A program made the position numbers and the translations under genes. Below are positions 1 through 64,000 of a stretch of 64,000 bases of DNA, one piece after another (positions within the stretch are counted from its first letter, which is position 1; each line of letters begins with the position of its first letter). Source of the DNA: Clostridiales bacterium (GTDB lineage Bacteria; Bacillota; Clostridia; Lachnospirales; CAG-274); the NCBI GenBank assembly GCA_021204175.1, contig JAJPZT010000075.1, forward strand, positions 35,123 to 99,122, read 5' to 3'. A model generated the notes under the pieces. The model worked only from the letters and a program-made list of their open reading frames with translations, did not search any database and had not been told where the DNA came from.

Positions 1-20031: not shown

Positions 20032-21076
20032 AATTAAAAAAATAACTAAAATGAGCCTGTTTCTTCCTATTTTCAGTATGATTTTGATTATGCTCATAAA
20101 CGTGGTTTATGACATTCACTGCGGAAACGCACCCCTTAACTTCTTTATGATTTCGGTTAAAAACGGGGTTCTCTACGGCAGACTTATCGACGTTTTAAAC
20201 AGAGGCAGCGAGGTCGCTATTTTGGCAGTAGGTATGACCCTTGTTGTTTCGGCTTCTGCCGGAACGGATATTTCCGTAGGCTCGGTTATGAGCCTTGCCG
20301 GCGGTATGTGCTGTATGCTTTTGGCAGGCTACGGAGTTACAAACGTAAACGAATATAATGTACCCTTGCTTGTGGGCATAGGCGCAGGTATTCTCATAGC
20401 TTGTCTCTGCGGTCTTTTCAACGGCTTTTTGGTGGCTTATATGAATATTCAGCCAATGGTCGCCACACTGATTTTGTGGTCGGCGGGAAGAGCAATTGGG
20501 CTTCTTCTCTGCAACAGCAATATTGTTTATGTCAGAGTTGACTCATTTAAGCTTTTGGGTGCTTACGTAGGTATTATTCCCACGCCTATAATTGTGGCGG
20601 CTGTGTGTATAGCCGTAGCGGCGGCGGTGCTTAAGTTTACGTCCTTGGGAATGTATATTCAGAGCGTAGGCATAAACAAAAAGGCTTCACGAATTGCCGG
20701 ACTTAATTCGGCTAAAATTATTCTTATGTGCTATGTAATCTGCGGTCTTTGCGCAGGTATCGCCGGTATTGTGGCAACCTCAAGAATTTACTCCGCAGAC
20801 ACGAACAACATAGGCTTAAATATGGAGCTTGACGCAATTTTGGCGGTTGCCCTGGGCGGAAACAGCTTAGGCGGCGGAAAGTTTAACCTTGCCGGTTCTA
20901 TTATAGGGGCTTACACAATTCAGGCCATAACAACCACCCTCTATGCTTTGGGTGTTTCCTCGGCTCAGGCGCCTGTTTTCAAGGCAATAGTGGTTATTCT
21001 TATAGTAGTTATTCAGTCGGGCCCCGTTAAGGGCTTCTTTAAGAAATATTCGTCTAAAAGGAGGGCTGCGGCATGA
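20024..21076 (+). CDS. sugar ABC transporter permease (YtfT-like)
   Basis: Polytopic membrane protein. Its ATG at 20024 follows a GGAGGTG SD and overlaps the ATPase stop. Confidence 0.85.
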   Translation: MDKIKKITKMSLFLPIFSMILIMLINVVYDIHCGNAPLNFFMISVKNGVLYGRLIDVLNRGSEVAILAVGMTLVVSASAGTDISVGSVMSLAGGMCCMLLAGYGVTNVNEYNVPLLVGIGAGILIACLCGLFNGFLVAYMNIQPMVATLILWSAGRAIGLLLCNSNIVYVRVDSFKLLGAYVGIIPTPIIVAAVCIAVAAAVLKFTSLGMYIQSVGINKKASRIAGLNSAKIILMCYVICGLCAGIAGIVATSRIYSADTNNIGLNMELDAILAVALGGNSLGGGKFNLAGSIIGAYTIQAITTTLYALGVSSAQAPVFKAIVVILIVVIQSGPVKGFFKKYSSKRRAAA

Positions 21077-22092
21077 AAAAAATAAAAATCAACAATAATA
21101 ATGTTTTGCTTTTAATAACCATAGGCTTGTTTGTTGTTATGTATGCAGCCGGCTGTATAGTTTACGGTCACAAGGGCTTTACAAATCTTCAGACATTTCT
21201 TAACATTCTTATAAACAATGCCGGTCTTATTTGTATTACCTGTGGTATGACCTGTGTCATGCTGACAGGGGGCATAGATATTTCCGTAGGCTCTCTTGTA
21301 GCTTTGGACTGTATGATTATGGCAGTAGGCGTTGAAAAATTAGGCATTTCAAGCCCTGTTCTTATGATAGGAATTTTAATTTTCGGGCTTGTTTTCGGGC
21401 TTGTTCAGGGCTTCTGCATAGCATATCTTGAAATTCAGCCCTTTATTGTGACTATGGCAGGTATGTTCTTTGCCAGAGGTATGACTGCCGTTCTTTCAAC
21501 ACAGCAGATAAGCATTGTCAGCGACGCACTGTTTACAAAGCTTGCGGGGCTTAAGGTAAATCTGCCCTTCGGAGCATATGAAAACTCAAAGGGTATTCTT
21601 CAAATTCCTTATGTGAGAATTACGGTAGTTGTGGCTCTTATATGCGTTGCCGTGACATTTTTTATACTCTACGCCACACGTTTCGGCAGAAGTGTTTATG
21701 CAGTGGGCGGAAACCAGCAGTCGGCGGCTCTTATGGGTCTTAACGTAAAGCTTACAAAGCTTAAAACATATGTTCTTGCAAGTCTTTTTACATCAATCGG
21801 AGGAATTTGCTTCTGCCTTAATACTATGAGCGGCACAACCTCTCAGGCGACGGGTATGGAAATGGACGCTATTTCATCGGCGGTTATAGGCGGAACTCTT
21901 CTTACCGGTGGTGTGGGCAACGTTATAGGCTCGTTTTTCGGCGTTCTCATAAACGGAACAATTTCAACCCTTGTTAAGTCAAACGGAAAGCTTATAAGCT
22001 CCTGGTCGAACATCGTTACGGCAATTCTGCTTTGCTTCTTTATTGTTCTTCAGGCTGTTTTTGCAAAGCTTAAGGAAAGAAAAAATAAATAA
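21073..22092 (+). CDS. sugar ABC transporter permease (YjfF-like)
   Basis: Polytopic paralogue of the preceding permease, with an ATGA start/stop overlap. Confidence 0.85.
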   Translation: MKKIKINNNNVLLLITIGLFVVMYAAGCIVYGHKGFTNLQTFLNILINNAGLICITCGMTCVMLTGGIDISVGSLVALDCMIMAVGVEKLGISSPVLMIGILIFGLVFGLVQGFCIAYLEIQPFIVTMAGMFFARGMTAVLSTQQISIVSDALFTKLAGLKVNLPFGAYENSKGILQIPYVRITVVVALICVAVTFFILYATRFGRSVYAVGGNQQSAALMGLNVKLTKLKTYVLASLFTSIGGICFCLNTMSGTTSQATGMEMDAISSAVIGGTLLTGGVGNVIGSFFGVLINGTISTLVKSNGKLISSWSNIVTAILLCFFIVLQAVFAKLKERKNK

Positions 22093-22119
22093 CATACATA
22101 GATTACATATAAGGAAGGA

Positions 22120-23619
22120 GTGAGTTTTTTGGCTTTTAAATTTTGGTTTTGTGTAGGTTCACAGGATTTATACGGAGAGGAATGTTTAAAGAAGGTCGCA
22201 GACCATTCAAGAATTATGGTGAACGAGCTTAACGAAAGCGGCGTTCTGCCTTATGAGCTTGTTTTAAAGCCTACTCTTATTACAAACGAGGTTATAAGAA
22301 AGACCTTTGATGAAGCAAGCACAGACCCGGAGTGCATGGGGGTTATCTGCTGGATGCATACATTTTCACCGGCAAAAAGCTGGATTTTGGGCTTAAAAGA
22401 GCTTTCAAAACCTCTTTTGCATCTTCATACACAATTTAATGAAGAAATCCCTTATGACACAATAGATATGGACTTTATGAACGAAAACCAGTCTGCCCAC
22501 GGCGACAGAGAGTTCGGGCATATTGTGACAAGAATGGGCATTGAAAGAAAGGTCATAATGGGTCACTATAAAGACCCGGAGGTTCAAAAACGCATTGCGG
22601 ACTGGATGGTTACCGCAGTGGGTATAGGCTCTTCAAGCCACGTCCGCATAGTCAGAATTGCGGACAATATGAGAAACGTGGCTGTTACCGAGGGAGACAA
22701 GGTTGAGGCTCAGATTAAATTCGGCTGGGAGATTGACGCTTACCCTGTGAATGAAGCCGTTGACTATGTAAACTCTGTTTCCGACAGTGACGTAAAAGAC
22801 CTGACAGCCTTATATTTTGACCTTTACAAGCCTCTTTATGAGGGCAGAGACAAGGACGAATTTTATCGCCATACGGCGGTTCAGGCAAAAATCGAGTTGG
22901 GTCTTGAAAAATTTTTAGTTGACAACAAATACGACGGAATTGTTACCCACTTCGGCGACTTAGGCGGCTTTAAGCAGCTGCCGGGGCTTGCAATTCAGAG
23001 ACTTATGGAAAAGGGTTACGGCTTCGGGGCTGAAGGCGACTGGAAAACAGCCGCTTTGGTAAGGCTCTTTAAGCTTATGACTAAGGATATTAAAGGAGCA
23101 AAGGGTACTTCATTTATGGAGGACTACACCTATAACCTTGTTAAGGGAAAAGAGGGCATTTTACAAGCCCATATGCTTGAGGTCTGCCCTACAATTGCTG
23201 ACGGCGACATTAATATTAAGGTTTGCCCCTTAAGTATGGGAAACAGAGAAGACCCGGCAAGGCTTGTTTTCACGGCCAAAGAGGGAAAGGGCGTTGCCGC
23301 TTCTCTTATAGATTTGGGTACGAGATTTAGGCTTATAATAAATGAGGTTGAATGCAAAAAGACCGAGAAGCCTATGCCTAAGCTGCCTGTTGCCACTGCC
23401 TTTTGGACACCTAAGCCAAATTTGAGAGTAGGGGCTGAGGGCTGGATAATCTGCGGCGGCGCTCATCACACTGCTTTCAGCTATGACTTAACAAGCGAAC
23501 AGCTTTGCGACTGGGCTGAGGCTATGGGCATAGAAGCGGTTGTTATAGGCGAAGGAACTACAATCGGCGGACTTAAAAGCGAGCTTAGGTGGAACAGCGC
23601 ATATTATGAAAGAAGATAA
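22120..23619 (+). CDS. araA: L-arabinose isomerase
   Basis: 499 aa with FWFCVGSQDLYGEE at the N-terminus plus HTFSPAK and FGAEGDWKTA blocks. The start is GTG 22120 or TTG 22129, after AAGGAAGGAG. Confidence 0.9.
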   Translation: MSFLAFKFWFCVGSQDLYGEECLKKVADHSRIMVNELNESGVLPYELVLKPTLITNEVIRKTFDEASTDPECMGVICWMHTFSPAKSWILGLKELSKPLLHLHTQFNEEIPYDTIDMDFMNENQSAHGDREFGHIVTRMGIERKVIMGHYKDPEVQKRIADWMVTAVGIGSSSHVRIVRIADNMRNVAVTEGDKVEAQIKFGWEIDAYPVNEAVDYVNSVSDSDVKDLTALYFDLYKPLYEGRDKDEFYRHTAVQAKIELGLEKFLVDNKYDGIVTHFGDLGGFKQLPGLAIQRLMEKGYGFGAEGDWKTAALVRLFKLMTKDIKGAKGTSFMEDYTYNLVKGKEGILQAHMLEVCPTIADGDINIKVCPLSMGNREDPARLVFTAKEGKGVAASLIDLGTRFRLIINEVECKKTEKPMPKLPVATAFWTPKPNLRVGAEGWIICGGAHHTAFSYDLTSEQLCDWAEAMGIEAVVIGEGTTIGGLKSELRWNSAYYERR

Positions 23620-23634
23620 GGAGGAAGAAGGGCT

Positions 23635-24324
23635 ATGCTTGAAAAGCTGAAAGAAAAGGTTTATGAGGCAAATATGCTTTTGCCTAAATTCGGGCTTGTA
23701 ACCTTTACATGGGGAAACGTAAGCGAAATCGACAGAGAATCGGGGCTTTTTGTTATAAAGCCCAGCGGTGTCGACTATGATAAAATGAAGCCCTCGGATA
23801 TGGTGGTTATGGATTTGGAGGGAAACAAGGTAGAAGGGGACTTAAACCCATCCTCCGATACTCCTACACATTTGGAGCTTTACAGGGCTTTTAAGGACAT
23901 AGGCGGAATTGTTCACACCCATTCGGTTATGGCGACTGCATGGGCTCAGGCTGGCAGAGCCCTGCCCTGTTACGGAACTACCCACGCAGACTATTTTTAC
24001 GGCGAGATACCCTGTGCGAGAAATCTCACAAAGGAAGAAACGGAAGAAGCCTATGAGAAGAATACGGGAAAGGTTATAATAGAAACCTTTAAGGATATTA
24101 ACCCTGTCTATGTTCCGGGAGTACTTTGCAAGAACCACGGCCCTTTTACATGGGGTAAGGACGCAGCGGAAGCGGTTCACAACGCCGTAGTTTTGGAAAA
24201 GGTAGCTGAAATGAACGCATGGACCGAAAGGATTAACCCCAATGCGGAAACAACACCCTCATATATGCAGGACAAGCACTTTTTGAGAAAACACGGGGCA
24301 AATGCTTATTACGGTCAGAAATAA
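23635..24324 (+). CDS. araD: L-ribulose-5-phosphate 4-epimerase
   Basis: 229 aa in the class II aldolase/adducin family, with blocks GNVS, KPSGV and HTHS. Confidence 0.9.
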
Positions 24325-24338
24325 GGAGGGCGGTTTTT

Positions 24339-25928
24339 ATGGACTTTAAAAATTTAATTGAAAGCGGAAAAACCGCTTTGGGTATTGAACTTGGCTCAAC
24401 AAGAATAAAGGCTCAGCTTACGGCGTATGACGGAACGCCTATAGCAAGCGGTGACTATGAGTGGGAAAACGAGCTTGTAGGCGGAATTTGGACATACAGC
24501 TTAAACGACATTCACAAGGGGGTTAAGGGCTGTTATTCGGCTCTTAAAGCCGACGTTTCGGAGAAATTCGGCATAAACCTTAAAAAAATAGGTGCAATCG
24601 GCGTCAGCGCAATGATGCACGGCTATATGGCTTTTGACAGTGACGACAGGCTTTTTGTGCCTTTCAGAACATGGCGAAATTCCATAACGGGAAAGGCGGC
24701 TGACGCCTTGACCGAAGCTTTCGGCTTTAACATTCCCCAAAGGTGGAGCATTGCACACCTTTATCAGGCAATTTTAGACAATGAAGCCCATGTCGGCGAC
24801 ATAAGCTTTATAACAACCCTTGCAGGCTATATTCATTTCAGGCTCTGCGGCAAAAAGGTTTTGGGCATAGGCGATGCATCGGGAATGTTCCCAATAAATT
24901 CAGATACAAATTATTATGATGAAGCAATGCTTGACAAGTTCGACATTCTTGTTGAGGATAAGGGCTATAAGTGGAAGATAAGAGAAATTCTGCCGGAAGT
25001 ACTCGTTGTCGGAGAGGACGCCGGAAAACTGACCTCCGAGGGCGCTGCCTTTTTAGACGAAAGCGGAGACCTTGAGCCGGGAATACCCCTTTGCCCTCCC
25101 GAAGGAGACGCCGGAACGGGAATGGCAGCCACAAACAGCGTTTTGGTCAGAACCGGAAATGTTTCCGCCGGAACAAGTGTTTTCGCTATGGTTGTGCTTG
25201 AAAAGCCACTTTCTAAGCTTCACAGAGAAATAGATATGGTAACAACCCCTACGGGTAAGCCTGTTGCAATGGTTCACGTAAACAACTGCACCTCGGATAT
25301 AAACGCATGGGCAGGGCTTTTCGGCGAGTTTGCGGAGCTTTTCGGGTTTAAGCTTAAAAAGGGTGACCTCTACGAGGGTCTGTTTAAGGCTGCCCTTAAG
25401 GGCAAAAAGGACTGCGGAGGGCTTCTTTCCTACGGGTATCTTTCAGGAGAAAATATTACAGGCTGCGACGAGGGCAGACCTTTGTTTTTGAGAAAGCCCG
25501 ACGCTGAGTTTACTCTGGGAGACTTTATGAGAACCCACTTATATTCGGCAGTTGCCGCACTTAAAATAGGTATGGACATTCTGACGAAGGAAGAAGGGGT
25601 TAAGGTAGACAGGCTTTTGGGTCACGGCGGATTTTTTAAGACCGAGAAGGTGGGGCAGAGTATTATGGCTGCTGCTATGGAAACTCCCGTTGCCGTAATG
25701 GAAACAGCCGGAGAGGGCGGCCCCTGGGGAATGGCTCTTTTGGCAGCCTATGCGGTAAACAAAAAAGATGGTCAAAGCCTTGAGGATTATCTCGAAAACG
25801 AGGTTTTCTCAAACGCCGCAACAATTGTTTTAGAACCGGACGAGGAAGATGTTAAAGGCTTTGAAAAATATATGGAGGTCTATAAAAAGGCTCTGACCGC
25901 TGAAAAAGCCGCTGTTTCGGATTTTTAG
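24339..25928 (+). CDS. FGGY-family carbohydrate kinase, probable L-ribulokinase by context
   Basis: 529 aa with an N-terminal sugar-kinase motif, [11 protein letters not shown]. It is the last gene of the ara cluster. Confidence 0.75.
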
Positions 25929-25943
25929 ATGAGGAGGTCGATT

Positions 25944-26969
25944 ATGGATATAAAAGGCTTGAAAAAAATCATAACGGCGGCGCTTACAGGAGCAATAATA
26001 TTCTCTCAAGCTTTGCCTGCGGCAGCTTATGAAAATCTGTATAACACTGAGCCGGCGGGAATAAGCGCAGACTCTTATTATGAGGGATATTCAAAAATAA
26101 TAGATGAATATAAGGGCGCCTATGAGGAAGTTTTAAAGGGAAACAAGAATATATACGGTCAGTATCCCCAAGTAAACTATATGTTCATAATGTATAATAA
26201 CGGAAAAGCCCTGTATGCCCTTAAGGATTTAGACAGCGACGGAACTCCGGAGCTTTTCATAGGCGAAAAAACGGAGGGAAGCCGCAGCTATACATTATTC
26301 GGAATGTTTGCCTTTAAAAACGGCAGTGTAATAAATATGCATACGGACATAGGAGAAAGAAACAGGCTTTTTGTTTTGGACACAAATGAATTATATATGT
26401 CCGGAAGCAGCGGAGCCGCATACAGTTCCTTTGAAATTTGCTCCTATAACAACGGTGAATTTACCGTAAAGGATTATTATGACTGGGCAGACGATGTGAC
26501 GACCTATAACGGCAGCAGTATAACAAAAGAGGAGTGGCAGACTGCCCGTGAAAATACGGAGAGCCGCATTGCGGATTTAGACTGGAAAAGCGCTGACAGC
26601 TTTGCAGATGAAAAACCGTCGGAGCATATAACAGTTCTTTTTAACGGAACAGAGCTTTCCTTCGGTGTTGAGCCGTATATTGAAAACGGCGTTACAATGG
26701 TGCCTATGAGAGCAATTTTTGAGGCTTTGGGGGCGGAGGTTAGCTATGATTTTGAAACAAAGACTATAACTGCGGTTAAGGGAGAAAGAAATGTAGTCTT
26801 GACAGCAGGCAGCTTAACAGCCTATATTAACGGCGAAAGCACAGCTCTTCAATGTGCGCCTGTTATTATAAGCGGCTCTGCTATGGTTCCTCTCAGGTTT
26901 GTTTCGGAAAGCTTAGACGCTTCTGTGGAGTGGAACGGCAGCACAAGGACTGTTTACATAACATCGTAA
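25944..26969 (+). CDS. secreted protein with a C-terminal copper-amine-oxidase-N-terminal-like (stalk) domain
   Basis: Has a signal peptide. The C-terminal roughly 95 aa (GVTMVPMRAIFEALGAEV...VEWNGSTRTVYI) is paralogous to the C-terminus of the protein at 58716..60065. Start is ATG 25944, after GAGGAGG. Confidence 0.6.
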   Translation: MDIKGLKKIITAALTGAIIFSQALPAAAYENLYNTEPAGISADSYYEGYSKIIDEYKGAYEEVLKGNKNIYGQYPQVNYMFIMYNNGKALYALKDLDSDGTPELFIGEKTEGSRSYTLFGMFAFKNGSVINMHTDIGERNRLFVLDTNELYMSGSSGAAYSSFEICSYNNGEFTVKDYYDWADDVTTYNGSSITKEEWQTARENTESRIADLDWKSADSFADEKPSEHITVLFNGTELSFGVEPYIENGVTMVPMRAIFEALGAEVSYDFETKTITAVKGERNVVLTAGSLTAYINGESTALQCAPVIISGSAMVPLRFVSESLDASVEWNGSTRTVYITS

Positions 26970-27043
26970 AAAGATAAAAAATGAGGACAGAAACGGATAG
27001 TATGATCTGTGTTCTGTCCTCTGTTTGTTTTGATTTATTTTTT

Positions 27044-27700
27044 TCAGCTTACACACAGCAGCCTGTCTCTTTGACTGCCGAATTTTTTATTGATTATTCC
27101 CAAATTAAAGCCTACCAAAAATGCGGCGACCACAGTGCCTATGCCCACACTGCCGGGACTGTGAATGGCAATGAGACAGACTATAAGAGAGGTCAAAACC
27201 ATAGTTGCGTCAAAGCAAATTTTTATTTTGGAAAACTCTGTTTTTGTTATTTTCGAAACCGCCTGTGTGGCTCCCTCGCCAGCAAGGGGCATAATATTTG
27301 CCGGAAGATAAAAGAAAATGCCTACGGCTATCAAAACAGTGCTTATAAGCACGAAAACTATTCGAATTGCCATATTGTCTACGGGAGGCAGAAAGCTAAC
27401 GAGAAAATTACACATTGTGGTAAATTTTCCGAAAAGAATACCAACAATGATTTGCAGGAGATTTACGGGCTTAAAGTCCTTTCTCAAAAGAATTATTTGA
27501 AGCAGAACCAAAAAGGCGTGAAATAAAATTGTGGCGTTTCCCATTTCCATTCCGAAAACACAGGTTATAGTGTAGGGAATTGAACTGACCGGCGATACCC
27601 CTAAATTCGACTTAACCGACAGGGCTATTCCCAAAGTCATTATAAACAGCCCGAAAATGTAAAATATAAATCTTCTTACAATCGCATTGTGCTTTGTCAT
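27044..27700 (-). CDS. YczE/YitT-like polytopic membrane protein
   Basis: About 218 aa with the SNLGVSPVSSIPY motif. Start is ATG 27700, with a GGAGG upstream. Confidence 0.55.
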   Translation of the reverse strand: MTKHNAIVRRFIFYIFGLFIMTLGIALSVKSNLGVSPVSSIPYTITCVFGMEMGNATILFHAFLVLLQIILLRKDFKPVNLLQIIVGILFGKFTTMCNFLVSFLPPVDNMAIRIVFVLISTVLIAVGIFFYLPANIMPLAGEGATQAVSKITKTEFSKIKICFDATMVLTSLIVCLIAIHSPGSVGIGTVVAAFLVGFNLGIINKKFGSQRDRLLCVS

Positions 27701-27898
27701 TGTGTTCGTTCCTCCGATTAATATTAAATATTTCATAAGCCTTCGGCGATTGATATTATAATATTAAAAATCGTGAATGTCAACTCTTTACGAATAATTA
27801 TGGGGATAAGTGCAGATTTTTATGTTTTCAGTGCATTTTTTCGGAATTGATTGCTTTTAAGAATATAAATTGATATAATTAATAAATGATTTTCGGTA

Positions 27899-27929
27899 TT
27901 GACAAGGGGGGGGTCAGAAAGCTTATAAT
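27899..27929 (+). promoter_or_regulatory. consensus -35/-10 promoter with a G8 tract in a 19-nt spacer
   Basis: TTGACA (27899-27904), then A plus G8 (27906-27913) plus TCAGAAAGCT, then TATAAT (27924-27929). Confidence 0.5.
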
Positions 27930-27961
27930 TGTTTCAATAACTGAAGAAAAGGAGGATCAAT

Positions 27962-28450
27962 ATGAAGAAAATAAGCAGAAGGATTTTCATTGCTTTGCTT
28001 ATTGTTTTGGGGGCTTTGTTTTTGGGAAAATGGGCTTTAATCAAGAGTGGTGTTTTGCTTGATTTTGATTATGCGGGGAAATATTCTTATGAAGCACAGG
28101 AGTATTTGTCGGCTTTAGATGACAGTGATTACGGCTTATATTATCCCACGTGGCTGTTGATTACCTGTGAAGAGGACTTAAAGGAAAATGAATTAGGTAT
28201 AGACCTGTCGGAAATTGATTTATCCCAAATTGATTTTGACAAGAATTATGCTGTTCTGACGCTTGGGTCAAAGCTGAGAGCCCTGCACCCCTGTAACAGA
28301 AAAAACGTTAATCTCGAAAACGAAAGCTTTTGGGCTGATGTGTATGTAAAGAAAACAGATGACAATGACACTTATATTTATAAAATCAATAAATATAATT
28401 TGGCTAAAAACCTGTTGTTTGCTCCTTCCGGAGTGTTTTGTGTGTTATAA
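27962..28450 (+). CDS. hypothetical membrane-anchored protein
   Basis: 162 aa with an N-terminal TM/signal anchor and an AAAGGAGG SD. No motif recognised. Confidence 0.5.
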   Translation: MKKISRRIFIALLIVLGALFLGKWALIKSGVLLDFDYAGKYSYEAQEYLSALDDSDYGLYYPTWLLITCEEDLKENELGIDLSEIDLSQIDFDKNYAVLTLGSKLRALHPCNRKNVNLENESFWADVYVKKTDDNDTYIYKINKYNLAKNLLFAPSGVFCVL

Positions 28451-28500
28451 TCTGAAAATTTTTTTAGAAAGAGTGAAAATTGAAAGGGGAGTTAAATAAT

Positions 28501-29898
28501 ATGAAAAAAATATTTGTGGCGGTTTTAATTATTGTGTTGGGCTTGAATTTTATTTCGGTGTATGCTGATGACGGCGAAAGCAGTGCCGACAGCGGCGTCA
28601 ATGCGGAAGCTGCCGGCGAGACAGAGGAAACAAGCCGGGAAGAACAGGGGGAGATTATAAACTATGTTACACGCCTTGACTGTGTTTCGGAAATAATGAA
28701 AGCGGCAGGGCTTCAGGCGGACGGATATTTTTCAAGCGAATATATTACTATGGAAAAAATGTTTGAAGATGATCCCTTTTATGACAGGGAATATGCTTAT
28801 TTTGCCAAACGTACAGGTGTTCTCATAGGCGAGGAAAATGAAGCTTCGCCCACTTGGGTTAACTGCCGTCCCAACGAAACAGTGACAATAAAGGAATGTA
28901 CGGGGTTTATTATGAGAACCATTGACCCCGAAGCACAGGGAAAAACAGACGATGAGCTTTTTGAAAGCGCTAAGCTTCGAGGGCTTGTTAAGGTTGATGA
29001 CAGCTTTTATTCCGATCCCGATAAAGCTTTAAGCTATAACGATTATTATACACTGATTTGCAGAATGTTAAAAGAAAAACGTTATTTGTATTTTATATTT
29101 AACGATAATCTGGAGCCTTTTGACTGGCGCAGAGATTTTCTATGGAATAAGGCGGAGCAGTATGATGAATTGGGCGAAATGACATATTTTGAATATTTAA
29201 AGTCCTGCTGCGGAATTGACGAAAACACCCCCGAAACTGCGGCTGTAAATCAAATTATTAAAAAGCTGAACATTACAAGAATTTCACAGCTGAATTGCCT
29301 TATGGCTGTTACAAAAATCGGCGGAATGAGAGTTGAAGGGCTTTTTGAAGGCGACGACGTATTTCTTTCCGTTATGGAAGCTGCGGGTTTAAACAAGAAG
29401 GGTATGGAGCTGGCAAAAACCTTTGGCTACAGAGTTTGGAATATGCCCGACTACAGTGCTGAAACATCTGTGTTTTCTGTTGTCTACGGCATACTGCCCG
29501 ACGATGAGCCTGAAGACGAAAAAAGCTATTTCGACTATAACAAGAAGGTTAATCTGTTTTGCACAAAGGCTTCCGTTAAGGACTGCGTCTCTTATATTAT
29601 GTGGTTTCTTACGGATATGCCGCAGGATATAACTTCTGAAGAAATTTATAACCTTGCCTTACAGGTCGGGCTTGTTCAGGTGGGAGACAGCATATATGAG
29701 GATTGGGAAGAGCCCATTGACTATGTCACCTTCAAAACCCTGCTTAACAGAATGCTCAGTATGAAGAGATATAACTATTTTGAAGAGGAGAACAGCGAAA
29801 GCCTGTTTGAAGCTGAAAGATGCGACAAAAAGGGAGAGGTTACATATCTTGACTTTTTCAAAGAGATTTGCGGCTTAGAGGAAGCTCCCGAATTATAA
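28501..29898 (+). CDS. hypothetical secreted protein with an internal two-fold module duplication
   Basis: Has a signal peptide, MKKIFVAVLIIVLGLNFISVYA. Two roughly 200-aa modules each end in M(L/LS)(K/M)(E)KRY(L/N)YF...GE(M/V)TY(F/L)(E/D)(Y/F)(L/F)K..CG(I/L).E..PE. Confidence 0.55.
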   Translation: MKKIFVAVLIIVLGLNFISVYADDGESSADSGVNAEAAGETEETSREEQGEIINYVTRLDCVSEIMKAAGLQADGYFSSEYITMEKMFEDDPFYDREYAYFAKRTGVLIGEENEASPTWVNCRPNETVTIKECTGFIMRTIDPEAQGKTDDELFESAKLRGLVKVDDSFYSDPDKALSYNDYYTLICRMLKEKRYLYFIFNDNLEPFDWRRDFLWNKAEQYDELGEMTYFEYLKSCCGIDENTPETAAVNQIIKKLNITRISQLNCLMAVTKIGGMRVEGLFEGDDVFLSVMEAAGLNKKGMELAKTFGYRVWNMPDYSAETSVFSVVYGILPDDEPEDEKSYFDYNKKVNLFCTKASVKDCVSYIMWFLTDMPQDITSEEIYNLALQVGLVQVGDSIYEDWEEPIDYVTFKTLLNRMLSMKRYNYFEEENSESLFEAERCDKKGEVTYLDFFKEICGLEEAPEL

Positions 29899-29912
29899 TA
29901 ATATTTAAAGAA

Positions 29913-29945
29913 AGAGAGAGGCGGCTGAACCTCTCTCTTTTTTTG
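29913..29945 (+). terminator. rho-independent terminator
   Basis: AGAGAGAGG-CGGCTGAA-CCTCTCTCT followed by T7. Confidence 0.8.
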
Positions 29946-30210
29946 TTGAAATCAATTATATGTTTTGCAAAACCTCAAAAACGGGGTCTGTTCGGCACTG
30001 GGCGGCACCTATAACAATTCCGAATAAAAGAATTGTTTGACATTCGTAAATGTTCGGATTGTGAGAAAATACGGGCTGATTTCACTGAAATTCTTTCGGT
30101 TTTTCACAATGGAAATCGGCGAGCTTTATCGAAAACTGTATTATGTGTCAAAATTGATTGATATTTTTATCTGTTTGTTGAAAAAAAACTGAAAAAATTA
30201 AATTTGCCTA

Positions 30211-30239
30211 TTGAAAAAGTTCTTGAAGTGGTATATAAT
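30211..30239 (+). promoter_or_regulatory. sigma-A-type promoter upstream of the giant adhesin gene
   Basis: TTGAAA (30211-30216), a 17-nt spacer, then TATAAT (30234-30239). Confidence 0.5.
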
Positions 30240-30330
30240 AATTAAAAAGAACTTAAGGTTTGTGTAAAACTTTTTTAATGAAATATTAATAAATTGTTAA
30301 ATATGATCTCTTTCATAAAATAAAAATGAA

Positions 30331-30339
30331 GGGGGGGGG
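30331..30339 (+). repeat. G9 homopolymer 5 nt upstream of the adhesin TTG start
   Basis: Counted directly from the sequence: ATGAA-GGGGGGGGG-CTCGG-TTG. Confidence 0.8.
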
Positions 30340-30344
30340 CTCGG

Positions 30345-33300
30345 TTGGGCAGAAAAAATCAGTCGGAAGACAAATATTTTAAAAAACAAAGACGTAAAAA
30401 ACTATGGCACCGTTTGCTTTTGGCAGCCGGTTCCATTGTTGTGTTTATAACCACTTATATGCTTATCCTCCCTGCCATAACCGCTGAGGTGGGCTCAATC
30501 GAGCTTTTCGACGAGTCCCTTTCCTCCGGCAGCGCAGTAACCCCCGTCGAAGACGAAACCTACATTATTATAGAAGAAACTACCGAAGAAACGGTTGAAG
30601 AAACCACCGAGATTATATCTGAAGAAACAACAGAAGACCCGTCTGAAGCCCTTTCCGAAGAAACCTCTGACCAAGCCTTAGAGGAAACTACATCGGGAAC
30701 AAGCTCCGGCGGCACAGATACCTCCGGCGGCGAAACTTCCGAAGAAACTGCCGAAGCTGCCACAGATGAGGTCTCTGAGGAAATAACCGAAGAAGCAGCG
30801 GAGGAAACTACTGAAGAGGAGTTTGTTATAACAGCCGACAGTATGATTTATGCTCTTCTGGGCGAAGCAGGCATAGCTCTCACAAGTGAAGAGGACGGAG
30901 AAGAAGAGGAAGACGACGGCTCAATCGAGCTTACCCTTACCGCCACAGTCAGCGGCAGCAGCTATTATACTGACACATATGGCACTGAAATATCATTCAG
31001 AGGAACGGGAACAAACGACAGCTATAACTGTGAATATGACCCTGACACAGGTAACTTTTCCGTAGACCTTGCTATCGACTTTGTAATGTCAGCTGCGATT
31101 TTGACAAGCGGCAATGTAACCGATTATAACAACGACACTCTTAACGGCAGCTATTACGGAGTTTATTCAATCGATTTACCTGAGGGAATTATAGTTCCCG
31201 ACAATGTTCTTAACAAACGTTACGAAGGCGTTATTTCCGGAACAAGCACCGTACTTTTTGACCTTTATTTTGAGAAATATACAGACGAAACTACCGGAGC
31301 AACTCGCTACAGAGTTTATATGGGCTTTTTAAACAGCCAGATAACAGGTAATGAAGAGACAATCAAAGGTACAATCAGCCTTGAGGGCTACATCAGCTCA
31401 TCCAGCTACAGCGACGGCAGCGTTGTCGTAACGGTAGGCGGTGAAAATGTTATTGAGATTTCACCGGATGAAATAACCTACAGCAGCGGCGAAACCATAG
31501 ACGAGGATATTTACGTTAAAAAATCAGGCTCTTACAACACAACCACAGACGAAAGCGGAAACACTACATCAACAGTCAGCTACACTGTTATGGTTTATAC
31601 CAAAAAGGGTACGGGTGAAACCATAACCCTGACCGACAGCTTTACTACGGAGTTTTCTTCTTCCGTTTTGTCTGACCCTTCAAGCAGCCTTCAAAGCATA
31701 ACCGTAAGCACAGGCACAAACACAGCCTATGTTTACTGGGAGGGCAAAGCAGATAATTTTAATGACAGCGAATTTGTAGAGGATACAGAAAGCCCCATAA
31801 CTCTTACTAATGGCACAGGAAACTACACTTATTATTATGACATCGACGGAAATTTGGTTATTACTCTTCCCGGTCTCAGTGATGTAGACGGCAAAGACGG
31901 ACAGGAAACCATTCTTGGCAGCAGTGACTGGAGATATTCAAAGGAAGATGTTGAGGTTTATTATGTAACCTACACCTATAAGGTAAGCCCTCAATATTCT
32001 GACTCCACTGCCAATAACACCGTTAAGGCTTCAACAGAGGACACAACAGCAGTCGAAACCATAACCGACACCTCCTCTGCTGAGGTTACCGTATCCAAAA
32101 AGACCGCCATTTCAAAAACAGCGGAATATTATACCGAGACAGACAGCGACGGCAATGAAAACGGCTATATAAAATGGACTATTGTAGTGGGCGACGGCTC
32201 AGCCTCTCTTGCAGGCTATACCCTGACGGATACAATGTTCAGCTCCGTCGGAGGAATAGAAGCCCTCAATTATAGTTCATTATATGAAAATGTTCATGTT
32301 TATACCGGCTCTTCAGAAGATGACAGCAACTTTGTTTATCAATACTATCCGGCGAACTGTTTTAGTATTGTAGATGAAAACGGCGTATTAACAGGCATTA
32401 AATTTCTCGAAGATGCCGAAAGTCAATATACAATCGTCTATACAACAGAAGCTTCTTCGTGGGATCAAACATATTTATCCAACACGGCTACCCTTACCCC
32501 CACAGAAAGCACAGACCCCGATGTTACATATACCCACGATTACGGAGATTCGAGCTTGTCGGCAGGCACAGAGGTTACTGTTCCTGCGGCAGGGGGCGAC
32601 ACCCTTGACAAAAAGATAGGCACTCCCGAATTATCCTCTGACGGAAAAACCTATACCTTTCCCTGGACTGTAACCATAACCATTCCCACAGGGGGCATAC
32701 CCGCCGGGTCTGAAATCGAAGACAGCCCCAGCACGGATAACCACTATATGACCTATGACCAGGCTAAGGCTCTGGGTGAGCTTGTTCACGAGGTTTTCGG
32801 CGACAACACCTACGTCTCCGTAACCTTCAGAAACAGCAGCTGGCAGTGGATTCATATAGACAACCTTGACGAAAGCACTTATTATTACGGCTATAAAATA
32901 ACCTTTAATAAAGCTGTAGCCTATGAAACCTATTCACAATATACAAATCTGACCGAAGATAATAAGCAGAGTTTAGGCTTAATTGACAGTTTCACCTACA
33001 CATCGGGCGACACCACTGCAACAGCCTCATATGATCATTATGACAACAAGGTTACTTTAAACTACTACTCCACAGGCTCAATATCCGACAGTCCCGCTTC
33101 AAGAACCTTTTCAAACACAGTCAGCGGCGGCGGCAGCTATAAGTCGGCTTCATACACTTATACAAATAATGTGGTTAAATACGGCTATTATCAGTCTCAC
33201 GGAACTGCCACAAGCCCCTACGCCACAAGCTTTACATCGACTGACGGCGAGGTCTCATGGGTAGTTAAGGTAGTTTTAGATACCTCCAACAACTGTTATA

Positions 33301-36300
33301 CCATAACGGATACTCTGCCCACAGGGGTCACTCTGAAAAAACTTCAGGTTTCAAACAGCGCATCAGATTCCAACAGCAAGTCAACACTGTATGCGGAAAC
33401 AACCACCGTTGATCCCTCTGTTGAAACCACCACAGCTGACCCCTCGACGGAAACAACTACCGCAGACGCCGGAATTTCCGAAGGGGAAACCCTTTCGGGA
33501 ATATATGACGGTGACTTAGATGTTTCCTACACGCTGGGCACAAGCGACAATACCGTTACGGTTTATGCCAATTACGGTGAAAATGCCAATGCAAGCAGCA
33601 TAACCCTTTATCTTTTCTATACCTGTCAGATAGCCGATGACTATCAAGGCGAAAATACTGCTTTTAATAACACTGTAAAAGTAAAAAATACTACTACCGA
33701 CAAAGACTACGGCTCAGGCTCTCAAACCACAACGGTATATTGGGATGTCTCTACGGGAACGGAAACAAAAACCGTCTCAAAGGATGACTATTTCGACACC
33801 AACAACAACAAAATAAAATACGCCATAACCATAGACAATGACAACGGAAACCCGTATACATATACTGTGACAAATGAAGACGGCTCAACAAGTCAGGAAT
33901 ATGACGACGATATGGTGATTTACGACGTCCTTTCCTACAACAGCTACCCCACCTACGGTCTTGTAAGAAGCGCAAGCCTTCAAAGCGACACCCTTAAGGT
34001 ATATGTAGACGACGGAACGCTGACCATAGCCGAAGACAAAACAGTCAGCGGCGGAACAGAGCTTGATTCGTCTCAATACAGCTGGACTCTTGAAAAGGTG
34101 GTCAACACCGGCTATGACGGAACGGAAGCCGTAGTTCAGACAATAAAGGTTACTTTGCCCAATGACGGAAGAAAATATGTTTTAGCATATGCATATAAAA
34201 TATCTATCATTACAGACGAAGTTTGGGCGAATAACTACACCTGGATCGACAACGACGGCACTGACGTAAAGGCTCACGCCACAAACTACGCCTATCTCAC
34301 CGTAAACGGCGAAACCAAAGTAACAACAGACTCAATTGAAACAACGGAATCCTATAACTTTGATTCGGTATCAGCCGAAGGAAGTACGGGTACGGGCTAC
34401 ACAATATATAAGGTTGATAAAGACAATTTCGCCCTGAAGCTTGAGGGAGCAACCTTTGACCTCTATGTTTATAACAAGGACGCTACCCCTGTAGGCTTTG
34501 AAAAGGTAGCAAGCATAACCACCAATTCAAAGGGCACAGCAAGCATTTCCGGCGTTATAAAATATTTGGACACATCTACGGGAACTTATTATGACCAAAA
34601 AGGCGATAACTGGGAACCTTACTACAGAATAACAGACCCCTCAGACAGCTCAAAATACATCTATATTCCCATAAACACACTCTGTTATTTTGTAGAGTCT
34701 GAAGCACCCACAGACTATCAGCTTGACGGAACAAAATATTATTTCTATTACGGCGAAACCATAGCCACTCTTTTAACAAGTGTTACAGGTCACGAATATG
34801 CCACTGACGTAACAGAAGCCGTAAATATTATTTTGGGCAATTCGGAGTATATCACTAACGGCCACACAGTGGATTATTACTCTGAAAAAACAAAAATTTC
34901 CGTTATAAAGTCATGGACGAATAACGAAGAAGACCCTAACGACACATACGAAAAAACCGACGACAGCCTTAACTTCACACTTTACAGAATCCGCAAGGAC
35001 TTAGACGGAAACTATTGGCCTGAAGAAGATGATGAGGACGAAACGTCTACCTCTGAAGGAGCAACGGAAGCCACAACCGAAGTGGTTACAGTAGGAGAAA
35101 TACCTTGGCAAGTAGATTTTCAGTGGAGTACAAATGTTGCTTCAGGAACTGTCGGGTATACAGAAAACACTAATTCATTAAAACTATCTTTATATCATCA
35201 ATATGCAGCTATAAATGAATCTGCCGGATATATATGGTATCCGGGGGTAACAATAACTGACGGAAACAGTAATGTTTTAGTAGAATATACTGGGTCGTCT
35301 TATGGTGAGGGTACGCTTGTAAGCGGCAATGGTTCTTGGACGGGTTCAACGACCAGTGCTGTAGGAGGTACATTTACAGCCACGATTAACCTAACAGATT
35401 CTGTTAAAGAAAAAGGCTTGATAATTAAACTTACCGATACTAACAATAGCGACACAGAAATATCTGTTTCTTTTGCTCTGTCAAGTGCTTCTGCCACAAC
35501 CACCACAGAAGCGGCTTCCGAGGCCTCTACCGAAGAAGTTTCAGAAGTCTCAACGGAAACCACCACCACAGTCCTCTATGCTCACGTTTTCCAAGACGAC
35601 GTAATAGAGACCACCACAGACGAACAGGGTAACTCCGAGGTGGTGGGGCACACCTTTAATAACGATTATAAGGATTATGAAAAGATAACCGATTCAAGTG
35701 AAAACTTCTTCAAATTCTACGGGGCTTTGACCGACACAAACGGCTCACAAACCTACAACGCTTACAAAGCCAACACAGCCACGCTGCTGACCAGATCCTT
35801 CAAGATGCAGACCAACGTAGACAGCGTCGTGGGCTCAGGCTCAACGACGATTGAATTCACTTCTCAATTGGGCGGTGTGCTGACTATGGTTTTCACAGAT
35901 AAAACCGACACCAACGCAGTAATTATTAACAGCTCCGACGGAACATCTCTAAACAAAACGGCGTCTAACTATAAGCTTCAGTGTCACCTTGACGCAGGCA
36001 GCTACACCATAAAAAAGAGTACATCCTCTTATGTAGTTTACATCTCCTTTGAAGAAGGAGCAGGGGATACATCCTCAGACGGCAACTCCGAGATTTTGAA
36101 CTTCAACGACGGCACAAAAGCCAACGACTTCTTTACTGTCAGCGGCTCCACAACCAGCAGCTACGGCGAGGTTACATATGTAAACTACTACGACACAAGC
36201 TTTACAAGTGCGACAGCTCTGAAAATGGGTTCTTCCTCGTCAATTACCTTTGAAAGCGCAAACGCAGGCACTCTCTATATGGTTTTCACAAACCCCAAGA

Positions 36301-38951
36301 AGGCTGCCTCCGTAGGCGCAAGTATCGACGGTAACGAACACAAGGCGTCAATCACCGACACAACCACCACAGACGGCGAGTATTATATATATGTGCTTTC
36401 CACATACATTGAAGCCGGCAGCCACACAATTAAGAGAATAGGCTCTACCGAATACCTTCTTTATTACATTCAGTTTGTTCCCGACGATTTCGGAAGCGGC
36501 GAGTGGAAGGAGCTTAACACTGACATAACCTCTATTGGCAAGAAAGTCAGCACCTTTACAATAAGCTACGCTTCAAACTGGCGGTGGACCTCAGAAAGTC
36601 TGCCAAGCCAGTGGATTAATGAAGAAACAGGCGAGGTTTTAGGCTACTACGAATATTACGTAGTTGAAGAAAGCCGCTATGACCCTCAGGACTCTTCAAA
36701 ACAGTGCTTCTATACCCTTTATATGAATAATGAGGGTATCGTCTCAGGCTCAATTAAGGTTTCAAACCGTATTAACCCCACTACAAGCGGCGTTGTGAGC
36801 CTTGACGTAAACAAGGTTTGGTATCAGGACGGAAAACAGCTGACATCACCGACAATTGACGACTACTCCGTTTCCTACACACTTTACAGAAAGGTCGTTC
36901 TTCTTTCCTCAACCGATCAGGACACAGGCGGAACTTATTCGGTGAACTTCGACAACAACATTTCCACCTTCTTCACCACAACGGGCACAACCCAGTCCGG
37001 CTCTTCAACCATAGGCACAGGCAACTACGGCGGCACGTCATACTCAACCACTCTTGCTTTTGACAGCACTTCAAGTACAGCCCCAAGCATAGCCTTTGAC
37101 ACCTTAGCCGACAGCGGCGTCCTGACCCTTGTTTTCAGTACGTACCTTCCGCCGGATGTCTATAACTCAAGCTCAAGCTATACCTCCGGCACTACAAACT
37201 ATGTCACCGCCGACGGAACTAACTATTATGCTATTTCTGATGACAGCGGCACTTTGAACAATACATTATATGTTGTTGACAGTTCTTCCTCAAGTGGTTA
37301 TAAGGAATGGGACGGCTCCGGTACATCTATAACCTATTATGCATTCTTTAACGAGAATTTGCAGGTTGATGAAAAGTATACAAGTGATACGAGCTGGAAT
37401 GATGATGATTTTACTTATACAGGCGACACAGACGATACAAGTAAGTTAGTACAGATTTATCAGTATACTGCAAATTCAATAGATGCTACTATGTATCGTC
37501 AAACTGATGCAAATAAGTTCGACAGAAGTAACGGTAACGGAAAAACCTATACTCTTGCAAGAACAAACAGTAACAGCAGTACTACTGATCCTAACAATTT
37601 TACAAGAATAAGAAATAATACATTAACCACAACCGTTGACGAAAAAACCGTAACCGGCGATGGAAAGTGTATAAATCTCTACAGAAGTACTGATGGCGGA
37701 AAAAGCTTCGTATCTATGGAGGGATATACTATAGACGAGGTTAAGGATCAGGAAACGGAAATTAACAACAGCCGTGCCTACTACATAAAGTCAGGCGACA
37801 GCTACATCCAAACCGACGGCAAATTCTACACCCTTCAGCAGTACAACACTGTGGGCTACGCCTTTACCCTGACTGTCCCCGGAGAAACATCAACTGTTTA
37901 TCAGTATGTTTATAACCCGGACACCGAAACCCTGACCATAACCGCAGGCGGCTCGGAGGTTTACAGCGGTTCAATTTCAGACTGCCCCGCAGCTTATCTC
38001 ACAAGCCTTGACATAGACGAAGACAACAACACTGTGGTCTTTGAAATTCCTCTAAGTGTCTACACGGGAGACTACTCAAGCGGCTATAAGGTGGGCTGTG
38101 TAAGCTCGGCTCTCTGTTATCTCTATTATGCCGAATATTTCTATAAGTATAATGACGCTAAAACCGGTATTGCCGTAGGCACAGGCACACTTGACGCCTC
38201 TAACGACTGGTCTGAAGAGTGGAGCAGTCTTACCTACCCCGTTTATGACGCAGAGGGCAACGGCACAATTATAGGCTATTATTCCTATTACATTGTGGAA
38301 ACCTCAGCCGACGGCGAAACGGGAACAACCTATTCGCCCACATATTCAGTCACTATGTATACTCAGGCTCTTGATTCTGACCTTGCTGACCTTGCGGAGA
38401 CGTATAAAGCGACGCTTACTCCTGATGAGAACACTTCAGCAGGAACAACGGCTTACTATAATAGTGATAGTGAACTTATTTATACTGAAACGGCAACAAC
38501 TGACGGCGAGGGTGTTACAACCTACACATATACGGCTTCAAGCGGTGAAACAATTTCGGATATTACAACATATCTTCTTAATTTGTATCTCGAAACTCTT
38601 GAAACCGATAAAGATTCCGAGGGCAATATTACCTATTGCAATACAACCCGTGATCCTAACGATAACTCTGTAATAAGCTCGCAGACGGTTTTGTATTATC
38701 AAGTCTCTGACGGAAACTATTATATCGTTTCATCTGTCAATGACGGCACAAGCTTAACGGCTGCTACCGCAGAAGCCGCTAAAATCAGCAGCTTCACAAT
38801 CACCAACACGGTGGAGGTTCAGGACGTTGTTCTGCCCTCAAGCGGCGGAGACGGCGGATTTAAGTATATTTTAGCAGGAACGCTCACAAGCCTTGGGGCG
38901 ATTCTGCTTCTATATAAATGCAGGAAAGGTTTGAGCACAAACTCCCGATGA
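30345..38951 (+). CDS. giant (2868 aa) sortase-anchored surface adhesin, pilus tip-adhesin candidate
   Basis: Has a basic N-terminus plus TM signal and an E/T-rich acidic linker. Repeated Cna-A-like K...W.I.V modules are present. SpaA/Cna-B-like modules occur (GATFDLYVY...YFVESEAPTDYQL; KISVIKSW...; LDVNKVW...). The C-terminal sorting signal is LPSSG (38832-38846) plus a hydrophobic helix plus KCRKG. Confidence 0.85.
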   Translation: MGRKNQSEDKYFKKQRRKKLWHRLLLAAGSIVVFITTYMLILPAITAEVGSIELFDESLSSGSAVTPVEDETYIIIEETTEETVEETTEIISEETTEDPSEALSEETSDQALEETTSGTSSGGTDTSGGETSEETAEAATDEVSEEITEEAAEETTEEEFVITADSMIYALLGEAGIALTSEEDGEEEEDDGSIELTLTATVSGSSYYTDTYGTEISFRGTGTNDSYNCEYDPDTGNFSVDLAIDFVMSAAILTSGNVTDYNNDTLNGSYYGVYSIDLPEGIIVPDNVLNKRYEGVISGTSTVLFDLYFEKYTDETTGATRYRVYMGFLNSQITGNEETIKGTISLEGYISSSSYSDGSVVVTVGGENVIEISPDEITYSSGETIDEDIYVKKSGSYNTTTDESGNTTSTVSYTVMVYTKKGTGETITLTDSFTTEFSSSVLSDPSSSLQSITVSTGTNTAYVYWEGKADNFNDSEFVEDTESPITLTNGTGNYTYYYDIDGNLVITLPGLSDVDGKDGQETILGSSDWRYSKEDVEVYYVTYTYKVSPQYSDSTANNTVKASTEDTTAVETITDTSSAEVTVSKKTAISKTAEYYTETDSDGNENGYIKWTIVVGDGSASLAGYTLTDTMFSSVGGIEALNYSSLYENVHVYTGSSEDDSNFVYQYYPANCFSIVDENGVLTGIKFLEDAESQYTIVYTTEASSWDQTYLSNTATLTPTESTDPDVTYTHDYGDSSLSAGTEVTVPAAGGDTLDKKIGTPELSSDGKTYTFPWTVTITIPTGGIPAGSEIEDSPSTDNHYMTYDQAKALGELVHEVFGDNTYVSVTFRNSSWQWIHIDNLDESTYYYGYKITFNKAVAYETYSQYTNLTEDNKQSLGLIDSFTYTSGDTTATASYDHYDNKVTLNYYSTGSISDSPASRTFSNTVSGGGSYKSASYTYTNNVVKYGYYQSHGTATSPYATSFTSTDGEVSWVVKVVLDTSNNCYTITDTLPTGVTLKKLQVSNSASDSNSKSTLYAETTTVDPSVETTTADPSTETTTADAGISEGETLSGIYDGDLDVSYTLGTSDNTVTVYANYGENANASSITLYLFYTCQIADDYQGENTAFNNTVKVKNTTTDKDYGSGSQTTTVYWDVSTGTETKTVSKDDYFDTNNNKIKYAITIDNDNGNPYTYTVTNEDGSTSQEYDDDMVIYDVLSYNSYPTYGLVRSASLQSDTLKVYVDDGTLTIAEDKTVSGGTELDSSQYSWTLEKVVNTGYDGTEAVVQTIKVTLPNDGRKYVLAYAYKISIITDEVWANNYTWIDNDGTDVKAHATNYAYLTVNGETKVTTDSIETTESYNFDSVSAEGSTGTGYTIYKVDKDNFALKLEGATFDLYVYNKDATPVGFEKVASITTNSKGTASISGVIKYLDTSTGTYYDQKGDNWEPYYRITDPSDSSKYIYIPINTLCYFVESEAPTDYQLDGTKYYFYYGETIATLLTSVTGHEYATDVTEAVNIILGNSEYITNGHTVDYYSEKTKISVIKSWTNNEEDPNDTYEKTDDSLNFTLYRIRKDLDGNYWPEEDDEDETSTSEGATEATTEVVTVGEIPWQVDFQWSTNVASGTVGYTENTNSLKLSLYHQYAAINESAGYIWYPGVTITDGNSNVLVEYTGSSYGEGTLVSGNGSWTGSTTSAVGGTFTATINLTDSVKEKGLIIKLTDTNNSDTEISVSFALSSASATTTTEAASEASTEEVSEVSTETTTTVLYAHVFQDDVIETTTDEQGNSEVVGHTFNNDYKDYEKITDSSENFFKFYGALTDTNGSQTYNAYKANTATLLTRSFKMQTNVDSVVGSGSTTIEFTSQLGGVLTMVFTDKTDTNAVIINSSDGTSLNKTASNYKLQCHLDAGSYTIKKSTSSYVVYISFEEGAGDTSSDGNSEILNFNDGTKANDFFTVSGSTTSSYGEVTYVNYYDTSFTSATALKMGSSSSITFESANAGTLYMVFTNPKKAASVGASIDGNEHKASITDTTTTDGEYYIYVLSTYIEAGSHTIKRIGSTEYLLYYIQFVPDDFGSGEWKELNTDITSIGKKVSTFTISYASNWRWTSESLPSQWINEETGEVLGYYEYYVVEESRYDPQDSSKQCFYTLYMNNEGIVSGSIKVSNRINPTTSGVVSLDVNKVWYQDGKQLTSPTIDDYSVSYTLYRKVVLLSSTDQDTGGTYSVNFDNNISTFFTTTGTTQSGSSTIGTGNYGGTSYSTTLAFDSTSSTAPSIAFDTLADSGVLTLVFSTYLPPDVYNSSSSYTSGTTNYVTADGTNYYAISDDSGTLNNTLYVVDSSSSSGYKEWDGSGTSITYYAFFNENLQVDEKYTSDTSWNDDDFTYTGDTDDTSKLVQIYQYTANSIDATMYRQTDANKFDRSNGNGKTYTLARTNSNSSTTDPNNFTRIRNNTLTTTVDEKTVTGDGKCINLYRSTDGGKSFVSMEGYTIDEVKDQETEINNSRAYYIKSGDSYIQTDGKFYTLQQYNTVGYAFTLTVPGETSTVYQYVYNPDTETLTITAGGSEVYSGSISDCPAAYLTSLDIDEDNNTVVFEIPLSVYTGDYSSGYKVGCVSSALCYLYYAEYFYKYNDAKTGIAVGTGTLDASNDWSEEWSSLTYPVYDAEGNGTIIGYYSYYIVETSADGETGTTYSPTYSVTMYTQALDSDLADLAETYKATLTPDENTSAGTTAYYNSDSELIYTETATTDGEGVTTYTYTASSGETISDITTYLLNLYLETLETDKDSEGNITYCNTTRDPNDNSVISSQTVLYYQVSDGNYYIVSSVNDGTSLTAATAEAAKISSFTITNTVEVQDVVLPSSGGDGGFKYILAGTLTSLGAILLLYKCRKGLSTNSR

Positions 38952-39095
38952 TGGGGCAGAGCTTAAGCAGAGCCTATGTGCTCAGACTGTGTAAATAAAA
39001 TTAAGGGAGATTTTAAAGACGAAGGGGAGAAACGGTCTTTTATATATAATCCCACGAAAGGAGTGATGTTTAGAAAAAGAGGATTAAATGTCAAT

Positions 39096-39189
39096 CGCTG
39101 AAAACATTAGTTTTCAGCGAAAGAGGAGGGTCAACGGAGTGCAGTCTTGCTTTGGCGTTTACGCCGAAGCAAACGAACGAAGTTTGACC
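39096..39189 (+). repeat. intergenic structured repeat, family A, copy 2
   Basis: CGCTGAAAAC-ATTA-GTTTTCAGCG hairpin, a TGCTTTGGCG-TTTA-CGCCGAAGCA hairpin, and an AAGTTTGACC tail. Aligns with copies 1 and 3. Confidence 0.75.
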
Positions 39190-39196
39190 CGACGAG

Positions 39197-39283
39197 CATC
39201 CCCTTTTAAGGGGAGGGGGACCGCCCATACTGATTTTTTGTAAAAAAATCAGTACAGGCGGTGGTGGGGTATGTTCCATTTGA
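39197..39283 (+). repeat. intergenic structured repeat, family B, degenerate copy fused to family A copy 2
   Basis: CATCCCCTTTTAAGGGGAGG, a long hairpin ACCGCCCATACTGATTTTTT-GT-AAAAAAATCAGTACAGGCGGT, and a GGGGTATGTTCCATTTG tail. Confidence 0.65.
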
Positions 39284-39405
39284 AGCTACTAATTGAAGCT
39301 ACTAAGTCTTTGTAAATGGAACACAGTAATTGTGCAAACTCGGCAATATCAAGTAAAAAATCGAATAGATGGGAAACAACTCACACACAAATAACGACAA
39401 TTTGT

Positions 39406-39415
39406 GGGGGGGGGG
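39406..39415 (+). repeat. G10 homopolymer in the pilin-1 leader
   Basis: Counted directly. It lies 70 nt upstream of ATG 39486. Confidence 0.8.
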
Positions 39416-39485
39416 TAGATTTAGCCGGCCCGTATTAATCGGAAGCGTTTATCAACCTCCACAACTAAGAAAGGATGGTACTTTT

Positions 39486-41219
39486 ATGAAGAAAGTAACA
39501 AGATTTTTTAGCCTCCTCCTCGCAATAGCAATGGTTTTGGCAATGAACTTCGGTACTTTCACCGTTCCGGCGGAGGAAACTACCTATACACTTACAATTA
39601 ACAAACCCACAACGGGACACACATATTCGGCATATCAGATCTTCACAGGTGTTTTGTCTACAGACGGCAAGACCCTCTCAAATATTGCTTGGGGCTCTGC
39701 TACGACAGCTAAATCTTCGGATATTATCACAGCTTTAAAAACTGAACTTGGCTTAGCAGATAACACTGATTACTCAGCAGCCGACATAGCTGCATTGCTT
39801 ACAACAGGCAATATTGAAGCAGTAGCTAAAATATTAGCAACTTATAACGAAGGCTATACATACTTAGGCTCTGCAACATCTTCAGCTGAATGTACAGAAG
39901 GCGGTGAAGGGAAAATCGTTACTATCAGCAAACTTCCCGCAGGTTACTATTTGGTTATAGATACCTTAACAGGTACAGTTGCAGACTATGACGTATATTC
40001 ATCATACATCATTGAAGTAGTGGGAGACGCAACAGCTACCACAAAGCAGGACACACCTGAAATTCAAAAGAAGGTTGACGATAAAGACGATTCTACAGGT
40101 ACTGAAGACAGCACAAGTTGGCAGGATTCAGCTGACTACGACATCGGCGACGCAGTTCCCTTCCAATATACTGTAAAATTGCCCAGTAATTATGCTGACT
40201 ATGACACATATAAGCTCATATTCCACGATGAACAGAGTGACGGCTTGACATTCAACAATGATGTGGCAATAACAGTTTACATCGACGGCGATACAGAAAA
40301 CACATCTCAAGAGAATATTGTTGAACTTTCAACTACTCAGTATAAGGTTAATACAGATCAGCAAAGTGACAGCTGTGATTTTGAGATTACAATCAGTGAC
40401 TTAAAATCTGTTTCAACTTCTATTACTGCAAGCAGTGTAATCGTTGTAACCTATACATCAACACTCAATGATCACGCAGCAGTGGGCTCAACAGGCAATG
40501 ACAACGAGGTTTACCTTGAATACTCAAACAATCCTAACGATTCTTCCAAAACAGGTAAAACTCCGAAGGATAAAGTAACGGTATTCACCTTTGATGTAGC
40601 TATACACAAGGTAGACAGCAGCGGTAATCCTCTGGGCGGCGCAGACTTCACACTTTATAAGTATGACGCCGAAAGCACAACTTGGGTAGAGGTTTCAACA
40701 GAAACTTCCACATCTGCAGACCCTTCAACCTCAAAAGCTGTTATAAAGACAGTGGAAGATGAATCTTATACTACAGTAGTGGTTGAGAACAGTACCGAAG
40801 TTACAACTACAGTAACCGTAGAAAAGAGCAAATTCACCTTCAGCGGTCTTGACGCAGGTCAGTATATGCTTAAGGAGACAACAACTCCCGACGGATATAA
40901 CACAGCCGCAGATACTTACTTCACAATCGTAGCTTCACACTCTACAACTGCATCTGATCCCGAACTTACAGAGCTTTATATAACAGACGCAGACGGTACG
41001 GTTTTATCGAATAAATATTCCGGAGAAGAAGGTGCTCAATCACCGACATTTACTGTTGATAATTCAGCCGGAATTTCGACTAACATCATAAACTACACAG
41101 GTGCTGAACTGCCTTCAACCGGCGGTATGGGTACAAAAATATTTTATACTTTGGGCGGAGTCCTTGTTTTAGGGGCAGGCGTTCTTCTGATTGTTAAGAG
41201 AAGAATGAGAAACGCTTGA
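39486..41219 (+). CDS. LPXTG-anchored backbone pilin paralogue 1 (isopeptide-forming fimbrial subunit family)
   Basis: Signal peptide MKKVTRFFSLLLAIAMVLAMNFG. E-box-like YMLKETTTPDGYN. A SpaA/Cna-B-like C-terminal domain. Sorting signal LPSTG (41109-41123) plus TM plus KRRMRNA. An AAAGGATGG SD precedes the start. Confidence 0.85.
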   Translation: MKKVTRFFSLLLAIAMVLAMNFGTFTVPAEETTYTLTINKPTTGHTYSAYQIFTGVLSTDGKTLSNIAWGSATTAKSSDIITALKTELGLADNTDYSAADIAALLTTGNIEAVAKILATYNEGYTYLGSATSSAECTEGGEGKIVTISKLPAGYYLVIDTLTGTVADYDVYSSYIIEVVGDATATTKQDTPEIQKKVDDKDDSTGTEDSTSWQDSADYDIGDAVPFQYTVKLPSNYADYDTYKLIFHDEQSDGLTFNNDVAITVYIDGDTENTSQENIVELSTTQYKVNTDQQSDSCDFEITISDLKSVSTSITASSVIVVTYTSTLNDHAAVGSTGNDNEVYLEYSNNPNDSSKTGKTPKDKVTVFTFDVAIHKVDSSGNPLGGADFTLYKYDAESTTWVEVSTETSTSADPSTSKAVIKTVEDESYTTVVVENSTEVTTTVTVEKSKFTFSGLDAGQYMLKETTTPDGYNTAADTYFTIVASHSTTASDPELTELYITDADGTVLSNKYSGEEGAQSPTFTVDNSAGISTNIINYTGAELPSTGGMGTKIFYTLGGVLVLGAGVLLIVKRRMRNA

Positions 41220-41257
41220 TTTCCCTCTGAATAGGGTTACGCTTTGAGAATAGGCTT

Positions 41258-41285
41258 CCCGCCTTTCGGGGCGGGGGCTTTTGAA
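41258..41285 (+). terminator. rho-independent terminator after pilin 1 (probably partial)
   Basis: CCCGCC-TTTCGG-GGCGGG followed by GGCTTTTG. Confidence 0.55.
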
Positions 41286-41467
41286 GAACCGCCGATATCT
41301 TACCGGCGGCTGTCCAAAGGTAAAAAATATTTTTGATAACTCCATATTATTCCTCTGTTAGCTGTCCTGTGGTATGTATAAGCCTTTCTGTAAGTGTCAG
41401 TCTATGTCTTAAGGGACAAAGCCAAAACCAAAAATGTATTTTGACACGAAACTTAATTTTTTAAAGT

Positions 41468-41474
41468 GGGGGGG
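41468..41474 (+). repeat. G7 homopolymer in the pilin-2 leader
   Basis: Counted directly. It lies 76 nt upstream of ATG 41551. Confidence 0.8.
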
Positions 41475-41550
41475 TAATCGATACGTTAAGGAAACCGTTT
41501 AACGTTTATCGTCCTCCACAAAAAAATCCACAAAGAAAGGACAGAATAAT

Positions 41551-43266
41551 ATGAAAAAAATATCTAAAATATTAAGCCTCCTCCTCGCATTAACTATGGT
41601 TCTCTCTATGAACCTCGGCGTTTTAACCGCTCACGCAGATAGTTACACAATTAAAATTAATGAAAGTACTACAGACTATAAATATGAAGCTTATCAGATC
41701 TTTGACGGCGATTTATCCGGCAATACTCAGGGCAGCTATGTATTATCCAACATCGTTTGGGGTACTAATATAAGCAAAGACGGAACTCCTGAATATTCAA
41801 CTGTAATGACAGCTGTTAAGGAAATAACAATTGACAATTCCACATATCCGTTTGAAAACTGCACCTCTGCTGCAGATGTAGCTGATGTATTGAAAGATCT
41901 TTCGAAAGATGCAGCCCTTCTGCAGGAATTTGCTGATGTAATCTCTAAATATATAACAGGCAGCGGTGTTGCAAGTGAGTATAAAACAGACCACTATGAA
42001 ATTTCAATATCCGACCCCGGCTATTATCTTGTAAAGAATACATCTGCACCTGATGAAGACGGAGTTTACACAAGATTTATTCTTTTGGTTGTAGGTGATG
42101 TTGAGGCAACTCCTAAGTCTGCTGTACCTTCAGTAGAAAAGAAGGTTTATGAAGAATCCTATAACAGTGTAGCTCAAGAAATATCCGATTACGGTACTTA
42201 TTTCAATGATGTAGCTGACTATGACATCGGTGATTCGATTGACTTCAAATTTATAGGTACACTTCCCGATAACTTGAGTTCTTATTCAACTTATAAATAT
42301 GTATTCCACGATACAATGGACGCCGGTCTTACTTTTGACAGCGACAGTGTTGTGGTTACTATTGACGGCACAACTGTTCCGGCATCATATAGTGGAACTA
42401 CAAACTACACAGTTGTTTATGACGCTTCTAGTGCACAGACTGACGGCTGTACATTTGAAATAAGCTTTAGTGATATTTTAAGTCTTGTGGATTCTACAGG
42501 TGCAAAAATATCAGTATCAAGTACAAGCAAGGTTGTTGTTACATATAAAGCTACACTGAATGAAAATGCTAAAATAGGTCTTCCCGGCAACGTGAACGAA
42601 GTTTATCTTCAATATTCAAACAACCCCAATGAAGGCGGCAGCGGCGACACAGGTACAACACCTAAAGACAAGGTTATCGTTTTCACATATGAACTTGACG
42701 TAACAAAGGTTGACGGAACTGATAATACTAAAACTCTTGAAAACGCTGAATTTAAGCTTTATAAGGAAGTAAGCGGCGTTAAGTATTATGCTAAAGTTAC
42801 AAACGGCAAGGTAACAGGCTGGACAACAGACCCAGATGAAGCTGCTGTATTAACTTCTGGCACTGACGGTAAATTCAGCATAGCAGGTCTTGATGACGGC
42901 ACATACTTCCTGTTAGAGACAAAGGCTCCTACAGGGTATAATCTTCTTTCCGACCCTGTTGAACTTACTATAACGGCAAACACAGTTAATGGTCAGAGCT
43001 GGTCCGGAACCGCAACTGATGCTTTAGCCGCATGTGACTCTAATACAGACCCTGACTCAGCTTCATTAACAATTACAGTGGGTACAGCAAAAACCAGCGG
43101 AAATTCAACTGATGGTACAGTTGGTACAACTGTAGCGAATAACACAGGTGCTACACTTCCCGAAACAGGCGGTATGGGCACAAAGATCTTCTACACATTA
43201 GGCGGAATACTTGTTGTTTGCGCAGGCGTTCTCCTTATTGTTAAGAGAAGAATGAGAAACGCTTAA
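41551..43266 (+). CDS. LPXTG-anchored backbone pilin paralogue 2
   Basis: Signal peptide MKKISKILSLLLALTMVLSMNLG. E-box-like YFLLETKAPTGYN. Sorting signal LPETG (43156-43170). The C-terminal tail GGMGTKIFYTLGG..AGVLLIVKRRMRNA is shared with pilin 1. Confidence 0.85.
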   Translation: MKKISKILSLLLALTMVLSMNLGVLTAHADSYTIKINESTTDYKYEAYQIFDGDLSGNTQGSYVLSNIVWGTNISKDGTPEYSTVMTAVKEITIDNSTYPFENCTSAADVADVLKDLSKDAALLQEFADVISKYITGSGVASEYKTDHYEISISDPGYYLVKNTSAPDEDGVYTRFILLVVGDVEATPKSAVPSVEKKVYEESYNSVAQEISDYGTYFNDVADYDIGDSIDFKFIGTLPDNLSSYSTYKYVFHDTMDAGLTFDSDSVVVTIDGTTVPASYSGTTNYTVVYDASSAQTDGCTFEISFSDILSLVDSTGAKISVSSTSKVVVTYKATLNENAKIGLPGNVNEVYLQYSNNPNEGGSGDTGTTPKDKVIVFTYELDVTKVDGTDNTKTLENAEFKLYKEVSGVKYYAKVTNGKVTGWTTDPDEAAVLTSGTDGKFSIAGLDDGTYFLLETKAPTGYNLLSDPVELTITANTVNGQSWSGTATDALAACDSNTDPDSASLTITVGTAKTSGNSTDGTVGTTVANNTGATLPETGGMGTKIFYTLGGILVVCAGVLLIVKRRMRNA

Positions 43267-43300
43267 AATTAGTTAGCTTTAAAAAAACCGAATAAAGATA

Positions 43301-43333
43301 CCTCCGCCGCCTTCCCACGGCGGAGGACTTTTG
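43301..43333 (+). terminator. rho-independent terminator after pilin 2
   Basis: CCTCCGCCG-CCTTCCCA-CGGCGGAGG followed by ACTTTTG. Confidence 0.7.
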
Positions 43334-43363
43334 CAGAAGTACTCTCTTTCGGCACACGACAAA

Positions 43364-43420
43364 GCTTCCCCTTTTAAGGGGAAGTACCTGCCGATAGGCA
43401 GGGGATAGGGTGCTTTCCAT
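43364..43420 (+). repeat. intergenic structured repeat, family B, short copy
   Basis: GCTTCCCCTTTTAAGGGGAAGT, a short hairpin CCTGCC-GATA-GGCAGG, then GGATAGGGTGCTTTCCAT. Confidence 0.7.
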
Positions 43421-43440
43421 TTGCCAGCCCTTAAATAGCG

Positions 43441-43550
43441 TTCCAATGGAACATACCCTATCGTCAACCACTGTGCAATTCTTTTTCCAATAAAATCGTG
43501 CGGAAAAAAGAATTGCACAGCCGTTGACACTTCCCCTTAAAAGGGGAAGC
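43441..43550 (-). repeat. intergenic structured repeat, family B, long copy in inverted orientation
   Basis: The reverse complement reads GCTTCCCCTTTTAAGGGGAAGTGTCAA, then a long hairpin (CGGCTGTGCAATTCTTTTTTCC...GGAAAAAGAATTGCACAGTGG), then TTGACGATAGGGTATGTTCCATTGGAA. Confidence 0.7.
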
Positions 43551-43605
43551 TAAGTGCCTGCGGCAAAGTGAGTACCTGTGCAAAAGAATTATCGGGAGCA
43601 AACAT

Positions 43606-44463
43606 ATGAAAATTGACAAAGTGACAATATTTTTGTTTTTAATTTTACTGGGCGGAATGGGTCTGCTTTTATATCCCACTGTCAGCGACTATTGGAACTC
43701 ATTCCACCAGTCAAGAGCCATAGCCTCATATGTAGAGGCGGTTGAAAGCTTAAGCACAGAGGACTATGAAGCGATTATTCAGGCGGCAAGAGACTATAAC
43801 GCAAAGCTTTATAACAACCCCGGCAGGTGGCAAATGACGGAGGCAGAACTTGAGGAGTATAACAGTCTCCTTGACGTTTCAGGCTCAGGAATTATGGGCT
43901 ATATCGACATAGACAAAATCAATGTGGAGCTGCCTGTTTATCACACTGTAGACGACGCTGTTCTTCAGGTCGCCGTGGGGCATATGCCCGGCTCTTCACT
44001 GCCAATCGGCGGAACAAACACCCACGCCGTTTTGTCAGGTCACAGGGGTCTGCCTTCAGCAAGGCTTTTTACTGATTTGGATAAGCTGACAGAAAAGGAC
44101 ACATTTGTAATTACGTTTCTTGACGAAAAAATTACCTACGAGGTTGACCAAATTAATATCGTAGAGCCCACCGACGCTTCAAAGCTTGCTTTTGCCCCCG
44201 GGGAGGATATTGTTACACTTATAACCTGTACACCCTACGGCGTAAATTCTCACAGGCTTATGATTAGAGGTCACAGGGTGGAAAACGCAGAGGAAGAAAT
44301 TGTTTTGAATGTGTCGGCTGACGCAAATAAAATTGACCCGGTTATTGTTGCGCCTATGGTAGCAGTTCCCATACTGCTGCTGTTGTTTGCGGTTATGATG
44401 GTAAAAACAAGCAAAAAGGGAAATAAAAAGGAAAACAAGAAGGAAAATAATGATAAACAGTAA
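43606..44463 (+). CDS. class C (pilin-polymerising) sortase
   Basis: 285 aa with an N-terminal TM segment, the catalytic His block VLSGHRG, TLITCTPYG with the Cys, a conserved Arg (LMIRGHR), and the C-terminal TM typical of class C. Confidence 0.88.
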   Translation: MKIDKVTIFLFLILLGGMGLLLYPTVSDYWNSFHQSRAIASYVEAVESLSTEDYEAIIQAARDYNAKLYNNPGRWQMTEAELEEYNSLLDVSGSGIMGYIDIDKINVELPVYHTVDDAVLQVAVGHMPGSSLPIGGTNTHAVLSGHRGLPSARLFTDLDKLTEKDTFVITFLDEKITYEVDQINIVEPTDASKLAFAPGEDIVTLITCTPYGVNSHRLMIRGHRVENAEEEIVLNVSADANKIDPVIVAPMVAVPILLLLFAVMMVKTSKKGNKKENKKENNDKQ

Positions 44464-44482
44464 AAATTCAGGCGGTGTTTCT

Positions 44483-45694
44483 ATGAAAAAAAACTTTGTT
44501 TTAGGCTTAATTTGTGCAGTTTTAGGGGCTTTGGCTTTGTCTGTGACGGCGTTTGCCGACAACGACGGCTCCATATCGCTTGACTGCGATGTGGAGGGTA
44601 TTACCTATATGCTTTACGGCGTAGACGACTATTATGAGGTGGGGGACGAAACTTACGATAATGTATACTATGCTTATAAAATCGACCCTAATGGGTCCTC
44701 TGCCGATTTTACTGCGTCGGCTTATATTCTTCGAGATGACGTTCAGGCTTTATATACGGCGGTGACCGACAGCGAGGGCGAGGCTGTGTTTTCAGACCTC
44801 GACGACGGGGAGTATCTGCTTGTGGCTGAGGTTTACAGTGACGGCGCATTTGTTTATGTGGCTGTGCCGGCTGTAGTTACTGTTTACAGCGGTGAGGTTA
44901 CGAATGTCAGCGGTAAAATCGCAGTTACGTCCCTTACTGAGTCGGAGGACGTGGAGTCAATTTCCGCGCTGAAGGTTTGGAGCGGCGACTATGACGATGA
45001 AACGCTGGAGAAGGGGATAACAGTTCAGCTTTTGCGTGACGGCAAGATTTATGACGAACGGGAATTGAACAGCGACAACAACTGGCGCTGTACATGGAGT
45101 AACCTTGTGTCTTCTTATAACTGGCTCGTGGTGGAAAAAGAGGTTCCGGACGGGTATATGCTGAATATCGAACAGGACGGCACTGTTTTTATAATTACAA
45201 ACAGTACTCTTAAGGGAGACCCCGAGGGGGGTTCCGAAGGGGGAACGGAAGCCACAACAGAGGGAGAAGGCGAAGTCACAACGGATAAATCCTCCGGAGG
45301 TGAAGGGGAAACTACCACAGAAGCGGCTGCCGAAACTACAACAACTTCAAAAACCAACAGATCAGGAGGGGGAACTCCGAAGTCATTAAACCCCGAAACT
45401 GAAACGGAAACTGCCGCATCGGCAGAAAAGGGCGAAGGCTCTACATCGGAAAGCCCCACAAGCCCTACGGACAGCCCCGACGATGGTGAACAGGACACTA
45501 CTGCGGAAAGCAGTTCGGAAGAGCCGCCTGCGGAAACTACCTCGGCAGGGAATGACGAGCCACAGGGAAACGAACCCCCTGAAAGCAGCGAGAGCCTGCC
45601 CCAGACGGGTCAGCTTTGGTTCCCGGTTCCTATACTTTCATGCGTGGGAGCACTGTTTTTGATTATCGGAATAGGCAGAAGGAGAATGAGCTGA
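44483..45694 (+). CDS. Cna-B-domain LPXTG protein with a Pro/Glu/Thr-rich stalk, basal (anchor) pilin candidate
   Basis: Has a signal peptide and a prealbumin-like domain (TDSEGEAVFSDLDDGEYLLVAE). A Cna-B domain is present (ALKVWSGD...NWRCTWSNL...VVEKEVPDGY). A low-complexity P/E/T/S region follows, then LPQTG (45596-45610) plus TM plus RRRMS. The alternative start at 44450 overlaps the sortase stop. Confidence 0.72.
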   Translation: MKKNFVLGLICAVLGALALSVTAFADNDGSISLDCDVEGITYMLYGVDDYYEVGDETYDNVYYAYKIDPNGSSADFTASAYILRDDVQALYTAVTDSEGEAVFSDLDDGEYLLVAEVYSDGAFVYVAVPAVVTVYSGEVTNVSGKIAVTSLTESEDVESISALKVWSGDYDDETLEKGITVQLLRDGKIYDERELNSDNNWRCTWSNLVSSYNWLVVEKEVPDGYMLNIEQDGTVFIITNSTLKGDPEGGSEGGTEATTEGEGEVTTDKSSGGEGETTTEAAAETTTTSKTNRSGGGTPKSLNPETETETAASAEKGEGSTSESPTSPTDSPDDGEQDTTAESSSEEPPAETTSAGNDEPQGNEPPESSESLPQTGQLWFPVPILSCVGALFLIIGIGRRRMS

Positions 45695-46323
45695 TGAAGA
45701 AAAAAGGCAGTGTTTTTATTGCCCTTGGGATTGTGATGATTTTGGGGGCGTTTTTGCTGACGGGGTATAATGTTCTTGACAGCTTAAGGGCTGAAAGAGC
45801 GGCTGCGGCTGAAGCGGAGGCACTGAGAGCGAAGCTTGAGGAAGCGGCTGCTGAGGCGCTTGATAATTTTACTATTGACGAGAAGCCCCTTTATGTGCGT
45901 TATCCCGATATGAAGATGCCCGAGATTGAGATTGACGGGGTAAAATATGTGGGGATGCTGAGTGTGCCCGGGCTGGGGCTGGAGCTGCCTGTTAAGGGCG
46001 AGTTCAGTATGGCAGGGCTCAGGACTGCGCCTTGCCGTTATGCCGGGTCGGTTTATAAGGACAATATGATAATTTGCGGGCATAATTACAGCTCACATTT
46101 CGGCAGTTTGAAAAATATTAAGGTGGGGGACGGCGTGGAGTTTACCGACGGGGACGGAAATGTTTTTGATTATGTGGTTTCGGATATTGCCCAGCTTGAC
46201 GGGTCGGATGTTTCGGGAATGACGGAAAAACAGGAGGACGACAGCTGGGATATGACGCTTTTTACCTGTACGCTGAGCGGCAGCCAGAGAGTCACCGTCA
46301 GACTTTTGAGAATTGAACAATAA
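45694..46323 (+). CDS. second sortase (small, non-class-C; probable cell-wall anchoring sortase)
   Basis: Has an N-terminal TM segment, a His block (IICGHNY) and TLFTCT with the Cys. An ATGA overlap joins it to the preceding gene. Confidence 0.8.
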   Translation: MKKKGSVFIALGIVMILGAFLLTGYNVLDSLRAERAAAAEAEALRAKLEEAAAEALDNFTIDEKPLYVRYPDMKMPEIEIDGVKYVGMLSVPGLGLELPVKGEFSMAGLRTAPCRYAGSVYKDNMIICGHNYSSHFGSLKNIKVGDGVEFTDGDGNVFDYVVSDIAQLDGSDVSGMTEKQEDDSWDMTLFTCTLSGSQRVTVRLLRIEQ

Positions 46324-46429
46324 AAAAACGCGTACAGTACTGTTGACTTTTTTGAAAATGTGTGGTAATATAAAATCACAAAAGGGAATTGCTGTTTCAG
46401 CGATTAATGCCCCTTTAAATTACGTAGTT

Positions 46430-46473
46430 GAAAAACAACCGCCATAACTTTGCTAGGGTCAGGCGGTTGTTTT
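46430..46473 (+). terminator. bidirectional rho-independent terminator downstream of the pilus operon
   Basis: AAAAACAACCGCC-17 nt-GGCGGTTGTTTTT. Confidence 0.7.
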
Positions 46474-46603
46474 TATGATGTAAAGTGCTATGATTAACAA
46501 TGTTAAGAATAACAAGTCTTTACTATTCGCGTCACAGTTAGCTTCATTCGTTTGTTTCCGAACAAGTTCGAAAACAAAACTTATTTCGCAACTGCTCCTT
46601 ACT

Positions 46604-46702
46604 CGCTGAAAACCTTAGTTTTCAGCGAAAAAGGAAAACCCGCAAGCGATATCTTGCTTCGGTGTTTCATACCGAAGCAAATGAGCAAAGCGAGGTTTGA
46701 CG
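46604..46702 (+). repeat. intergenic structured repeat, family A, copy 3
   Basis: CGCTGAAAAC-CTTA-GTTTTCAGCG, TGCTTCGGT-GTTTCAT-ACCGAAGCA, and AATGAGCAAAGCGAGGTTTGACG. Confidence 0.75.
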
Positions 46703-47006
46703 TTGCACCCCCTTTCAAAATCGATTGGAAAAACAAACCTTCTTTCAATTTTGATTATGGGGCATTTAACCGCCGAATCGTGAGTAGACAACTCCCTTTT
46801 GCTTATAGATATTATAATGTAAAATGTGCGAAAATTCAAGAGCTTTTTGTAATAATTGAGAATATAATTTGACTGAAGAAAAGTTTTCAACGCTGTTATT
46901 GAAAGTTGTTCAATGGCATTTCTTGTCGGTTAAAAACACCTCTCAGCTTCACTGCGTTAAGCAGTTCCCCTCACAAGGAGAGCCTTTACTATTATTCATC
47001 CATCGC

Positions 47007-47046
47007 ACAAAAACAGCCCCCGAAAGCATGACTGCCTTCGGGGGCT
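47007..47046 (-). terminator. rho-independent terminator for the minus-strand Big_2/sORF unit
   Basis: AGCCCCCGAA-12 nt-TTCGGGGGCT. On the minus strand the hairpin is followed by GTTTTTGTG. Confidence 0.7.
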
Positions 47047-47071
47047 TTAATTATTTGGTTAAATATTTATA

Positions 47072-47209
47072 TTAATAATTACTTATGTTTGAATACTTAA
47101 GTGTTGTGGGTGTTGCCTGAACATCACCGCTTGTCAAGTCTGTTGCAATAGCGTTATCACTCTTTAAGGAGGTAACGTTAATAACGGGTTTTGAATAAGT
47201 CTTTTTCAT
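47072..47209 (-). CDS. unannotated 45-aa small ORF (MKKTYSKPVINVTSLKSDNAIATDLTSGDVQATPTTLKYSNISNY)
   Basis: It falls below the ORF-track length cut-off. An AGGAGG SD lies 9 nt upstream of the ATG. It begins 20 nt after the stop of the Big_2 gene and ends 26 nt before the terminator hairpin. Confidence 0.45.
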   Translation of the reverse strand: MKKTYSKPVINVTSLKSDNAIATDLTSGDVQATPTTLKYSNISNY

Positions 47210-47228
47210 CTTCTTATACCTCCTTAAA

Positions 47229-49205
47229 TTATTCAGTTGTGGCAAGGTCTAAAACAACTGTCATAGCCTGTGCATACGCTCTGACTGTCTGTGTGATTTC
47301 ATTTTCACCGTCGTCTACGCATACTGCATATACATAGTCGCCTGCTGAACCGCCGAAGCTTTCTGCTGTATAATTTGTGCCGTTGATAGTAACTGCACTG
47401 TAAACTGTGTCAGATTCTGCACCTACACTGCTTCCTGCTGCACCGTCAAAGTCTACGGAAGCATAGCTTTCAAGATCGTCACCTGCTATAACTGCAACTA
47501 CATAGAAGGAGTTGTCTGAGCCGCTTTCGAATATGGCAGGTGTTGTATCAGCAGCGTTCTGAGTTACAGGTGAAGCTGCATCTTCAAATACGATAGACTT
47601 AACTCTTGCACCTCTTTGAGCAGCATTTTCAGCACTTGTTGTGCTGTCTGAGTTTGTTGCACCGTGGTCAGCTGTAGGTGAACCTATATAATATGTACCT
47701 GCAGGAAGACATAATACAGTTAAAGTCTTGTCGACTGTGCCTTGATCATTATTTGTTCCGGCATCTCTGCTTGAGTGAGCGGCAACCTCTTTGTTTTCAT
47801 CAAGAACAACTAAATCGGAATAATTCTTGCCGCCTGTTGAACAGAAAGTTACACTAAGCTTCAAATCTTTTGAAGTAGTGAACTTAAACATACCTGTTTC
47901 TCTTGCACCTGTTTGAATACCGGTGCTTGTAGAACCGTTTCTTCTTGTTAAGCCGTCGCCTTCTGCTGTAAGATATGTGCTGCCGAAAACAGTACCGTCA
48001 GTAATGATAGCTGCTCCGTTTTTATCTTCATCTGAAGTAGGTATAGTTAAATCTACACTTGCATAATCAGTCAAATCAAATGTCATTGCTCCTGAAATTA
48101 CGGAAGCTTCGCTTGCATTAGATACTGTAACTGTGTATTCAGCAGTAACTCCCGAGCCGTCCTGAGCTGTCGCTGTAATTGTAGCTTCGCCTACGCCTAC
48201 GCCTGTAACCAAACCGTTTTCATCAACTGCTGCAACATTAAAATTGCTTGTTGACCAGTCAACACTTGTGTAAGTAGCGTCTGAAGGTGTTACTTCAGCT
48301 GAAAGCTGAGTTGTTCCTCCGCAGGCTGTAAGTGTATTTGTGCCGCTGATTTCAATTGCAGTAACAGATGTAATTGCACTAACTGTGATAGCGGCTGTAG
48401 CTGTGATTGTTAAATCCTCTGTTGAGGTAGCTGTGATTGTAGCTGTACCTGCTGCAACACCTGTAACCAAACCTGTTGAACTAACTGTTGCTACGCTTTC
48501 ATCACTTGATGTCCAAGTAACACTGTTGCTTGCTCCTGTAGGAGTTGCAGCTGCTGTAAGCTGAGTTGTACCAAGAACGTTAATTGTAGCAGTTGAAGGA
48601 CTAACTGTTAAATCTGTAATGGCAACTGATTCTACCTTATTAACAACTATACAGAATGTAACAAGTCTGCTTCCGCTAGTTGTTAAAAGATATGTACCAT
48701 CATCTTCAACTGTAAAGGATACCTTTTTAGCAGAATAACCATCTGTAGAATAAGTACTTGAAGTTTGAGTTGATGTACTGTCTGAAGAATCTGTTAAAGT
48801 GAAAGTAACACTTTGAGTATTATGACTAACGTCTGTTGCTGAAACATAAAAATCAACTGTTTCACCGGCTGATAAATCAATAGAGATGTTTCTGTTGCCA
48901 CCACCGGGGAAAGTATACTTAGACCAAGAGGTGATTCCGTCAGGGAAATCTCCAGCTGTAATTGCATCGGTTGATGTTGTTATAGCAGTTGAGCCGCCTG
49001 CAGTACATTTGATGTTACGGTCATTCGTTGTATTTCCGAATGTCAAATCCTTATCTTTTGAGAAACTGCTGGCGGTAGTATCGCTGATATTATAAACATC
49101 TGTGTCGGCAGCGAAAACACTGCTTACATTCATTACGGTTAATGTTGAAACAACCAAAATGAATGCCAAAATAGAGCTCAAGGCTCTCTTGAACTTTTTG
49201 TTCAT
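47229..49205 (-). CDS. secreted protein with two Big_2 (bacterial Ig-like) domains flanked by beta-sandwich, CBM-like modules
   Basis: Has a signal peptide ending VSSVFA. Two Big_2 repeats are present (...TTQLTAAATP...VTWTSSDESVATVSSTGLVTGVAAGTATITA and ...TTQLSAEVTP...VDWSTSNFNVAAVDENGLVTGVGVGEATITA). There is no sorting signal. Confidence 0.8.
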   Translation of the reverse strand: MNKKFKRALSSILAFILVVSTLTVMNVSSVFAADTDVYNISDTTASSFSKDKDLTFGNTTNDRNIKCTAGGSTAITTSTDAITAGDFPDGITSWSKYTFPGGGNRNISIDLSAGETVDFYVSATDVSHNTQSVTFTLTDSSDSTSTQTSSTYSTDGYSAKKVSFTVEDDGTYLLTTSGSRLVTFCIVVNKVESVAITDLTVSPSTATINVLGTTQLTAAATPTGASNSVTWTSSDESVATVSSTGLVTGVAAGTATITATSTEDLTITATAAITVSAITSVTAIEISGTNTLTACGGTTQLSAEVTPSDATYTSVDWSTSNFNVAAVDENGLVTGVGVGEATITATAQDGSGVTAEYTVTVSNASEASVISGAMTFDLTDYASVDLTIPTSDEDKNGAAIITDGTVFGSTYLTAEGDGLTRRNGSTSTGIQTGARETGMFKFTTSKDLKLSVTFCSTGGKNYSDLVVLDENKEVAAHSSRDAGTNNDQGTVDKTLTVLCLPAGTYYIGSPTADHGATNSDSTTSAENAAQRGARVKSIVFEDAASPVTQNAADTTPAIFESGSDNSFYVVAVIAGDDLESYASVDFDGAAGSSVGAESDTVYSAVTINGTNYTAESFGGSAGDYVYAVCVDDGENEITQTVRAYAQAMTVVLDLATTE

Positions 49206-49456
49206 TTTAAATTTTCCTCCTTTTTTGGTTTGCCGAGGGCGAAAGCCGCCCCGGCAGAATTGGTTTTTGGTTTGGTTAGCCCCGATGACAGGTTACATTA
49301 AAGCGATAGGAGTTTTCAGAGCTTTTCGGGGCTTTTAAGCTTTAAACTCTCCCAAAGGCTTTGTTTGTTGATTTTTAGGCAGGGCTTTTCCTCTTAAGCC
49401 CTGTCAAAAGACCTTTTGCTTGTTCCACAGGCATAAATGTCTGTAAAATTAACTAT

Positions 49457-49485
49457 ATTATATCTCAAATTATATAAAATGTCAA
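49457..49485 (-). promoter_or_regulatory. sigma-A-type promoter of the Big_2 gene
   Basis: On the minus strand: TTGACA (49485-49480), a 17-nt spacer, then TATAAT (49462-49457). This implies a 5' leader of roughly 245 nt. Confidence 0.5.
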
Positions 49486-49564
49486 TAATGGCAGCAGATT
49501 TTTTTGTGCTGAATTTTGCAAAAAACATTTTCGCTTTTGATAGAAATTAAAATTGTTTTAGTCG

Positions 49565-49593
49565 TTGACATATTTTGACGGCTGTGTTAAACT
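49565..49593 (+). promoter_or_regulatory. extended -10 promoter of the small hydrophobic-peptide gene
   Basis: TTGACA (49565-49570), a 17-nt spacer ending in TGT, then TAAACT (49588-49593). Confidence 0.5.
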
Positions 49594-49745
49594 TACTTCA
49601 AGAACAATAAAAATGTTCCAATAAGACTGTTTTGTCTTGTCGCAAAAGGGAATGACTGGCAGTTGACGGTTCTCCTCACATGTTCCACGGTGTTATCTGA
49701 TGTGTCTTTCAGCGGCACAATACACTGCGGAAGGAGGTGGATGTT

Positions 49746-49844
49746 ATGATAGAAATAATCTATGATATTGATGTGTTAATCATATTACTCATCATTGTTA
49801 TAAGAGTTATTATACATATTATAACGAAAAAAGATAACCGTTAA
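49746..49844 (+). CDS. 32-aa hydrophobic peptide, candidate type I toxin (MIEIIYDIDVLIILLIIVIRVIIHIITKKDNR)
   Basis: A GGAGG SD (49733-49737) lies 8 nt upstream of the ATG. The peptide has one predicted TM helix and a charged C-terminal tail. It falls below the ORF-track length cut-off. Confidence 0.45.
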   Translation: MIEIIYDIDVLIILLIIVIRVIIHIITKKDNR

Positions 49845-49916
49845 GATTTCCACACCCAACGGTTATCTTATGATGACTAATGGTGAGGAGTAGCTGCTAA
49901 AGTTACTCCCTTTTGT
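49824..49916 (-). ncRNA. candidate antisense sRNA convergent with the toxin-like gene (antitoxin candidate)
   Basis: A minus-strand promoter reads TTGACA (49951-49946), 17 nt, TATTAT (49928-49923). The terminator hairpin AAGATAACCGTT/AACGGTTATCTT (49831-49869) has its T-run on the minus-strand side. The predicted RNA of about 90 nt overlaps the last codons and 3' UTR of the peptide gene. Confidence 0.4.
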
Positions 49917-49921
49917 GTTTT
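49887..49921 (+). terminator. terminator-like hairpin ending the peptide mRNA
   Basis: GGAGTA-11 nt-TACTCC followed by CTTTTGTGTTTT. Confidence 0.5.
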
Positions 49922-49995
49922 AATAATAACACACTTTACTCTGACTGTCAATAAAATAATTCATAAAATCATATTAATCAAAAGGGAAATTTTTG

Positions 49996-50024
49996 TTGCA
50001 ATTGACTTATGAATGATATATAAT
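49996..50024 (+). promoter_or_regulatory. sigma-A-type promoter of the c-di-GMP/phosphorelay operon
   Basis: TTGCAA (49996-50001), a 17-nt spacer, then TATAAT (50019-50024). Confidence 0.5.
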
Positions 50025-50117
50025 GAGATATAAGAGAAAAAATACATAAAAACATATAAAGCCGAGAAGGCATTATACTACGATATTATAGAAGAAAACA
50101 CAAGGAGAGGACGCAGT

Positions 50118-52550
50118 ATGACAGATACTTACGGCAGAACGGCAGTCGGCGAAAGATCAAAGCCCACAATTCTTATTGCGGACGATTCTGAAATGAACAG
50201 AGCCATTCTTATGGATATGCTGGAGGAAGAATATAATATTTTGGAAGCCGAAAACGGAGCTGAGGCACTTGTTATAATGAGAGAAAAGGTCGGCGGAATT
50301 GACCTTTTGCTTTTGGACATTGTTATGCCCAAAATGGACGGCTTCGAGGTTTTGACATATATGAACTCTCACCGGTGGATTGATGATGTGCCTGTTATGA
50401 TAATCAGCTCGGAAAGCTCAACAGGCTTTTTTCAGCGTGCCTATGAGTTAGGCGTTGTGGACTATATAAACAGACCCTTTGACGCTTACATTGTTCACAG
50501 ACGCGTAGCCAATATTATAATGCTTTATTCAAAGCAGAAGGATCTTGTAAATTTGGTAGCCGACCAGATGTATGAGAGAGAAAAAAGCAACTCTATGATG
50601 GTGAATATTTTGAGTCATATTGTGGAGTTTAGAAACGGCGAAAGCGGCACCCACGTTATAAATATAAGAGAAATAACAAACACCATACTTGAATATTTAT
50701 GTGAAAACACAGACAAATACAGCCTAATGGCTAAAGACATAAAGCTCATCAGCATGGCTTCGGCTCTTCACGATATAGGGAAAATCTGCGTGCCCAGCAG
50801 TATTCTCAATAAGCCCGGAAAGCTGACTGATGAAGAATATGAGATTATGAAAACCCACACCACCTTAGGGGCGGCTATGCTTATGGAGCTTAAAACATAT
50901 CAGGACGAGCCTCTGGTTAAATATGCCTATGACATCTGCCGCTGGCACCATGAACGCTATGACGGCAGGGGCTACCCAGACGGGCTTGCAGGAGATGCAA
51001 TACCCATTTGGGCTCAGGTTGTGGCACTTGCTGACGTATATGACGCTTTAACAAGCGAAAGAGTTTATAAAAAAGCCTTTCCCCATTCAAAGGCTATAAA
51101 AATGATTGTTGACGGAGAATGCGGAACATTTAACCCTGAGCTTTTGCGGTGCCTTATGGGTGTTTCAAACAAGCTTAAGCAAAGCCTTGCAGAGGCGGAG
51201 AGGTTCCAGGCGGATGACGAAAACCTGAAAAATGTTCAGGGGGTTATTAATGAGCTTCTGCTTTCCGACAGCAAGAAAGCAGGGGTTAATACATTTAAGG
51301 CTTTGGCTGCGGAAAAAGAGAAAACCGACTTTTTCGCTTCTGTTGTCAGCGAAATTCAATTTGACTATGACGCATGGACAGACACTGTTTCAATTTCGGA
51401 ATGGGGCGCAAGAGCTTTGGGCATAGACAGATTTATTTCAAACGTTCATTTTAAACACTCGACTTCTATGGATGAGGACGCATATGAAAAGCTGACAGAG
51501 AAGTTCAGAAAAACAACTCCCGAAAACCCCGATGTGGACGCTGTTGTGCTTTTAGAGGTAAACGGCGAAATGCGGTGGCACAGGCTTATAGGAAAAAGCC
51601 TGTGGACCGACGACGAGGATGTTCCCATGTATAAAGGGGCAATAGGCAAGTTTATAGACATTCACGAACAGAGCCTTTGGAACGCCGAAAACCACAGCGA
51701 GGTGGGCGAAACACAGCAGAAAATTATGGAGCTTATGGAACACTGCGGAAGCGTTTTTGACAGTGTAAGACTTATAAGCGGAGCCGACTGCAGAAAGGAC
51801 GACAGAGACGAAAGCCGTCAGGCTGAGTCAATAGAAAAATCTGCCGATTATGCTATGGCGAAAATTGCCTATGACAAAAAAGGTCAGGTTTCGAAAATCA
51901 GATTTGAAGGCTCTAAAATTTATTATATAATAGAGAAGTATATCGAAACAGATAAAGGCGGCTGTGTTTTGGAGCTTGTCAGCAGTGTAGACGAGGAGTT
52001 CGCTATGGAGTTTTCAGGCGGCGGAGAAGAGCAGATTGCGGACAAGATTATAAATTATAACAAAACAGCCCAGACCGACCCCTTGACAGGAGCCTATAAC
52101 AGGCGTTATTATGAAGAAAACGCCAAAGCATTAAGGAACATTGAAGGGGTGGTTATGCTTGATTTGGATAAGTTTAAGGACATAAACGATACATACGGTC
52201 ACAACGCAGGAGACGCAGCCCTTGTGTGTTTTGCGGAAACCATATTCAACAGTATAAGAGGCTCCGACATTCTTATAAGGCTGGGCGGAGACGAGTTTTT
52301 AATTCTCTTCCCGAGAATTAAGCGGGGAGCCTTTGAGGATAAGCTCGATATGATTTCAAACGCAGTTAAAAATACTTCGGTGGATGGTTATCCCGAGGTG
52401 AAGCTTTCCGCCAGTATAGGCGGCGTTTATAAAATGCACCCTGTTTCTAAGGCTATTAAAACAGCCGACAAGCTTATGTATGACGTTAAAAGCGGCGGCA
52501 GGGGCAGAGTTTTGTGTCATTTTGAAAAAACAACAGAAGATGGAGAGTGA
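50118..52550 (+). CDS. response regulator with HD-GYP phosphodiesterase and GGDEF diguanylate cyclase domains (REC-HD-GYP-X-GGDEF)
   Basis: REC domain (ILIADDSE...LLLLDIVMPKMDG). HD-GYP domain (ALHDIGK...HHERYDGRGYP). An unassigned region of about 270 aa. GGDEF domain with an intact GGDEF motif and I-site RGSD five residues upstream. Confidence 0.85.
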   Translation: MTDTYGRTAVGERSKPTILIADDSEMNRAILMDMLEEEYNILEAENGAEALVIMREKVGGIDLLLLDIVMPKMDGFEVLTYMNSHRWIDDVPVMIISSESSTGFFQRAYELGVVDYINRPFDAYIVHRRVANIIMLYSKQKDLVNLVADQMYEREKSNSMMVNILSHIVEFRNGESGTHVINIREITNTILEYLCENTDKYSLMAKDIKLISMASALHDIGKICVPSSILNKPGKLTDEEYEIMKTHTTLGAAMLMELKTYQDEPLVKYAYDICRWHHERYDGRGYPDGLAGDAIPIWAQVVALADVYDALTSERVYKKAFPHSKAIKMIVDGECGTFNPELLRCLMGVSNKLKQSLAEAERFQADDENLKNVQGVINELLLSDSKKAGVNTFKALAAEKEKTDFFASVVSEIQFDYDAWTDTVSISEWGARALGIDRFISNVHFKHSTSMDEDAYEKLTEKFRKTTPENPDVDAVVLLEVNGEMRWHRLIGKSLWTDDEDVPMYKGAIGKFIDIHEQSLWNAENHSEVGETQQKIMELMEHCGSVFDSVRLISGADCRKDDRDESRQAESIEKSADYAMAKIAYDKKGQVSKIRFEGSKIYYIIEKYIETDKGGCVLELVSSVDEEFAMEFSGGGEEQIADKIINYNKTAQTDPLTGAYNRRYYEENAKALRNIEGVVMLDLDKFKDINDTYGHNAGDAALVCFAETIFNSIRGSDILIRLGGDEFLILFPRIKRGAFEDKLDMISNAVKNTSVDGYPEVKLSASIGGVYKMHPVSKAIKTADKLMYDVKSGGRGRVLCHFEKTTEDGE

Positions 52551-52556
52551 TAAATT

Positions 52557-52919
52557 ATGACAATTAAAGAGTGTTATGACAAGTTGGGTTCTGATTTTGA
52601 AAGCGTTAAGGCAAGAATGATGAGTGAAAGGCTTATTCAAAAGTTTTCACTTAAGTTTTTGGATGATAAAAGCTATCCTAATTTGCTTTCGGCTTATGAC
52701 GAGGGCAGAGACGATGATGCTTTCAGGTTTGCCCACACATTGAAGGGCGTTGCTCAAAATTTGGGTTTTGACAGGCTTTATGCTTCTTCCGATAAGCTGA
52801 CAGAGGCTTTGAGAAACGGAAAAAGCGAAGGAGCCGACGGACTTTTGGAAGAGGTAAAGAGCGACTACGCTTTTACTGTCGGTATTATTAAAGAATTTAA
52901 GGAGCAGAACGGGTTATAA
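52557..52919 (+). CDS. Hpt-domain histidine phosphotransfer protein
   Basis: 120 aa with the AHTLKGVAQNLG motif (HxxKG). Confidence 0.75.
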   Translation: MTIKECYDKLGSDFESVKARMMSERLIQKFSLKFLDDKSYPNLLSAYDEGRDDDAFRFAHTLKGVAQNLGFDRLYASSDKLTEALRNGKSEGADGLLEEVKSDYAFTVGIIKEFKEQNGL

Positions 52920-52969
52920 GTCTCGCAAAGATGCACACTTAATTCTTATGTTTTTTGAGGGCTTGCTTT

Positions 52970-55609
52970 ATGATTAATGAAATTAAAAAACACGAAAAAG
53001 AAAGGGCGAAAAAAACAAGCTGGCGGCGAGAACCATAATTTTTGTTGTGGCAATTTCCCTTGTGTTCATAGTGTGTGCTATTACGCTCTATGTTTCCATT
53101 TCCGACAGAATTATTAACAACGCTATTCAGAGTATGGAAGAGCTTGCGGTTCATGATGAGCAGTCTATAACAATGAATTTGGAAAACCGCTGGAACAATA
53201 TTGTAAGTGCTGAAACAATTCTCAGAGAAAGAAATGTTAAAAGTCTTGACACTCTTCAGACAGAGCTTAAGGCTTATGCGGATTCTCTTGAATGTTTAAG
53301 CATAAGCCTTATGACCGGGGACGGAGAAGCTCACAACAGCGACGGAACCGTCACCAACGAGAAGCAGCTTTTAAAGAGCCTTTCAGACTTTGACGAAAAA
53401 TATATTGTCAGGTGGAACGAGGACGAAAACCGTGAAGCAGGCAGTACCGAAAGCCCCTCGGACGTAATGATTTTAGGGCTTAAAATTACGCCTATAATGG
53501 TAGAGGGGAAAAGCTTTCAATATTTATACCTCCGTTCTTCCGTTGAAGCTATGCAGTATGAGCTTGCTATAGACTGTTATGACGGTCAGGGCTTAAGCTC
53601 CATTATAGACTATAACGGAAACTTTGTCATTAAGCGAAACAATGACGAGGGCGTTAAGTATAAGGATAACTTTTTTGTTGAGTTTTTAGGCGGAGTTATA
53701 ACAAGCGGTCCTGCTTTAAACGAAATTCAGAAGAAAATAAGAGATGTAAACGACACCGAAGAGTTTTCAATAACCTTTACAAATATGTACGGCGAAAAAA
53801 AGATTATAACCTTTGCCAATATGGAGGTTTTGAAGGCATATTTTGTTATTGCCGTTGACAGAAGCGTTTTTGAAAAGCAAAGCGTTCACCTTATGCAGAT
53901 TACAGCGGCTCTTATTATAGTTATGCTTATAGGCATAGTCAGCATAACCCTGCTTTTGTTAAGATCTCACAGCCAAAACAAGCTTATTGATGAAGAGTTT
54001 GAATATTCCAAAAAAAATGGCTGACCTTTATATTAAGGCGGATCAGGCAAACAAGTCGAAAAGTACTTTCCTGAACAGCATGAGCCACGATATAAGAACC
54101 CCTATGAATGCTATTTTGGGCTTCACAAACCTGGCTAAAATGCACATAGACAACAAAGCTCAGGTTCAGGACTATTTGGAAAAAATAACACAGGCGTCAA
54201 ACCACCTTTTGGCGCTTATTAATGATGTTTTGGATATGAGCCGAATTGAATCCGGCAAGATTACCCTTGAAGAAAAGCCGGAAAACCTTGCTGAAATTCT
54301 TCACGGGCTTATAGATATTATTCAGTCGGATATTAAAGCTAAACAGCTTCAGCTTTTTGTAAACACCGTAAACGTAAAAAACGAAAATGTTTACTGCGAC
54401 AAGCTCAGACTTAACCAGGTTCTTTTAAACCTTCTTTCAAATGCGGTTAAGTTTACTCCTGCCGGAGGAATAATTTACGTTAAGGTAGTCCAAAAGGAGC
54501 CGGAAAAAGAGGGTTACGGAAAATACGAATTTCACGTTAAAGACACAGGCATTGGTATGAGCGAAAACTTTATGCGCCATATTTTCGAACCCTTTACCCG
54601 TGAGAGAACCTCTACCGTCAGCGGTATTCAGGGCACCGGTTTGGGTATGAGCATAACCAAAAATATCGTTGATATGAGCAAGGGTGATATTTGGGTAGAC
54701 AGCAAGCAGGGCGAAGGCTCAATTTTTATAGTTACATTGGATTATAAGTTTGTTAAGCCCGAAAAGGACGAAAGCGCCGCTTTGGAAGAGCTTAAAACAG
54801 CCCTTTCCGGCCGCAAAGCTTTGATTATAGACGACGATATAAATAACTGCAAGAGTATAAGCGATATGCTTAAGAGCTTTTCTATGGAAGAAAAAAGCCT
54901 TCATTTAGGCAAAGAAGCTCTTTATGAAGCCAAAAAAGCCTTTGATGACGGCGAGCCTTACGACCTTTTTCTTGTGGATTATATGCTGCCGGATTTTGAC
55001 GGCATAGAGCTTACGGCGAAGCTGAGACAGCTTGTGGGAGACAAAGTCCCCATTGTGATTGTTACGGTTTATGACTGGGCTGATGTTTTGGATAAGGGCA
55101 AGGAAGCAGGTGTAACAAAATTCATCAGCAAGCCTTTGTTTATTTCCGATGTCAAGAGGTTTTTGGGCGAGCTGTTCCTTAACAATGAAGAAGAGGATGA
55201 CAAGCCAGACAGCCTTGAGGACGACAAGTTTAAGAATAAGAGAATACTTCTGACCGAGGATAACGAGCTTAACGCCGAAATAGCTATGACCCTTTTGGAG
55301 GAAGCGGGCTTCAGCGTTGAACATGCCGAAAACGGTCAGATATGTGTGGATATGATGAAGGAAAAACCGGCAGGCTATTATGACCTTGTTTTGATGGATG
55401 TTCAAATGCCCGTTATGAACGGATATGAGGCTTCAAAGGCTATAAGGGCATTGGATGACAAGGCAAAATCCCAAATTACAATAGTGGCTATGACTGCAAA
55501 CTCTTTTAAGGAGGACGTAGAAGCCGCCTATAAAGCCGGTATGAACGCCCATTTGGGCAAGCCCATTGACATACCCAAGCTTTTTGAGCTTTTGAAAGAA
55601 ATTTTATAA
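52970..55609 (+). pseudogene. hybrid sensor histidine kinase (TM-sensor-TM-HisKA-HATPase-REC-REC) interrupted by two A-homopolymer frameshifts
   Basis: The ATG at 52970 (MINEIKKHEKERAKK) is separated from the sensor ORF (53047..54024) by the A7 run at 53009-53015. The sensor ORF is separated from the kinase ORF (53987..55609; H-box SHDIRTPMNAILGF) by the A8 run at 54010-54017. Its paralogue at 55634..58564 is uninterrupted. Confidence 0.65.
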
Positions 55610-55633
55610 ACTTTCTTCGAGGAGACGATTTTT

Positions 55634-64000: not shown

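Follow-up and report, generated by a model that had tools for sequence, protein, structure and literature searches.

Poly-G tracts at the expression signals of a sortase-dependent pilus island in a Clostridiales bacterium

Phase variation driven by repeats is textbook biology in Neisseria, Haemophilus, Campylobacter and Treponema. To our knowledge, repeat-mediated phase variation of pili in gut commensals has been demonstrated only in bifidobacteria, where it operates by frameshift. The pil1 locus of Streptococcus gallolyticus is reported to vary in phase through a leader peptide with GCAGA repeats and an attenuator (Danne et al. 2014). In Bifidobacterium breve UCC2003, the pilus clusters bbr_0113 and bbr_1889 carry variable G tracts that are intragenic and part the start and signal peptide from the body of the ORF, so that slippage joins the frames (Penno et al. 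2022, PMC9187656). Homopolymer switches within promoter spacers are represented by the poly-G of Neisseria meningitidis porA (PMC3639595) and by Treponema pallidum tp0126 (PMC7864442). The T. pallidum paralogues tprE, tprG, tprJ and tprL each have their own tract of 7–11 G, 9 being the commonest length, which varies within isolates (PMC7864442).

We analyzed a 64-kb stretch of DNA, hereafter the window, from an uncultured gut-type Clostridiales bacterium. Based on Pfam matches (GramPos_pilinBB/SpaA domains) and C-terminal sorting signals, it carries a SpaA-type sortase-dependent pilus island with a tip adhesin, backbone pilins, a class C sortase and a basal pilin. The two backbone pilins are 41% identical and end in LPSTG and LPETG sorting signals, respectively. 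The genes downstream of the first tract are given further below; the others are:

30345..38951, plus strand, tip adhesin, 2868 aa, with CBM77 and an LPSSG sorting signal (same start in the NCBI annotation)
39486-41219, plus strand, backbone pilin 1, SpaA-type, 577 aa
41255..41282, plus strand, GC-rich hairpin followed by TTTT, terminator-like, 3' of pilin 1 (read from the sequence; unlisted in the terminator scan)
41551-43266, plus strand, backbone pilin 2, SpaA-type, 571 aa
43606-44463, plus strand, class C sortase
44450-45694, plus strand, basal Cna_B pilin, carrying a G6 at 45226
45694-46323, plus strand, second sortase

A regular-expression scan found exactly four G or C runs of at least 7 in the window, all of them G on the plus strand, at the very coordinates given in a preliminary description of this DNA. 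That description had also listed a C6 in a rodA-type gene and a G6 in the basal pilin gene as the next-longest runs, both of which were found, and had overlooked a second G6:

27906-27913, plus strand, tract T1, G8
30331-30339, plus strand, tract T2, G9
39406-39415, plus strand, tract T3, G10
41468-41474, plus strand, tract T4, G7
8931-8936, C6 within the FTSW_RODA_SPOVE gene
45226-45231, G6 within the basal pilin gene
55699-55704, G6 within a hybrid histidine-kinase gene

As in B. breve, the sortase-pilus cluster belongs to a gut commensal and has a sense-strand G tract of variable length at its 5' end, next to a very large tip protein (2674 aa in B. breve, 2868 aa here); an ATG close upstream of T2, seen in the window and in L008, can be counted as a further likeness. 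Unlike in B. breve, the start codon and the whole signal/anchor segment lie 3' of T2, each backbone pilin has its own tract, and four tracts occur in one island. The bifidobacterial precedent invoked at the outset exists. Our literature search turned up no account of such tracts at the sortase pili of Clostridia, in agreement with the earlier view that the multi-tract arrangement is undescribed.

By count, runs of at least 7 were not enriched (4 observed against 2.2 expected under an iid model and 2.9–4.6 under Markov models of order 1–5), and runs of at least 6 were depleted (7 against 13–18). Runs of at least 8 numbered 3 against 0.6–1.2 expected, and runs of at least 9 numbered 2 against 0.16–0.33, a number attained in 1–8 of 200 simulations, and only at this length were runs enriched; the initial rough estimate that runs of this length should arise by chance far less than once per 64 kb agrees with these values. 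The case for non-random tracts rests on placement, not on run count. Although coding sequence fills about 89% of the window, none of the four tracts is coding; all have G on the sense strand, as had been proposed, and within 13.6 kb they lie 5' of four consecutive pilus-island units, whose assignments were upheld by Pfam matches and signals. With 7–10 uninterrupted G in a 5' control region, each has the makeup expected of a simple-sequence-repeat contingency locus, for which a homopolymer at least about 7 nt long is looked for in a promoter, a leader or the 5' part of a coding region.

The tract count is weak evidence and the comparison with relatives strong evidence. At least five related MAG species had tracts of 7–11 G at corresponding positions. 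In L005–L009, all 10 runs of at least 7 were sense-strand G, located either at the adhesin start or 79–86 nt before a pilin start. The flanks were only 62–72% identical at T2- and T4-type sites and about 80% identical at the T3-type site; despite this divergence, the tracts were uninterrupted except in L009.

Tract lengths also differed between near-identical strains with conserved flanks, the polymorphism that the initially proposed comparison of sister genomes was to look for and that is expected if the tracts are contingency loci, all comparison sequences being short-read metagenome assemblies. For T4, the window and L004 had G7, L136 had G9 and L001 had G10; for T3, the window had G10 and L001 had G9. 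Apart from tract length, the variant contigs each had only 2 substitutions in about 4 kb. A sister-species leader had G7 in L005 and G8 in L140, in contigs sharing 97.1% identity across 10.3 kb. In six of six contigs, the coding G6 at 45226 did not vary. These sequences indicate that the tracts are hypermutable.

The first tract lies in a promoter spacer, upstream of two genes for exported proteins, neither of which matched a Pfam family:

27899..27929, plus strand, promoter read from the sequence: TTGACA (27899-27904), 19-bp spacer with G8, TATAAT (27924-27929)
27949-27955, plus strand, AAGGAGG ribosome-binding site
27962-28450, plus strand, 162-aa N-terminally anchored membrane protein
28501-29898, plus strand, 465-aa signal-peptide protein

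The promoter scan was limited to spacers of 16–18 bp and consequently did not list this promoter. As in porA and tp0126, the poly-G lies between the –35 and –10 hexamers, where its length shifts the spacing around the 17-bp optimum, and T1 is the only one of the four tracts with this arrangement. T1 would thus act at the DNA level: G8 lengthens the spacer of a consensus promoter to 19 bp, and this allele is expected to be weak, whereas G6–G7 alleles would be strong, G6 giving a 17-bp spacer. Unlike those examples, the host is a Gram-positive member of the Clostridiales, the hexamers match the consensus perfectly, and the present allele has a 19-bp spacer. The tract is missing at the homologous genes of two relatives, one of which (L139) has a TTGACA-17-TATTAT promoter. 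No length variation was seen at T1, for which one independent sample was available for comparison. T1 reads as a lineage-specific tract of classic promoter-spacer design.

The second tract lies at the start of the tip adhesin gene:

30211..30239, plus strand, adhesin promoter TTGAAA-17-TATAAT, conserved in L008
30305..30347, plus strand, T2 unit overall
30305-30316, plus strand, CU-rich arm GAUCUCUUUCAU
30326-30347, plus strand, AUGAA (30326-30330), G9 (30331-30339), CUCGG and the TTG start (30345-30347)

T2 sits in the Shine-Dalgarno position, with 5 nt separating it from the conserved TTG; in the window, L008, L007 and L005, which represent four species, an adhesin start (TTG or ATG) was found 5–6 nt 3' of the tract. 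A frameshift switch of the Bifidobacterium type was considered for T2 and rejected: T2 cannot act by frameshift because the conserved start lies 3' of the tract and L005 has an in-frame TAA between the tract and its ATG. The adhesin anchor segment is likewise encoded wholly 3' of T2. In all species compared, T2 was 8–9 nt long, and the distance from an upstream TGA to the start codon was a constant 18 nt; within the lineage no length variation was seen, again with one independent sample. Most likely, T2 is the ribosome-binding site of the tip adhesin. The first five or so G are predicted to pair with the upstream CU-rich segment, and each additional G would free one more for the ribosome, giving a stepwise tuning of translation; in a length scan, the predicted number of free G climbed from 0 at G5 to 4.5 at G10. 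The hairpin was predicted in the window and in L008, weakly (z = –1.8 and –1.35), and was missing from the predicted fold of L005.

T3 and T4 lie in the leaders of the two backbone pilin genes:

39403..39462, plus strand, T3 leader hairpin: UGUG and G10 (39406-39415), inner hairpin, UAUC-AA-CCUCCAC (39456-39462)
39467-39475, plus strand, ribosome-binding site AAGAAAGGA of backbone pilin 1
41466..41519, plus strand, T4 leader hairpin: GUG and G7, CGAUA:UAUCG middle stem, inner hairpin, CCUCCAC (41513-41519)
41533-41541, plus strand, ribosome-binding site AAGAAAGGA of backbone pilin 2

T3 falls within a mechanically called ORF opening at 39369; it is non-coding because the true start of pilin 1 is at 39486, as given by the signal peptide and the NCBI annotation (577 aa). 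Both tracts are complementary to a conserved CCUCCAC and supply the 5' arm, GUGGGGG, of a predicted hairpin. The same long hairpin was predicted in eight of eight leaders folded, and for the inner segments alone the Stouffer z was –5.5. No sequence change occurs in the outer and middle stems, which consequently have no support from covariation. In L006, a 133-nt insertion lies between the hairpin arms, both of which are intact, and the single interrupted tract, GAGGGAGGG in L009, places its A opposite a U of CCUCC. The hairpin had no match among Rfam 15 covariance models in 27700-41700 at E ≤ 1.

The promoter scan found no canonical promoter upstream of either pilin gene, and neither tract has a promoter partner at a fixed distance on either side, the distance to conserved blocks ranging over 17–27 nt on the upstream side and 38–133 nt on the downstream side. 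Predicted hairpin stability was highest at G9, which is also the modal tract length, and length changes moved the predicted helix stability by about 3–4 kcal/mol, while folding predicted little change in ribosome-site accessibility across G5–G12. We propose that T3 and T4 form the 5' arm of a leader hairpin that precedes every backbone-pilin gene of the clade and closes on the invariant CCUCCAC, and that tract length, with an optimum at G9, would tune leader stability or processing instead of turning the gene off. Since predicted accessibility is flat over G5–G10, length variation at T3 and T4 may also be nearly neutral. As in S. gallolyticus pil1, the leader of a sortase-pilus operon in a Gram-positive host carries a repeat coupled to an RNA hairpin, here a predicted one; unlike that translated leader peptide with its terminator, the leaders studied here have no conserved upstream ORF (ORFs read through the tract keep neither frame nor start), and the hairpin has no U tail.

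We regard it as an even call that the four G tracts are slippage-prone homopolymers within the expression signals of the pilus island, acting through three different anatomies. The earlier suggestion of independent ON/OFF switches did not hold as stated, for the four tracts are not equivalent: only T1 has a promoter-spacer switch anatomy, T2 cannot act by frameshift and T3 and T4 are predicted to form a hairpin arm. Independent, combinatorial ON/OFF switching is therefore conjectural. The tracts are probably mutable dials for pilus expression, with T2–T4 more likely to be graded tuners; we infer that transcription extends through the tracts, that the hairpins are formed and that tract length matters for expression. 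More tentatively, the tracts may constitute, in a clade of uncultured gut Clostridiales, a mutable RNA-structure rheostat, in which hypermutable poly-G is the ribosome-binding site at the adhesin and a hairpin arm at each pilin, and replication slippage sets the levels. If so, it would provide heritable, graded and independent settings for the tip adhesin, two alternative shaft pilins and the accessory exported pair, and would differ from the known frameshift and promoter-spacing switches.

It is conceivable, if somewhat doubtful, that the G runs are nothing more than ordinary functional elements, with T2 serving as a ribosome-binding site and T3 and T4 as a helix arm. They would be homopolymeric only since their partner is rich in pyrimidines and G can pair with C as well as with U; length noise from slippage would be tolerated and unused, with neither phase variation nor tuning. 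Nearly every G of G9 is paired in the predicted helix, with the modal length at the energy optimum, and the flat accessibility, the constant geometry at T2 and the sense-strand orientation of all tracts, consistent with a role in RNA, fit this explanation. However, three of the paired G would be G-U wobbles, where A would pair better, and A was found in just 1 of 12 leaders. Within a single strain lineage, the T4 alleles of 7 and 10 miss the optimum by 2 G on the short side and by 1 on the long side. T1 lies in a promoter spacer and lacks a pairing partner, and G runs are otherwise depleted across the window.

We consider it unlikely that T3 and T4 are instead DNA-level, promoter-proximal switches of the T. 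pallidum tpr type, in which the tract lies outside the mRNA between a –10-like hexamer directly 5' of the run (TAAAGT, TATAGT, TACAGT or TAATGT) and a transcription start only a few nt beyond it, with expression permitted by short tracts and not by long ones. In both organisms, a poly-G tract accompanies each of several paralogous surface-protein genes; the tprL start site lies 4 nt after its 7–11 G tract, with G8 active and G10 inactive (PMC7864442). A TAnnGT hexamer adjoins the tract in five of five T4-type leaders, and T3 is bracketed by ACGACA-16-TAGATT. On the other hand, the nearest –35-like hexamer is 13–15 bp from the –10, at a distance that differs between species, and the hexamers in T3-type leaders are poor (ATTTGT, CGATGT). 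Unlike the tpr tracts, those found here are complementary to CCUCCAC and part of a predicted leader hairpin, and a tpr-type switch would leave unexplained why GU always precedes the tract, why CCUCCAC does not vary, why the A in L009 preserves the structure and why the 133-nt insertion is tolerated. It is very improbable that the tracts are fixed in the organism and that their apparent length differences arose from homopolymer errors in assembly or sequencing. The short-read origin of the comparison sequences would allow for this, as would contig ends at or in tracts in L002, L004, L136, L007 and L027, but the differences reach 3 nt (G7 against G10) in contigs crossing the tract with perfect flanks, independent pipelines concur for one sample (the window and L004 are identical), the coding G6 is stable in six contigs, and lengths also vary among species whose assemblies were made by other groups. 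The breaks at tracts are ambiguous; an unrelated repeat near 43389 likewise interrupts contigs.

If the tracts set pilus expression in Clostridia, strain populations could vary the composition of adhesin and shaft without recombinases or regulators, which would touch on colonisation, on immune and phage evasion and on the handling of such loci by metagenome assemblies and gene callers. The leader hairpin is also a new candidate cis-regulatory RNA. One tract allele led a gene caller to fuse an upstream ORF to the pilin.

A regex scan of the window returned exactly four G or C runs of at least seven nucleotides, all G on the + strand and the same set that the preliminary description had given as the only ones in 64 kb. 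Its gene assignments around these tracts were confirmed by Pfam matches and protein termini. The next-longest runs are a C6 in the FTSW_RODA_SPOVE gene, a G6 in the basal-pilin gene and a G6 in a histidine-kinase gene; the first two had been listed correctly, while the third, at 55699–55704 near the 5' end of a hybrid histidine-kinase gene, had been missed.

Poly-G tracts and genes of the pilus island
27906–27913, + strand: T1, G8, 5' of a unit for a 162-aa anchored protein and then a 465-aa secreted protein (Pfam, protein termini)
30211–30239: adhesin promoter, TTGAAA-17-TATAAT
30331–30339, + strand: T2, G9, 5' of the gene for the 2868-aa adhesin with CBM77 and an LPSSG sorting signal (Pfam, protein termini)
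39406–39415, + strand: T3, G10, 5' of backbone pilin 1
41468–41474, + strand: T4, G7, 5' of backbone pilin 2; both pilins are SpaA-type, with 41% mutual identity
Remaining island genes: class C sortase, Cna_B basal pilin and second sortase (Pfam, protein termini)
NCBI proteins matched in the window by exact protein look-up: MCD8239000–06

No dedicated transcription factor gene was found within the pilus island itself. Directly 3' of it lies a signalling cluster (50118–58564) that encodes a response-regulator/HD/GGDEF protein, an Hpt protein and hybrid histidine kinases.

The run count by itself is only partly evidence against chance. Runs of at least six were depleted, with 7 observed versus 13–18 expected under Markov models of order 1–5. 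For runs of at least seven, 4 were observed versus 2.2 expected under an iid model and 2.9–4.6 under Markov models; for at least eight, 3 versus 0.6–1.2; and for at least nine, 2 versus 0.16–0.33, a number matched in 1–8 of 200 simulations. The placement of the tracts is the stronger signal: the window is ≈89% coding, yet each of the four is a non-coding run of sense-strand G, and together they precede four consecutive units.

Tract length differed against conserved flanks at T3, at T4 and within one sister species, a comparison that the preliminary description had proposed for strains and sister genomes. Strain-level alleles were taken from Logan assemblies of the window's strain. T4 is G7 in the window and in SRR15221345, G9 in SRR15221346 and G10 in SRR15221343, and T3 is G10 in the window versus G9 in SRR15221343. 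The variant contigs carried only two other substitutions each over ≈4 kb, and a coding G6 at 45226 was G6 in the window and in six of six contigs. In the sister species, the tract is G7 in locus L005 versus G8 in L140, which are 97.1% identical over 10.3 kb. Exact-protein look-ups with the flanking DUF6198 gene, the 346-aa neighbor and the 465-aa protein yielded no extra alleles for T1 or T2. Five contigs (L002, L004, L136, L007 and L027) start at or within a tract; these breaks were not taken as heterogeneity because contig ends occur near 43389 too, at an unrelated repeat. That the length differences are an assembly artefact seems very improbable to us.

Two further observations concern assembly and annotation. 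A small palindrome, CCCCTTTTAAGGGG, occurs with similar flanks in two intergenic places, after the adhesin gene (39197–39222) and after pilin 2 (43365–43384), and is thus a repeated element. Of six independent Logan contigs that start close to the second copy, one does so just upstream and the others at most ≈27 nt downstream. At L140 8396–10219, where the tract is G8, a gene caller extended the pilin by the upstream ATGGGAAACA ORF, to 607 aa versus ≈570, so tract length alters the automated annotation of pilin genes.

The window's own species had no genome among the species-representative genomes, the best pilin match being 57%. A protein-guided scan of these genomes identified syntenic islands in related species (L005–L009), in which the sortase genes have 75–85% nucleotide identity to those of the window, the pilin cores diverge, and conservation is seen in the leaders and gene ends. 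All ten G or C runs of at least seven in these loci are sense-strand G in the context GT-G(n)-TA, with n = 7–11, and lie either 5–6 nt 5' of the adhesin start or 79–86 nt 5' of a pilin start. T2- and T4-type tracts were unbroken though their 25-nt flanks are just 62–72% identical, the sole exception being an L009 leader with GAGGGAGGG. More distant pilin loci had neither the tract nor the associated motif. Searches of viral contigs with a loose DNA pattern and of metagenome contigs with GTGGGGG...CCTCCAC...AAGAAAGGA gave chance matches only; the patterns used did not recover the clade from either collection. An inverton considered for more distant pilus loci (L126–L129) was rejected: their DNA is identical, and the differing gene calls are therefore caller noise.

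T1 lies between perfect TTGACA (27899–27904) and TATAAT (27924–27929) hexamers, making up 8 bp of a 19-bp spacer; at G6, the spacer would have the 17-bp optimum. A tract inside the promoter spacer is also the layout of porA (PMC3639595) and of tp0126 (PMC7864442). Both known homologues of the gene 3' of T1 lack the tract, and one has TTGACA-17-TATTAT at the same place; T1 is therefore a lineage-specific insertion into a promoter spacer. An opposing perfect TTGACA-17-TATAAT promoter on the − strand (27755–27783) points toward the DUF6198 gene; the intergenic region of 225 bp thus contains two consensus divergent promoters, with a G tract in one only.

At T2, the adhesin start codon (TTG, TTG, TTG and ATG) lies 5–6 nt past the tract in four species, the NCBI annotation places the start identically, and in L005 the tract and the ATG have an in-frame TAA between them. 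T2 therefore occupies the Shine–Dalgarno position, and the intragenic frameshift architecture of the Bifidobacterium pilus tract (PMC9187656) does not apply to this intergenic one. An ATG or GTG 19 nt 5' of the adhesin start in three species has no ribosome-binding site. In the predicted fold of the window and L008, a CU-rich arm (30305–30316) pairs with AUGAA and the first ≈5 G. A length scan predicted 0 unpaired G at G5 or shorter, 1.6 at G7, 3.5 at G9 and 4.5 at G10, a rise that points to translation being controlled in a graded way. With z values of −1.8 and −1.35, however, this hairpin is weak, and none was predicted in L005.

All backbone-pilin leaders of the clade share one layout: GT-G(n)-TA, a variable segment, TATC-nn-CCTCCAC, AAGAAAGGA and ATG. 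When folded separately, eight of eight leaders adopted one long predicted hairpin, in which GUGGGGG pairs with CCUCCAC, UAUC lies in the middle stem and the apical hairpin differs in sequence among leaders. Inner segments taken alone folded better than shuffled sequences in eight of nine cases (Stouffer z −5.5). L006 has a 133-nt insertion between the arms, both of which are intact, and in L009 the A that interrupts the tract faces the U of CCUCC. Sequence does not vary in the outer and middle stems (every outer-stem column in RNAalifold), which are therefore beyond the reach of covariation; Rfam gave no match. Distances from the tract to conserved blocks vary, 17–27 nt upstream and 38–133 nt downstream, which speaks against a promoter of fixed geometry. 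When tract length was scanned, the predicted stem saturated at ≈5 G and was most stable at G9, which is also the modal length; at G7 or G10, the predicted hairpin was 3–4 kcal/mol weaker than at G9, with ribosome-site accessibility unchanged.

Three other roles for the pilin leaders were rejected. Masking of the pilin ribosome-binding site by CCUCCAC is not indicated, predicted accessibility being equal with or without the tract. For a leader peptide, some leaders have an ORF that opens at ATGGGAAACA and runs across the tract, but the upstream ORF of L008 ends short of it, L007b lacks a start, and no leader has a ribosome-binding site for such an ORF. An ECF-type promoter, GAAAC-N17-CGAC, fits only the T3 leader of the window, L007 and L008, its spacing being lost in L005, L006 and L009. 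A tandem direct repeat, two copies of TTGAAGCTACTAA at 39282–39307, lies ≈100 nt 5' of T3, where the pilin-1 promoter would be expected.

We conclude that the tracts are slippage-prone and selected to stay in place, and that they are embedded in three different expression signals. The likeliest reading, to which we would give about an even chance, is that length changes would tune expression in a graded manner at T2–T4 and act as a classic spacer switch at T1. It is possible, if somewhat unlikely, that the tracts are functional G-rich elements whose length noise is tolerated; G9 fits the helix, but G is kept at wobble positions and T4 has alleles of 7, 9 and 10 in one lineage. A tpr-like promoter-proximal switch with an untranscribed tract is a distinctly unlikely account: TAnnGT hexamers adjoin T4-type tracts and there is precedent in T. 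pallidum (PMC7864442), but the complementarity to CCUCCAC would be left unexplained.

Poly-G contingency tracts are well known, and for G tracts at sortase pili there is a precedent in bifidobacteria. The suggestion in the preliminary description that a multi-tract arrangement in a Gram-positive pilus island is undescribed held up in the literature searched on Clostridia, where nothing comparable was found; a literature search by sample and assembly accessions gave no match. What appears to be new is the multi-tract arrangement kept across species, the intergenic instead of intragenic position of the tracts, and their putative double use as ribosome-binding site and as an arm of a conserved predicted pilin-leader hairpin.

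The pilin genes (39150–43390 versus L005–L009) are mosaics. Identity across paralogues and species is 80–94% in the leader with the signal peptide and in the final ≈120 nt, which encode the sorting signal and anchor, and the central parts are barely alignable between either, a pattern that resembles cassette exchange or shaft pilins under diversifying selection. Two G8 tracts (10226–10233 and 12901–12908) also occur in the adhesin-pilin-...-pilin island of L011, a more distant MAG that is labelled Eggerthellaceae and has 45% GC; one is 49 nt past the first pilin and followed by CCTCCTCC, the other ≈105 nt 5' of a second pilin-sized ORF. In the related MAG L137, a + strand C8 (8787–8794), sense-strand G8, lies ≈77 nt into the gene for a 560-aa Beta_helix surface protein; in this group of genomes, it is a candidate for an intragenic frameshift tract.

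What the first reader, a model, noticed from the sequence alone, without database searches (positions are those of the whole stretch)
27899..27929. G8 tract inside the 19-nt spacer of a perfect TTGACA / TATAAT promoter
Seen in sequence. The arrangement is TTGACA (27899-27904), then A plus GGGGGGGG plus TCAGAAAGCT (19 nt), then TATAAT (27924-27929).

A 19-nt spacer is 1-2 nt beyond the 17 +/- 1 optimum. Loss of one or two G residues would turn a poor promoter into a near-ideal one. This is the classical design of phase-variable promoters such as porA/opc poly-G/C and Bordetella fim poly-C.

The promoter precedes 27962..28450 (membrane-anchored) and 28501..29898 (secreted, internally duplicated). 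Neither has a recognisable domain.

Caveats:
- A second promoter-like match, TTGCTT-17-TATAAT at 27851-27879, could provide constitutive expression.
- The G count may be affected by homopolymer errors in the assembly.
Basis: partly seen in the sequence, partly recalled or inferred. Interest (0 to 1): 0.65.

Follow-up and report, generated by a model that had tools for sequence, protein, structure and literature searches.

The report
Poly-G tract in a consensus promoter spacer
A run of eight Gs stretches an otherwise perfect promoter two bases beyond its optimal spacing, upstream of two envelope or secreted-protein genes next to a pilus gene cluster in an uncultured gut Clostridia bacterium; it is most likely a slippage-driven expression switch of an already known kind, although length change was seen only at sister G runs, not at this one.

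Summary
It is not chance. The window holds 4 perfect TTGACA/TATAAT pairs against 0.09 expected, and the other three all have 17-nt spacers. Near-consensus promoters also peak sharply at 17 nt.

The promoter heads a discrete two-gene unit, closed by a strong terminator, that encodes a membrane-anchored 162-aa protein and a secreted 465-aa protein. The unit lies beside a sortase-pilus island carrying three more sense-strand G tracts (G9, G10, G7).

In other assemblies of the same strain (99.86-100 % identical), two sister tracts change length: G10 to G9 and G7 to G10. These are the only indels in 4.2 kb, so G runs are hypermutable in this organism. The target tract reads G8 in every reliable assembly. 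A single G9 sits at an error-prone contig tip.

An orthologous gene in a related MAG has a normal TTGACA-17-TGaTATTAT promoter with no homopolymer.

Verdict: a plausible spacer-length switch of the porA / tp0126 type. It is currently in a low or off state, and G6-G7 would restore optimal spacing. This makes it a new member of a known kind. Switching at this tract is not demonstrated, and an upstream extended -10 promoter could blunt the effect.

The parts
27899..27904 (+). -35 hexamer TTGACA of promoter P2
   Evidence: Read. It is one of 4 perfect TTGACA/TATAAT pairs in the window against 0.09 expected.
27906..27913 (+). G8 homopolymer inside the 19-nt spacer (27905-27923)
   Evidence: G8 is also present in independent contig L016, and contig L001 starts with G8TCAG.
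27924..27929 (+). -10 hexamer TATAAT of promoter P2
   Evidence: It ends 33 nt before the ATG at 27962.
27851..27879 (+). Upstream promoter candidate P1: TTGCTT, 17-nt spacer, TGaTATAAT (extended -10)
   Evidence: 9/12 matches plus the TG. Its predicted +1 is about 27886.
27950..27955 (+). Shine-Dalgarno AGGAGG, 6 nt before the ATG at 27962
   Evidence: Read.
27962..28450 (+). Gene for a 162-aa protein with an N-terminal TM helix and a beta-rich domain; function unknown
   Evidence: No Pfam or NCBIfam hit. Only 3 family members among 5.8 billion proteins. Low-confidence structure model and no fold match.
28501..29898 (+). Gene for a 465-aa secreted protein; a tandem duplication of a roughly 200-aa module of unknown function, with only a weak SLH-like signal
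29906..29945 (+). Intrinsic terminator closing the two-gene unit
   Evidence: 16-bp stem, dG -21.1 kcal/mol, z -4.45, followed by a T run.
30331..30339 (+). Sister tract G9, 5 nt before the TTG start of the 2868-aa CBM77 adhesin gene (context)
   Evidence: It is G9 in L001 as well.
39406..39415 (+). Sister tract G10, 71 nt upstream of the pilin-1 ATG (39486); length-polymorphic (context)
   Evidence: G9 in same-strain contig L019. It lies within ACGACA-16-TAGATT.
41468..41474 (+). Sister tract G7, 77 nt upstream of the pilin-2 ATG (41551); length-polymorphic (context)
   Evidence: G10 in L019 and G7 in L020.

Best explanation
P2 is a genuine housekeeping-sigma (sigma-A/sigma-70 type) promoter for a two-gene envelope/secreted-protein operon, and its -35/-10 spacing is set by a slippage-prone G run. 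At G8 the spacer is 19 nt, 2 nt beyond this organism's 17-nt optimum, so the hexamers are misphased and transcription from P2 is low. Loss of one or two Gs by slipped-strand mispairing during replication would give 18 or 17 nt and raise transcription stepwise. Gain of Gs would silence it further. The result would be heritable, reversible, graded (volume-control) variation in expression of the 162-aa and 465-aa proteins. This would run alongside independently varying G tracts in the adjacent sortase-pilus island.

Shown: the anatomy, the non-random promoter, the 17-nt native optimum, and the hypermutability of sister G tracts in the same strain.

Inferred: that P2 fires, that expression tracks G number, and that this tract itself varies at a useful rate.
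For: 1. The hexamers are exact and the spacer is 19 nt with G8.
2. Perfect pairs number 4 against 0.09 expected, and the other three have 17-nt spacers. Matches of 11/12 or better peak at 17 nt, 9 against about 0.7 expected, with other spacers near background.
3. The geometry is compact and typical: -10, then 20 nt, AGGAGG, 6 nt, ATG. A strong terminator follows the second gene, so this is a self-contained unit.
4. The 162-aa orthologue in a related MAG (L014) is driven by TTGACA-17-TGaTATTAT with no homopolymer. The tract is therefore a lineage-specific addition to a normal promoter.
5. Long G runs are enriched while short ones are depleted. All four are on the sense strand, directly upstream of surface-protein genes within 14 kb.
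6. In same-strain contigs the only indels in 4.2 kb are G10 to G9 and G7 to G10.
7. In one sample both 11-kb Logan contigs end exactly at the target tract. In the same or a sister sample, G7, G9 and G10 tracts are traversed, which hints at within-sample heterogeneity.
8. There are no inverted repeats, so this is not an invertible switch.
9. Precedents: porA 11G/10G/9G gives high, 2.2-fold lower and 13-fold lower expression (PMC3639595). T. pallidum tp0126 poly-G gives optimal transcription at a 17-nt spacing (PMC7864442).
Against: No trustworthy length variant of this tract was seen. It is G8 in the window and in L016, even though the sister tracts differ between those same two sources. The one G9 (L017) is at a contig tip, and that contig also has an A7-to-A8 frameshift at its other tip.

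The predicted ON lengths (G6-G7) are short for a contingency tract, so ON states would be less mutable.

P1 (TTGCTT-17-TGaTATAAT), 45 nt upstream, could give constitutive transcription and mask P2.

Only the target, among 30 G tracts examined in this clade, is bracketed by a strong consensus promoter. The spacer design is therefore not the clade's general solution.

Contig breaks at G tracts can be an Illumina artefact ('G's end', PMC9187656).

No TSS or expression data exist.
Confidence: 0.5

Rival explanations
1. This is a fixed, weak or decaying promoter. P2 is, or was, a real promoter, and the G8 run is a stable sequence feature that merely sets low constitutive expression. There is no biologically meaningful switching at this tract.
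For: G8 is identical in every reliable assembly, including the two sources whose sister tracts differ. G8 is at the low end of tract lengths known to be highly mutable. The only variant is unreliable.
Against: Perfect 12/12 hexamers are retained around an over-long spacer, which argues for selection on a state in which the promoter works. A G7 sister tract changed to G10 in the same strain, so tracts of this length do slip here. Both Logan contigs of one sample break exactly at this tract.
Confidence: 0.25
2. P1 is the operative promoter, and the tract lies in the transcribed leader. Transcription starts at about 27886 from the extended -10 promoter, which puts G8 at about +20 to +27 of the 5' UTR. 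Any effect of tract length would then be post-transcriptional. One route is an ORF starting at ATG 27886, which would be leaderless. In the G8 frame it reads across the RBS and start codon of the 162-aa gene. In the G7/G10 and G6/G9 frames it stops before them.
For: TGaTATAAT with a 17-nt spacer from TTGCTT is a credible Firmicute promoter. ATG 27886 lies 7 nt after that -10 element. The frame consequences were computed. A 13-nt direct repeat (TTTTCGGwATTGA) precedes both -35 regions, which suggests that P1 and P2 are duplicates.
Against: The P1 -35 matches only 3 of 6 positions. The small ORF has no Shine-Dalgarno sequence and no conservation that could be tested. There is no C-rich partner or terminator between the tract and the gene. 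This reading does not explain why perfect P2 hexamers flank the tract.
Confidence: 0.15
3. The tract is an assembly or sequencing artefact: the G run or its length is an error of the source assembly.
For: Homopolymer miscalls and G-tract artefacts are common (PMC9187656). Contigs break here.
Against: An independent assembly from another run spans the tract with exactly G8, and a third contig begins with G8TCAG.
Confidence: 0.03

Closest known systems
Neisseria meningitidis porA (poly-G) and opc (poly-C) promoter-spacer phase variation
   Same: A homopolymeric G/C run lies wholly between the -35 and -10 hexamers. Single-nucleotide slippage changes the spacer length and gives graded expression of a surface protein: porA 11G high, 10G 2.2-fold lower, 9G 13-fold lower (PMC3639595).
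   Different: Here the organism is a Gram-positive-type gut Clostridia MAG. The tract is shorter, and the predicted optimum (G6) lies below the usual hypermutable range. Both hexamers are perfect consensus. A second upstream promoter candidate exists. No tract-length or expression data exist for this locus.
Treponema pallidum tp0126 and tpr/tprL poly-G promoters
   Same: A poly-G of about 7-11 nt lies within the promoter of putative surface-protein genes. For tp0126, transcription is best when the tract brings the -35/-10 distance to 17 nt. Several such tracts are scattered over one genome (PMC7864442).
   Different: The phylum (spirochaete) and the cargo differ. In T. pallidum the tract variability and the dependence of reporter activity on tract length were measured; here they are inferred.
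Bifidobacterium breve UCC2003 sortase-dependent pilus G-tract switch
   Same: Both are gut commensals in which G tracts associated with sortase-pilus clusters vary in length within a population. That paper also mentions G tracts in promoter spacers (PMC9187656). The window's island likewise has G tracts at the adhesin and pilin genes, and two of them vary.
   Different: The characterised Bifidobacterium switch is intragenic: a frameshift in the first pilus gene. The target tract here is intergenic, in a promoter spacer, and controls a non-pilin two-gene unit beside the island. The organism is a 43 % GC Clostridia, not an actinobacterium.
Mycoplasma hyorhinis vlp poly-A and Haemophilus influenzae hif TA-repeat promoter switches
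   Same: A repeat in the -35/-10 spacer sets expression of surface antigens or fimbriae. This comparison rests on established knowledge; the hif case is summarised in PMC9187656.
   Different: The repeat unit (A or TA) and the taxa differ. In hif the repeat sits between two overlapping divergent promoters.

Membership tests
Repeat-in-spacer phase-variable promoter (porA / opc / tp0126 / vlp type) | A homopolymer or short repeat lies entirely between recognisable -35 and -10 hexamers | tested here: met
   G8 at 27906-27913 lies inside the 19-nt spacer between TTGACA and TATAAT. The bracket scores 12/12, which fewer than 0.1 % of control positions reach.
Repeat-in-spacer phase-variable promoter (porA / opc / tp0126 / vlp type) | The hexamers form the functional promoter, with a TSS mapped downstream of the -10 | not testable with these tools
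   Support is statistical and positional only: 4 perfect pairs against 0.09 expected, a 17-nt native optimum, and correct distance to the RBS and ATG. A rival upstream promoter exists.
Repeat-in-spacer phase-variable promoter (porA / opc / tp0126 / vlp type) | The tract length varies within or between populations of one strain | tested here: inconclusive
   Target: G8 in the window and L016, at least 8 in L001, and G9 only at an unreliable contig tip in L017. Sister tracts in the same strain do vary, 10 to 9 and 7 to 10.
Repeat-in-spacer phase-variable promoter (porA / opc / tp0126 / vlp type) | Expression changes with tract length and is optimal near a 17-nt spacer | not testable with these tools
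   This needs reporter fusions or in vitro transcription with G5-G10.
Repeat-in-spacer phase-variable promoter (porA / opc / tp0126 / vlp type) | The controlled genes encode surface-exposed or secreted products | tested here: met
   The 162-aa protein has an N-terminal TM helix and the 465-aa protein has a signal peptide. Neither has a known domain.
Bifidobacterium-type intragenic G-tract switch of sortase pili | [quoted passage not shown] | tested here: not met
   The target tract is intergenic. For the neighbouring adhesin tract (30331-30339), ATG 30326 would be in frame only at G8 or G11. However, it lacks an SD, and a TTG start 5 nt after the tract is conserved in 3 species, so that case is inconclusive.
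Invertible-promoter switch (fim / cwpV type) | Inverted repeats flank the promoter segment | tested here: not met
   No flanking inverted repeats occur in 27600-28100, only short AT-rich palindromes.
Leader-peptide attenuation switch (Streptococcus gallolyticus Pil1 type; recalled from memory) | A repeat lies inside a translated leader ORF, followed by a terminator before the structural genes | tested here: not met
   There is no terminator between the tract and ATG 27962. The ORF from ATG 27886 has no SD. For the sister pilin tracts, the upstream ATGs are not conserved in L025 and L031.

The most novel reading that the evidence does not exclude
The target may be one arm of a clade-wide, multi-tract contingency system in uncultured gut Clostridia. 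Sense-strand Gn tracts sit at a conserved position, 73-86 nt upstream of pilin start codons, in several species. They are usually followed directly by TAA or TAG, and they vary within a strain. Most are not inside any recognisable sigma-A spacer, so they might act through a mechanism not yet described for sortase pili, for example frame-dependent leader translation, reiterative transcription, or a regulator that reads the tract. The neighbouring G8-promoter operon would then be co-varied as an accessory envelope module.
Probability: 0.15. Interest if true: 0.65.

Novelty: new member of a known kind. Interest (0 to 1): 0.45.

Why it matters
Repeat-driven phase variation has mostly been studied in pathogens such as Neisseria, Haemophilus, Campylobacter and Treponema, and among commensals in Bifidobacterium. 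If this switch is real, strictly anaerobic gut Clostridia relatives of Ruminococcus also use hypermutable G runs to diversify their surface within a clonal population. The affected features would include a sortase pilus whose giant tip protein carries a pectin-binding CBM77 module, plus a neighbouring envelope operon.

That has three consequences. It matters for understanding colonisation and substrate attachment. It affects how MAGs are interpreted, because contigs break at these tracts and the consensus tract length hides population states. It also provides a clean test case, because a perfect consensus promoter should respond to G number in a directly measurable way.

Tried and rejected
- Two JGI metagenome scans for the promoter flanks (both flanks with a variable gap, then the left flank only) found nothing, so this species is absent from that collection.
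- An Rfam scan of the whole window found no known RNA family.
- Homologues of the 465-aa protein (about 60 % identity) lie in unrelated contexts without G tracts and say nothing about the promoter.
- Structure prediction gave low confidence for both cargo proteins (pLDDT 51 and 61). The fold search, PDB sequence search and NCBIfam scan gave nothing significant. Only a weak SLH hit appeared in single family members.
- L017's G9 was first taken as evidence of polymorphism. I rejected it after finding a second homopolymer change, a coding frameshift from A7 to A8, at the contig's other tip.
- I rejected the idea that all G tracts of the clade sit in promoter spacers. Only the target scores 12/12 and the pilin-1 type scores 8/12; the rest look like controls.
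- I rejected a leader-peptide or uORF reading for the pilin tracts, because the upstream ATGs are not conserved in sister species.
- I rejected an invertible promoter.
- The window's species is not among the GTDB representatives, so no further same-species genome was available.

Full report
**Observation**

The sequence at 27899-27929 is exactly as described. TTGACA is followed by a 19-nt spacer made of A, eight Gs (27906-27913) and TCAGAAAGCT, and then by TATAAT. An AGGAGG ribosome-binding site (27950-27955) lies 6 nt before the ATG at 27962.

It additionally carries an extended -10 TG (TGaTATAAT), which makes it a more credible promoter than the hexamers alone suggest.

**Is it more than chance?**

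Yes.

- Perfect TTGACA-N15-21-TATAAT occurs four times in the 64-kb window against 0.09 expected from dinucleotide shuffles. The other three all have 17-nt spacers.
- With one mismatch allowed, matches pile up at a 17-nt spacer, 9 against about 0.7 expected. Every other spacer length stays near background. The organism's housekeeping promoter optimum is therefore 17 nt, and this promoter exceeds it by two bases, both of which lie in a G run.
- G/C runs of 8 or more are over-represented (3 against about 0.95 expected). Runs of 6 or more are depleted (7 against 15.7), which is the usual signature of selected contingency tracts.
- Fewer than 0.1 % of random control positions in this clade's DNA are bracketed by a 12/12 promoter.
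- The tract is not an assembly artefact. An independent Logan contig from another run spans it with G8 (L016), and a further contig starts with G8TCAG (L001).

**Context**

The promoter heads a discrete unit:

- a 162-aa protein with an N-terminal transmembrane helix (27962-28450);
- a 465-aa protein with a signal peptide (28501-29898);
- a strong intrinsic terminator at 29906-29945 (dG -21.1 kcal/mol, z -4.45).

Neither protein has a Pfam or NCBIfam domain. The 162-aa family has three members and the 465-aa family six among 5.8 billion clustered proteins.

A profile search of 1.84 billion representatives shows that the 465-aa protein is a tandem duplication of a roughly 200-aa module. That module usually occurs alone in secreted proteins of 220-240 aa, with about 200 representatives. 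The module itself is uncharacterised, and only single members give weak SLH hits. Structure models were of low confidence and the fold search found nothing significant.

Immediately downstream lies a sortase-dependent pilus island:

- a 2868-aa adhesin with CBM77 modules and an LPSSG-type sorting signal;
- two backbone-pilin paralogues;
- two sortases;
- a Cna_B minor pilin.

The nearest genomes are uncultured Clostridiales and Ruminococcus MAGs. The window's own species is not among the GTDB representatives.

**Sister tracts**

The window contains three more long G runs. All are on the sense strand, within 14 kb, and sit at the 5' side of island genes:

| Tract | Position | Location |
|---|---|---|
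| G9 | 30331-30339 | 5 nt before the adhesin's TTG start |
| G10 | 39406-39415 | 71 nt before the pilin-1 ATG |
| G7 | 41468-41474 | 77 nt before the pilin-2 ATG |

The Logan contigs from three sequencing runs belong to the same strain, 99.86-100 % identical over 1.3-5 kb. In contig L019, the only indels across 4.2 kb are G10 to G9 at the pilin-1 tract and G7 to G10 at the pilin-2 tract, alongside two substitutions. This is direct evidence that G runs of 7-10 nt are hypermutable in this organism.

Sister species carry G8-G11 tracts at the same position, 73-86 nt upstream of their pilin genes. For the pilin-1 type, the tract lies in ACGACA-(6 nt + Gn)-TAGATT. That gives spacers of 15, 16 and 17 nt for G9, G10 and G11.

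**The target tract itself**

Here the evidence is weaker.

- The tract is G8 in the window and in L016, even though those two sources differ at both pilin tracts.
- In run SRR15221345, two 11-kb contigs end exactly at the tract from either side (L015, L001).
- G7, G9 and G10 tracts are traversed in the same or a sister run. G-run length alone therefore does not force a break, which hints at within-sample heterogeneity at the target.
- Illumina artefacts at G tracts are documented, however (PMC9187656).
- Contig L017 ends in nine Gs, but it also has an A7-to-A8 frameshift at its other tip. I therefore discount it.

**Comparative promoter evidence**

The 162-aa orthologue in a related MAG (59 % identity, L014) is preceded by TTGACA, a 17-nt spacer and TGaTATTAT, with no homopolymer. 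The gene family is thus normally driven by a standard 17-nt promoter. The G run is a lineage-specific feature that over-lengthens it.

**Mechanism**

The best-supported reading is a repeat-in-spacer promoter.

| Tract length | Spacer | Predicted activity |
|---|---|---|
| G6 | 17 nt | Optimal |
| G7 | 18 nt | Intermediate |
| G8 | 19 nt | Poor, hexamers misphased |
| G9 and above | 20 nt or more | Further reduced |

Slipped-strand mispairing would move the promoter stepwise between these states, giving graded and reversible expression. The closest experimentally defined analogues are:

- porA, where 11G, 10G and 9G give high, 2.2-fold lower and 13-fold lower expression (PMC3639595);
- T. pallidum tp0126, where transcription is optimal at a 17-nt spacing (PMC7864442).

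The steps that remain inferred are that P2 fires, that output tracks G number, and that this tract varies at a useful rate.

Three caveats apply. The ON lengths are short for a contingency tract. P1 could supply constitutive transcription. Among 30 G tracts examined in this clade, only the target is bracketed by a strong consensus promoter.

**Rivals**

- A fixed weak promoter with no switching.
- P1 as the operative promoter, with the tract in the leader. This includes a speculative leaderless ORF from ATG 27886, whose frame relative to the 162-aa RBS depends on G number.
- An artefact, which is largely refuted.
- An invertible element, which is excluded by the absence of flanking inverted repeats.
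- A leader-peptide attenuation model, which fails because no terminator lies between the tract and the gene, and because the upstream ATGs at the sister tracts are not conserved.

**Novelty and score**

The design is a known kind, here in a new taxon and setting, so I classify it as a new member of a known kind. The wider picture is the more interesting lead: several independently varying G tracts decorate a sortase-pilus island that is conserved across uncultured gut Clostridia. Two literature searches found no description of this for this group. The Bifidobacterium pilus G-tract switch is the nearest precedent. Interest is 0.45.

Noticed in passing
window 39406-39415 and 41468-41474; L019 257-265 and 2318-2327; L020 2055-2061: The G tracts upstream of the two backbone-pilin genes differ in length between assemblies of the same strain: G10 against G9, and G7 against G10 against G7. 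They are the only indels in 4.2 kb of otherwise 99.86 % identical sequence.
   Followed up: yes
window 30326-30347; L031 263-282; L025 1-12: The G9 tract sits between an ATG (30326) and the TTG start of the 2868-aa CBM77 adhesin. The tract, a 5-nt gap and the TTG are conserved in three species. The ATG is out of frame in both species where it is visible and would be in frame at G8 or G11. The G run may simply serve as the Shine-Dalgarno sequence for the TTG start. Contig L025 begins inside this tract.
   Followed up: partly
L021 4046-4054 and 1839-1847; L025 9074-9082 and 11055-11063; L031 8863-8873 and 11084-11091; L081 9927-9934; L094 9928-9935: Related species carry sense-strand G8-G11 tracts at a conserved position, 73-86 nt upstream of pilin start codons, often before each pilin paralogue. 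In the pilin-1 type the tract lies in ACGACA-(6 nt + Gn)-TAGATT, giving spacers of 15-17 nt.
   Followed up: partly
window 39416-39418 and 41475-41477; L030 16415; L046 10234 and 12909; L086 11776; L091 2298: Seven of about eleven independent G-tract families are followed immediately by TAA or TAG. This is far more than composition predicts. Neither a -10 element (TAnnnT fits only about half) nor a conserved upstream ORF explains it.
   Followed up: partly
window 41483-41505 (also in L025, and duplicated in L031): A conserved palindrome, ACGTTAA-N9-TTAACGT, lies in the pilin-2 leader between the G tract and a conserved CTATCGTCCTCCAC motif. It could be an RNA hairpin or an operator for a dimeric regulator.
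   Followed up: no
window 27838-27850 and 27890-27902: A 13-nt direct repeat, TTTTCGG(A/T)ATTGA, precedes the -35 regions of both promoter candidates, 52 nt apart. This suggests a local duplication of the promoter's upstream half.
   Followed up: no
window 27755-27783 (- strand): A perfect TTGACA-17-TATAAT promoter faces the other way and drives the divergent DUF6198 membrane-protein gene. The likely true start of that gene is the ATG at 27700, which has a GGAGG site, not the longer ORF start at 27736.
   Followed up: partly
L012 8787-8794 (- strand gene 7191-8870): A related MAG has a G8 run about 76 nt inside the 5' end of a 560-aa beta-helix surface-protein gene. This looks like a classic intragenic frameshift switch, and it shows that the clade uses G tracts more widely.
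   Followed up: no
window 30345-38951 (protein residues 1917-2042): The giant pilus-island protein carries CBM77 (pectin-binding) modules and an LPSSG-type sorting signal. This suggests a plant-polysaccharide-binding pilus tip adhesin.
   Followed up: no
window 28501-29898: The 465-aa secreted protein is a tandem duplication of an uncharacterised module of about 200 aa. The module has about 200 representative relatives, mostly single-module proteins of 220-240 aa. Its conserved pattern resembles SLH repeats but does not meet Pfam thresholds.
   Followed up: partly
L001 position 1, L015 position 1, L020 position 1, L025 position 1: Public short-read assemblies repeatedly break exactly at these G tracts. 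MAG fragmentation and consensus tract lengths at such loci should therefore be read with caution.
   Followed up: partly

Follow-up and report, generated by a model that had tools for sequence, protein, structure and literature searches.

Repeat-driven phase variation is textbook biology in Gram-negative pathogens, in which homopolymers act within promoter spacers (e.g., Neisseria porA/opc, Bordetella fim, and Haemophilus hif) or within genes, by shifting the reading frame (e.g., Neisseria pilC). To our knowledge, it has been documented in Gram-positive gut commensals mainly for bifidobacterial pili. The pilus clusters of Bifidobacterium breve UCC2003 carry a G-tract replication-slippage switch, with tract lengths that vary within and between populations (PMC9187656). 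In H. pylori, the sRNA RepG targets a G-repeat in a 5' UTR, and the length of the repeat sets a graded control (PMC8295292). A +1 insertion in a poly-G run in the 5' UTR of Mycobacterium tuberculosis espR raises translation, and refolding of the leader has been proposed (PMC11898584). Pilus genes may also be controlled in other ways. The rare ATT start codon of the Enterococcus faecalis tip pilin EbpA restrains its amount at translation initiation (PMC4447247), and Streptococcus gallolyticus Pil1 is subject to leader-peptide attenuation, with the length of the upstream ORF set by repeat number (PMC3894217).

We analyzed a 64,000-nt stretch of an uncultured Clostridiales genome (hereafter, the window), in which a run of nine Gs (G9) directly precedes the gene of a putative pilus tip adhesin (Table 1). 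As in B. breve, a G run of ~10 nt lies at the 5' end of the first gene in a sortase-pilus cluster of a Gram-positive gut commensal. However, the B. breve run is intragenic, separating the signal-peptide portion from the remainder of the coding sequence, and turns the frame ON or OFF, whereas in the window (from a member of the Clostridiales rather than an actinobacterium) G9 is upstream of a conserved start, appears to form the Shine-Dalgarno (SD) element, and leaves the adhesin frame unchanged. Thus, the run is not between a functional start and the body of the ORF, as it is in intragenic frame-shifting switches. The locus resembles the RepG system in having a leader G homopolymer near the ribosome-binding site that is able to pair with C/U-rich RNA, but that system requires a trans-acting sRNA and its run is not an SD, whereas the partners proposed here are the 16S rRNA tail and a C/U-rich segment in cis. 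The espR gene also has its G homopolymer in the 5' UTR but encodes a regulator, not a surface adhesin. A sibling G8 run (27906-27913) lies between TTGACA and TATAAT, i.e., between the -35 and -10 elements, as in porA/opc, fim, and hif. G9, unlike these, begins 92 nt after the -10 element of a conserved promoter, and a promoter-spacer role for it was rejected for this reason.

The comparison with EbpA concerns the start codon: both are tip proteins (putatively so in the window) with a non-ATG start, here TTG, but EbpA has neither a repeat tract nor heritable variation. Both Pil1 and the window have a short ORF upstream of Gram-positive pilus genes, and in both a repeat determines the length of this ORF. 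Attenuation at Pil1, however, requires that a leader peptide be translated and that a terminator lie downstream, whereas the upstream ORF of the window lacks both an SD and a terminator (on the + strand, 30340 to 31600, no terminator-like site follows it), and a leader-peptide attenuation model was therefore rejected.

Table 1. Features of the adhesin locus and the surrounding pilus island (positions in the window)
Feature	Position	Strand	Remarks
Promoter TTGACA-19 nt-TATAAT with G8 (27906-27913) in the spacer	27899..27929	+	Precedes the 162-aa and 465-aa genes
Intrinsic terminator of the upstream 465-aa gene	29906..29945	+	16-bp stem, then a T run
Sigma-70-type promoter TTGAAA-17-TATAAT	30211..30239	+	11/12 consensus match
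Predicted RNA hairpin, UCUCUUUCAU pairing with AUGAAGGGGG	30307..30335	+	Covers the upstream ATG and the first five Gs
Upstream ATG and 18-codon out-of-frame ORF (G9 state)	30326..30382	+	SD-less; judged incidental
G9 homopolymer	30331..30339	+	Predicted adhesin SD element, 5 nt upstream of TTG; candidate hypermutable tract
2868-aa sortase-substrate surface protein, putative pilus tip adhesin	30345..38951	+	TTG start; CBM77 domain
G10 run	39406..39415	+	70 nt upstream of the pilin-1 ATG (39486); length-polymorphic
Two paralogous backbone pilin genes	39486-41219, 41551-43266	+	GramPos_pilinBB, SpaA, and LPXTG anchor domains
G7 run	41468..41474	+	76 nt upstream of the pilin-2 ATG (41551); length-polymorphic
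Sortase, Cna_B protein, second sortase	43606..46323	+	Pfam Sortase and Cna_B matches

The island has the makeup of a sortase-dependent pilus cluster, with Pfam matches to GramPos_pilinBB, SpaA, Gram_pos_anchor, Sortase, and Cna_B, and the adhesin ends in LPSSG followed by a hydrophobic segment and a basic tail (KCRKG). Its TTG start, so named in the preliminary description and identical in the deposited protein (MCD8239002.1), is well supported by comparison with the adhesin family. At 82 of 85 sites examined that encode the signal-peptide motif VVF[IVC]T[TV]Y[MA]L, a start codon (66 ATG, 10 TTG, and six GTG) is found 90-102 nt upstream of the motif. The TTG of the window lies 93 nt before VVFITTYML, whereas the upstream ATG would be at 111 nt, 18 nt upstream of the conserved start position, giving an N-terminal extension of 6 aa relative to the family norm. 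Of the four closest relatives in which the start can be read, three keep TTG. The closest of all (L008) reads GGG-CTAAG-TTG, with TTG at the equal position and the contig ending inside the G run, and L007 has GAGGG-TAAAC-TTG at the adhesin start. A second relative, L009, reads G9-TAAGAG-ATG; its adhesin is only 36% identical to that of the window, yet the G9 is retained. Because an in-frame TAA lies between G9 and the ATG start in L009, an N-terminal extension is impossible there at any tract length. The first protein search, although swamped by an acidic low-complexity region, supplied P0001-P0003, the homologues that entered the start-site comparison. A query from which this region was removed gave a single distant match, and a query with the 82-aa adhesin N-terminus gave no candidates in the protein search for close relatives.

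The layout given in the preliminary description, ATG(30326-30328)-AA-G9(30331-30339)-CTCGG-TTG(30345-30347), was confirmed when the sequence was re-read, and retranslation, run for tracts of G6 to G12, reproduced all the products listed there. In the G9 state, the ATG frame encodes MKGGGSVGQKKSVGRQIF* (18 aa). With G8 or G11 the ATG is in frame with the adhesin, and the products begin MKGGARLGRKNQ and MKGGGARLGRKNQ, respectively, whereas G10 gives a product of 41 aa and G7 one of 40 aa. In the window as assembled, TTG is the first possible start of the ORF 30345..38951, because a TGA (30327-30329) is in frame with it. An upstream ATG in an AT-rich leader such as this one is unremarkable on its own.

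Judged from its sequence and predicted pairing, the G9 run is the SD element of the adhesin TTG start. The predicted duplex of the TTG with the anti-SD (-14.9 kcal/mol) is the strongest of the 36 gene starts in the window, whereas that of the upstream ATG is the weakest (+1.8 kcal/mol), so that this codon has no SD. In both respects the initial reading, that the run acts as an SD for TTG and that the ATG lacks one of its own, held up. The run also occupies the SD slot of the family: every one of the 82 family genes has a purine-rich SD (AAGGAGG- or GGGGG-type) in this slot, where the longest G run is 2 nt in 41 genes, 3 in 22, 4 in five, 5 in eight, 6 in four, and 9 in two. There are none at 7 or 8, and the two genes with 9 nt are those of the window and L009. 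The case for a conserved long run draws on two, perhaps three, species. Given that L008 keeps the TTG and L009 has the in-frame TAA, what is conserved appears to be the run as an SD and not a link in frame. It is important to note that the 3' edge of a homopolymer next to fixed sequence does not move. The minimal distance from SD to start is therefore constant at any length (5 nt to the TTG), and the proposal that tract length alters this distance was mistaken.

The adhesin is expected to be a separate transcription unit, because the terminator at 29906..29945 closes the upstream gene (fold of -21.1 kcal/mol, z = -5.0, and 0/200 shuffles as good). Its predicted 5' UTR is ~100 nt. L009 has the same promoter (TTGAAA-17-TATAAT) ~103 nt upstream of its G9 run, and identity between the two is 70% in the promoter block but 48% over the remainder of the UTR. 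In the leader, the segment 30300-30360 has a predicted fold of -12.8 kcal/mol (z = -3.0, 0/200 shuffles), with UCUCUUUC as the C/U arm of the hairpin. The number of Gs left unpaired in the model rises from 0.6 at G6 to 3.4 at G9 and 5.0 at G11. The predicted energy of the anti-SD duplex saturates at ~G7-G8, and with the 3' edge of the run fixed, lengths near 9 may all translate alike. Conservation of this sequestering hairpin was checked in L009, where it is absent, and it is thus treated here strictly as a prediction.

The sortase-pilus island contains four G runs in all: a G8 in a promoter spacer, the G9 in the SD, and a G10 and a G7 in pilin leaders. All four have the Gs on the sense strand and are in the 5' regions of consecutive pilus-island genes; i.e., they are homopolymers of at least about 7 nt placed as in SSR contingency loci, at the 5' ends of genes for surface structures. 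The lengths of the three siblings differ elsewhere. The homologous promoter in a 94%-identical relative (L089) has G9 and a 20-nt spacer, versus G8 in the window, and the Logan contig L003 begins exactly with the eight Gs of this run. The pilin-1 run is G10 in the window and G9 in SRR15221343 (L087), with otherwise near-identical flanks, and two other samples yielded contigs that start at its 3' end. For the pilin-2 run, the window and SRR15221345 share G7, and the lengths are G9 in SRR15221346 and G10 in SRR15221343. Across the three samples compared, changes in the length of the pilin runs are the only indels in ~4 kb. Each pilin gene is preceded by a terminator-like hairpin and a G run of its own (a hairpin was found after pilin 1), and both leaders contain a conserved CCUCCAC block with which the run can pair. 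Inspection of promoters and leaders did not establish with confidence where the pilin promoters lie with respect to these G runs.

The number of such runs was also compared with expectation. Under a first-order Markov model (an analytic estimate), the window should contain 0.22 G/C runs of at least 9 nt, compared with two observed (P = 0.02). For runs of at least 7 nt, four were observed and 3.8 expected, and composition alone is therefore weak evidence. The 870 kb of related loci examined, however, contain only four G/C runs of at least 7 nt, or 0.29 per 64 kb, giving P(>=4) = 2.5e-4. A G9 run in L039 was set aside as unrelated, given that it lies inside a minus-strand ORF. For the adhesin tract itself, a second sequence of this species with another length at 30331-30339 was not found. 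The sole other assembly (L003, probably from the same reads) continued through the run and also has G9, exact-protein look-ups returned the adhesin only from SRR15221345, and two metagenome scans (one with a variable-gap pattern around the tract, the other with a degenerate signal-peptide pattern) gave no matches. The sibling runs that vary between samples make this a plausible mutable site, and we infer that the G9 run is itself length-variable.

How, then, might its length matter? The preliminary description had envisaged a frame switch at the upstream ATG, in which G8 or G11 yields an ATG-initiated full-length adhesin and G9 or G10 leaves expression OFF or low, with rescue from TTG. The frame arithmetic is correct, and intragenic G tracts do toggle bifidobacterial pilus genes (PMC9187656). 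In addition, the G8 product would begin MKGGA, superficially like the MKHGA of a distant homologue (P0003), although the idea that the ATG is the ancestral start was dropped once start positions had been measured across the 82 genes. We nevertheless regard this switch as very improbable, and the least probable of the readings considered here. The ATG is the weakest of the 36 starts, is buried in the predicted stem, and is off the family position. Moreover, once a ribosome is bound to the G run, a codon farther upstream is not available to it for initiation. In the relatives, L008 retains the TTG and the TAA of L009 separates the run from the start. The part of the earlier claim that stands is a control point for the adhesin at a plausibly mutable site; its basis in an ON/OFF choice of ATG frame is not supported. 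The alternative to which we give the most weight, while still judging it unlikely, is that the run is no more than a G-rich SD of unusual length, drifting neutrally in length and lacking a regulatory role. SDs with G5-G6 are common in the family, pairing is predicted to saturate by G7-G8 at a spacing that is independent of length, and L003 shows a clean G9 assembly. Against drift, run lengths leap from 6 to 9 with 7 and 8 empty, a fast-mutating run is still 9 in a species with a 36%-identical adhesin, the three other control-region runs of the island do vary, and related DNA otherwise contains very few such runs.

Somewhat less likely again is that nine Gs reflect an error of sequencing or assembly, or just one allele among those of a mixed population, in which case the length in the window would carry little meaning. 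The window is from a metagenome-assembled genome, contigs break at the sibling runs, Illumina chemistry copes badly with G runs, and G-tract lengths in databases can contain errors (PMC9187656). G9 does appear in two assemblies, though probably of the same reads, and the SD role and TTG start are in any case independent of the exact count. It is also conceivable, but improbable, that the partner is not the ribosome: the run could be read by a C/U-rich sRNA (RepG-like) or a G-run protein, or could act through pausing, premature termination, or slippage of RNA polymerase. The presence of four G runs within one island points to a shared reader, the pilin-leader runs have their CCUCCAC block available for pairing, and RepG provides a precedent in H. 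pylori for a variable G-repeat in a 5' UTR (PMC8295292). However, an Rfam scan of the window returned zero matches, the runs lie at unlike positions (5, 48, 70, and 76 nt before start codons), and an SD position already accounts for the placement of G9.

Given the SD role, two sibling runs that vary between samples, and a third that differs in the 94%-identical relative, we consider it more probable that G9 is a mutable dial for adhesin translation than that it is an ATG frame switch. Overall, we lean, with modest confidence, toward a reading in which G9 is the SD, changes in its length give graded adhesin translation within a four-run pilus island, and the upstream ATG is a bystander. Adhesin transcription would start from the conserved promoter ~100 nt upstream, and the ribosome would bind the G run by G-C and G-U pairing with the pyrimidine-only 3' tail of 16S rRNA, initiating at the conserved TTG five bases downstream. 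G9 would be an expanded form of the G-rich SD that is common in the family. The four runs, one per transcription unit, would change length by slipped-strand mispairing, which at the SD would affect neither the adhesin frame nor the minimal spacing to the start. Instead, run length would set how many Gs escape the competing C/U-rich hairpin and which pairing registers are open to the ribosome. We infer that tract length tunes initiation in a graded manner, with an outcome that would be superimposed on the weak TTG codon and not be ON/OFF. The fuller version, a switchboard of four G-homopolymer dials in which the adhesin dial is the ribosome-binding site and length acts through competition between 16S rRNA and the C/U-rich strand in cis, is possible but doubtful.

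In this uncultured Clostridiales genome an entire pilus island is wired with G runs, two of which vary directly between samples. If the length of G9 tunes initiation, the site would be a compact and testable example of a mutable ribosome-binding site, and graded tuning through an SD run would extend simple-repeat phase variation, as a heritable graded translational control of a mode that is not known to have been described for Gram-positive pili. Single cells could then vary adhesin dose and the choice of pilus shaft independently, with a bearing on gut colonization and immune evasion. There is also a caution for annotation, in that the upstream ATG and its frame arithmetic are probably a decoy.

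The adhesin, whose database record MCD8239002.1 uses the same TTG start, comes from a metagenome-assembled genome at NCBI (label "Clostridiales bacterium") and stands at the head of a sortase-dependent pilus island (see table). Because a terminator ends the preceding gene and the adhesin has a promoter of its own, it constitutes a separate transcription unit. Upstream, the long reading frame is interrupted by a TGA at 30327-30329, which leaves the TTG as the earliest possible start. The preliminary description gave the local sequence as ATG-AA-G9-CTCGG-TTG, which matches the window in its coordinates, and its products by tract length were all reproduced when tracts of 6 to 13 Gs were built into the region: the upstream ATG yields an 18-aa peptide with G9, 40 aa with G7, and 41 aa with G10, and enters the adhesin frame with G8 and G11.

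Features of the adhesin start region and pilus island (window coordinates)
Feature	Position	Strand	Remarks
G8 run	27906-27913	sense	in TTGACA-19-TATAAT spacer, before 162-aa and 465-aa genes
Terminator of gene upstream of adhesin	29906-29945	+	strong; z = -5.0
Adhesin promoter	30211-30239	+	TTGAAA-17-TATAAT
Upstream ATG	30326-30328	+	followed by AA
G9 run	30331-30339	+	followed by CTCGG; SD slot of adhesin
TTG start	30345	+	opens ORF 30345..38951
Adhesin, 2868 aa	30345..38951	+	CBM77 domain; C-terminal LPSSG, hydrophobic segment, basic tail
G10 run	39406-39415	sense	70 nt before pilin-1 start
G7 run	41468-41474	sense	76 nt before pilin-2 start
Two paralogous backbone pilins	39486-41219 and 41551-43266	+	GramPos_pilinBB, SpaA, LPXTG domains
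Sortase, Cna_B protein, second sortase	downstream of backbone pilins		complete the island

When one genome per species was scanned, >450 relatives of the adhesin N-terminal region emerged; the 80 loci retained have the signal-peptide motif VVF[IVC]T[TV]Y[MA]L in common. Of the 85 motif sites examined, 82 have a start codon (ATG 66, TTG 10, GTG 6) at an upstream distance of 90-102 nt (mode 96 nt); the window TTG is 93 nt from the motif, and the upstream ATG would be at 111 nt if in frame. Among the closest relatives, a G-rich element is conserved 5-6 nt ahead of a start codon whose position is fixed. Locus L008 (46% identical) reads GGG-CTAAG-TTG-AGC-AGG-AAA-AAT, with the TTG placed as in the window and the contig stopping within the G run, and L007 reads GAGGG-TAAAC-TTG. 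In locus L009 (36% identical) the TTGAAA-17-TATAAT promoter recurs, and ~103 nt past it come a G9 run, TAAGAG, and then ATG-AGC-AGG-AAA-AAT; the TAA shares the frame of this ATG, ruling out an N-terminal extension in L009 whatever the tract length. Among 36 gene starts of the window, the 20 nt before the TTG have the strongest predicted pairing with the 16S tail (-14.9 kcal/mol) and the 20 nt before the upstream ATG the weakest (+1.8 kcal/mol). The surrounding genes carry ordinary AGGAGG-type Shine-Dalgarno (SD) sequences, thus the organism is SD-dependent.

The run therefore probably acts as the SD of the adhesin, bearing out the earlier suggestion that it serves the TTG in this way. The companion proposal, that tract length matters through the frame of the upstream ATG, draws on the frame gained at G8 and G11; it is contradicted by the family start distance, the starts of the closest relatives, and the feeble predicted pairing at the ATG, and we reject it. 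Nor would tract length alter the distance from SD to TTG, as had been supposed, because the 3' edge of the homopolymer stays put. Leader-peptide attenuation, as in S. gallolyticus Pil1 (PMC3894217), was likewise rejected for the upstream ORF, which has no SD and is not followed by a terminator.

Family members include genes of Streptococcus equinus and of many Oscillospiraceae and Lachnospiraceae. Their N-terminal segment is very conserved (window 30345-30500, loci L007-L086; W21, VVFxTxYxLILPAIT), with a fixed spacing between start codon and motif, and this signal type has no description in Pfam or NCBIfam. Most relatives have a signal peptidase I gene (Peptidase_S26) directly upstream (e.g., L001 9326-9952, L002 1502-2092), with the adhesin starting ~20-50 nt after it; in the window and L009 the adhesin is instead preceded by a long, AT-rich leader carrying its own promoter.

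The 16S rRNA 3' tail in Firmicutes (…CCUCCUUUCU) is all pyrimidine, so a G run can form G-C and G-U pairs with it from end to end, and the ribosome would pair along the adhesin run in this manner. In a duplex model, the energy levels off at about G7-G8. A predicted hairpin between UCUCUUUCAU (30307-30316) and AUGAAGGGGG (30326-35) covers the upstream ATG and the first five Gs (z = -3.0; 0 of 200 shuffles fold equally well), and the modeled number of free Gs is near-linear with tract length (0.6 at G6, 3.4 at G9, 5.0 at G11). A longer tract would thus free more Gs from the hairpin, which suggests graded tuning of initiation atop the weak TTG codon; such tuning would fit a tip protein of which each pilus requires one copy. 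Because L009 does not conserve the hairpin, this step is the weakest part of the proposed mechanism. The SD role stands, and a translational rheostat is possible.

[quoted passage not shown] Its nearest functional analogue is the leader G-repeat of H. pylori tlpB, which exerts graded control by pairing with a C/U-rich sRNA (PMC8295292), although no sRNA is known for the G9 run. A +1 change in the 5' UTR poly-G of M. tuberculosis espR raised translation, with leader refolding proposed (PMC11898584), and the rare ATT start of the E. faecalis tip pilin EbpA throttles output (PMC4447247).

Across 82 family genes, the longest G run in the SD slot is 2 nt in 41, 3 in 22, 4 in five, 5 in eight, 6 in four, and 9 in two, namely the window and L009; L008, truncated in its run, is likely a third long-run case. 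Identity between the window and L009 is 70% in the promoter block, 48% from promoter to run, and 79% at the coding start, and a fast-mutating run nevertheless seems to have been retained in species with adhesins as divergent as 36% identity. L009 has a second, intergenic G8 run (1236-1243), ~4.7 kb upstream of the adhesin and without a clear downstream gene.

The most apt description of the feature is a homopolymeric SD in a pilus island with four G runs; both the island-wide pattern and a homopolymer standing in as SD are unusual. The window's G/C runs of at least 7 nt number four, all G on the sense strand, all within 14 kb, and occupying 5' regions of consecutive island units. This count is not striking under a first-order Markov model (3.8 expected), which predicts 0.22 runs of at least 9 nt vs two observed (P = 0.02). 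Related DNA is far poorer: 870 kb of it contains four runs of at least 7 nt, L009 accounting for two, which gives P = 2.5e-4 for four in 64 kb.

Length differences are seen in three of the four runs: two vary among near-identical samples, and the third in a relative of 94% identity. On contigs of the window's organism from three sequencing runs (flanks ~99.9% identical), the window has G10 ahead of pilin 1, against G9 in SRR15221343; ahead of pilin 2, G7 is shared by the window and SRR15221345, with SRR15221343 having G10 and SRR15221346 G9. No other indels occur in about 4 kb. With both pilin runs variable, the two pilus shafts may be switched independently. In the 94%-identical relative L089 the promoter spacer carries G9 and measures 20 nt (window: G8, 19 nt), and Logan contig L003 begins with exactly the 8 Gs. 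Sample contigs L088 and L090 begin at the 3' edge of the pilin-1 run, and L008 ends in the SD run. That the adhesin run also varies we infer by analogy with its siblings, because the sole other assembly covering it is also G9, probably from the same reads.

The window's G8 run fits the classical promoter-spacer type: with perfect TTGACA and TATAAT (27899-27929), it looks like a phase switch in its low state. The 162-aa and 465-aa genes downstream have no family hits. In L089 (GCA_965306305.1, 2012-3040), the 154-aa and 465-aa gene pair is followed by an unrelated minus-strand gene rather than the adhesin, so island make-up varies among lineages.

In the pilin leaders (39400-39470, 41462-41520), GUGGGGG is predicted to base-pair with CGTTTATCnnCCTCCACAA, a conserved block ~45 nt farther on, with an inner hairpin between the two arms (fold z = -1.35 and -2.75). 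Pilin 2 has TTGACA (41441-46), 15 nt, TAAAGT, and the run immediately after. The two pilin genes are alignable at the nucleotide level only over their last 123 nt, the sorting-signal region (41095-41217 vs 43142-43264; 82% identity), the remainder having diverged. The adhesin-to-pilin-1 intergenic region (38952-39485) is densely structured: it contains two hairpins, one at 39095-39120 and one at 39220-39262 (20-nt arms), together with a perfect tandem 13-mer, TTGAAGCTACTAA x2 (39280-39305), enclosed by a 10-nt inverted repeat (39272-81 / 39314-23). Contigs of two samples break in this intergenic region at 39150-39167.

Follow-up and report, generated by a model that had tools for sequence, protein, structure and literature searches.

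Two paralogous major pilin genes in the stretch of DNA that was analyzed (64,000 nucleotides, here called the window) each lie behind a hypermutable tract of consecutive G's, within a leader whose design is conserved in, and restricted to, one small clade of uncultured gut Clostridia. Because the length of the tract changes between otherwise identical strains, it most likely switches pilus production on and off, or dims it, at random. The explanation that we favor, at somewhat less than even confidence, is that this contingency tract determines how strongly each of the two alternative major pilins is expressed, probably via pairing within the leader RNA. Table 1 gives the coordinates of the features.

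Table 1. Features of the pilin-1 and pilin-2 leaders and genes, in window coordinates
Feature	Position	Strand	Basis or remark
Upstream-frame ATG	39369..39371	+	context ATGGGAAAC recurs in some relatives; reading frame not conserved
GT + G10 homopolymer, pilin-1 leader	39404..39415	+	hypermutable tract; 5' arm of predicted leader hairpin
Last two G's + TAGAT	39414..39420	+	GGUAGAU pairs with GUUUAUC (39447-39453) in predicted fold
CGTTTATCAACCTCCACA, box of the original prediction	39446..39463	+	two copies in window versus 0.03 expected
CCTCCACAA, 3' arm pairing with TTGTGGGGG	39456..39464	+	core CCTCCAC in 12 of 13 leaders
Shine-Dalgarno sequence (SD) AAAGGA (39470-39475) and pilin-1 start codon (39486-39488)	39470..39488	+	sequence
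Pilin-1 gene, backbone pilin, 577 aa	39486..41219	+	Pfam GramPos_pilinBB, SpaA, LPXTG anchor
AGCCTCCTCCTCGCA, codons 9-13 (SLLLA), signal peptide of pilin-1	39510..39524	+	second C/U-rich sequence complementary to tract
GT + G7 tract, paralogous pilin-2 leader	41466..41474	+	sequence, leader comparison
Second box copy (CGTTTATCGTCCTCCACA)	41503..41520	+	CCTCCAC = 41513-41519
Pilin-2 gene, backbone pilin paralogue, 571 aa	41551..43266	+	domain search
AGCCTCCTCCTCGCA island, signal-peptide codons of pilin-2	41575..41589	+	unchanged in X2 and X3 contigs too

The original prediction placed a run of 10 G's 70 nt upstream of the pilin-1 ATG, and rereading of the sequence found it there (39406 to 39415, with the ATG at 39486). 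A check for polymorphism demonstrated that tract length differs between near-identical strains. In independent assemblies of such strains, indels were found only in the G tracts of pilin-1 and pilin-2, with contrasts of G10 versus G9, G7 versus G10, and G9 versus G7; all lengths are those of assemblies of Illumina data, in which poly-G is error-prone, a source of error that may explain differences of one G but hardly differences of two or three. For example, the window and contig L050 were 99.86% identical over 4,242 nt, and the four changes were G10 to G9, G7 to G10, and two SNPs. Similarly, in the 4,430 nt compared between L052 and L054, a single SNP was the only difference besides the deletion of two G's from the pilin-1 tract. 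The same region contains nine runs of A or T, 6 to 7 nt long, none of which varied. The pilin-1 tract comprised nine G's in L050, L052, and L053, seven in L054, 11 in L003, and eight in L057, and the pilin-2 tract comprised 10 in L050, seven in L051, and nine in an X2 contig (runs X1 to X4 contributed contigs of relatives only). Across 13 homologous leaders the tract either had 7 to 11 G's or was interrupted by A, and 11 of the 13 had an uninterrupted run of seven G's or longer.

Long G runs are scarce elsewhere in the window. There were four runs of at least seven G's in the 64 kb, all on the plus strand within the 27.9- to 41.5-kb interval and all at the 5' ends of genes for envelope or surface proteins in one locus, and there were no C runs of at least seven in the 64-kb window. 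The number of G10 runs expected per window, as estimated from base composition (G = 0.22), is ca. 0.03. The G8 tract at 27906 lies within the 19-nt spacer of a TTGACA ... TATAAT pair (27899 to 27929), and it fits the promoter-spacer type known from Neisseria porA and opc. A neighboring gene of the locus has a canonical promoter (TTGAAA-17-TATAAT, 30211 to 30239), which places the G9 tract of the locus (30331 to 30339) within a transcribed leader. We also considered pairing between the adhesin G9 tract and a CCUCCC downstream of it but dropped this idea because the pairing was not robust.

The comparison set consisted of 13 leaders from six genomes and one run. All are homologues, and therefore their conservation represents few independent events. 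They share a common design, in which GT-Gn-TA is followed by a variable inner hairpin, TATCnnCCTCCAC, and the SD. The proposed stem was borne out: TTGTGGGGG (39402 to 39410) is complementary to CCTCCACAA with one G.U pair, and this stem is present in the RNAfold minimum-energy structure. The box to which the 3' arm belongs was also correctly described as repeated, with CGTTTATCnnCCTCCACA occurring exactly twice in the window (39446 and 41503; 0.03 expected), both times upstream of a pilin gene. The tract was predicted to pair with CCUCC(AC) in every distinct leader folded (11, out of 13). The one departure from the CCTCCAC core was ACTCCAC in an X2 contig, which was uncompensated; next to the pilin-2 CCTCCAC, L050 has the substitution T41512C. 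Nearly all leaders retained the TA that follows the tract and the TATC that precedes the box; the interrupted JAJQBF leader has TTATC. In JAJQBF, the tract is interrupted (GAGGGAGGG) with an A opposite a U of the box, so that the G.U pair becomes A-U. Insertions of 23 nt in pilin-2 of L003 and of ca. 90 nt in pilin-1 of L006 are apical.

The inner hairpins have three unrelated sequences (GTTAA/TTAAC, GCTTA.GGG/CCC.TAAGC, and GTC.GGGC/GCCC.GAC), and only 0 to 16 of 200 shuffled sequences were as stable. In the leader comparison the hairpin arms were kept while the interior diverged. The 59-nt pilin-1 hairpin as a whole showed no significant excess of stability over its shuffles (z = -1.2; 23 of 200 as stable), and its interior gave no hairpin signal (z = +0.4). 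A covariation check with RNAalifold on a MAFFT alignment found no compensatory pairs in the outer stem, as this stem is invariant; the inner hairpins were unalignable. The pilin-1 SD lies outside the tract-box hairpin, with a mean unpaired probability of 0.40 to 0.51 at all modeled tract lengths.

A scan of genomes for the box plus the SD yielded one real new leader, that of JAJQBF pilin-1; the other new matches were in unrelated taxa, and the five inspected look like chance. The same scan of a metagenome collection gave chance matches only. Distant homologues of the pilins (ca. 42 to 46% identity) begin 60 to 75 nt after an adhesin gene and have no leader. Contigs retrieved with the sortase all broke at a palindromic repeat short of the leaders. 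A search with the 472-aa ORF was unsuccessful, probably owing to a wrong start call. A search of positions 38900 to 41700 against Rfam 15 assigned the leader to no family and returned two chance-level matches elsewhere (E = 0.63 and 3.9).

The pilin genes themselves contain a second C/U-rich sequence that is complementary to the tract. The signal-peptide codons AGC CTC CTC CTC GCA were kept in 10 of 11 leaders, with variable codons flanking them. CTC accounts for 7.7% of the Leu codons in the window ORFs, and CCTCCTCC occurs in the window only at 39512 and 41577. The CTC island is absent from pilin paralogues and relatives that lack a tract. Long tracts are predicted to pair with this AGCCTCCTCCTCGCA island. 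In partition-function scans of all 12 leaders, the partner was predicted to change as n varies, with the crossover falling within the natural range of n (from 9 to 10 in the pilin-1 type and from 6 to 8 in the pilin-2 type), in a model that assumes a 5' end and ignores cotranscriptional folding and ribosomes. Modeled SD accessibility was nearly constant with n.

According to the RNA-level explanation that we favor, the G10 run would be a slipped-strand tract whose frequent gain and loss of G's would cause cell-to-cell differences in pilin-1 expression, and the G7 tract of the pilin-2 leader would provide separate control in the same manner. We infer that the tract is transcribed, that its pairings form in vivo, and that expression depends on its length. 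The tract would constitute the 5' arm of the conserved hairpin GU-Gn-UA ... UAUC-nn-CCUCCAC, and its length would decide whether its partner is the CCUCCAC box just 5' of the SD or CCUCCUCCUC at codons 10 to 12. The choice of partner would alter leader structure and, in turn, mRNA processing, stability, or translation. A point in favor of control at the RNA level is that no canonical promoter flanks the tract, yet neighboring genes have them. A more specific and rather doubtful version is that poly-G acts as a length-coded RNA toggle in cis: short tracts would pair locally with CCUCCAC, and long tracts would capture the CUC CUC CUC island and close a loop around the ribosome binding site, with each of the two pilins having a toggle of its own.

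Repeats that act in transcribed leaders have precedents, hmw1A and tlpB/RepG. In hmw1A of H. influenzae, a heptamer repeat in the 5' UTR, (ATCTTTC)n, pairs with a G-rich arm in a long hairpin, cleavage by RNase III was demonstrated experimentally, and repeat number alters expression after transcription (PMC12721329). As in hmw1A, where the repeat precedes an adhesin gene, the hypermutable repeat of the pilin leaders would form one arm of a hairpin with a conserved complementary arm opposite, an arrangement predicted in all 11 of the pilin leaders folded (of 13). Unlike hmw1A, the repeat is poly-G facing a C/U-rich arm, the host is Gram-positive, and a second candidate partner lies in the coding region. 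The tlpB leader of H. pylori contains a repeat of 6 to 16 G's through which RepG exerts graded regulation instead of a plain on/off effect (PMC8295292). If transcribed, the pilin tracts would resemble it as G homopolymers of variable length that face a C/U-rich sequence. However, the tlpB partner is the loop of a small RNA acting in trans, whereas the leader comparison identified two C/U-rich candidate partners in cis, CCUCCAC and CCUCCUCCUC.

The original prediction had also proposed that tract length may be coupled to pilin expression through translation or structure of the leader. The coupling itself is consistent with the polymorphism of the tract and with the CCTCCAC stem in all leaders; the leader-peptide and terminator mechanism was not supported. 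In that mechanism, a peptide started at the ATG at 39369 would cross the tract, and the position of its stop, set by n mod 3, would control a structure or terminator farther downstream, on the model of pil1 of Streptococcus gallolyticus, where a translated leader peptide with GCAGA repeats acts with a premature stem-loop terminator (PMC3894217). The frame arithmetic was right: the frame joins that of pilin-1 at G7, G10, and G13, stops at TAA (39436 to 39438) at G6, G9, and G12, and stops at the TAG after the tract at G8 and G11. Furthermore, ATGGGAAAC is found again in L007 and in leaders of the pilin-1 type, the tract is always followed by TAA or TAG, and a -10-like TAAAAT or TATAAT is found 5 to 9 nt before the ATG, which, if real, might leave the ATG leaderless at the mRNA 5' end. 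However, as had been recognized at the outset, the ATG has no SD (it is preceded by AAAAAATCGAATAG). A 1-nt indel truncates the frame before the tract in L003, L057 has the same GACAAACTC variant as L003, and the pilin-2-type leaders lack a conserved start codon. A terminator scan of positions 38800 to 41700 found none, and an intrinsic terminator on either strand was rejected because the hairpin is followed not by a U run but by A-rich AACTAAGAAAGG or AAAAAAATCC. The pil1 leader resembles these leaders in its repeat, its gut Gram-positive host, and the heterogeneous expression of sortase pili that the tract would cause here, but the analogy fails because here there is no SD, the leader frame is not conserved, and no terminator follows it. 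We consider this mechanism very improbable. Replication slippage in a G tract switches sortase-dependent pili of another gut commensal, Bifidobacterium breve, by intragenic frameshift (PMC9187656). That tract is intragenic, whereas the tract described here is 70 nt 5' of a start codon with its own SD and a canonical signal peptide retained in all relatives. We rejected a reading of the tract as an intragenic part of a 616-aa pilin, since such a protein would have its signal peptide buried and would be encoded in frame only when n is 7, 10, or 13.

The main rival of RNA pairing is a switch at the DNA level, in which the tract would be untranscribed spacer flanked by weak -35 and -10 hexamers, its length would set promoter strength, and its complementarity to CCTCCAC would be incidental or otherwise used. 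Among the known mechanisms of intergenic homopolymers, promoter spacing is the most common; in Neisseria porA and opc, for example, the length of a poly-G or poly-C tract in the promoter spacer modulates expression of a surface protein (PMC3639595). The pilin tracts are likewise length-polymorphic homopolymers upstream of surface-protein genes, and the G8 tract of the window sits in a canonical spacer. In the pilin-1 type, ACGACA-(6+n)-TAGATT would give a spacer of 16 at G10, a possible alternative promoter though a weak match, and of 17 at G11 (L003). In the pilin-2 type, TTTAAA, TTTACA, or TTTATA could, on our own reading, be combined with TACGTT, TAAGTT, or GAGATT across GT-Gn plus 5 to 9 nt, giving spacers of 15 to 19, centered near 17, with a longer non-G part accompanying a shorter tract. 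However, these hexamers have 7 or 8 matches of 12 and were picked post hoc. A scan for sigma-70-like promoters (at least 9 of 12 matches, spacer of 16 to 18) called none in either pilin intergenic region, in agreement with the earlier view that no convincing promoter could be placed. The porA and opc tracts lie between recognizable -35 and -10 hexamers, whereas here no placement suits all 13 leaders: pilin-1 of L006 and of JAJQBF lack a -10-like hexamer after the tract, and the lengths most often observed in the pilin-1 type (7 to 9) would give spacers of 13 to 15. Promoter spacing also leaves unexplained the complementarity in two blocks, the varied inner hairpins with their variable loops, and the rare-codon island. 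We regard it as possible but rather unlikely.

We see little probability that transcription starts within or at the tract, with the abutting hexamer as the -10 and the number of 5' G's, perhaps added reiteratively, pairing with CCUCC to form a protective 5'-terminal hairpin. A parallel is offered by pyrG of B. subtilis, in which 5' G's that are added reiteratively pair with the C/U-rich strand of a terminator. All pilin-2-type leaders have an abutting -10-like hexamer (TAAAGT, TACAGT, TATAGT, TAATGT, or CAAAGT) in which the second base is A and the sixth is T, and pilin-2 of L006 has TAGACA-15-TATAAT 7 nt before the tract. However, the corresponding pilin-1-type hexamer, ATTTGT, is not -10-like, the TTGACA-like hexamers 13 to 15 nt upstream are too near for a -35, and there would be no explanation for the conserved GT:AC pairs in the stem. 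It is similarly improbable that tract variation has no regulatory effect or is partly technical, with the hairpin serving as a processing or stabilizing element between cistrons or as the target of a C/U-rich small RNA in trans. Contigs L051, L056, and L067 and contig 7 of X1 end at or in tracts, perhaps due to poor sequencing of poly-G. The tracts of JAJQBF and X2 are interrupted and nonslippery, which suggests that the leader works without a homopolymer, and RepG illustrates that C/U-rich loops in trans can target G repeats (PMC8295292). These points have to be set against differences of 2 and 3 G's between otherwise identical consensus assemblies, the fact that 11 of the 13 leaders retain at least seven consecutive G's, and the concentration of the four long G runs at the 5' ends of envelope and surface-protein genes of one locus. 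Several other readings were rejected: an invertible promoter, the arms being only 7 to 9 nt and the interior ca. 40 nt; a general anti-SD role of the box, as GUCCU:AGGAC is found only in leaders with GT as nn; the inner hairpins as a palindromic operator, given half-site spacings of 7, 9, and 10 and three unrelated sequences; and sigma-54, ECF, and sigma-D promoters, for which the motifs are inconsistent.

For pathogens and Bacteroides, stochastic variation of the cell surface has been thoroughly documented. To our knowledge, few cases have been described in the uncultured Clostridia, which are a large part of the gut flora. If the RNA-level explanation is correct, the pilin leaders would represent a Gram-positive DNA repeat that acts through mRNA structure, and a regulatory pairing would dictate which synonymous codons are used in a signal peptide. 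If the toggle version is true, cells within one clone of a gut commensal would differ at random in whether they display pilin-1, pilin-2, both pilins, or neither. Tract lengths in metagenomes may provide a marker of pilus state in vivo.

The G10 tract upstream of pilin-1 was confirmed, and the pilin ATG is preceded by AAAGGA. The original prediction depended on the tract being polymorphic, and its length does differ between near-identical assemblies. L050, assembled independently from the same strain, was 99.86% identical to the window over 4242 nt, with four changes: pilin-1 G10 to G9, pilin-2 G7 to G10, T41512C beside the pilin-2 box (the C/U-rich region between tract and SD), and one coding SNP. 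A third assembly (L051), which starts inside the pilin-1 tract, was identical to the window across 3976 nt from 39414 on, including pilin-2 G7. In a second strain background, two assemblies (L052 and L053) had G9 in both leaders, and another (L054) had G7 for pilin-1 and G9 for pilin-2, plus a single SNP across 4430 nt. None of the nine A or T runs of 6 to 7 nt in the same region varied. Across genomes the tracts had 7, 8, 9, 10, or 11 G, as read from consensus assemblies of short reads rather than from the reads. Where contigs end at tracts (L051, L056, and L067), the cause may be technical. It is very probable that the pilin-1 tract is a genuine contingency site, and tract length probably modulates pilin output.

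Two leaders have interrupted, nonslippery tracts: GAGGGAGGG in JAJQBF, a relative's MAG (L029 1-440), and two G-to-A changes in the contig from sequencing run X2. These are natural "locked" forms in which the remainder of the leader is kept despite the G-to-A interruptions.

The host is an uncultured gut Clostridium whose RelA is 82% identical to that of MAG JAJQFB and 62 to 64% identical to those of Eubacterium sp. CAG:274 and Ca. Gallispira. The window has four G runs of at least 7 nt, all on the plus strand and all within the pilus locus (see the table), and no C runs of at least 7 nt in its 64 kb. One palindrome copy, near 43370, marks the start of all six sortase contigs (L058 to L063) and the end of pilin contigs L050 and L051. 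The repeat upstream of pilin-1 is possibly a small element, either mobile or regulatory. The block and the motif upstream of pilin-2 are both kept ahead of pilin-2-type leaders (also in relatives' contigs L001 and L003), and the block is tandemly duplicated in L001; judged by sequence, both look like candidate protein-binding sites. Regulation of surface structures through cyclic di-GMP is a possible role of the genes downstream of the locus.

Features of the pilus locus and its surroundings (window coordinates)
Feature	Position	Details
Promoter, minus strand	27783-27755	12/12 match
G8 promoter region	27899-27929	TTGACA-(A G8 TCAGAAAGCT)-TATAAT; spacer 19 nt
G8 tract	27906-27913	
Promoter	30211-30239	TTGAAA-17-TATAAT
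G9 tract	30331-30339	directly 5' of adhesin TTG start
Wall-anchored adhesin	30345-38951	2868 aa
Palindromes, REP-like	39200-39213, 43368-43381, 43533-43546, 58591-58604	CCCCTT(TT/AA)AAGGGG; similar flanks; intergenic
Repeat upstream of pilin-1	39273-39322	TTGAAGCTACTAA tandem direct repeat x2 (39280-39305) inside inverted repeat GTTCCATTT / AAATGGAAC
Pilin-1 tract, G10	39406-39415	
Backbone pilin-1	39486-41219	GramPos_pilinBB, SpaA, LPXTG anchor
Region upstream of pilin-2	41340-41440	block GCTGTCCTGTGGTATGTAT...CTTTCTGTAAGTGTCA; motif GCCAAAACCAAA
Pilin-2 tract, G7	41468	
Backbone pilin-2	41551-43266	paralogue of pilin-1; GramPos_pilinBB, SpaA, LPXTG anchor
GTTCCAATGG motif	43440	related to the 39273-39322 repeat
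Sortase, Cna_B minor pilin, second sortase		further genes of pilus locus
Regulatory genes	50118-58564	downstream of pilus locus; response regulator with HD-GYP-like and GGDEF domains, two hybrid histidine kinases

The CGTTTATCnnCCTCCACA box occurs exactly twice in the window (39446 and 41503; 0.03 copies expected), each copy preceding a backbone-pilin gene. The window, five species-level MAGs, and one run together yielded 13 homologous leaders, all of which share the plan GT-Gn-TA, variable interior, (C/T)TATC-nn-CCTCCAC (ACTCCAC in the X2 box), A-rich spacer, AAGAAAGGA, and ATG. They fall into two types, one corresponding to the leader of pilin-1 and the other to that of pilin-2. Across genomes the leaders and the codons of the signal peptide are near-identical, while the mature pilins are only 46 to 51% identical (39369-39560 and 41430-41625 versus L001, L003, L006, and L057). 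At their 3' ends the two pilin genes have 123 nt in common at 82%. In these comparisons the pilin cores resemble exchangeable cassettes set between arms that are conserved. A genome-wide pattern scan found the leader element only in this clade, apart from six matches in unrelated taxa that are taken to be chance; it was not found in a JGI metagenome scan, and the leader had no Rfam match. More distant pilus loci lack the leader, and there the pilin follows the adhesin gene at 60 to 75 nt.

The proposed complementarity of TTGTGGGGG (39402-39410) and CCTCCACAA (39456-39464), with one G.U pair, was borne out. All 11 distinct leaders folded, out of the 13, had the same predicted shape, in which GUGGGGG pairs with CCUCCAC, followed by an inner hairpin; in most, the last G's and UA are predicted to pair with UAUC. 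Across homologous leaders the pairing was kept but covariation was absent, because the outer stem never varies. The sole informative stem change is in the interrupted JAJQBF tract, where an A opposite a box U gives A-U in place of G.U; the X2 box variant is uncompensated. The pilin-1 outer stem is present in the minimum-energy fold, and the 59-nt hairpin alone was not better than shuffles (z = -1.2). Inner hairpins comprise three unrelated sequences with variable loops, and inserts of 23 nt and about 90 nt are located apically. For pilin-2-type interiors, 0, 1, 9, 13, and 16 of 200 shuffles folded equally well; no hairpin was found in the pilin-1 interior by the same test. The SD is not part of the tract-box hairpin yet is predicted to be partly paired locally (mean unpaired probability, 0.33 to 0.51).

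A second potential partner is an island of CTC codons in the signal peptide, which is complementary to poly-G. Codons 9 to 13 are AGC CTC CTC CTC GCA in every leader except L002 (CTT CTC CTC GCT), although CTC makes up just 7.7% of the Leu codons of window ORFs. Codons flanking the island vary between leader types, CCTCCTCC is confined to the islands within the 64 kb, and homologous pilins that lack tracts also lack the island. Partition-function scans of 12 leaders, a thermodynamic model that assumes the 5' end and leaves out cotranscriptional folding and ribosomes, predicted that a tract pairs with the box when short and with the island when long. The predicted crossover was at 9 to 10 G for the pilin-1 type and, inside the natural range, at 6 to 8 G for the pilin-2 type. 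The same scans predicted little change in SD accessibility with tract length. T41512C shifts the predicted crossover of its leader from 6-7 to 9-10.

T41512C (TATCGT to TATCGC) is one of only two SNPs that distinguish L050 from the window, in the assembly with pilin-2 G10 rather than G7. By prediction the tract-box stem gains one G-C pair from it, and a GUCCU:AGGAC pairing with the SD is weakened.

Tract length might act on transcription or on the leader RNA, and the locus has tracts in both contexts. The G8 tract is enclosed by a canonical promoter and has the look of a classic phase switch of the promoter-spacer kind: spacers of 17 or 18 nt would result from G6 or G7, and 33 nt downstream lies a gene for a 162-aa protein with a hydrophobic N terminus and no Pfam match. 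Contig L067, from Logan, begins exactly at this tract. The G9 tract follows the canonical adhesin promoter by about 90 nt and is therefore in transcribed leader. It may serve as the adhesin SD; an ATG at 30326 is in the adhesin frame with G8 or G11, and G9 is also found in the only other assembly seen (L067). Promoter spacing at the pilin tracts is the next most probable reading; only weak hexamers can be placed there, and no placement suits all leaders. As originally reported, no convincing promoter was found: the consensus scan called none in either pilin intergenic region, in contrast to the clear promoters of neighboring genes. A transcription start within the tract seems improbable, and so does the combined alternative of a trans small RNA or no regulatory effect. 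We tentatively favor leader RNA pairing, through which tract length would act, over these explanations. Only RNA pairing fits every leader, and it covers the complementarity in two blocks as well as the varying inner hairpins and the island of rare codons.

The original prediction also raised the possibility, after Streptococcus gallolyticus pil1, that leader translation (a frame opening at ATG 39369) or leader structure couples tract length to pilin expression. Its frame arithmetic was correct: the ATG is in the pilin frame with 7, 10, or 13 G, whereas with 6, 9, or 12 G the frame ends at a TAA, and with 8 or 11 G at a TAG. ATGGGAAAC is seen again in L007 and in leaders of the pilin-1 type, with the reading frame not kept. 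In L003 a 1-nt indel makes the frame end at a TAA ahead of the tract, the same GACAAACTC variant is present in L057, and pilin-2-type leaders have no conserved start. The ATG lacks an SD, as had been noted, and neither pilin intergenic region yielded a terminator in the consensus scan, so the S. gallolyticus model (PMC3894217) fails on two defining features. With its frame also not conserved, such control is highly improbable here. A GC hairpin and short U run, which the scan did not call as a terminator, lie 3' of each pilin gene by our own reading.

The closest working analogues of the pilin leaders are Haemophilus influenzae hmw1A, with a 5'-UTR repeat hairpin (PMC12721329), and Helicobacter pylori tlpB, whose G-repeat pairs with a C/U-rich loop of RepG (PMC8295292). 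The pilin tracts differ from the intragenic G tracts of Bifidobacterium breve pili (PMC9187656) and from porA-type spacers (PMC3639595). We file the pilin tracts as repeat-driven phase variation, which is already known, with the clade-specific leader and a possible pairing with two alternative partners in cis as what is added.

Follow-up and report, generated by a model that had tools for sequence, protein, structure and literature searches.

On balance, we favor the interpretation that the leader of the pilin-2 gene is a conserved stem-loop with a slippage-prone poly-G arm, which tunes pilin-2 according to the length of the tract. Seven to eight related gut Clostridia carry the stem-loop upstream of both of their shaft-pilin genes, and it probably constitutes a heritable expression dial for a surface fiber. 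In this scheme, replication slippage would alter the tract length heritably and independently of the tract preceding pilin-1. The tract length would then set the register of two stacked helices, into which nine G's would fit without remainder, with five of them facing CCUCC, two facing NN, and two facing the UC of UAUC. Either the amount or the translatability of the pilin-2 mRNA would be adjusted in a graded manner, like a 'volume control' whose optimum lies near G9, with no reading-frame switch. The features of the leader and its surroundings within the window, i.e., the entire 64-kb stretch of DNA analyzed, are collected in Table 1.

Table 1. Features of the pilin-2 leader and neighboring elements, in window coordinates.
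Feature	Position	Strand	Basis or remark
Paralogous pilin-1 stem-loop: GTG + G10, inner hairpin, box	39404..39463	+	Folds; tract is G9 in L001
Terminator-like GC hairpin and short T run after pilin-1, CCCGCC-TTTCGG-GGCGGG-GGCTTTT	41256..41283	+	By eye
uORF of the preliminary description	41434..41502	+	No upstream Shine-Dalgarno; start unconserved in sister species
Candidate promoter TTGACA-N15-TAAAGT abutting the tract	41441..41467	+	TTGACA 41441-41446, TAAAGT 41462-41467
Stem-loop 5' arm: GTG + hypermutable G7	41466..41474	+	G10 in near-identical L001; paired with the box in all folds
TAA prolonging the 5' arm of the pilin-2 stem-loop	41475-41477	+	Sequence reading
Variable inner hairpin CGATACGTTAAGG-AAA-CCGTTTAACGTTTATCG	41479..41511	+	MFE structure, z = -2.7
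Box CGTTTATCGTCCTCCACA, stem-loop 3' arm	41503..41520	+	Pairing and conservation across leaders
A-rich linker	41521..41550	+	Near-identical in all pilin-2-type leaders
Pilin-2 Shine-Dalgarno sequence AAGAAAGGA	41533-41541	+	Sequence reading
Pilin-2 gene, 571 aa, SpaH/EbpB-type LPXTG backbone pilin	41551..43266	+	Pfam GramPos_pilinBB, SpaA, Gram_pos_anchor; homologues

Reading of the sequence bore out the layout given in a preliminary description of this DNA. The pilin-2 tract is a G7 at 41468-41474, directly preceded by GT and located 77 nt upstream of the pilin-2 ATG, which lies within an ATGA; the box begins 28 nt 3' of the tract. Its counterpart ahead of pilin-1 consists of a G10 at 39406-39415 and, 30 nt further 3', the box CGTTTATCAACCTCCACA at 39446-39463. 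Within the 64 kb, the 16 specified bases of the box are present at exactly two sites, each preceding a pilin gene, and the sequence of the box resembles the anti-Shine-Dalgarno end of 16S rRNA. Its 5' half is overlapped by the 3' end of the inner hairpin in the pilin-2 leader. In the predicted pairing, TTATC is joined to GG-TAA or GATA, and (T)CCTCCAC to GTGGGGG(G). The distance from the box to the ATG is 37-38 nt in pilin-2-type leaders.

This architecture, with a 5' arm of GTG-Gn-TAA and a 3' arm of TTATC-NN-CCTCCAC, recurs in 14 leaders from seven to eight related, uncultured Clostridia genomes with one gene order. The preliminary description regarded the box as a constrained functional element, against which its absence from orthologous loci would count. 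We found TATC..CCTCCAC in 13 of the 14 related leaders, the single variant being ACTCCAC in L102. Both the folds and the sequence comparison agree that the element is constrained, since the box pairs with the tract in every leader, including by the GTGGGGG/CCTCCAC pairing that had been claimed for pilin-2. All 14 leaders fold such that the tract arm closes onto the box around an inner hairpin. Compared with shuffled sequences, the nine leaders tested gave z values from -1.2 to -5.1, and both outer helices were recovered by RNAalifold. Conservation is limited to the arms; the interior is an unrelated hairpin of 28-133 nt in each lineage, and this lack of conservation in both sequence and length is expected of a stem-loop. 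The spacing between tract and box, which had been described as shared, is indeed similar for the two leaders of the window, but it is not a conserved property across leaders: the distance from the end of the tract to CCTCCAC is 38-43 nt in most of them, 64 nt in the pilin-2 leader of L097, and 133 nt in the pilin-1 leader of L005. Against Rfam 15, the window yielded nothing at gathering thresholds, and 39250-41600 yielded nothing up to E = 5.

Where the leaders differ, an A/G change after the tract preserves an A-U or G.U pair, the substitution 41512 T>C replaces a G.U pair with G-C in L001, and the helix of the inner stem changes from GAU/GUU in the window to GGU/ACC in L092. Double-compensatory covariation is absent because the outer arms are almost invariant. 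The TA[AG] on the 3' side of the tract is likewise explained by pairing with the TTA of the box. As judged from the aligned leaders, the complementarity of the arms is conserved, and the folding predictions suggest that the helix forms in the RNA.

The G run is unbroken, with 7-11 G's, in 12 of the 14 leaders, and two middle G's face NN (often AA), where a G is not required for pairing. In two genomes the run is interrupted (GGGAGGG in the pilin-1 arm of L103 and GAGG in that of L102); here the A stands opposite the U of CCUCC, so pairing is kept. From these interrupted, or 'locked', alleles it is evident that the helix is under selection even where hypermutability is missing. For the five leaders in which n was varied, the predicted free energy was minimal at n = 9, by 2.5-3.5 kcal/mol relative to n = 8 or 10. 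By bulging, the helix is predicted to form at any n of at least 5, so the structure itself would be a weak sensor of length, and predicted accessibility of the Shine-Dalgarno sequence is nearly flat across tract lengths. Three other roles for these elements were considered and set aside. Sequestration of the pilin Shine-Dalgarno sequence by the box, relieved by the tract, had a predicted effect of about two-fold in leaders carrying CGTCCTCC and none elsewhere; GGA loops of the CsrA type, inspected by eye, were inconsistent between leaders; and an intrinsic terminator would lack a U run on either strand.

Tract length is polymorphic between near-identical assemblies in three species (0-2 substitutions per 2-4 kb). 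Alignment of the window with L001 over 4,239 nt revealed two substitutions and only two indels, which are the tracts: relative to the window, L001 has a pilin-1 tract shorter by 1 and a pilin-2 tract longer by 3. L092 and L094 differ over 4,428 nt by one substitution and by a sole indel, the pilin-1 tract (shorter by 2), while the sole difference between L097 and L098 over 2,054 nt, with 0 substitutions, is again a tract indel. The pilin-1/pilin-2 tracts are thus G10/G7 in the window, G9/G10 in L001, G9/G9 in L092, and G7/G9 in L094. Observed lengths range from 7 to 11 with G9 the commonest, all read from consensus metagenome assemblies, in which long homopolymers are error-prone. These comparisons show the tracts, at the level of assembled sequence, to be hypermutable. 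In the four-assembly comparison the two pilin tracts vary independently between near-identical strains, as had been supposed, which makes independent setting of the two pilins plausible. We infer that tract length changes pilin expression. Contigs L096 and L100 start exactly at a tract, in keeping with this hypermutability, and such tracts break assemblies.

The pilin-1 leader, whose tract is G7-G11 across L092-L094 and L097-L099, belongs with pilin-2 to an adhesin/pilus locus that encodes a giant CBM77 adhesin, two shaft pilins, and sortases. All four tracts of at least seven G's in the window are on the + strand, and each stands at the 5' end of one of four transcription units that follow one another in this single locus. 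Repeats at the 5' ends of surface-adhesin genes are the usual signature of contingency loci, and a homopolymer in the promoter, leader, or 5' ORF of surface-structure genes is what these four tracts present. They occupy three types of position: a promoter spacer (G8 at 27906, clearly within TTGACA-N19-TATAAT), an ORF start (G9 at 30331, which adjoins the start of the giant adhesin ORF and may be a tract of the Bifidobacterium type, acting by intragenic frameshift), and the two leader stem-loops. Because the tracts are four and separate, one organism could display many heritable combinations of adhesive fibers. We also noted that the 607-aa call for P0002 starts from an upstream ATG, an instance of G tracts shifting called start codons. 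Broken assemblies and shifted starts of this kind matter for annotation.

It is possible, if doubtful, that the leader is structural only. The G run would then be kept because together with CCUCCAC it builds a strong stem-loop on the 5' side, which might, for instance, stabilize the mRNA ahead of a highly expressed pilin gene, and changes in length would be a tolerated by-product with no regulatory use. Stem-loops at the 5' terminus that protect mRNAs are an established kind in Gram-positives, as for aprE and ermC. A helix at every n of at least 5, flat accessibility of the Shine-Dalgarno sequence, and retention of the helix without the run in the interrupted alleles of L102 and L103 are all consistent with such a role. 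Yet two mid-run positions face NN and 12 of 14 leaders nevertheless hold an unbroken 7-11 G's, and two further tracts in the window stand in classical switch positions (promoter spacer and ORF start). The finding that tract indels are the only indels between strains also speaks against a purely structural role, although what it demonstrates is a high rate rather than use.

A terminator-like hairpin follows pilin-1; it falls under the T-run criterion of the terminator scan but is kept in L092, L097, L102, and L103, and it implies that pilin-2 needs its own promoter. It could be argued that the tract acts through the geometry of that promoter, lying in the core spacer or in the discriminator/start region so that its length alters promoter strength or the choice of start, possibly with reiterative addition of G at initiation. 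The hexamers TTGACA and TAAAGT noted earlier are present with a 15-nt spacer, and a -10-like TA[AC]AGT abuts the tract, 15 nt from TTGACA, in the window and, judged by eye, in L102 and L103 (TTGACA-N15-TACAGT in the latter two). With a transcription start 7 nt beyond TAAAGT, the RNA would exclude the greater part of a G7-G9 tract. In pilin-1 leaders, the arrangement ACGACA-(ATTTGT+Gn)-TAGATT has the tract within a spacer that measures 16 nt at G10 and 17 nt at G11, the G8 at 27906 clearly occupies a promoter spacer, and G runs at start sites are known to cause reiterative transcription (PMC7039003). We nonetheless consider this explanation improbable for pilin-2. No pair of -35 and -10 hexamers spans the pilin-2 tract; the interval from TTGACA to TAnAGT is 15 nt, and in L092 and L097 (by eye) just 13 nt, a short spacer by the standard of sigma-70-type promoters; and the consensus promoter scan found nothing with a 16-18 nt spacer in either leader. 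Moreover, promoter geometry leaves the complementarity of the box to the tract arm unexplained. An ECF-type promoter, GGGAAAC-N17-CGAC, was discarded as well, being seen by eye in pilin-1 leaders only, with no sigma-factor or regulator gene nearby.

The preliminary description had instead placed the tract within a uORF. In that account, a leader peptide is translated through the tract, the tract length fixes the position of the stop, and ribosomes that get as far as the box or the start of the pilin gene either open the structure or provide translational coupling. The stops that it listed are correct: G7 leads to TAA 41500-41502, G8 to TAA 41475-41477, and G6 or G9 to a TGA overlapping the pilin ATG. 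In the window, L004, L002, and L005, the three frames have their stops directly 3' of the tract, ahead of the box, or level with the pilin start or past it; TA[AG] is directly 3' of every uninterrupted tract; and there is a precedent in Streptococcus gallolyticus Pil1 (PMC3894217). However, no Shine-Dalgarno sequence precedes any candidate start, and ATG 41434, which lacks one, is specific to this species, so the proposed phase switch with translational coupling did not hold up. The matching position reads ACG in L102, no ATG is found there in L092, L097, L103, or L005, and the only upstream ATG of L005 abuts its tract. In the pilin-2 leaders of L092 and L097 there is no start codon from which a frame leads into the tract, and each of the three frames is closed ahead of the box; in the pilin-1 leaders of L097, L098, and L099 the frame of the upstream ATG ends before the tract. 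The box is read in differing frames among leaders, TA[AG] is accounted for by pairing with the box TTA, and the stem-loop has no U tail. Across the leaders compared, the uORF model fails; we give it very little chance, and the frame at 41434..41502 is probably fortuitous.

Finally, it is scarcely credible that the arms act in DNA, as a binding or recombination site or a cruciform rather than an RNA structure: they do constitute an inverted repeat, with a perfect GGAGG/CCTCC repeat in L103, but in 12 of 14 leaders the pairing requires G.U, which as DNA would be a mismatch of G.T or C.A, the arms are separated by anything from 28 to 133 bp, none of the assemblies compared has the inverted orientation, and no recombinase gene is nearby. 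The last two observations also led us to reject an invertible element.

Among eighty pilin loci of species-representative genomes, the leader was present only in the two closest, MAGs MI.B8_6 and C.6_8, whose pilins are 55-57% identical, and it was missing from every pilin whose identity was 50% or lower. It was also missing at the P0003 locus, which is 56% identical and carries an ordinary AGGAGG leader. A metagenome scan for the box together with a Shine-Dalgarno sequence, in a collection that did not include the clade concerned, returned one chance match inside a coding region.

Pathogens are well known for switching surface structures through repeats; to our knowledge, such switching is barely documented in uncultured fiber-degrading gut Clostridia. 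In Neisseria porA and opc and Moraxella catarrhalis uspA1 (a poly-G in the last), homopolymers in the promoter or 5'-UTR provide 'volume control', acting through the -35/-10 spacing or through an undefined 5'-UTR effect. The pilin leaders resemble these systems in having a homopolymer outside the ORF, an optimal length (here predicted) with graded loss on either side, and surface adhesin genes as targets; we know of none of these tracts that has been described as paired with a conserved partner box in a leader stem-loop. A repeat within a promoter spacer, of the porA/opc/hif type, is not what precedes pilin-2, is present in the G8 at 27906, and may be present ahead of pilin-1.

In Bacillus subtilis pyrG, a 5' poly-G also pairs with a pyrimidine-rich segment further down the leader (PMC7039003). 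There, it is RNA polymerase, responding to CTP, that adds the extra G's, and the partner belongs to a terminator, of which it forms one strand (PMC7039003). Here, in contrast, the G's are encoded in the genome and heritably variable, and the partner box is outside any terminator; as for features of the pyrG type, a -10-like hexamer does abut the tract. Clusters for sortase-dependent pili in the gut commensal Bifidobacterium breve likewise contain poly-G tracts in which replication slippage yields a range of lengths, but these are intragenic and act by frameshift (Penno et al. 2022, PMC9187656), whereas the tract described here lies 5' of both the Shine-Dalgarno sequence and the ATG of pilin-2, and an in-frame fusion to the pilin exists in some leaders only.

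The Pil1 operon of S. gallolyticus is similar in being a sortase-pilus operon with a slippage-prone leader repeat upstream of the pilin genes, near a stem-loop, and in its heritable heterogeneous expression, which here is predicted. In Pil1, GCAGA repeats lie inside a translated leader peptide with its own ribosome-binding site, and the stem-loop is a premature terminator that is opened by ribosomes (Danne et al. 2014, PMC3894217). In the pilin-2 leader, by comparison, the repeat is not contained in a conserved translated ORF with a ribosome-binding site, and the stem-loop is followed by A-rich sequence with neither a U run nor an entry in the terminator scan; instead, the poly-G repeat itself forms one arm of the stem-loop. 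If this is true, a conserved RNA helix with a repeat for one of its arms would differ as a mechanism from both frameshifting and promoter spacing. More speculatively, the leader could act as an RNA rheostat whose setting is inherited, which would make it a riboregulator of an undescribed kind. In it, a genome-encoded, slippage-prone poly-G arm would face an arm that mimics the anti-Shine-Dalgarno sequence, slippage would tune the fate of the mRNA by way of the helix register, with G9 as the optimum and for each shaft pilin separately, and an interrupted GGAGG would be the evolutionarily 'locked' form. Set beside the known systems, the pilin leaders suggest to us a new form of phase or 'volume' variation by repeats, one seated in the leader RNA, in which each pilin would be set independently.

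Re-reading of the sequence confirmed the preliminary description of the pilin-2 leader, that is, a G tract, a box at a short distance from it, and a twin arrangement in front of pilin-1. The box pattern occurs twice in the whole 64-kb window, each time 5' of a pilin gene. Pfam identified the surrounding genes as a sortase-pilus locus. Only four runs of at least seven G are present in the window. Each occupies the coding strand at the 5' end of a gene, and these genes are consecutive in the locus; two of the four are the pilin leader tracts.

Features of the pilus locus and its leaders, in window coordinates
Feature	Position	Strand	Remark
G8 tract	27906-27913		inside perfect TTGACA...TATAAT (27900-27930), spacer 19 nt
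162-aa ORF	27962-28450		unknown kind
G9 tract	30331-30339		directly 3' of ATG 30326 (30326-30347)
2,868-aa protein with CBM77 module	30345-38951		Pfam
REP-like palindrome	39200-39219, 43365-43384, 43531-43550		intergenic
Pilin-1 leader and signal-peptide coding region	39369-39560
ACGACA-(ATTTGT+Gn)-TAGATT	39394-39421		promoter-like
Pilin-1 G10 tract	39406-39415	+
Pilin-1 box CGTTTATCAACCTCCACA	39446-39463	+
Pilin-1 ATG	39486	+
Backbone pilin 1	39486-41219		Pfam
GC hairpin and short T run	about 41256-41283		by eye
CTGTCCAAAGGTA	41308-41322
GCTGTCCTGTGGTATGTAT	41361-41379
Pilin-2 G7 tract	41468-41474	+	GT directly 5'
Pilin-2 box CGTTTATCGTCCTCCACA	41503-41520	+	28 nt 3' of tract
Pilin-2 Shine-Dalgarno sequence AAGAAAGGA	41533-41541	+
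Pilin-2 ATG	41551	+
Backbone pilin 2	41551-43266		Pfam; 43% identity to pilin 1
Class C sortase	43606-44463		Pfam
Cna_B minor pilin	44450-45694		Pfam
Second sortase	45616-46323		Pfam

The tract with its flanks (5'-GUGGGGG..GGUAA-3') is complementary to the box (5'-UUAUC-NN-CCUCCAC-3'), and in the predicted fold of every leader these two arms close a stem-loop around an inner hairpin (z-scores of -1.2 to -5.1 against shuffles in the nine leaders tested). Both outer helices were recovered by RNAalifold from an alignment of ten leaders. The interior is unrelated in sequence between lineages and varies from 28 to 133 nt, a typical pattern for a stem-loop whose apical part is free; the earlier argument from conserved spacing between tract and box therefore falls. 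Because the outer arms of the leaders barely vary, no double-compensatory covariation was found in them. The changes that were observed all preserve pairing: both leaders with interrupted runs carry an A that faces the U of CCUCC (GGAGG in L103, GAGG in L102), the A/G position 3' of the tract keeps an A-U or G.U pair, and the inner helix is GAU/GUU in the window and GGU/ACC in the related locus L092. The window and L001 differ by only two substitutions over 4.2 kb; one of them, 41512 T>C in the box, turns a G.U pair into G-C. This strengthens the predicted tract pair, in an assembly whose pilin-2 tract is 3 G longer. Since G.U is needed for pairing in most leaders, RNA structure is favoured over DNA structure. 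The box is real, as the partner strand of the tract. It also resembles the 3' end of 16S rRNA (AUCACCUCC), a likeness of sequence.

Fourteen such leaders came out of protein searches and look-ups. They belong to seven to eight uncultured, related Clostridia, and gene order is the same in all genomes that have them. Their common order is GTG, G7-11, TA[AG], variable hairpin, (T)TATC-NN-CCTCCAC, A-rich stretch, AAGAAAGGA and ATG. The preliminary description had made its case depend on the box recurring at orthologous loci, and within the clade it does recur. The leader plan was found neither among the more distant pilin loci examined nor at L085, a locus with similar protein identity, and a JGI metagenome scan for box plus Shine-Dalgarno sequence gave a chance match only.

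Tracts in leaders of this type, by species and locus
Species	Loci	Pilin-1 leader	Pilin-2 leader	Remark
Window species	window, L001	G10, G9	G7, G10
B	L004, L002			one leader seen: G7, G8
C	L003 = L005	G9, interior 133 nt	G9
D	L092-L096	G9, G9, G7	G9 in four contigs
E	L097, L098	G11, G10	G8, tract to CCTCCAC 64 nt
None assigned	L099	G8	none seen
F	L102	run interrupted	G9, box variant ACTCCAC
G	L103	run interrupted	G9

The pilin-2 orthologues are disrupted in the L102 (8152-9878, frameshift) and L103 (8097-9869, in-frame TAA) assemblies, with G9 and the box still in their leaders. From the pilin-1 leader through the stretch that encodes the signal peptide, the window and L092, L097, L099 and L102 are near-identical, in species whose mature pilins share only ~50% identity; this points to a mosaic gene, or to diversifying selection acting on what is exposed. 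Coding-strand runs of G8-G10 also occur at pilin loci of unrelated Lachnospiraceae and other Clostridia (L042:19-27, L046:2927-2934, L081:2921-2928, L048:4766-4775), 70-130 nt 5' of the pilin or next gene and without a CCTCCAC box; L048 has a C-rich partner of its own, CTCCCCC, after a small hairpin, and GAAAATC-G8 is common to L046 and L081.

Tract variation was assessed by aligning assemblies made independently for each of three species. Window and L001 differ over 4,239 nt by 2 substitutions and 2 indels, both in G tracts (pilin-1 10 to 9, pilin-2 7 to 10); L092 and L094 differ over 4,428 nt by 1 substitution and 1 indel, in the pilin-1 tract (9 to 7), and L097 and L098 over 2,054 nt by 0 substitutions and 1 indel, again in the pilin-1 tract (11 to 10). 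Contigs L096 and L100 start exactly at a tract. Within one genome, the pilin-1 and pilin-2 lengths change independently. Although these lengths come from consensus assemblies, in which long homopolymers are prone to error, error alone can hardly account for a 3-nt difference together with the repeated pattern, and the tracts are genuine hypermutable sites, the tract of each pilin gene changing on its own. At L002:6001-7824, the protein P0002 (607 aa) is called from an upstream ATG because at G8 this codon and the pilin share a frame; automatic start-codon calls therefore shift with tract length.

In five leaders, predicted stability was best at exactly nine G, with a margin of 2.5-3.5 kcal/mol over both eight and ten; at nine G both helices are in register, and G9 is the commonest length observed. 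A helix is predicted at any length of at least five G, and predicted accessibility of the pilin Shine-Dalgarno sequence is near-flat across tract lengths. If the RNA contains fewer than five G, pairing between the box and the Shine-Dalgarno sequence (GUCCU/AGGAC) becomes possible in the window, L092 and L097 leaders, a predicted effect of about two-fold that is absent in other leaders. The best overall reading is that the leader would be a stem-loop tuned by repeat length, through which tract length would influence pilin expression.

A scan of the pilin-1 and pilin-2 leaders found no consensus sigma-70 promoter in either. Because a GC hairpin and a short run of T lie 3' of pilin-1, pilin-2 probably has its own promoter. 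A -10-like TA[AC]AGT adjoins the pilin-2 tract, with TTGACA 15 nt 5', in the leaders of the window, L102 and L103; in those of L092 and L097 the two elements are 13 nt apart (leaders other than that of the window were read by eye). If this pair is the promoter, the tract would form the discriminator and initially transcribed region, its length would set the 5' G count, and reiterative G addition would be possible, as at initiation of pyrG (PMC7039003). In the pilin-1 leaders, ACGACA and TAGATT form a promoter-like pair whose spacer would hold the tract (16 nt at G10, 17 nt at G11), so that pilin-1 may use tract length differently from pilin-2. Neither arrangement accounts for the conserved complementarity of the box. 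Motifs CTGTCCAAAGGTA and GCTGTCCTGTGGTATGTAT, the latter a tandem duplicate in L092, are conserved 5' of the pilin-2 leader and may be binding sites for some regulator.

The preliminary description had proposed that pilin-2 tract length sets the phase of a uORF from ATG 41434; its three phase outcomes are as described, but the mechanism fails on conservation. This ATG lacks a Shine-Dalgarno sequence, is replaced by ACG in L102 and has no counterpart in L092, L097, L103 or L005 (the sole ATG of L005 adjoins the tract). The L092 and L097 pilin-2 leaders have no ATG, GTG or TTG from which translation could enter the tract, and all three of their frames end before the box. For pilin-1, the frame of the upstream ATG closes 5' of the tract in L097, L098 and L099, and the frame through the box differs among leaders. 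Pairing with the UUA of the box explains the stop-like TA[AG] that follows the tract.

The remaining two tracts of the window lie outside the pilin leaders. The G8 at 27906 reads as a classical promoter-spacer switch arrangement, in which G6 would give the optimal 17-nt spacer; the 162-aa ORF lies 3' of it, and L100, a contig from another run, starts exactly at this tract. With the G9 at 30331, the frame of ATG 30326 closes after 18 codons and only TTG 30345 is available as start of the CBM77 adhesin ORF, for which the tract could serve as Shine-Dalgarno sequence; G8 or G11 would place ATG 30326 in frame with the adhesin. This tract is likewise G9 in L100. The dispersed palindrome, (CTT)CCCCTT[TA][TA]AAGGGG(AAG), has a copy near 43384 that is the breakpoint of contigs from six sequencing runs.

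The nearest precedent in spirit for a repeat-controlled pilus leader is S. gallolyticus Pil1 (PMC3894217), but what defines that system is absent from these leaders: they have neither a translated leader with its ribosome-binding site nor a terminator. A repeat-tuned leader stem-loop would be a novel form of phase or volume variation by repeats, akin in theme to Pil1 and to the Bifidobacterium pilus G-tracts (PMC9187656).

Follow-up and report, generated by a model that had tools for sequence, protein, structure and literature searches.

A probable new type I toxin-antitoxin family with a 3′-overlapping antisense RNA in Clostridia

We describe a module of about 390 bases in a genome fragment of a Clostridiales bacterium, unannotated in an identical Logan contig. 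The whole stretch of DNA analyzed, 64,000 nucleotides long, is what we refer to as the window, and the module occupies 49565-49954 in it. We consider it likely that the module is autonomous, that it is type I toxin-antitoxin-like, and that its family is undescribed so far. Judging from sequence comparison, the locus is real and conserved, and it probably represents a new type I toxin-antitoxin family in which the antisense RNA overlaps the toxin gene at its 3′ end. The novelty lies in the family; the kind of system is already known.

The evidence that we observe consists of sequence features, their conservation, covariation, the boundaries of the cassette, and a patchy distribution. An earlier sequence-only reading had proposed the type I layout as a candidate, and the proposal is now supported by conservation of the cassette, by an ORF that looks coding, by covariation in the antisense RNA, and by a paralogue in the same window.

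The cassette and its boundaries

A check of the window sequence recovered all of the features listed in that reading. On the plus strand, the promoter of the presumed toxin mRNA (TTGACA-17-TAAACT with a TGn extended -10, 10/12) occupies 49565-49593. It is followed by the Shine-Dalgarno (SD) sequence GGAGG at 49733-49737, 8 nt before the ATG, by an ORF at 49746-49844 (ATG at 49746) for a 32-aa hydrophobic peptide, MIEIIYDIDVLIILLIIVIRVIIHIITKKDNR, and by an intrinsic terminator at 49887-49921 (a 9-bp stem at 49887-49909 and a T-run), all of them as first reported. The predicted transcription start at ~49600 gives a predicted mRNA of ~320 nt with a 5′ UTR of ~146 nt (49600-49745), in agreement with the ~145 nt estimated before. 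The minus-strand promoter is found where it had been placed, at 49951-49923 (TTGACA-17-TATTAT with a TGTG extended -10, 11/12). From this promoter and a terminator, both conserved, we predict an antisense RNA of ~92 nt at 49825-49916 on the minus strand, the putative antitoxin; an RNA of ~90 nt overlapping the end of the ORF and the 3′ UTR had been anticipated.

The spacer is AT-rich and has many promoter-like hexamers (8 found vs. 4.6 expected), and thus the credibility of the promoters rests on their conservation in relatives. A homologous copy of the module, L087, is 83% identical to the window across 49565-49954 (L087 4155-4543), and the homology is limited to this interval: it starts exactly at the sense -35 box, and it ends at the antisense -35 box. 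The L087 copy sits in an unrelated context, flanked by the rplU-rpmA-obg operon and a YafQ-like fragment. Inside the cassette, the hexamers of both promoters are kept and the spacers drift; the stems of both hairpins are kept and the loops change. For the sense promoter, we observe hexamers that are kept within diverged flanks in L087 (TTGACA/TAGACT) and in another copy, L003 (TTAACA/TAAACT).

The open reading frame

The ORF is open in L087, where it carries five substitutions relative to the window, two synonymous and three Val/Ile, and all other frames carry stops in this comparison. Under random transitions, such a pattern has a chance of ~0.02. The SD is conserved in L087 with a spacing of 7 nt, and the ATG is conserved too. 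On this comparison, the 32-aa ORF evolves like coding sequence. A GTG start at 49737, which would give a 35-aa form, is ruled out, as it is out of frame in L087 through a 1-nt deletion.

The strong SD with its conserved spacing, the conserved ATG, the presence of synonymous and conservative substitutions only in the ORF frame, and a conserved open frame that gives a hydrophobic peptide, the last two seen both here and in a diverged paralogue (module B, below; we call the module at 49565-49954 module A), argue against a reading in which the ORF is incidental and untranslated, and the locus is a convergent pair of structured non-coding RNAs or a cis-acting regulatory RNA, for instance a riboswitch or thermosensor leader. 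We regard that reading as very unlikely. It can draw on the first 54 nt of the ORF, identical between window and L087, which could reflect constraint at the RNA level, and on the very low z-scores of the folds. It can also draw on the C-terminal codons of A and B, which, in DNA read by eye, are apparently in different frames across a homologous hairpin, suggesting that structure and not peptide sequence is constrained there. Against it there is, in addition, the lack of an Rfam family match: Rfam 15 gives nothing at gathering thresholds in the whole 64-kb window, and the best sub-threshold match at the locus is FuFi-1, with 17.5 bits vs. a gathering threshold of 59.6 and E = 0.27.

The peptide has an acidic N-terminus, one predicted transmembrane (TM) stretch, and a KKDNR tail. 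Its GRAVY is 1.40, 62% of its residues are ILVFMA, and the net pI is 6.5. The tail is only weakly basic, a point against a toxin. Type I toxins have <60 aa, one TM stretch, and a charged C-terminus (PMC6563280), and the peptide shares this size, a predicted TM segment, and a charged/polar C-terminus.

At the level of sequence, the peptide matches no known toxin family. A phmmer search of 1.84e9 representative proteins, annotated type I toxins included, has as its sole match a 33-aa ORF, P0124 (91% identity, E = 7.5e-8), and this is again the sole match of a 40-aa padded query in a word-indexed search of 5.8e9 proteins. Against Pfam, the peptide has chance-level TM matches only (FeoB_associated with E = 0.47, DUF5385, and YxzE with E = 0.67), and against NCBIfam only YidC (E = 0.06-0.16). 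PHROGs and PDB sequences provide no family for the peptides. Among Pfam and NCBIfam toxin families, there is no significant profile match to Fst/Ldr, Hok/Gef, TisB, Ibs, ShoB, or any other. The likeness to Fst that had been suggested is one of type only, and the peptide is not detectably related to Fst, TxpA, BsrG, or Hok.

Structure of the mRNA

T1TAdb defines type I toxin mRNAs by SD/anti-SD pairing, 5′ stem-loops, a 3′ terminator, and a 5′-3′ long-distance interaction (PMC8594479). By predicted folds, the mRNA of module A has cis elements of this description against premature translation. The whole mRNA folds with -105 kcal/mol vs. -68.6 ± 5.1 for shuffles (z = -7.25), and the L087 mRNA has z = -6.7 (mononucleotide shuffles). 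Within the 5′ UTR, the fold predicts three hairpins: hairpin 1 (49602-49618), hairpin 2 (49621-49640), and hairpin 3 (49683-49732), directly next to the SD. In a consensus fold of three leaders, hairpin 1 has a compensatory change from A-U to C-G in L003, and hairpin 3 is preserved despite one-sided and double changes.

The 5′ and 3′ ends of the mRNA are predicted to pair in a 32-bp helix. The 5′ arm at 49641-49679, which includes the anti-SD UCUCCU (49671-49676) and CUCCUCAC, pairs with the 3′ arm at 49883-49917, which includes the SD-like GUGAGGAG, in helices of 11+5+8+8 bp. The sequence-only reading had pointed to the exact complementarity of CTCCTCAC (49672-79) and GTGAGGAG (49883-90); this holds, and was an understatement, as the two segments are part of the longer helix. 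The duplex of the two arms has -44.1 kcal/mol in the window, -29.3 in L087, and -47.7 in module B, vs. -12.5 ± 4.7 for the background (3000 pairs). In all three, the duplex is weaker on the opposite strand, by 6-12 kcal/mol; the window arms have -33.6 there, 10.5 kcal/mol less, consistent with five G·U pairs. The L087 helix has a weaker middle with one A·C mismatch, and the helices of A and B are built from different middle sequences. The sense terminator draws on bases that the long-range helix also needs, so that the two compete, and in L087 an AG to GA change in this terminator retains the pairing with UU.

Sequestration of the SD had been proposed as well. The pairing of the anti-SD with the SD stands, as it appears in the three-leader consensus fold, but occlusion in the window copy is partial, with an unpaired probability of 0.45-0.59. 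The AUG is predicted to pair with 49817-49826. Its unpaired probability is 0.75 in a transcript ending at 49760, and 0.00-0.04 after the pairing segment has been transcribed. These models predict a tighter sequestration for the start codon than for the SD. We have discarded a clean on/off toggle of the SD, since blocking the 3′ arm takes the accessibility of the window SD from 0.50 to 0.45, little change.

The antisense gene

A perfect 12-bp hairpin with a 15-nt loop lies over the stop codon at 49831-49869 (49831-49842 with 49858-49869). In the minus-strand reading a U6 comes after it, and it forms the predicted terminator of the antisense RNA; the T-run on the minus side of this hairpin, which is a T6, had been noticed before. 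The predicted antisense RNA folds into two hairpins with a 16-nt linker and a U-run (z = -4.2), and it is complementary over its full length to the final 6 codons and the 3′ UTR of the mRNA. At its 5′ end (ACAAAAGGGAGUAAC...CUCCUCAC) it is similar to the 5′ arm of the mRNA itself.

In four sequences, the -35 box, the TGTG, and the -10 box of the antisense promoter are invariant, and the spacer differs. In the same four sequences, 95.8% of the cells of the two antisense hairpins are paired vs. 22-62% in slid controls, and U-runs follow the antisense RNA on the correct strand in 4/4. Seven hairpin pairs have changed on both sides, in a sample of three A lineages (one partial) and two B that holds few independent events. 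As for the stop-codon hairpin, L087 has an identical stem and a diverged loop, and the comparison with module B adds four compensatory pairs. Since the hairpins are palindromes in the DNA, their covariation does not distinguish between the strands. A covariance model of the antisense RNA (R1) scores 96 bits at the window locus, and over 1.04 Mb of sequence it reports only the training sequences and L089, which is identical there to L088.

A diverged paralogue

A search for paralogous copies had been suggested as a check, and the same window has one. Module B, at 46340-46839 on the minus strand, is a diverged paralogue with the same layout. Its promoter, TTGAAT-17-TATAAT, is at 46839-46811, its 5′ segment GCAAAAGGGA at 46802-46793, and its 3′ segment UCCCUUUUGUG at 46387-46377; it also has an SD-like GGGGG, a small hydrophobic ORF, and a stop-codon hairpin. 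The fold has z = -11.4, and the 5′-3′ helix, whose arm duplex was given above, has ~35 bp. The antisense gene of module B (46343-46484, plus strand, promoter and predicted RNA) has a TTGACT-17-TAATAT promoter with a TG at 46343-46371, and a predicted antisense RNA of ~105 nt at 46378-46484 with two hairpins and a U-run. A and B share their architecture, with compensatory changes.

The module B ORF of the window is a remnant (ANSKDLLFLTLLIIALYIIKTTA, 46459-46530, minus strand) in which the ATG is replaced by GCG. A related MAG (L088/L089) has the intact ORF, MNNKDILYLTLVLIILYIIKTTA, with 23 aa and an SD. Remnant and intact ORF share 57/72 nt; of the codon changes between them, 4 are synonymous and 5 conservative, and there is no frameshift. 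Between the SD and the ORF of the window copy lies a 174-nt structured repeat (46530-46703), with further copies in the window at 8324-8497 and 39095-39182, and in L090 at 5702-5782. Through the insertion of this repeat, module B of the window has lost its start codon.

Distribution

We followed synteny through relatives of the RR-GGDEF and sortase genes, which is informative only where the protein identity is 80% or higher. The module is absent from the close relatives L084/L085 and L090. In L003 it is inverted, beside the same RR-GGDEF promoter, and in L083 hicBA is found at the module's spot. The distant RR-GGDEF/sortase relatives (L092-L096 as well as the 50%-identity loci) are without modules. 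We read the presence and absence, the inversion, the swap with hicBA, and the inactivation of a paralogue as TA-like population behavior. The closest named genome is a Eubacterium sp. MAG, GCA_020859645.1, and matching Logan contigs come from the runs SRR15221345, SRR15221343, and SRR15219653.

Plasmids and phages gave no blastn or tblastn match. In viral contigs, three DNA patterns had no match, and a 2-row peptide alignment had 329 matches, all of them chance 7-mers. A single metagenome match to a 20-mer of the leader (L086) was rejected as chance, being alike across those 20 bases only. A leader or attenuator of the RR-GGDEF operon is also ruled out, given that the module is inverted in L003 and elsewhere in L087.

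Extremely improbable, in our view, is a mobile or invertible DNA element (MITE-like, or a promoter-carrying switch) that modulates the surface-protein gene or the RR-GGDEF operon and makes the RNAs as by-products. The promoters point inward and both predicted transcripts terminate inside the cassette, so little read-out into the neighbors is expected. Homology with L087 is nil beyond the -35 boxes, the junctions, read by eye, have no clear terminal inverted repeats or target-site duplication, and no recombinase gene is called beside the copies that have gene calls. Such an element would fit the variable presence among close relatives, the MAG contigs that break within modules, the weak AT-rich inverted repeats that flank the module (AATTGTTTTAG at 49551-61 and TAAAATAATTC at 49952-62), and the longer ones at 49516-41 and 49977-50001. 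It would also fit the comparison of the window with L003: in both, the module reaches up to one and the same position upstream of the RR-GGDEF promoter, but it points opposite ways. This orientation evidence comes from two genomes only.

It is possible, if unlikely, that the gene encodes a small membrane protein other than a toxin, for instance a regulatory or accessory peptide, and that the cis-antisense RNA tunes its level and is no antidote. The ORF, the antisense gene, and the structured mRNA fit this equally well, and so do the absence of a toxin family match and the modest net charge of the tail. What speaks for a toxin instead is an autonomous cassette that changes context and orientation and is absent from close relatives, that shares its site with hicBA and its neighborhood with a YafQ-like gene, and of which one paralogue lost exactly its start codon and kept the antisense gene. 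Moreover, layered predicted occlusion together with a 5′-3′ lock is typical of products that must stay off (PMC8594479, PMC9841398).

Proposed mechanism

Under the type I toxin-antitoxin reading, the plus strand would give the ~320-nt mRNA and from it the 32-aa membrane peptide, the presumed toxin, and a strong promoter at the far end would give, from the minus strand, the ~92-nt RNA, the presumed antitoxin. Both transcripts, translation, toxicity, and neutralization are what we infer from the features above. The mRNA is predicted to silence itself: the start codon would pair with the end of the ORF, the upstream anti-SD UCUCCU could pair with the SD, and the 32-bp helix of leader and 3′ UTR would close the molecule. 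By analogy with bsrG/SR4 and txpA/RatA, the antisense RNA probably docks via the 15-nt loop of its terminator hairpin, the likely site of first contact, and docking would lead to a ~90-bp duplex cut by RNase III. The antisense RNA may in addition give the SD its anti-SD back, by drawing the 3′ arm off the leader.

A tentative and rather doubtful extension is that the antisense RNA acts as a molecular mimic of the mRNA 5′ arm, which evicts the leader arm and hands the anti-SD to the SD in a three-partner switch. Antisense RNA and 5′ arm both carry ...CAAAAGGGA...CUCCUCAC, and they would compete for one 3′ UTR segment, the one that contains the SD look-alike GUGAGGAG. Binding of the antisense RNA at the 3′ end would then give UCUCCU to the real SD >150 nt upstream. 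Such a switch between anti-SD, SD, and 3′ SD-mimic would amount to hok-style 5′-3′ locking plus bsrG-style 3′ antisense control. In fold predictions the triplet co-varies, with CUCCUC / GGAGG / GAGGAG in A and GCCCC / GGGGG / GGGGC in B.

Comparison with known systems

The prophage-borne bsrG/SR4 and txpA/RatA of Bacillus subtilis have, as here, convergent genes with the antisense RNA against the ORF 3′ end and the 3′ UTR, an mRNA for a small hydrophobic peptide, and, for each RNA, a terminator inside its stretch of complementarity to the other. SR4 makes first contact via the terminator loop of the antitoxin, and once it is bound at the 3′ end, a helix far upstream that sequesters the SD is lengthened (PMC3834814). 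RNase III silences such toxins (PMC3531473). The two systems have no peptide or RNA sequence similarity to the module. In the module, by contrast, a predicted 5′-3′ helix of 29-48 kcal/mol is formed with the very 3′ segment against which the antisense RNA is directed, and the 5′ end of the antisense RNA is a mimic of the mRNA 5′ arm. We know of no such arrangement of 5′-3′ helix and antisense mimic for bsrG or txpA.

In hok/Sok (plasmid R1) and aapA1/IsoA1 (Helicobacter pylori), the mRNA is similarly closed by a 5′-3′ interaction, and the SD is sequestered by complementary boxes; in hok, the tac/fbi stem prevents translation of the mRNA up to the point of its 3′ processing (PMC9841398; PMC8594479). 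Their antisense RNAs overlap the 5′ leader/SD region, whereas that of the module is at the 3′ end. The mok leader ORF of hok/Sok has no mok-like counterpart in the module, the peptide has no Hok-family match, and the host is of a Gram-positive Clostridia lineage. Regulation of the hok/Sok type, with the antisense on the 5′ leader or a leader ORF and with activation through 3′ trimming of the fold-back element, is not what we find, as the antisense gene is 3′; a 5′-3′ fold-back helix, though, is predicted.

The Clostridioides difficile modules CD2517.1/RCd8, CD2907.1/RCd9, and CD0956.2/RCd10, with their prophage copies, resemble the present one in having Clostridia hosts and convergent overlapping genes, and also in their unannotated small hydrophobic proteins with charged C-termini, located in accessory or mobile regions (PMC6563280). 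Their toxins have 34-59 aa and lysine-rich tails, and no homology to other families (PMC6563280). The locus described here differs from them in that it adjoins neither CRISPR arrays nor a recognizable prophage.

Finally, Fst/RNA II (pAD1 par) is similar in its TM peptide of ~30 aa with a polar/charged tail, its translation-limiting 5′ structures, and its convergent RNAs that share the terminator region. The module has no match to an Fst/Ldr superfamily model at E up to 10, and, in contrast to Fst/RNA II, its RNA 5′ ends carry no direct repeats that could serve as interaction sites.

Significance

To our knowledge, few type I modules are known outside model Firmicutes and Proteobacteria. These modules are nearly invisible to annotation, of which the one described here, uncalled in the identical Logan contig, is an example. 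A 2019 review of Clostridia deals mostly with C. difficile (PMC6563280). The module probably adds a new family, well delimited, from uncultured Clostridia of the gut or rumen type, with two diverged subfamilies, with intact and naturally inactivated copies available for comparison, and with an RNA layout that would combine a 5′-3′ lock and a 3′-overlapping antitoxin.

Even if all of this is true, our understanding of the way in which type I systems function in general would be unchanged. T1TAdb and Rfam would gain a toxin family and a small RNA family, and engineering would gain a compact post-transcriptional switch. For the organisms themselves, it would mean that toxin-antitoxin types replace one another at one chromosomal spot, which may hold hicBA, the module, or nothing.

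Sequence features of module A

Module A occupies positions 49565-49954 of the window, and every feature that the sequence-only reading had listed there is found where it had been placed. On the plus strand, a consensus scan identifies a TG-extended promoter (TTGACA-17-TAAACT, 49565-49593) and a terminator followed by a T-run (49887-49909). The SD sequence GGAGG (49733-37) stands 8 nt ahead of an ATG at 49746, which opens an ORF (49746-49844) encoding the 32-aa peptide MIEIIYDIDVLIILLIIVIRVIIHIITKKDNR. The stop codon lies within a perfect 12-bp hairpin (49831-42 / 49858-69), which is followed by U6 on the minus strand. On that strand the scan finds a second TG-extended promoter (TTGACA-17-TATTAT, 49951-49923, 11/12), and the predicted antisense RNA, from 49916 to ~49825, has a predicted fold of two hairpins separated by a 16-nt linker, with a U-run (z = -4.2). 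Hexamers resembling promoters are, taken alone, no rarity in an AT-rich spacer of this kind (8 found vs. 4.6 expected), and thus the case for a module requires comparative evidence.

Conservation of the cassette and of its ORF

The lineage is rare. A Logan contig (L001) matches the window exactly, and the spacer has no called gene there. Among named genomes, a Eubacterium sp. MAG (L003) is nearest; in it, the product of the c-di-GMP response-regulator gene adjoining module A (RR-GGDEF) is 92% identical; this protein has only three close relatives among 5.8e9 protein clusters. When phmmer compared the 32-aa peptide with 1.84e9 representative proteins, a single match emerged, P0124 (33 aa, 91% identity, E = 7.5e-8). 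Its gene, at locus L087 (GCA_965306305.1), has as neighbours the rplU-rpmA-obg operon and a truncated gene for a YafQ-family toxin, a setting unrelated to that of the window.

The DNA homology between the window and L087 extends from 49565 to 49954 with 83% identity, and its ends are the sense -35 box and the antisense -35 box. Both promoters retain their hexamers and TG motifs with diverged spacers; SD and ATG are retained, 8 or 7 nt apart; the stop-codon hairpin retains its stem with a diverged 15-nt loop; and the pairing of the sense terminator survives an AG to GA swap. On this comparison, 49565-49954 is a genuine module, conserved and self-contained.

The two ORFs have identical first 54 nt. 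Five substitutions between them are two synonymous and three Val/Ile changes, when 45% of possible transitions would be equally benign (probability ~0.02 that all five are), and a sixth change lengthens the ORF by one codon. All other frames show stops or non-conservative changes. An alternative GTG start at 49737 was discarded, as it is out of frame in L087.

As for the YafQ-like gene of L087, the match of its 60-aa ORF (3425-3607, minus strand) to the toxin profile is confined to the C-terminal two-thirds (E = 4.6e-22, profile positions 32-87 of 88), and the product is probably a type II toxin in truncated form. For the adjoining 51-aa ORF there is no Pfam match.

A diverged paralogue and antisense covariation

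One paralogous copy of the same architecture lies within the window. This module B, reached via a weak blastn match, is on the minus strand at 46839-46340, a stretch that includes its promoter TTGAAT-17-TATAAT. Modules A and B have in common a lock of 5′ GCAAAAGGGA and 3′ UCCCUUUUGUG, and within the window these two elements co-occur only there. The 5′-3′ helix of module B (~35 bp, duplex -47.7 kcal/mol, fold z = -11.4) has a middle sequence unlike that of module A. A small hydrophobic frame, also on the minus strand, has a hairpin across its stop codon, and a convergent antisense gene on the plus strand (46343-46484, promoter 46343-46371) has a predicted RNA with two hairpins and a U-run.

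Module B has a shorter form in the Eubacterium MAG and one Logan contig (L088, L089), with a GGGGG SD followed by an intact 23-aa ORF, MNNKDILYLTLVLIILYIIKTTA. The window copy carries a 174-nt repeat precisely at the start codon, which has become GCG; comparing its remnant frame with the L088 ORF shows 4 synonymous and 5 conservative codon changes and no frameshift. By this comparison module B in the window, 3 kb from module A, is a decayed paralogue. Relatives without module A are also without module B (L090, L091).

The ~174-nt repeat has copies at window 46530-46703, 8324-8497 and 39095-39182, and at L090 5702-5782. It is bounded by ACGTC...GTGACG and folds into a terminal stem with three hairpins (-72 to -86 kcal/mol), whose sequences vary among copies with pairing maintained. 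It has no Rfam match, and it could be a MITE- or REP-like element or an unknown structured RNA.

Four antisense genes (module A in the window and L087, module B in the window and L088) can be aligned from the -35 box through the terminator. We specified the secondary structure ourselves and used slid versions of it as controls: 95.8% of cells in the four sequences pair, vs. 22-62% in the slid controls. In these four sequences, from few independent lineages, 7/18 hairpin pairs are altered on both sides. This covariation is strand-neutral, and it fits either strand.

Predicted long-range pairing in the mRNA

The sequence-only reading had proposed an 8-bp pairing, CUCCUCAC/GUGAGGAG, between the leader and the 3′ UTR. 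The pairing is present, but 8 bp is too short: it is one segment of a predicted 32-bp interrupted helix (49641-49679 with 49883-49917). The mRNA fold has -105 kcal/mol vs. -68.6 ± 5.1 in shuffles (z = -7.25), and the duplex of the two arms -44.1 kcal/mol vs. -12.5 ± 4.7 in 3000 background pairs. The opposite-strand duplex (-33.6) is 10.5 kcal/mol weaker, in line with five G·U pairs in the sense duplex.

The start codon is predicted to pair with 49817-49826; wherever a modelled state includes that segment, the codon's unpaired probability is 0.00-0.04. This helix is predicted in L087 too, and a G to A change there converts a U·G pair into U-A. In a consensus fold of three leaders, an anti-SD UCUCCU (49671-76) pairs with the SD. 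This pairing prevails in the modelled nascent transcript (SD unpaired probability 0.18), and in the full-length RNA the anti-SD is predicted to be captured by the 3′ GUGAGGAG within the 5′-3′ helix. In module B of L088, GCCCC is predicted to alternate likewise between the SD (GGGGG) and a 3′ GGGGC. We make no claim that the SD is switched cleanly on and off, as an in-silico block of the 3′ arm leaves SD accessibility in the window copy almost unchanged (0.50 to 0.45).

The loop of the stop-codon hairpin (49849-49857) carries an extra SD-complementary stretch, UCCAC..CC, which pairs with 49733-49741 in full-length fold predictions. TTCCAC is the sole conserved block of this loop between the window and L087, and in module B of L088 the C-rich stretch of the loop is the predicted SD partner.

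A variable spot upstream of the response-regulator gene

The spot upstream of the RR-HD-GYP-GGDEF promoter (window ~49951-49962; L003 1-200; L083 721-1323; L084 5733-6000) has variable contents. The window has the module. In L003 the module is inverted, with promoter and leader reaching the identical base ahead of the RR-GGDEF promoter; the L003 contig stops at the SD, and the ORF half is missing there. L083 (80% identity) has a hicBA type II TA at module A's position, and L084 and L085, with RR-GGDEF proteins in the same 90% cluster, have nothing. Such variation suggests that TA systems turn over at a hotspot here, or that an inversion may have occurred.

In assemblies of the related MAG and of Logan runs, contig ends fall inside modules A and B or on their borders (L003 position 1; L088 position 8942; L002 position 1, i.e., window 50016; L087 end), a pattern compatible with multi-copy repeats, or with heterogeneous orientation, in the populations concerned. 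Separately, a perfect 12/12 sigma-70 promoter (TTGACA-17-TATAAT, 49457-49485, minus strand) points toward the Big_2 surface-protein gene, and implies a ~250-nt 5′ UTR (49206-49450) with GC-rich hairpin-like segments.

Relation to known type I systems

Module A has the 3′ overlap layout of bsrG/SR4 and txpA/RatA, and in addition a 5′-3′ lock similar to those of hok and aapA; its helix is reminiscent of hok's tac/fbi lock (PMC9841398). Its 5′-3′ helix, anti-SD and terminal stem-loops match the determinants that T1TAdb uses for recognising type I toxin mRNAs (PMC8594479). By analogy with SR4/bsrG, the model for antisense docking and for its long-range effect on SD sequestration (PMC3834814), the antisense RNA would dock via its terminator loop and form with the mRNA a ~90-bp duplex, to be degraded by RNase III. 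PMC3531473 reports silencing of toxins of this sort by RNase III.

The peptide has no toxin family in Pfam, NCBIfam, PHROGs or PDB sequences, and the RNA has no Rfam family. Large protein searches gave the peptide no known family and, P0124 aside, no relative. There was no match in plasmid and phage collections, only a chance match in a metagenome scan with a leader 20-mer, and no further copies in viral contigs (three DNA patterns and one peptide alignment) or in a covariance-model search of 1.04 Mb. Our literature searches yielded no account of a family like this from gut Clostridia; a 2019 review of Clostridia deals mainly with C. difficile modules, which are without homology to other families (PMC6563280).

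The type I toxin-antitoxin reading gains support from cassette conservation, the coding signature, antisense covariation and the paralogue. Judging from sequence, we consider it likely that 49565-49954 represents a new family of type I toxin-antitoxin systems, with a presumed toxin and a putative antisense antitoxin. Most likely, the kind of system is one already known, and it is the family that is new.
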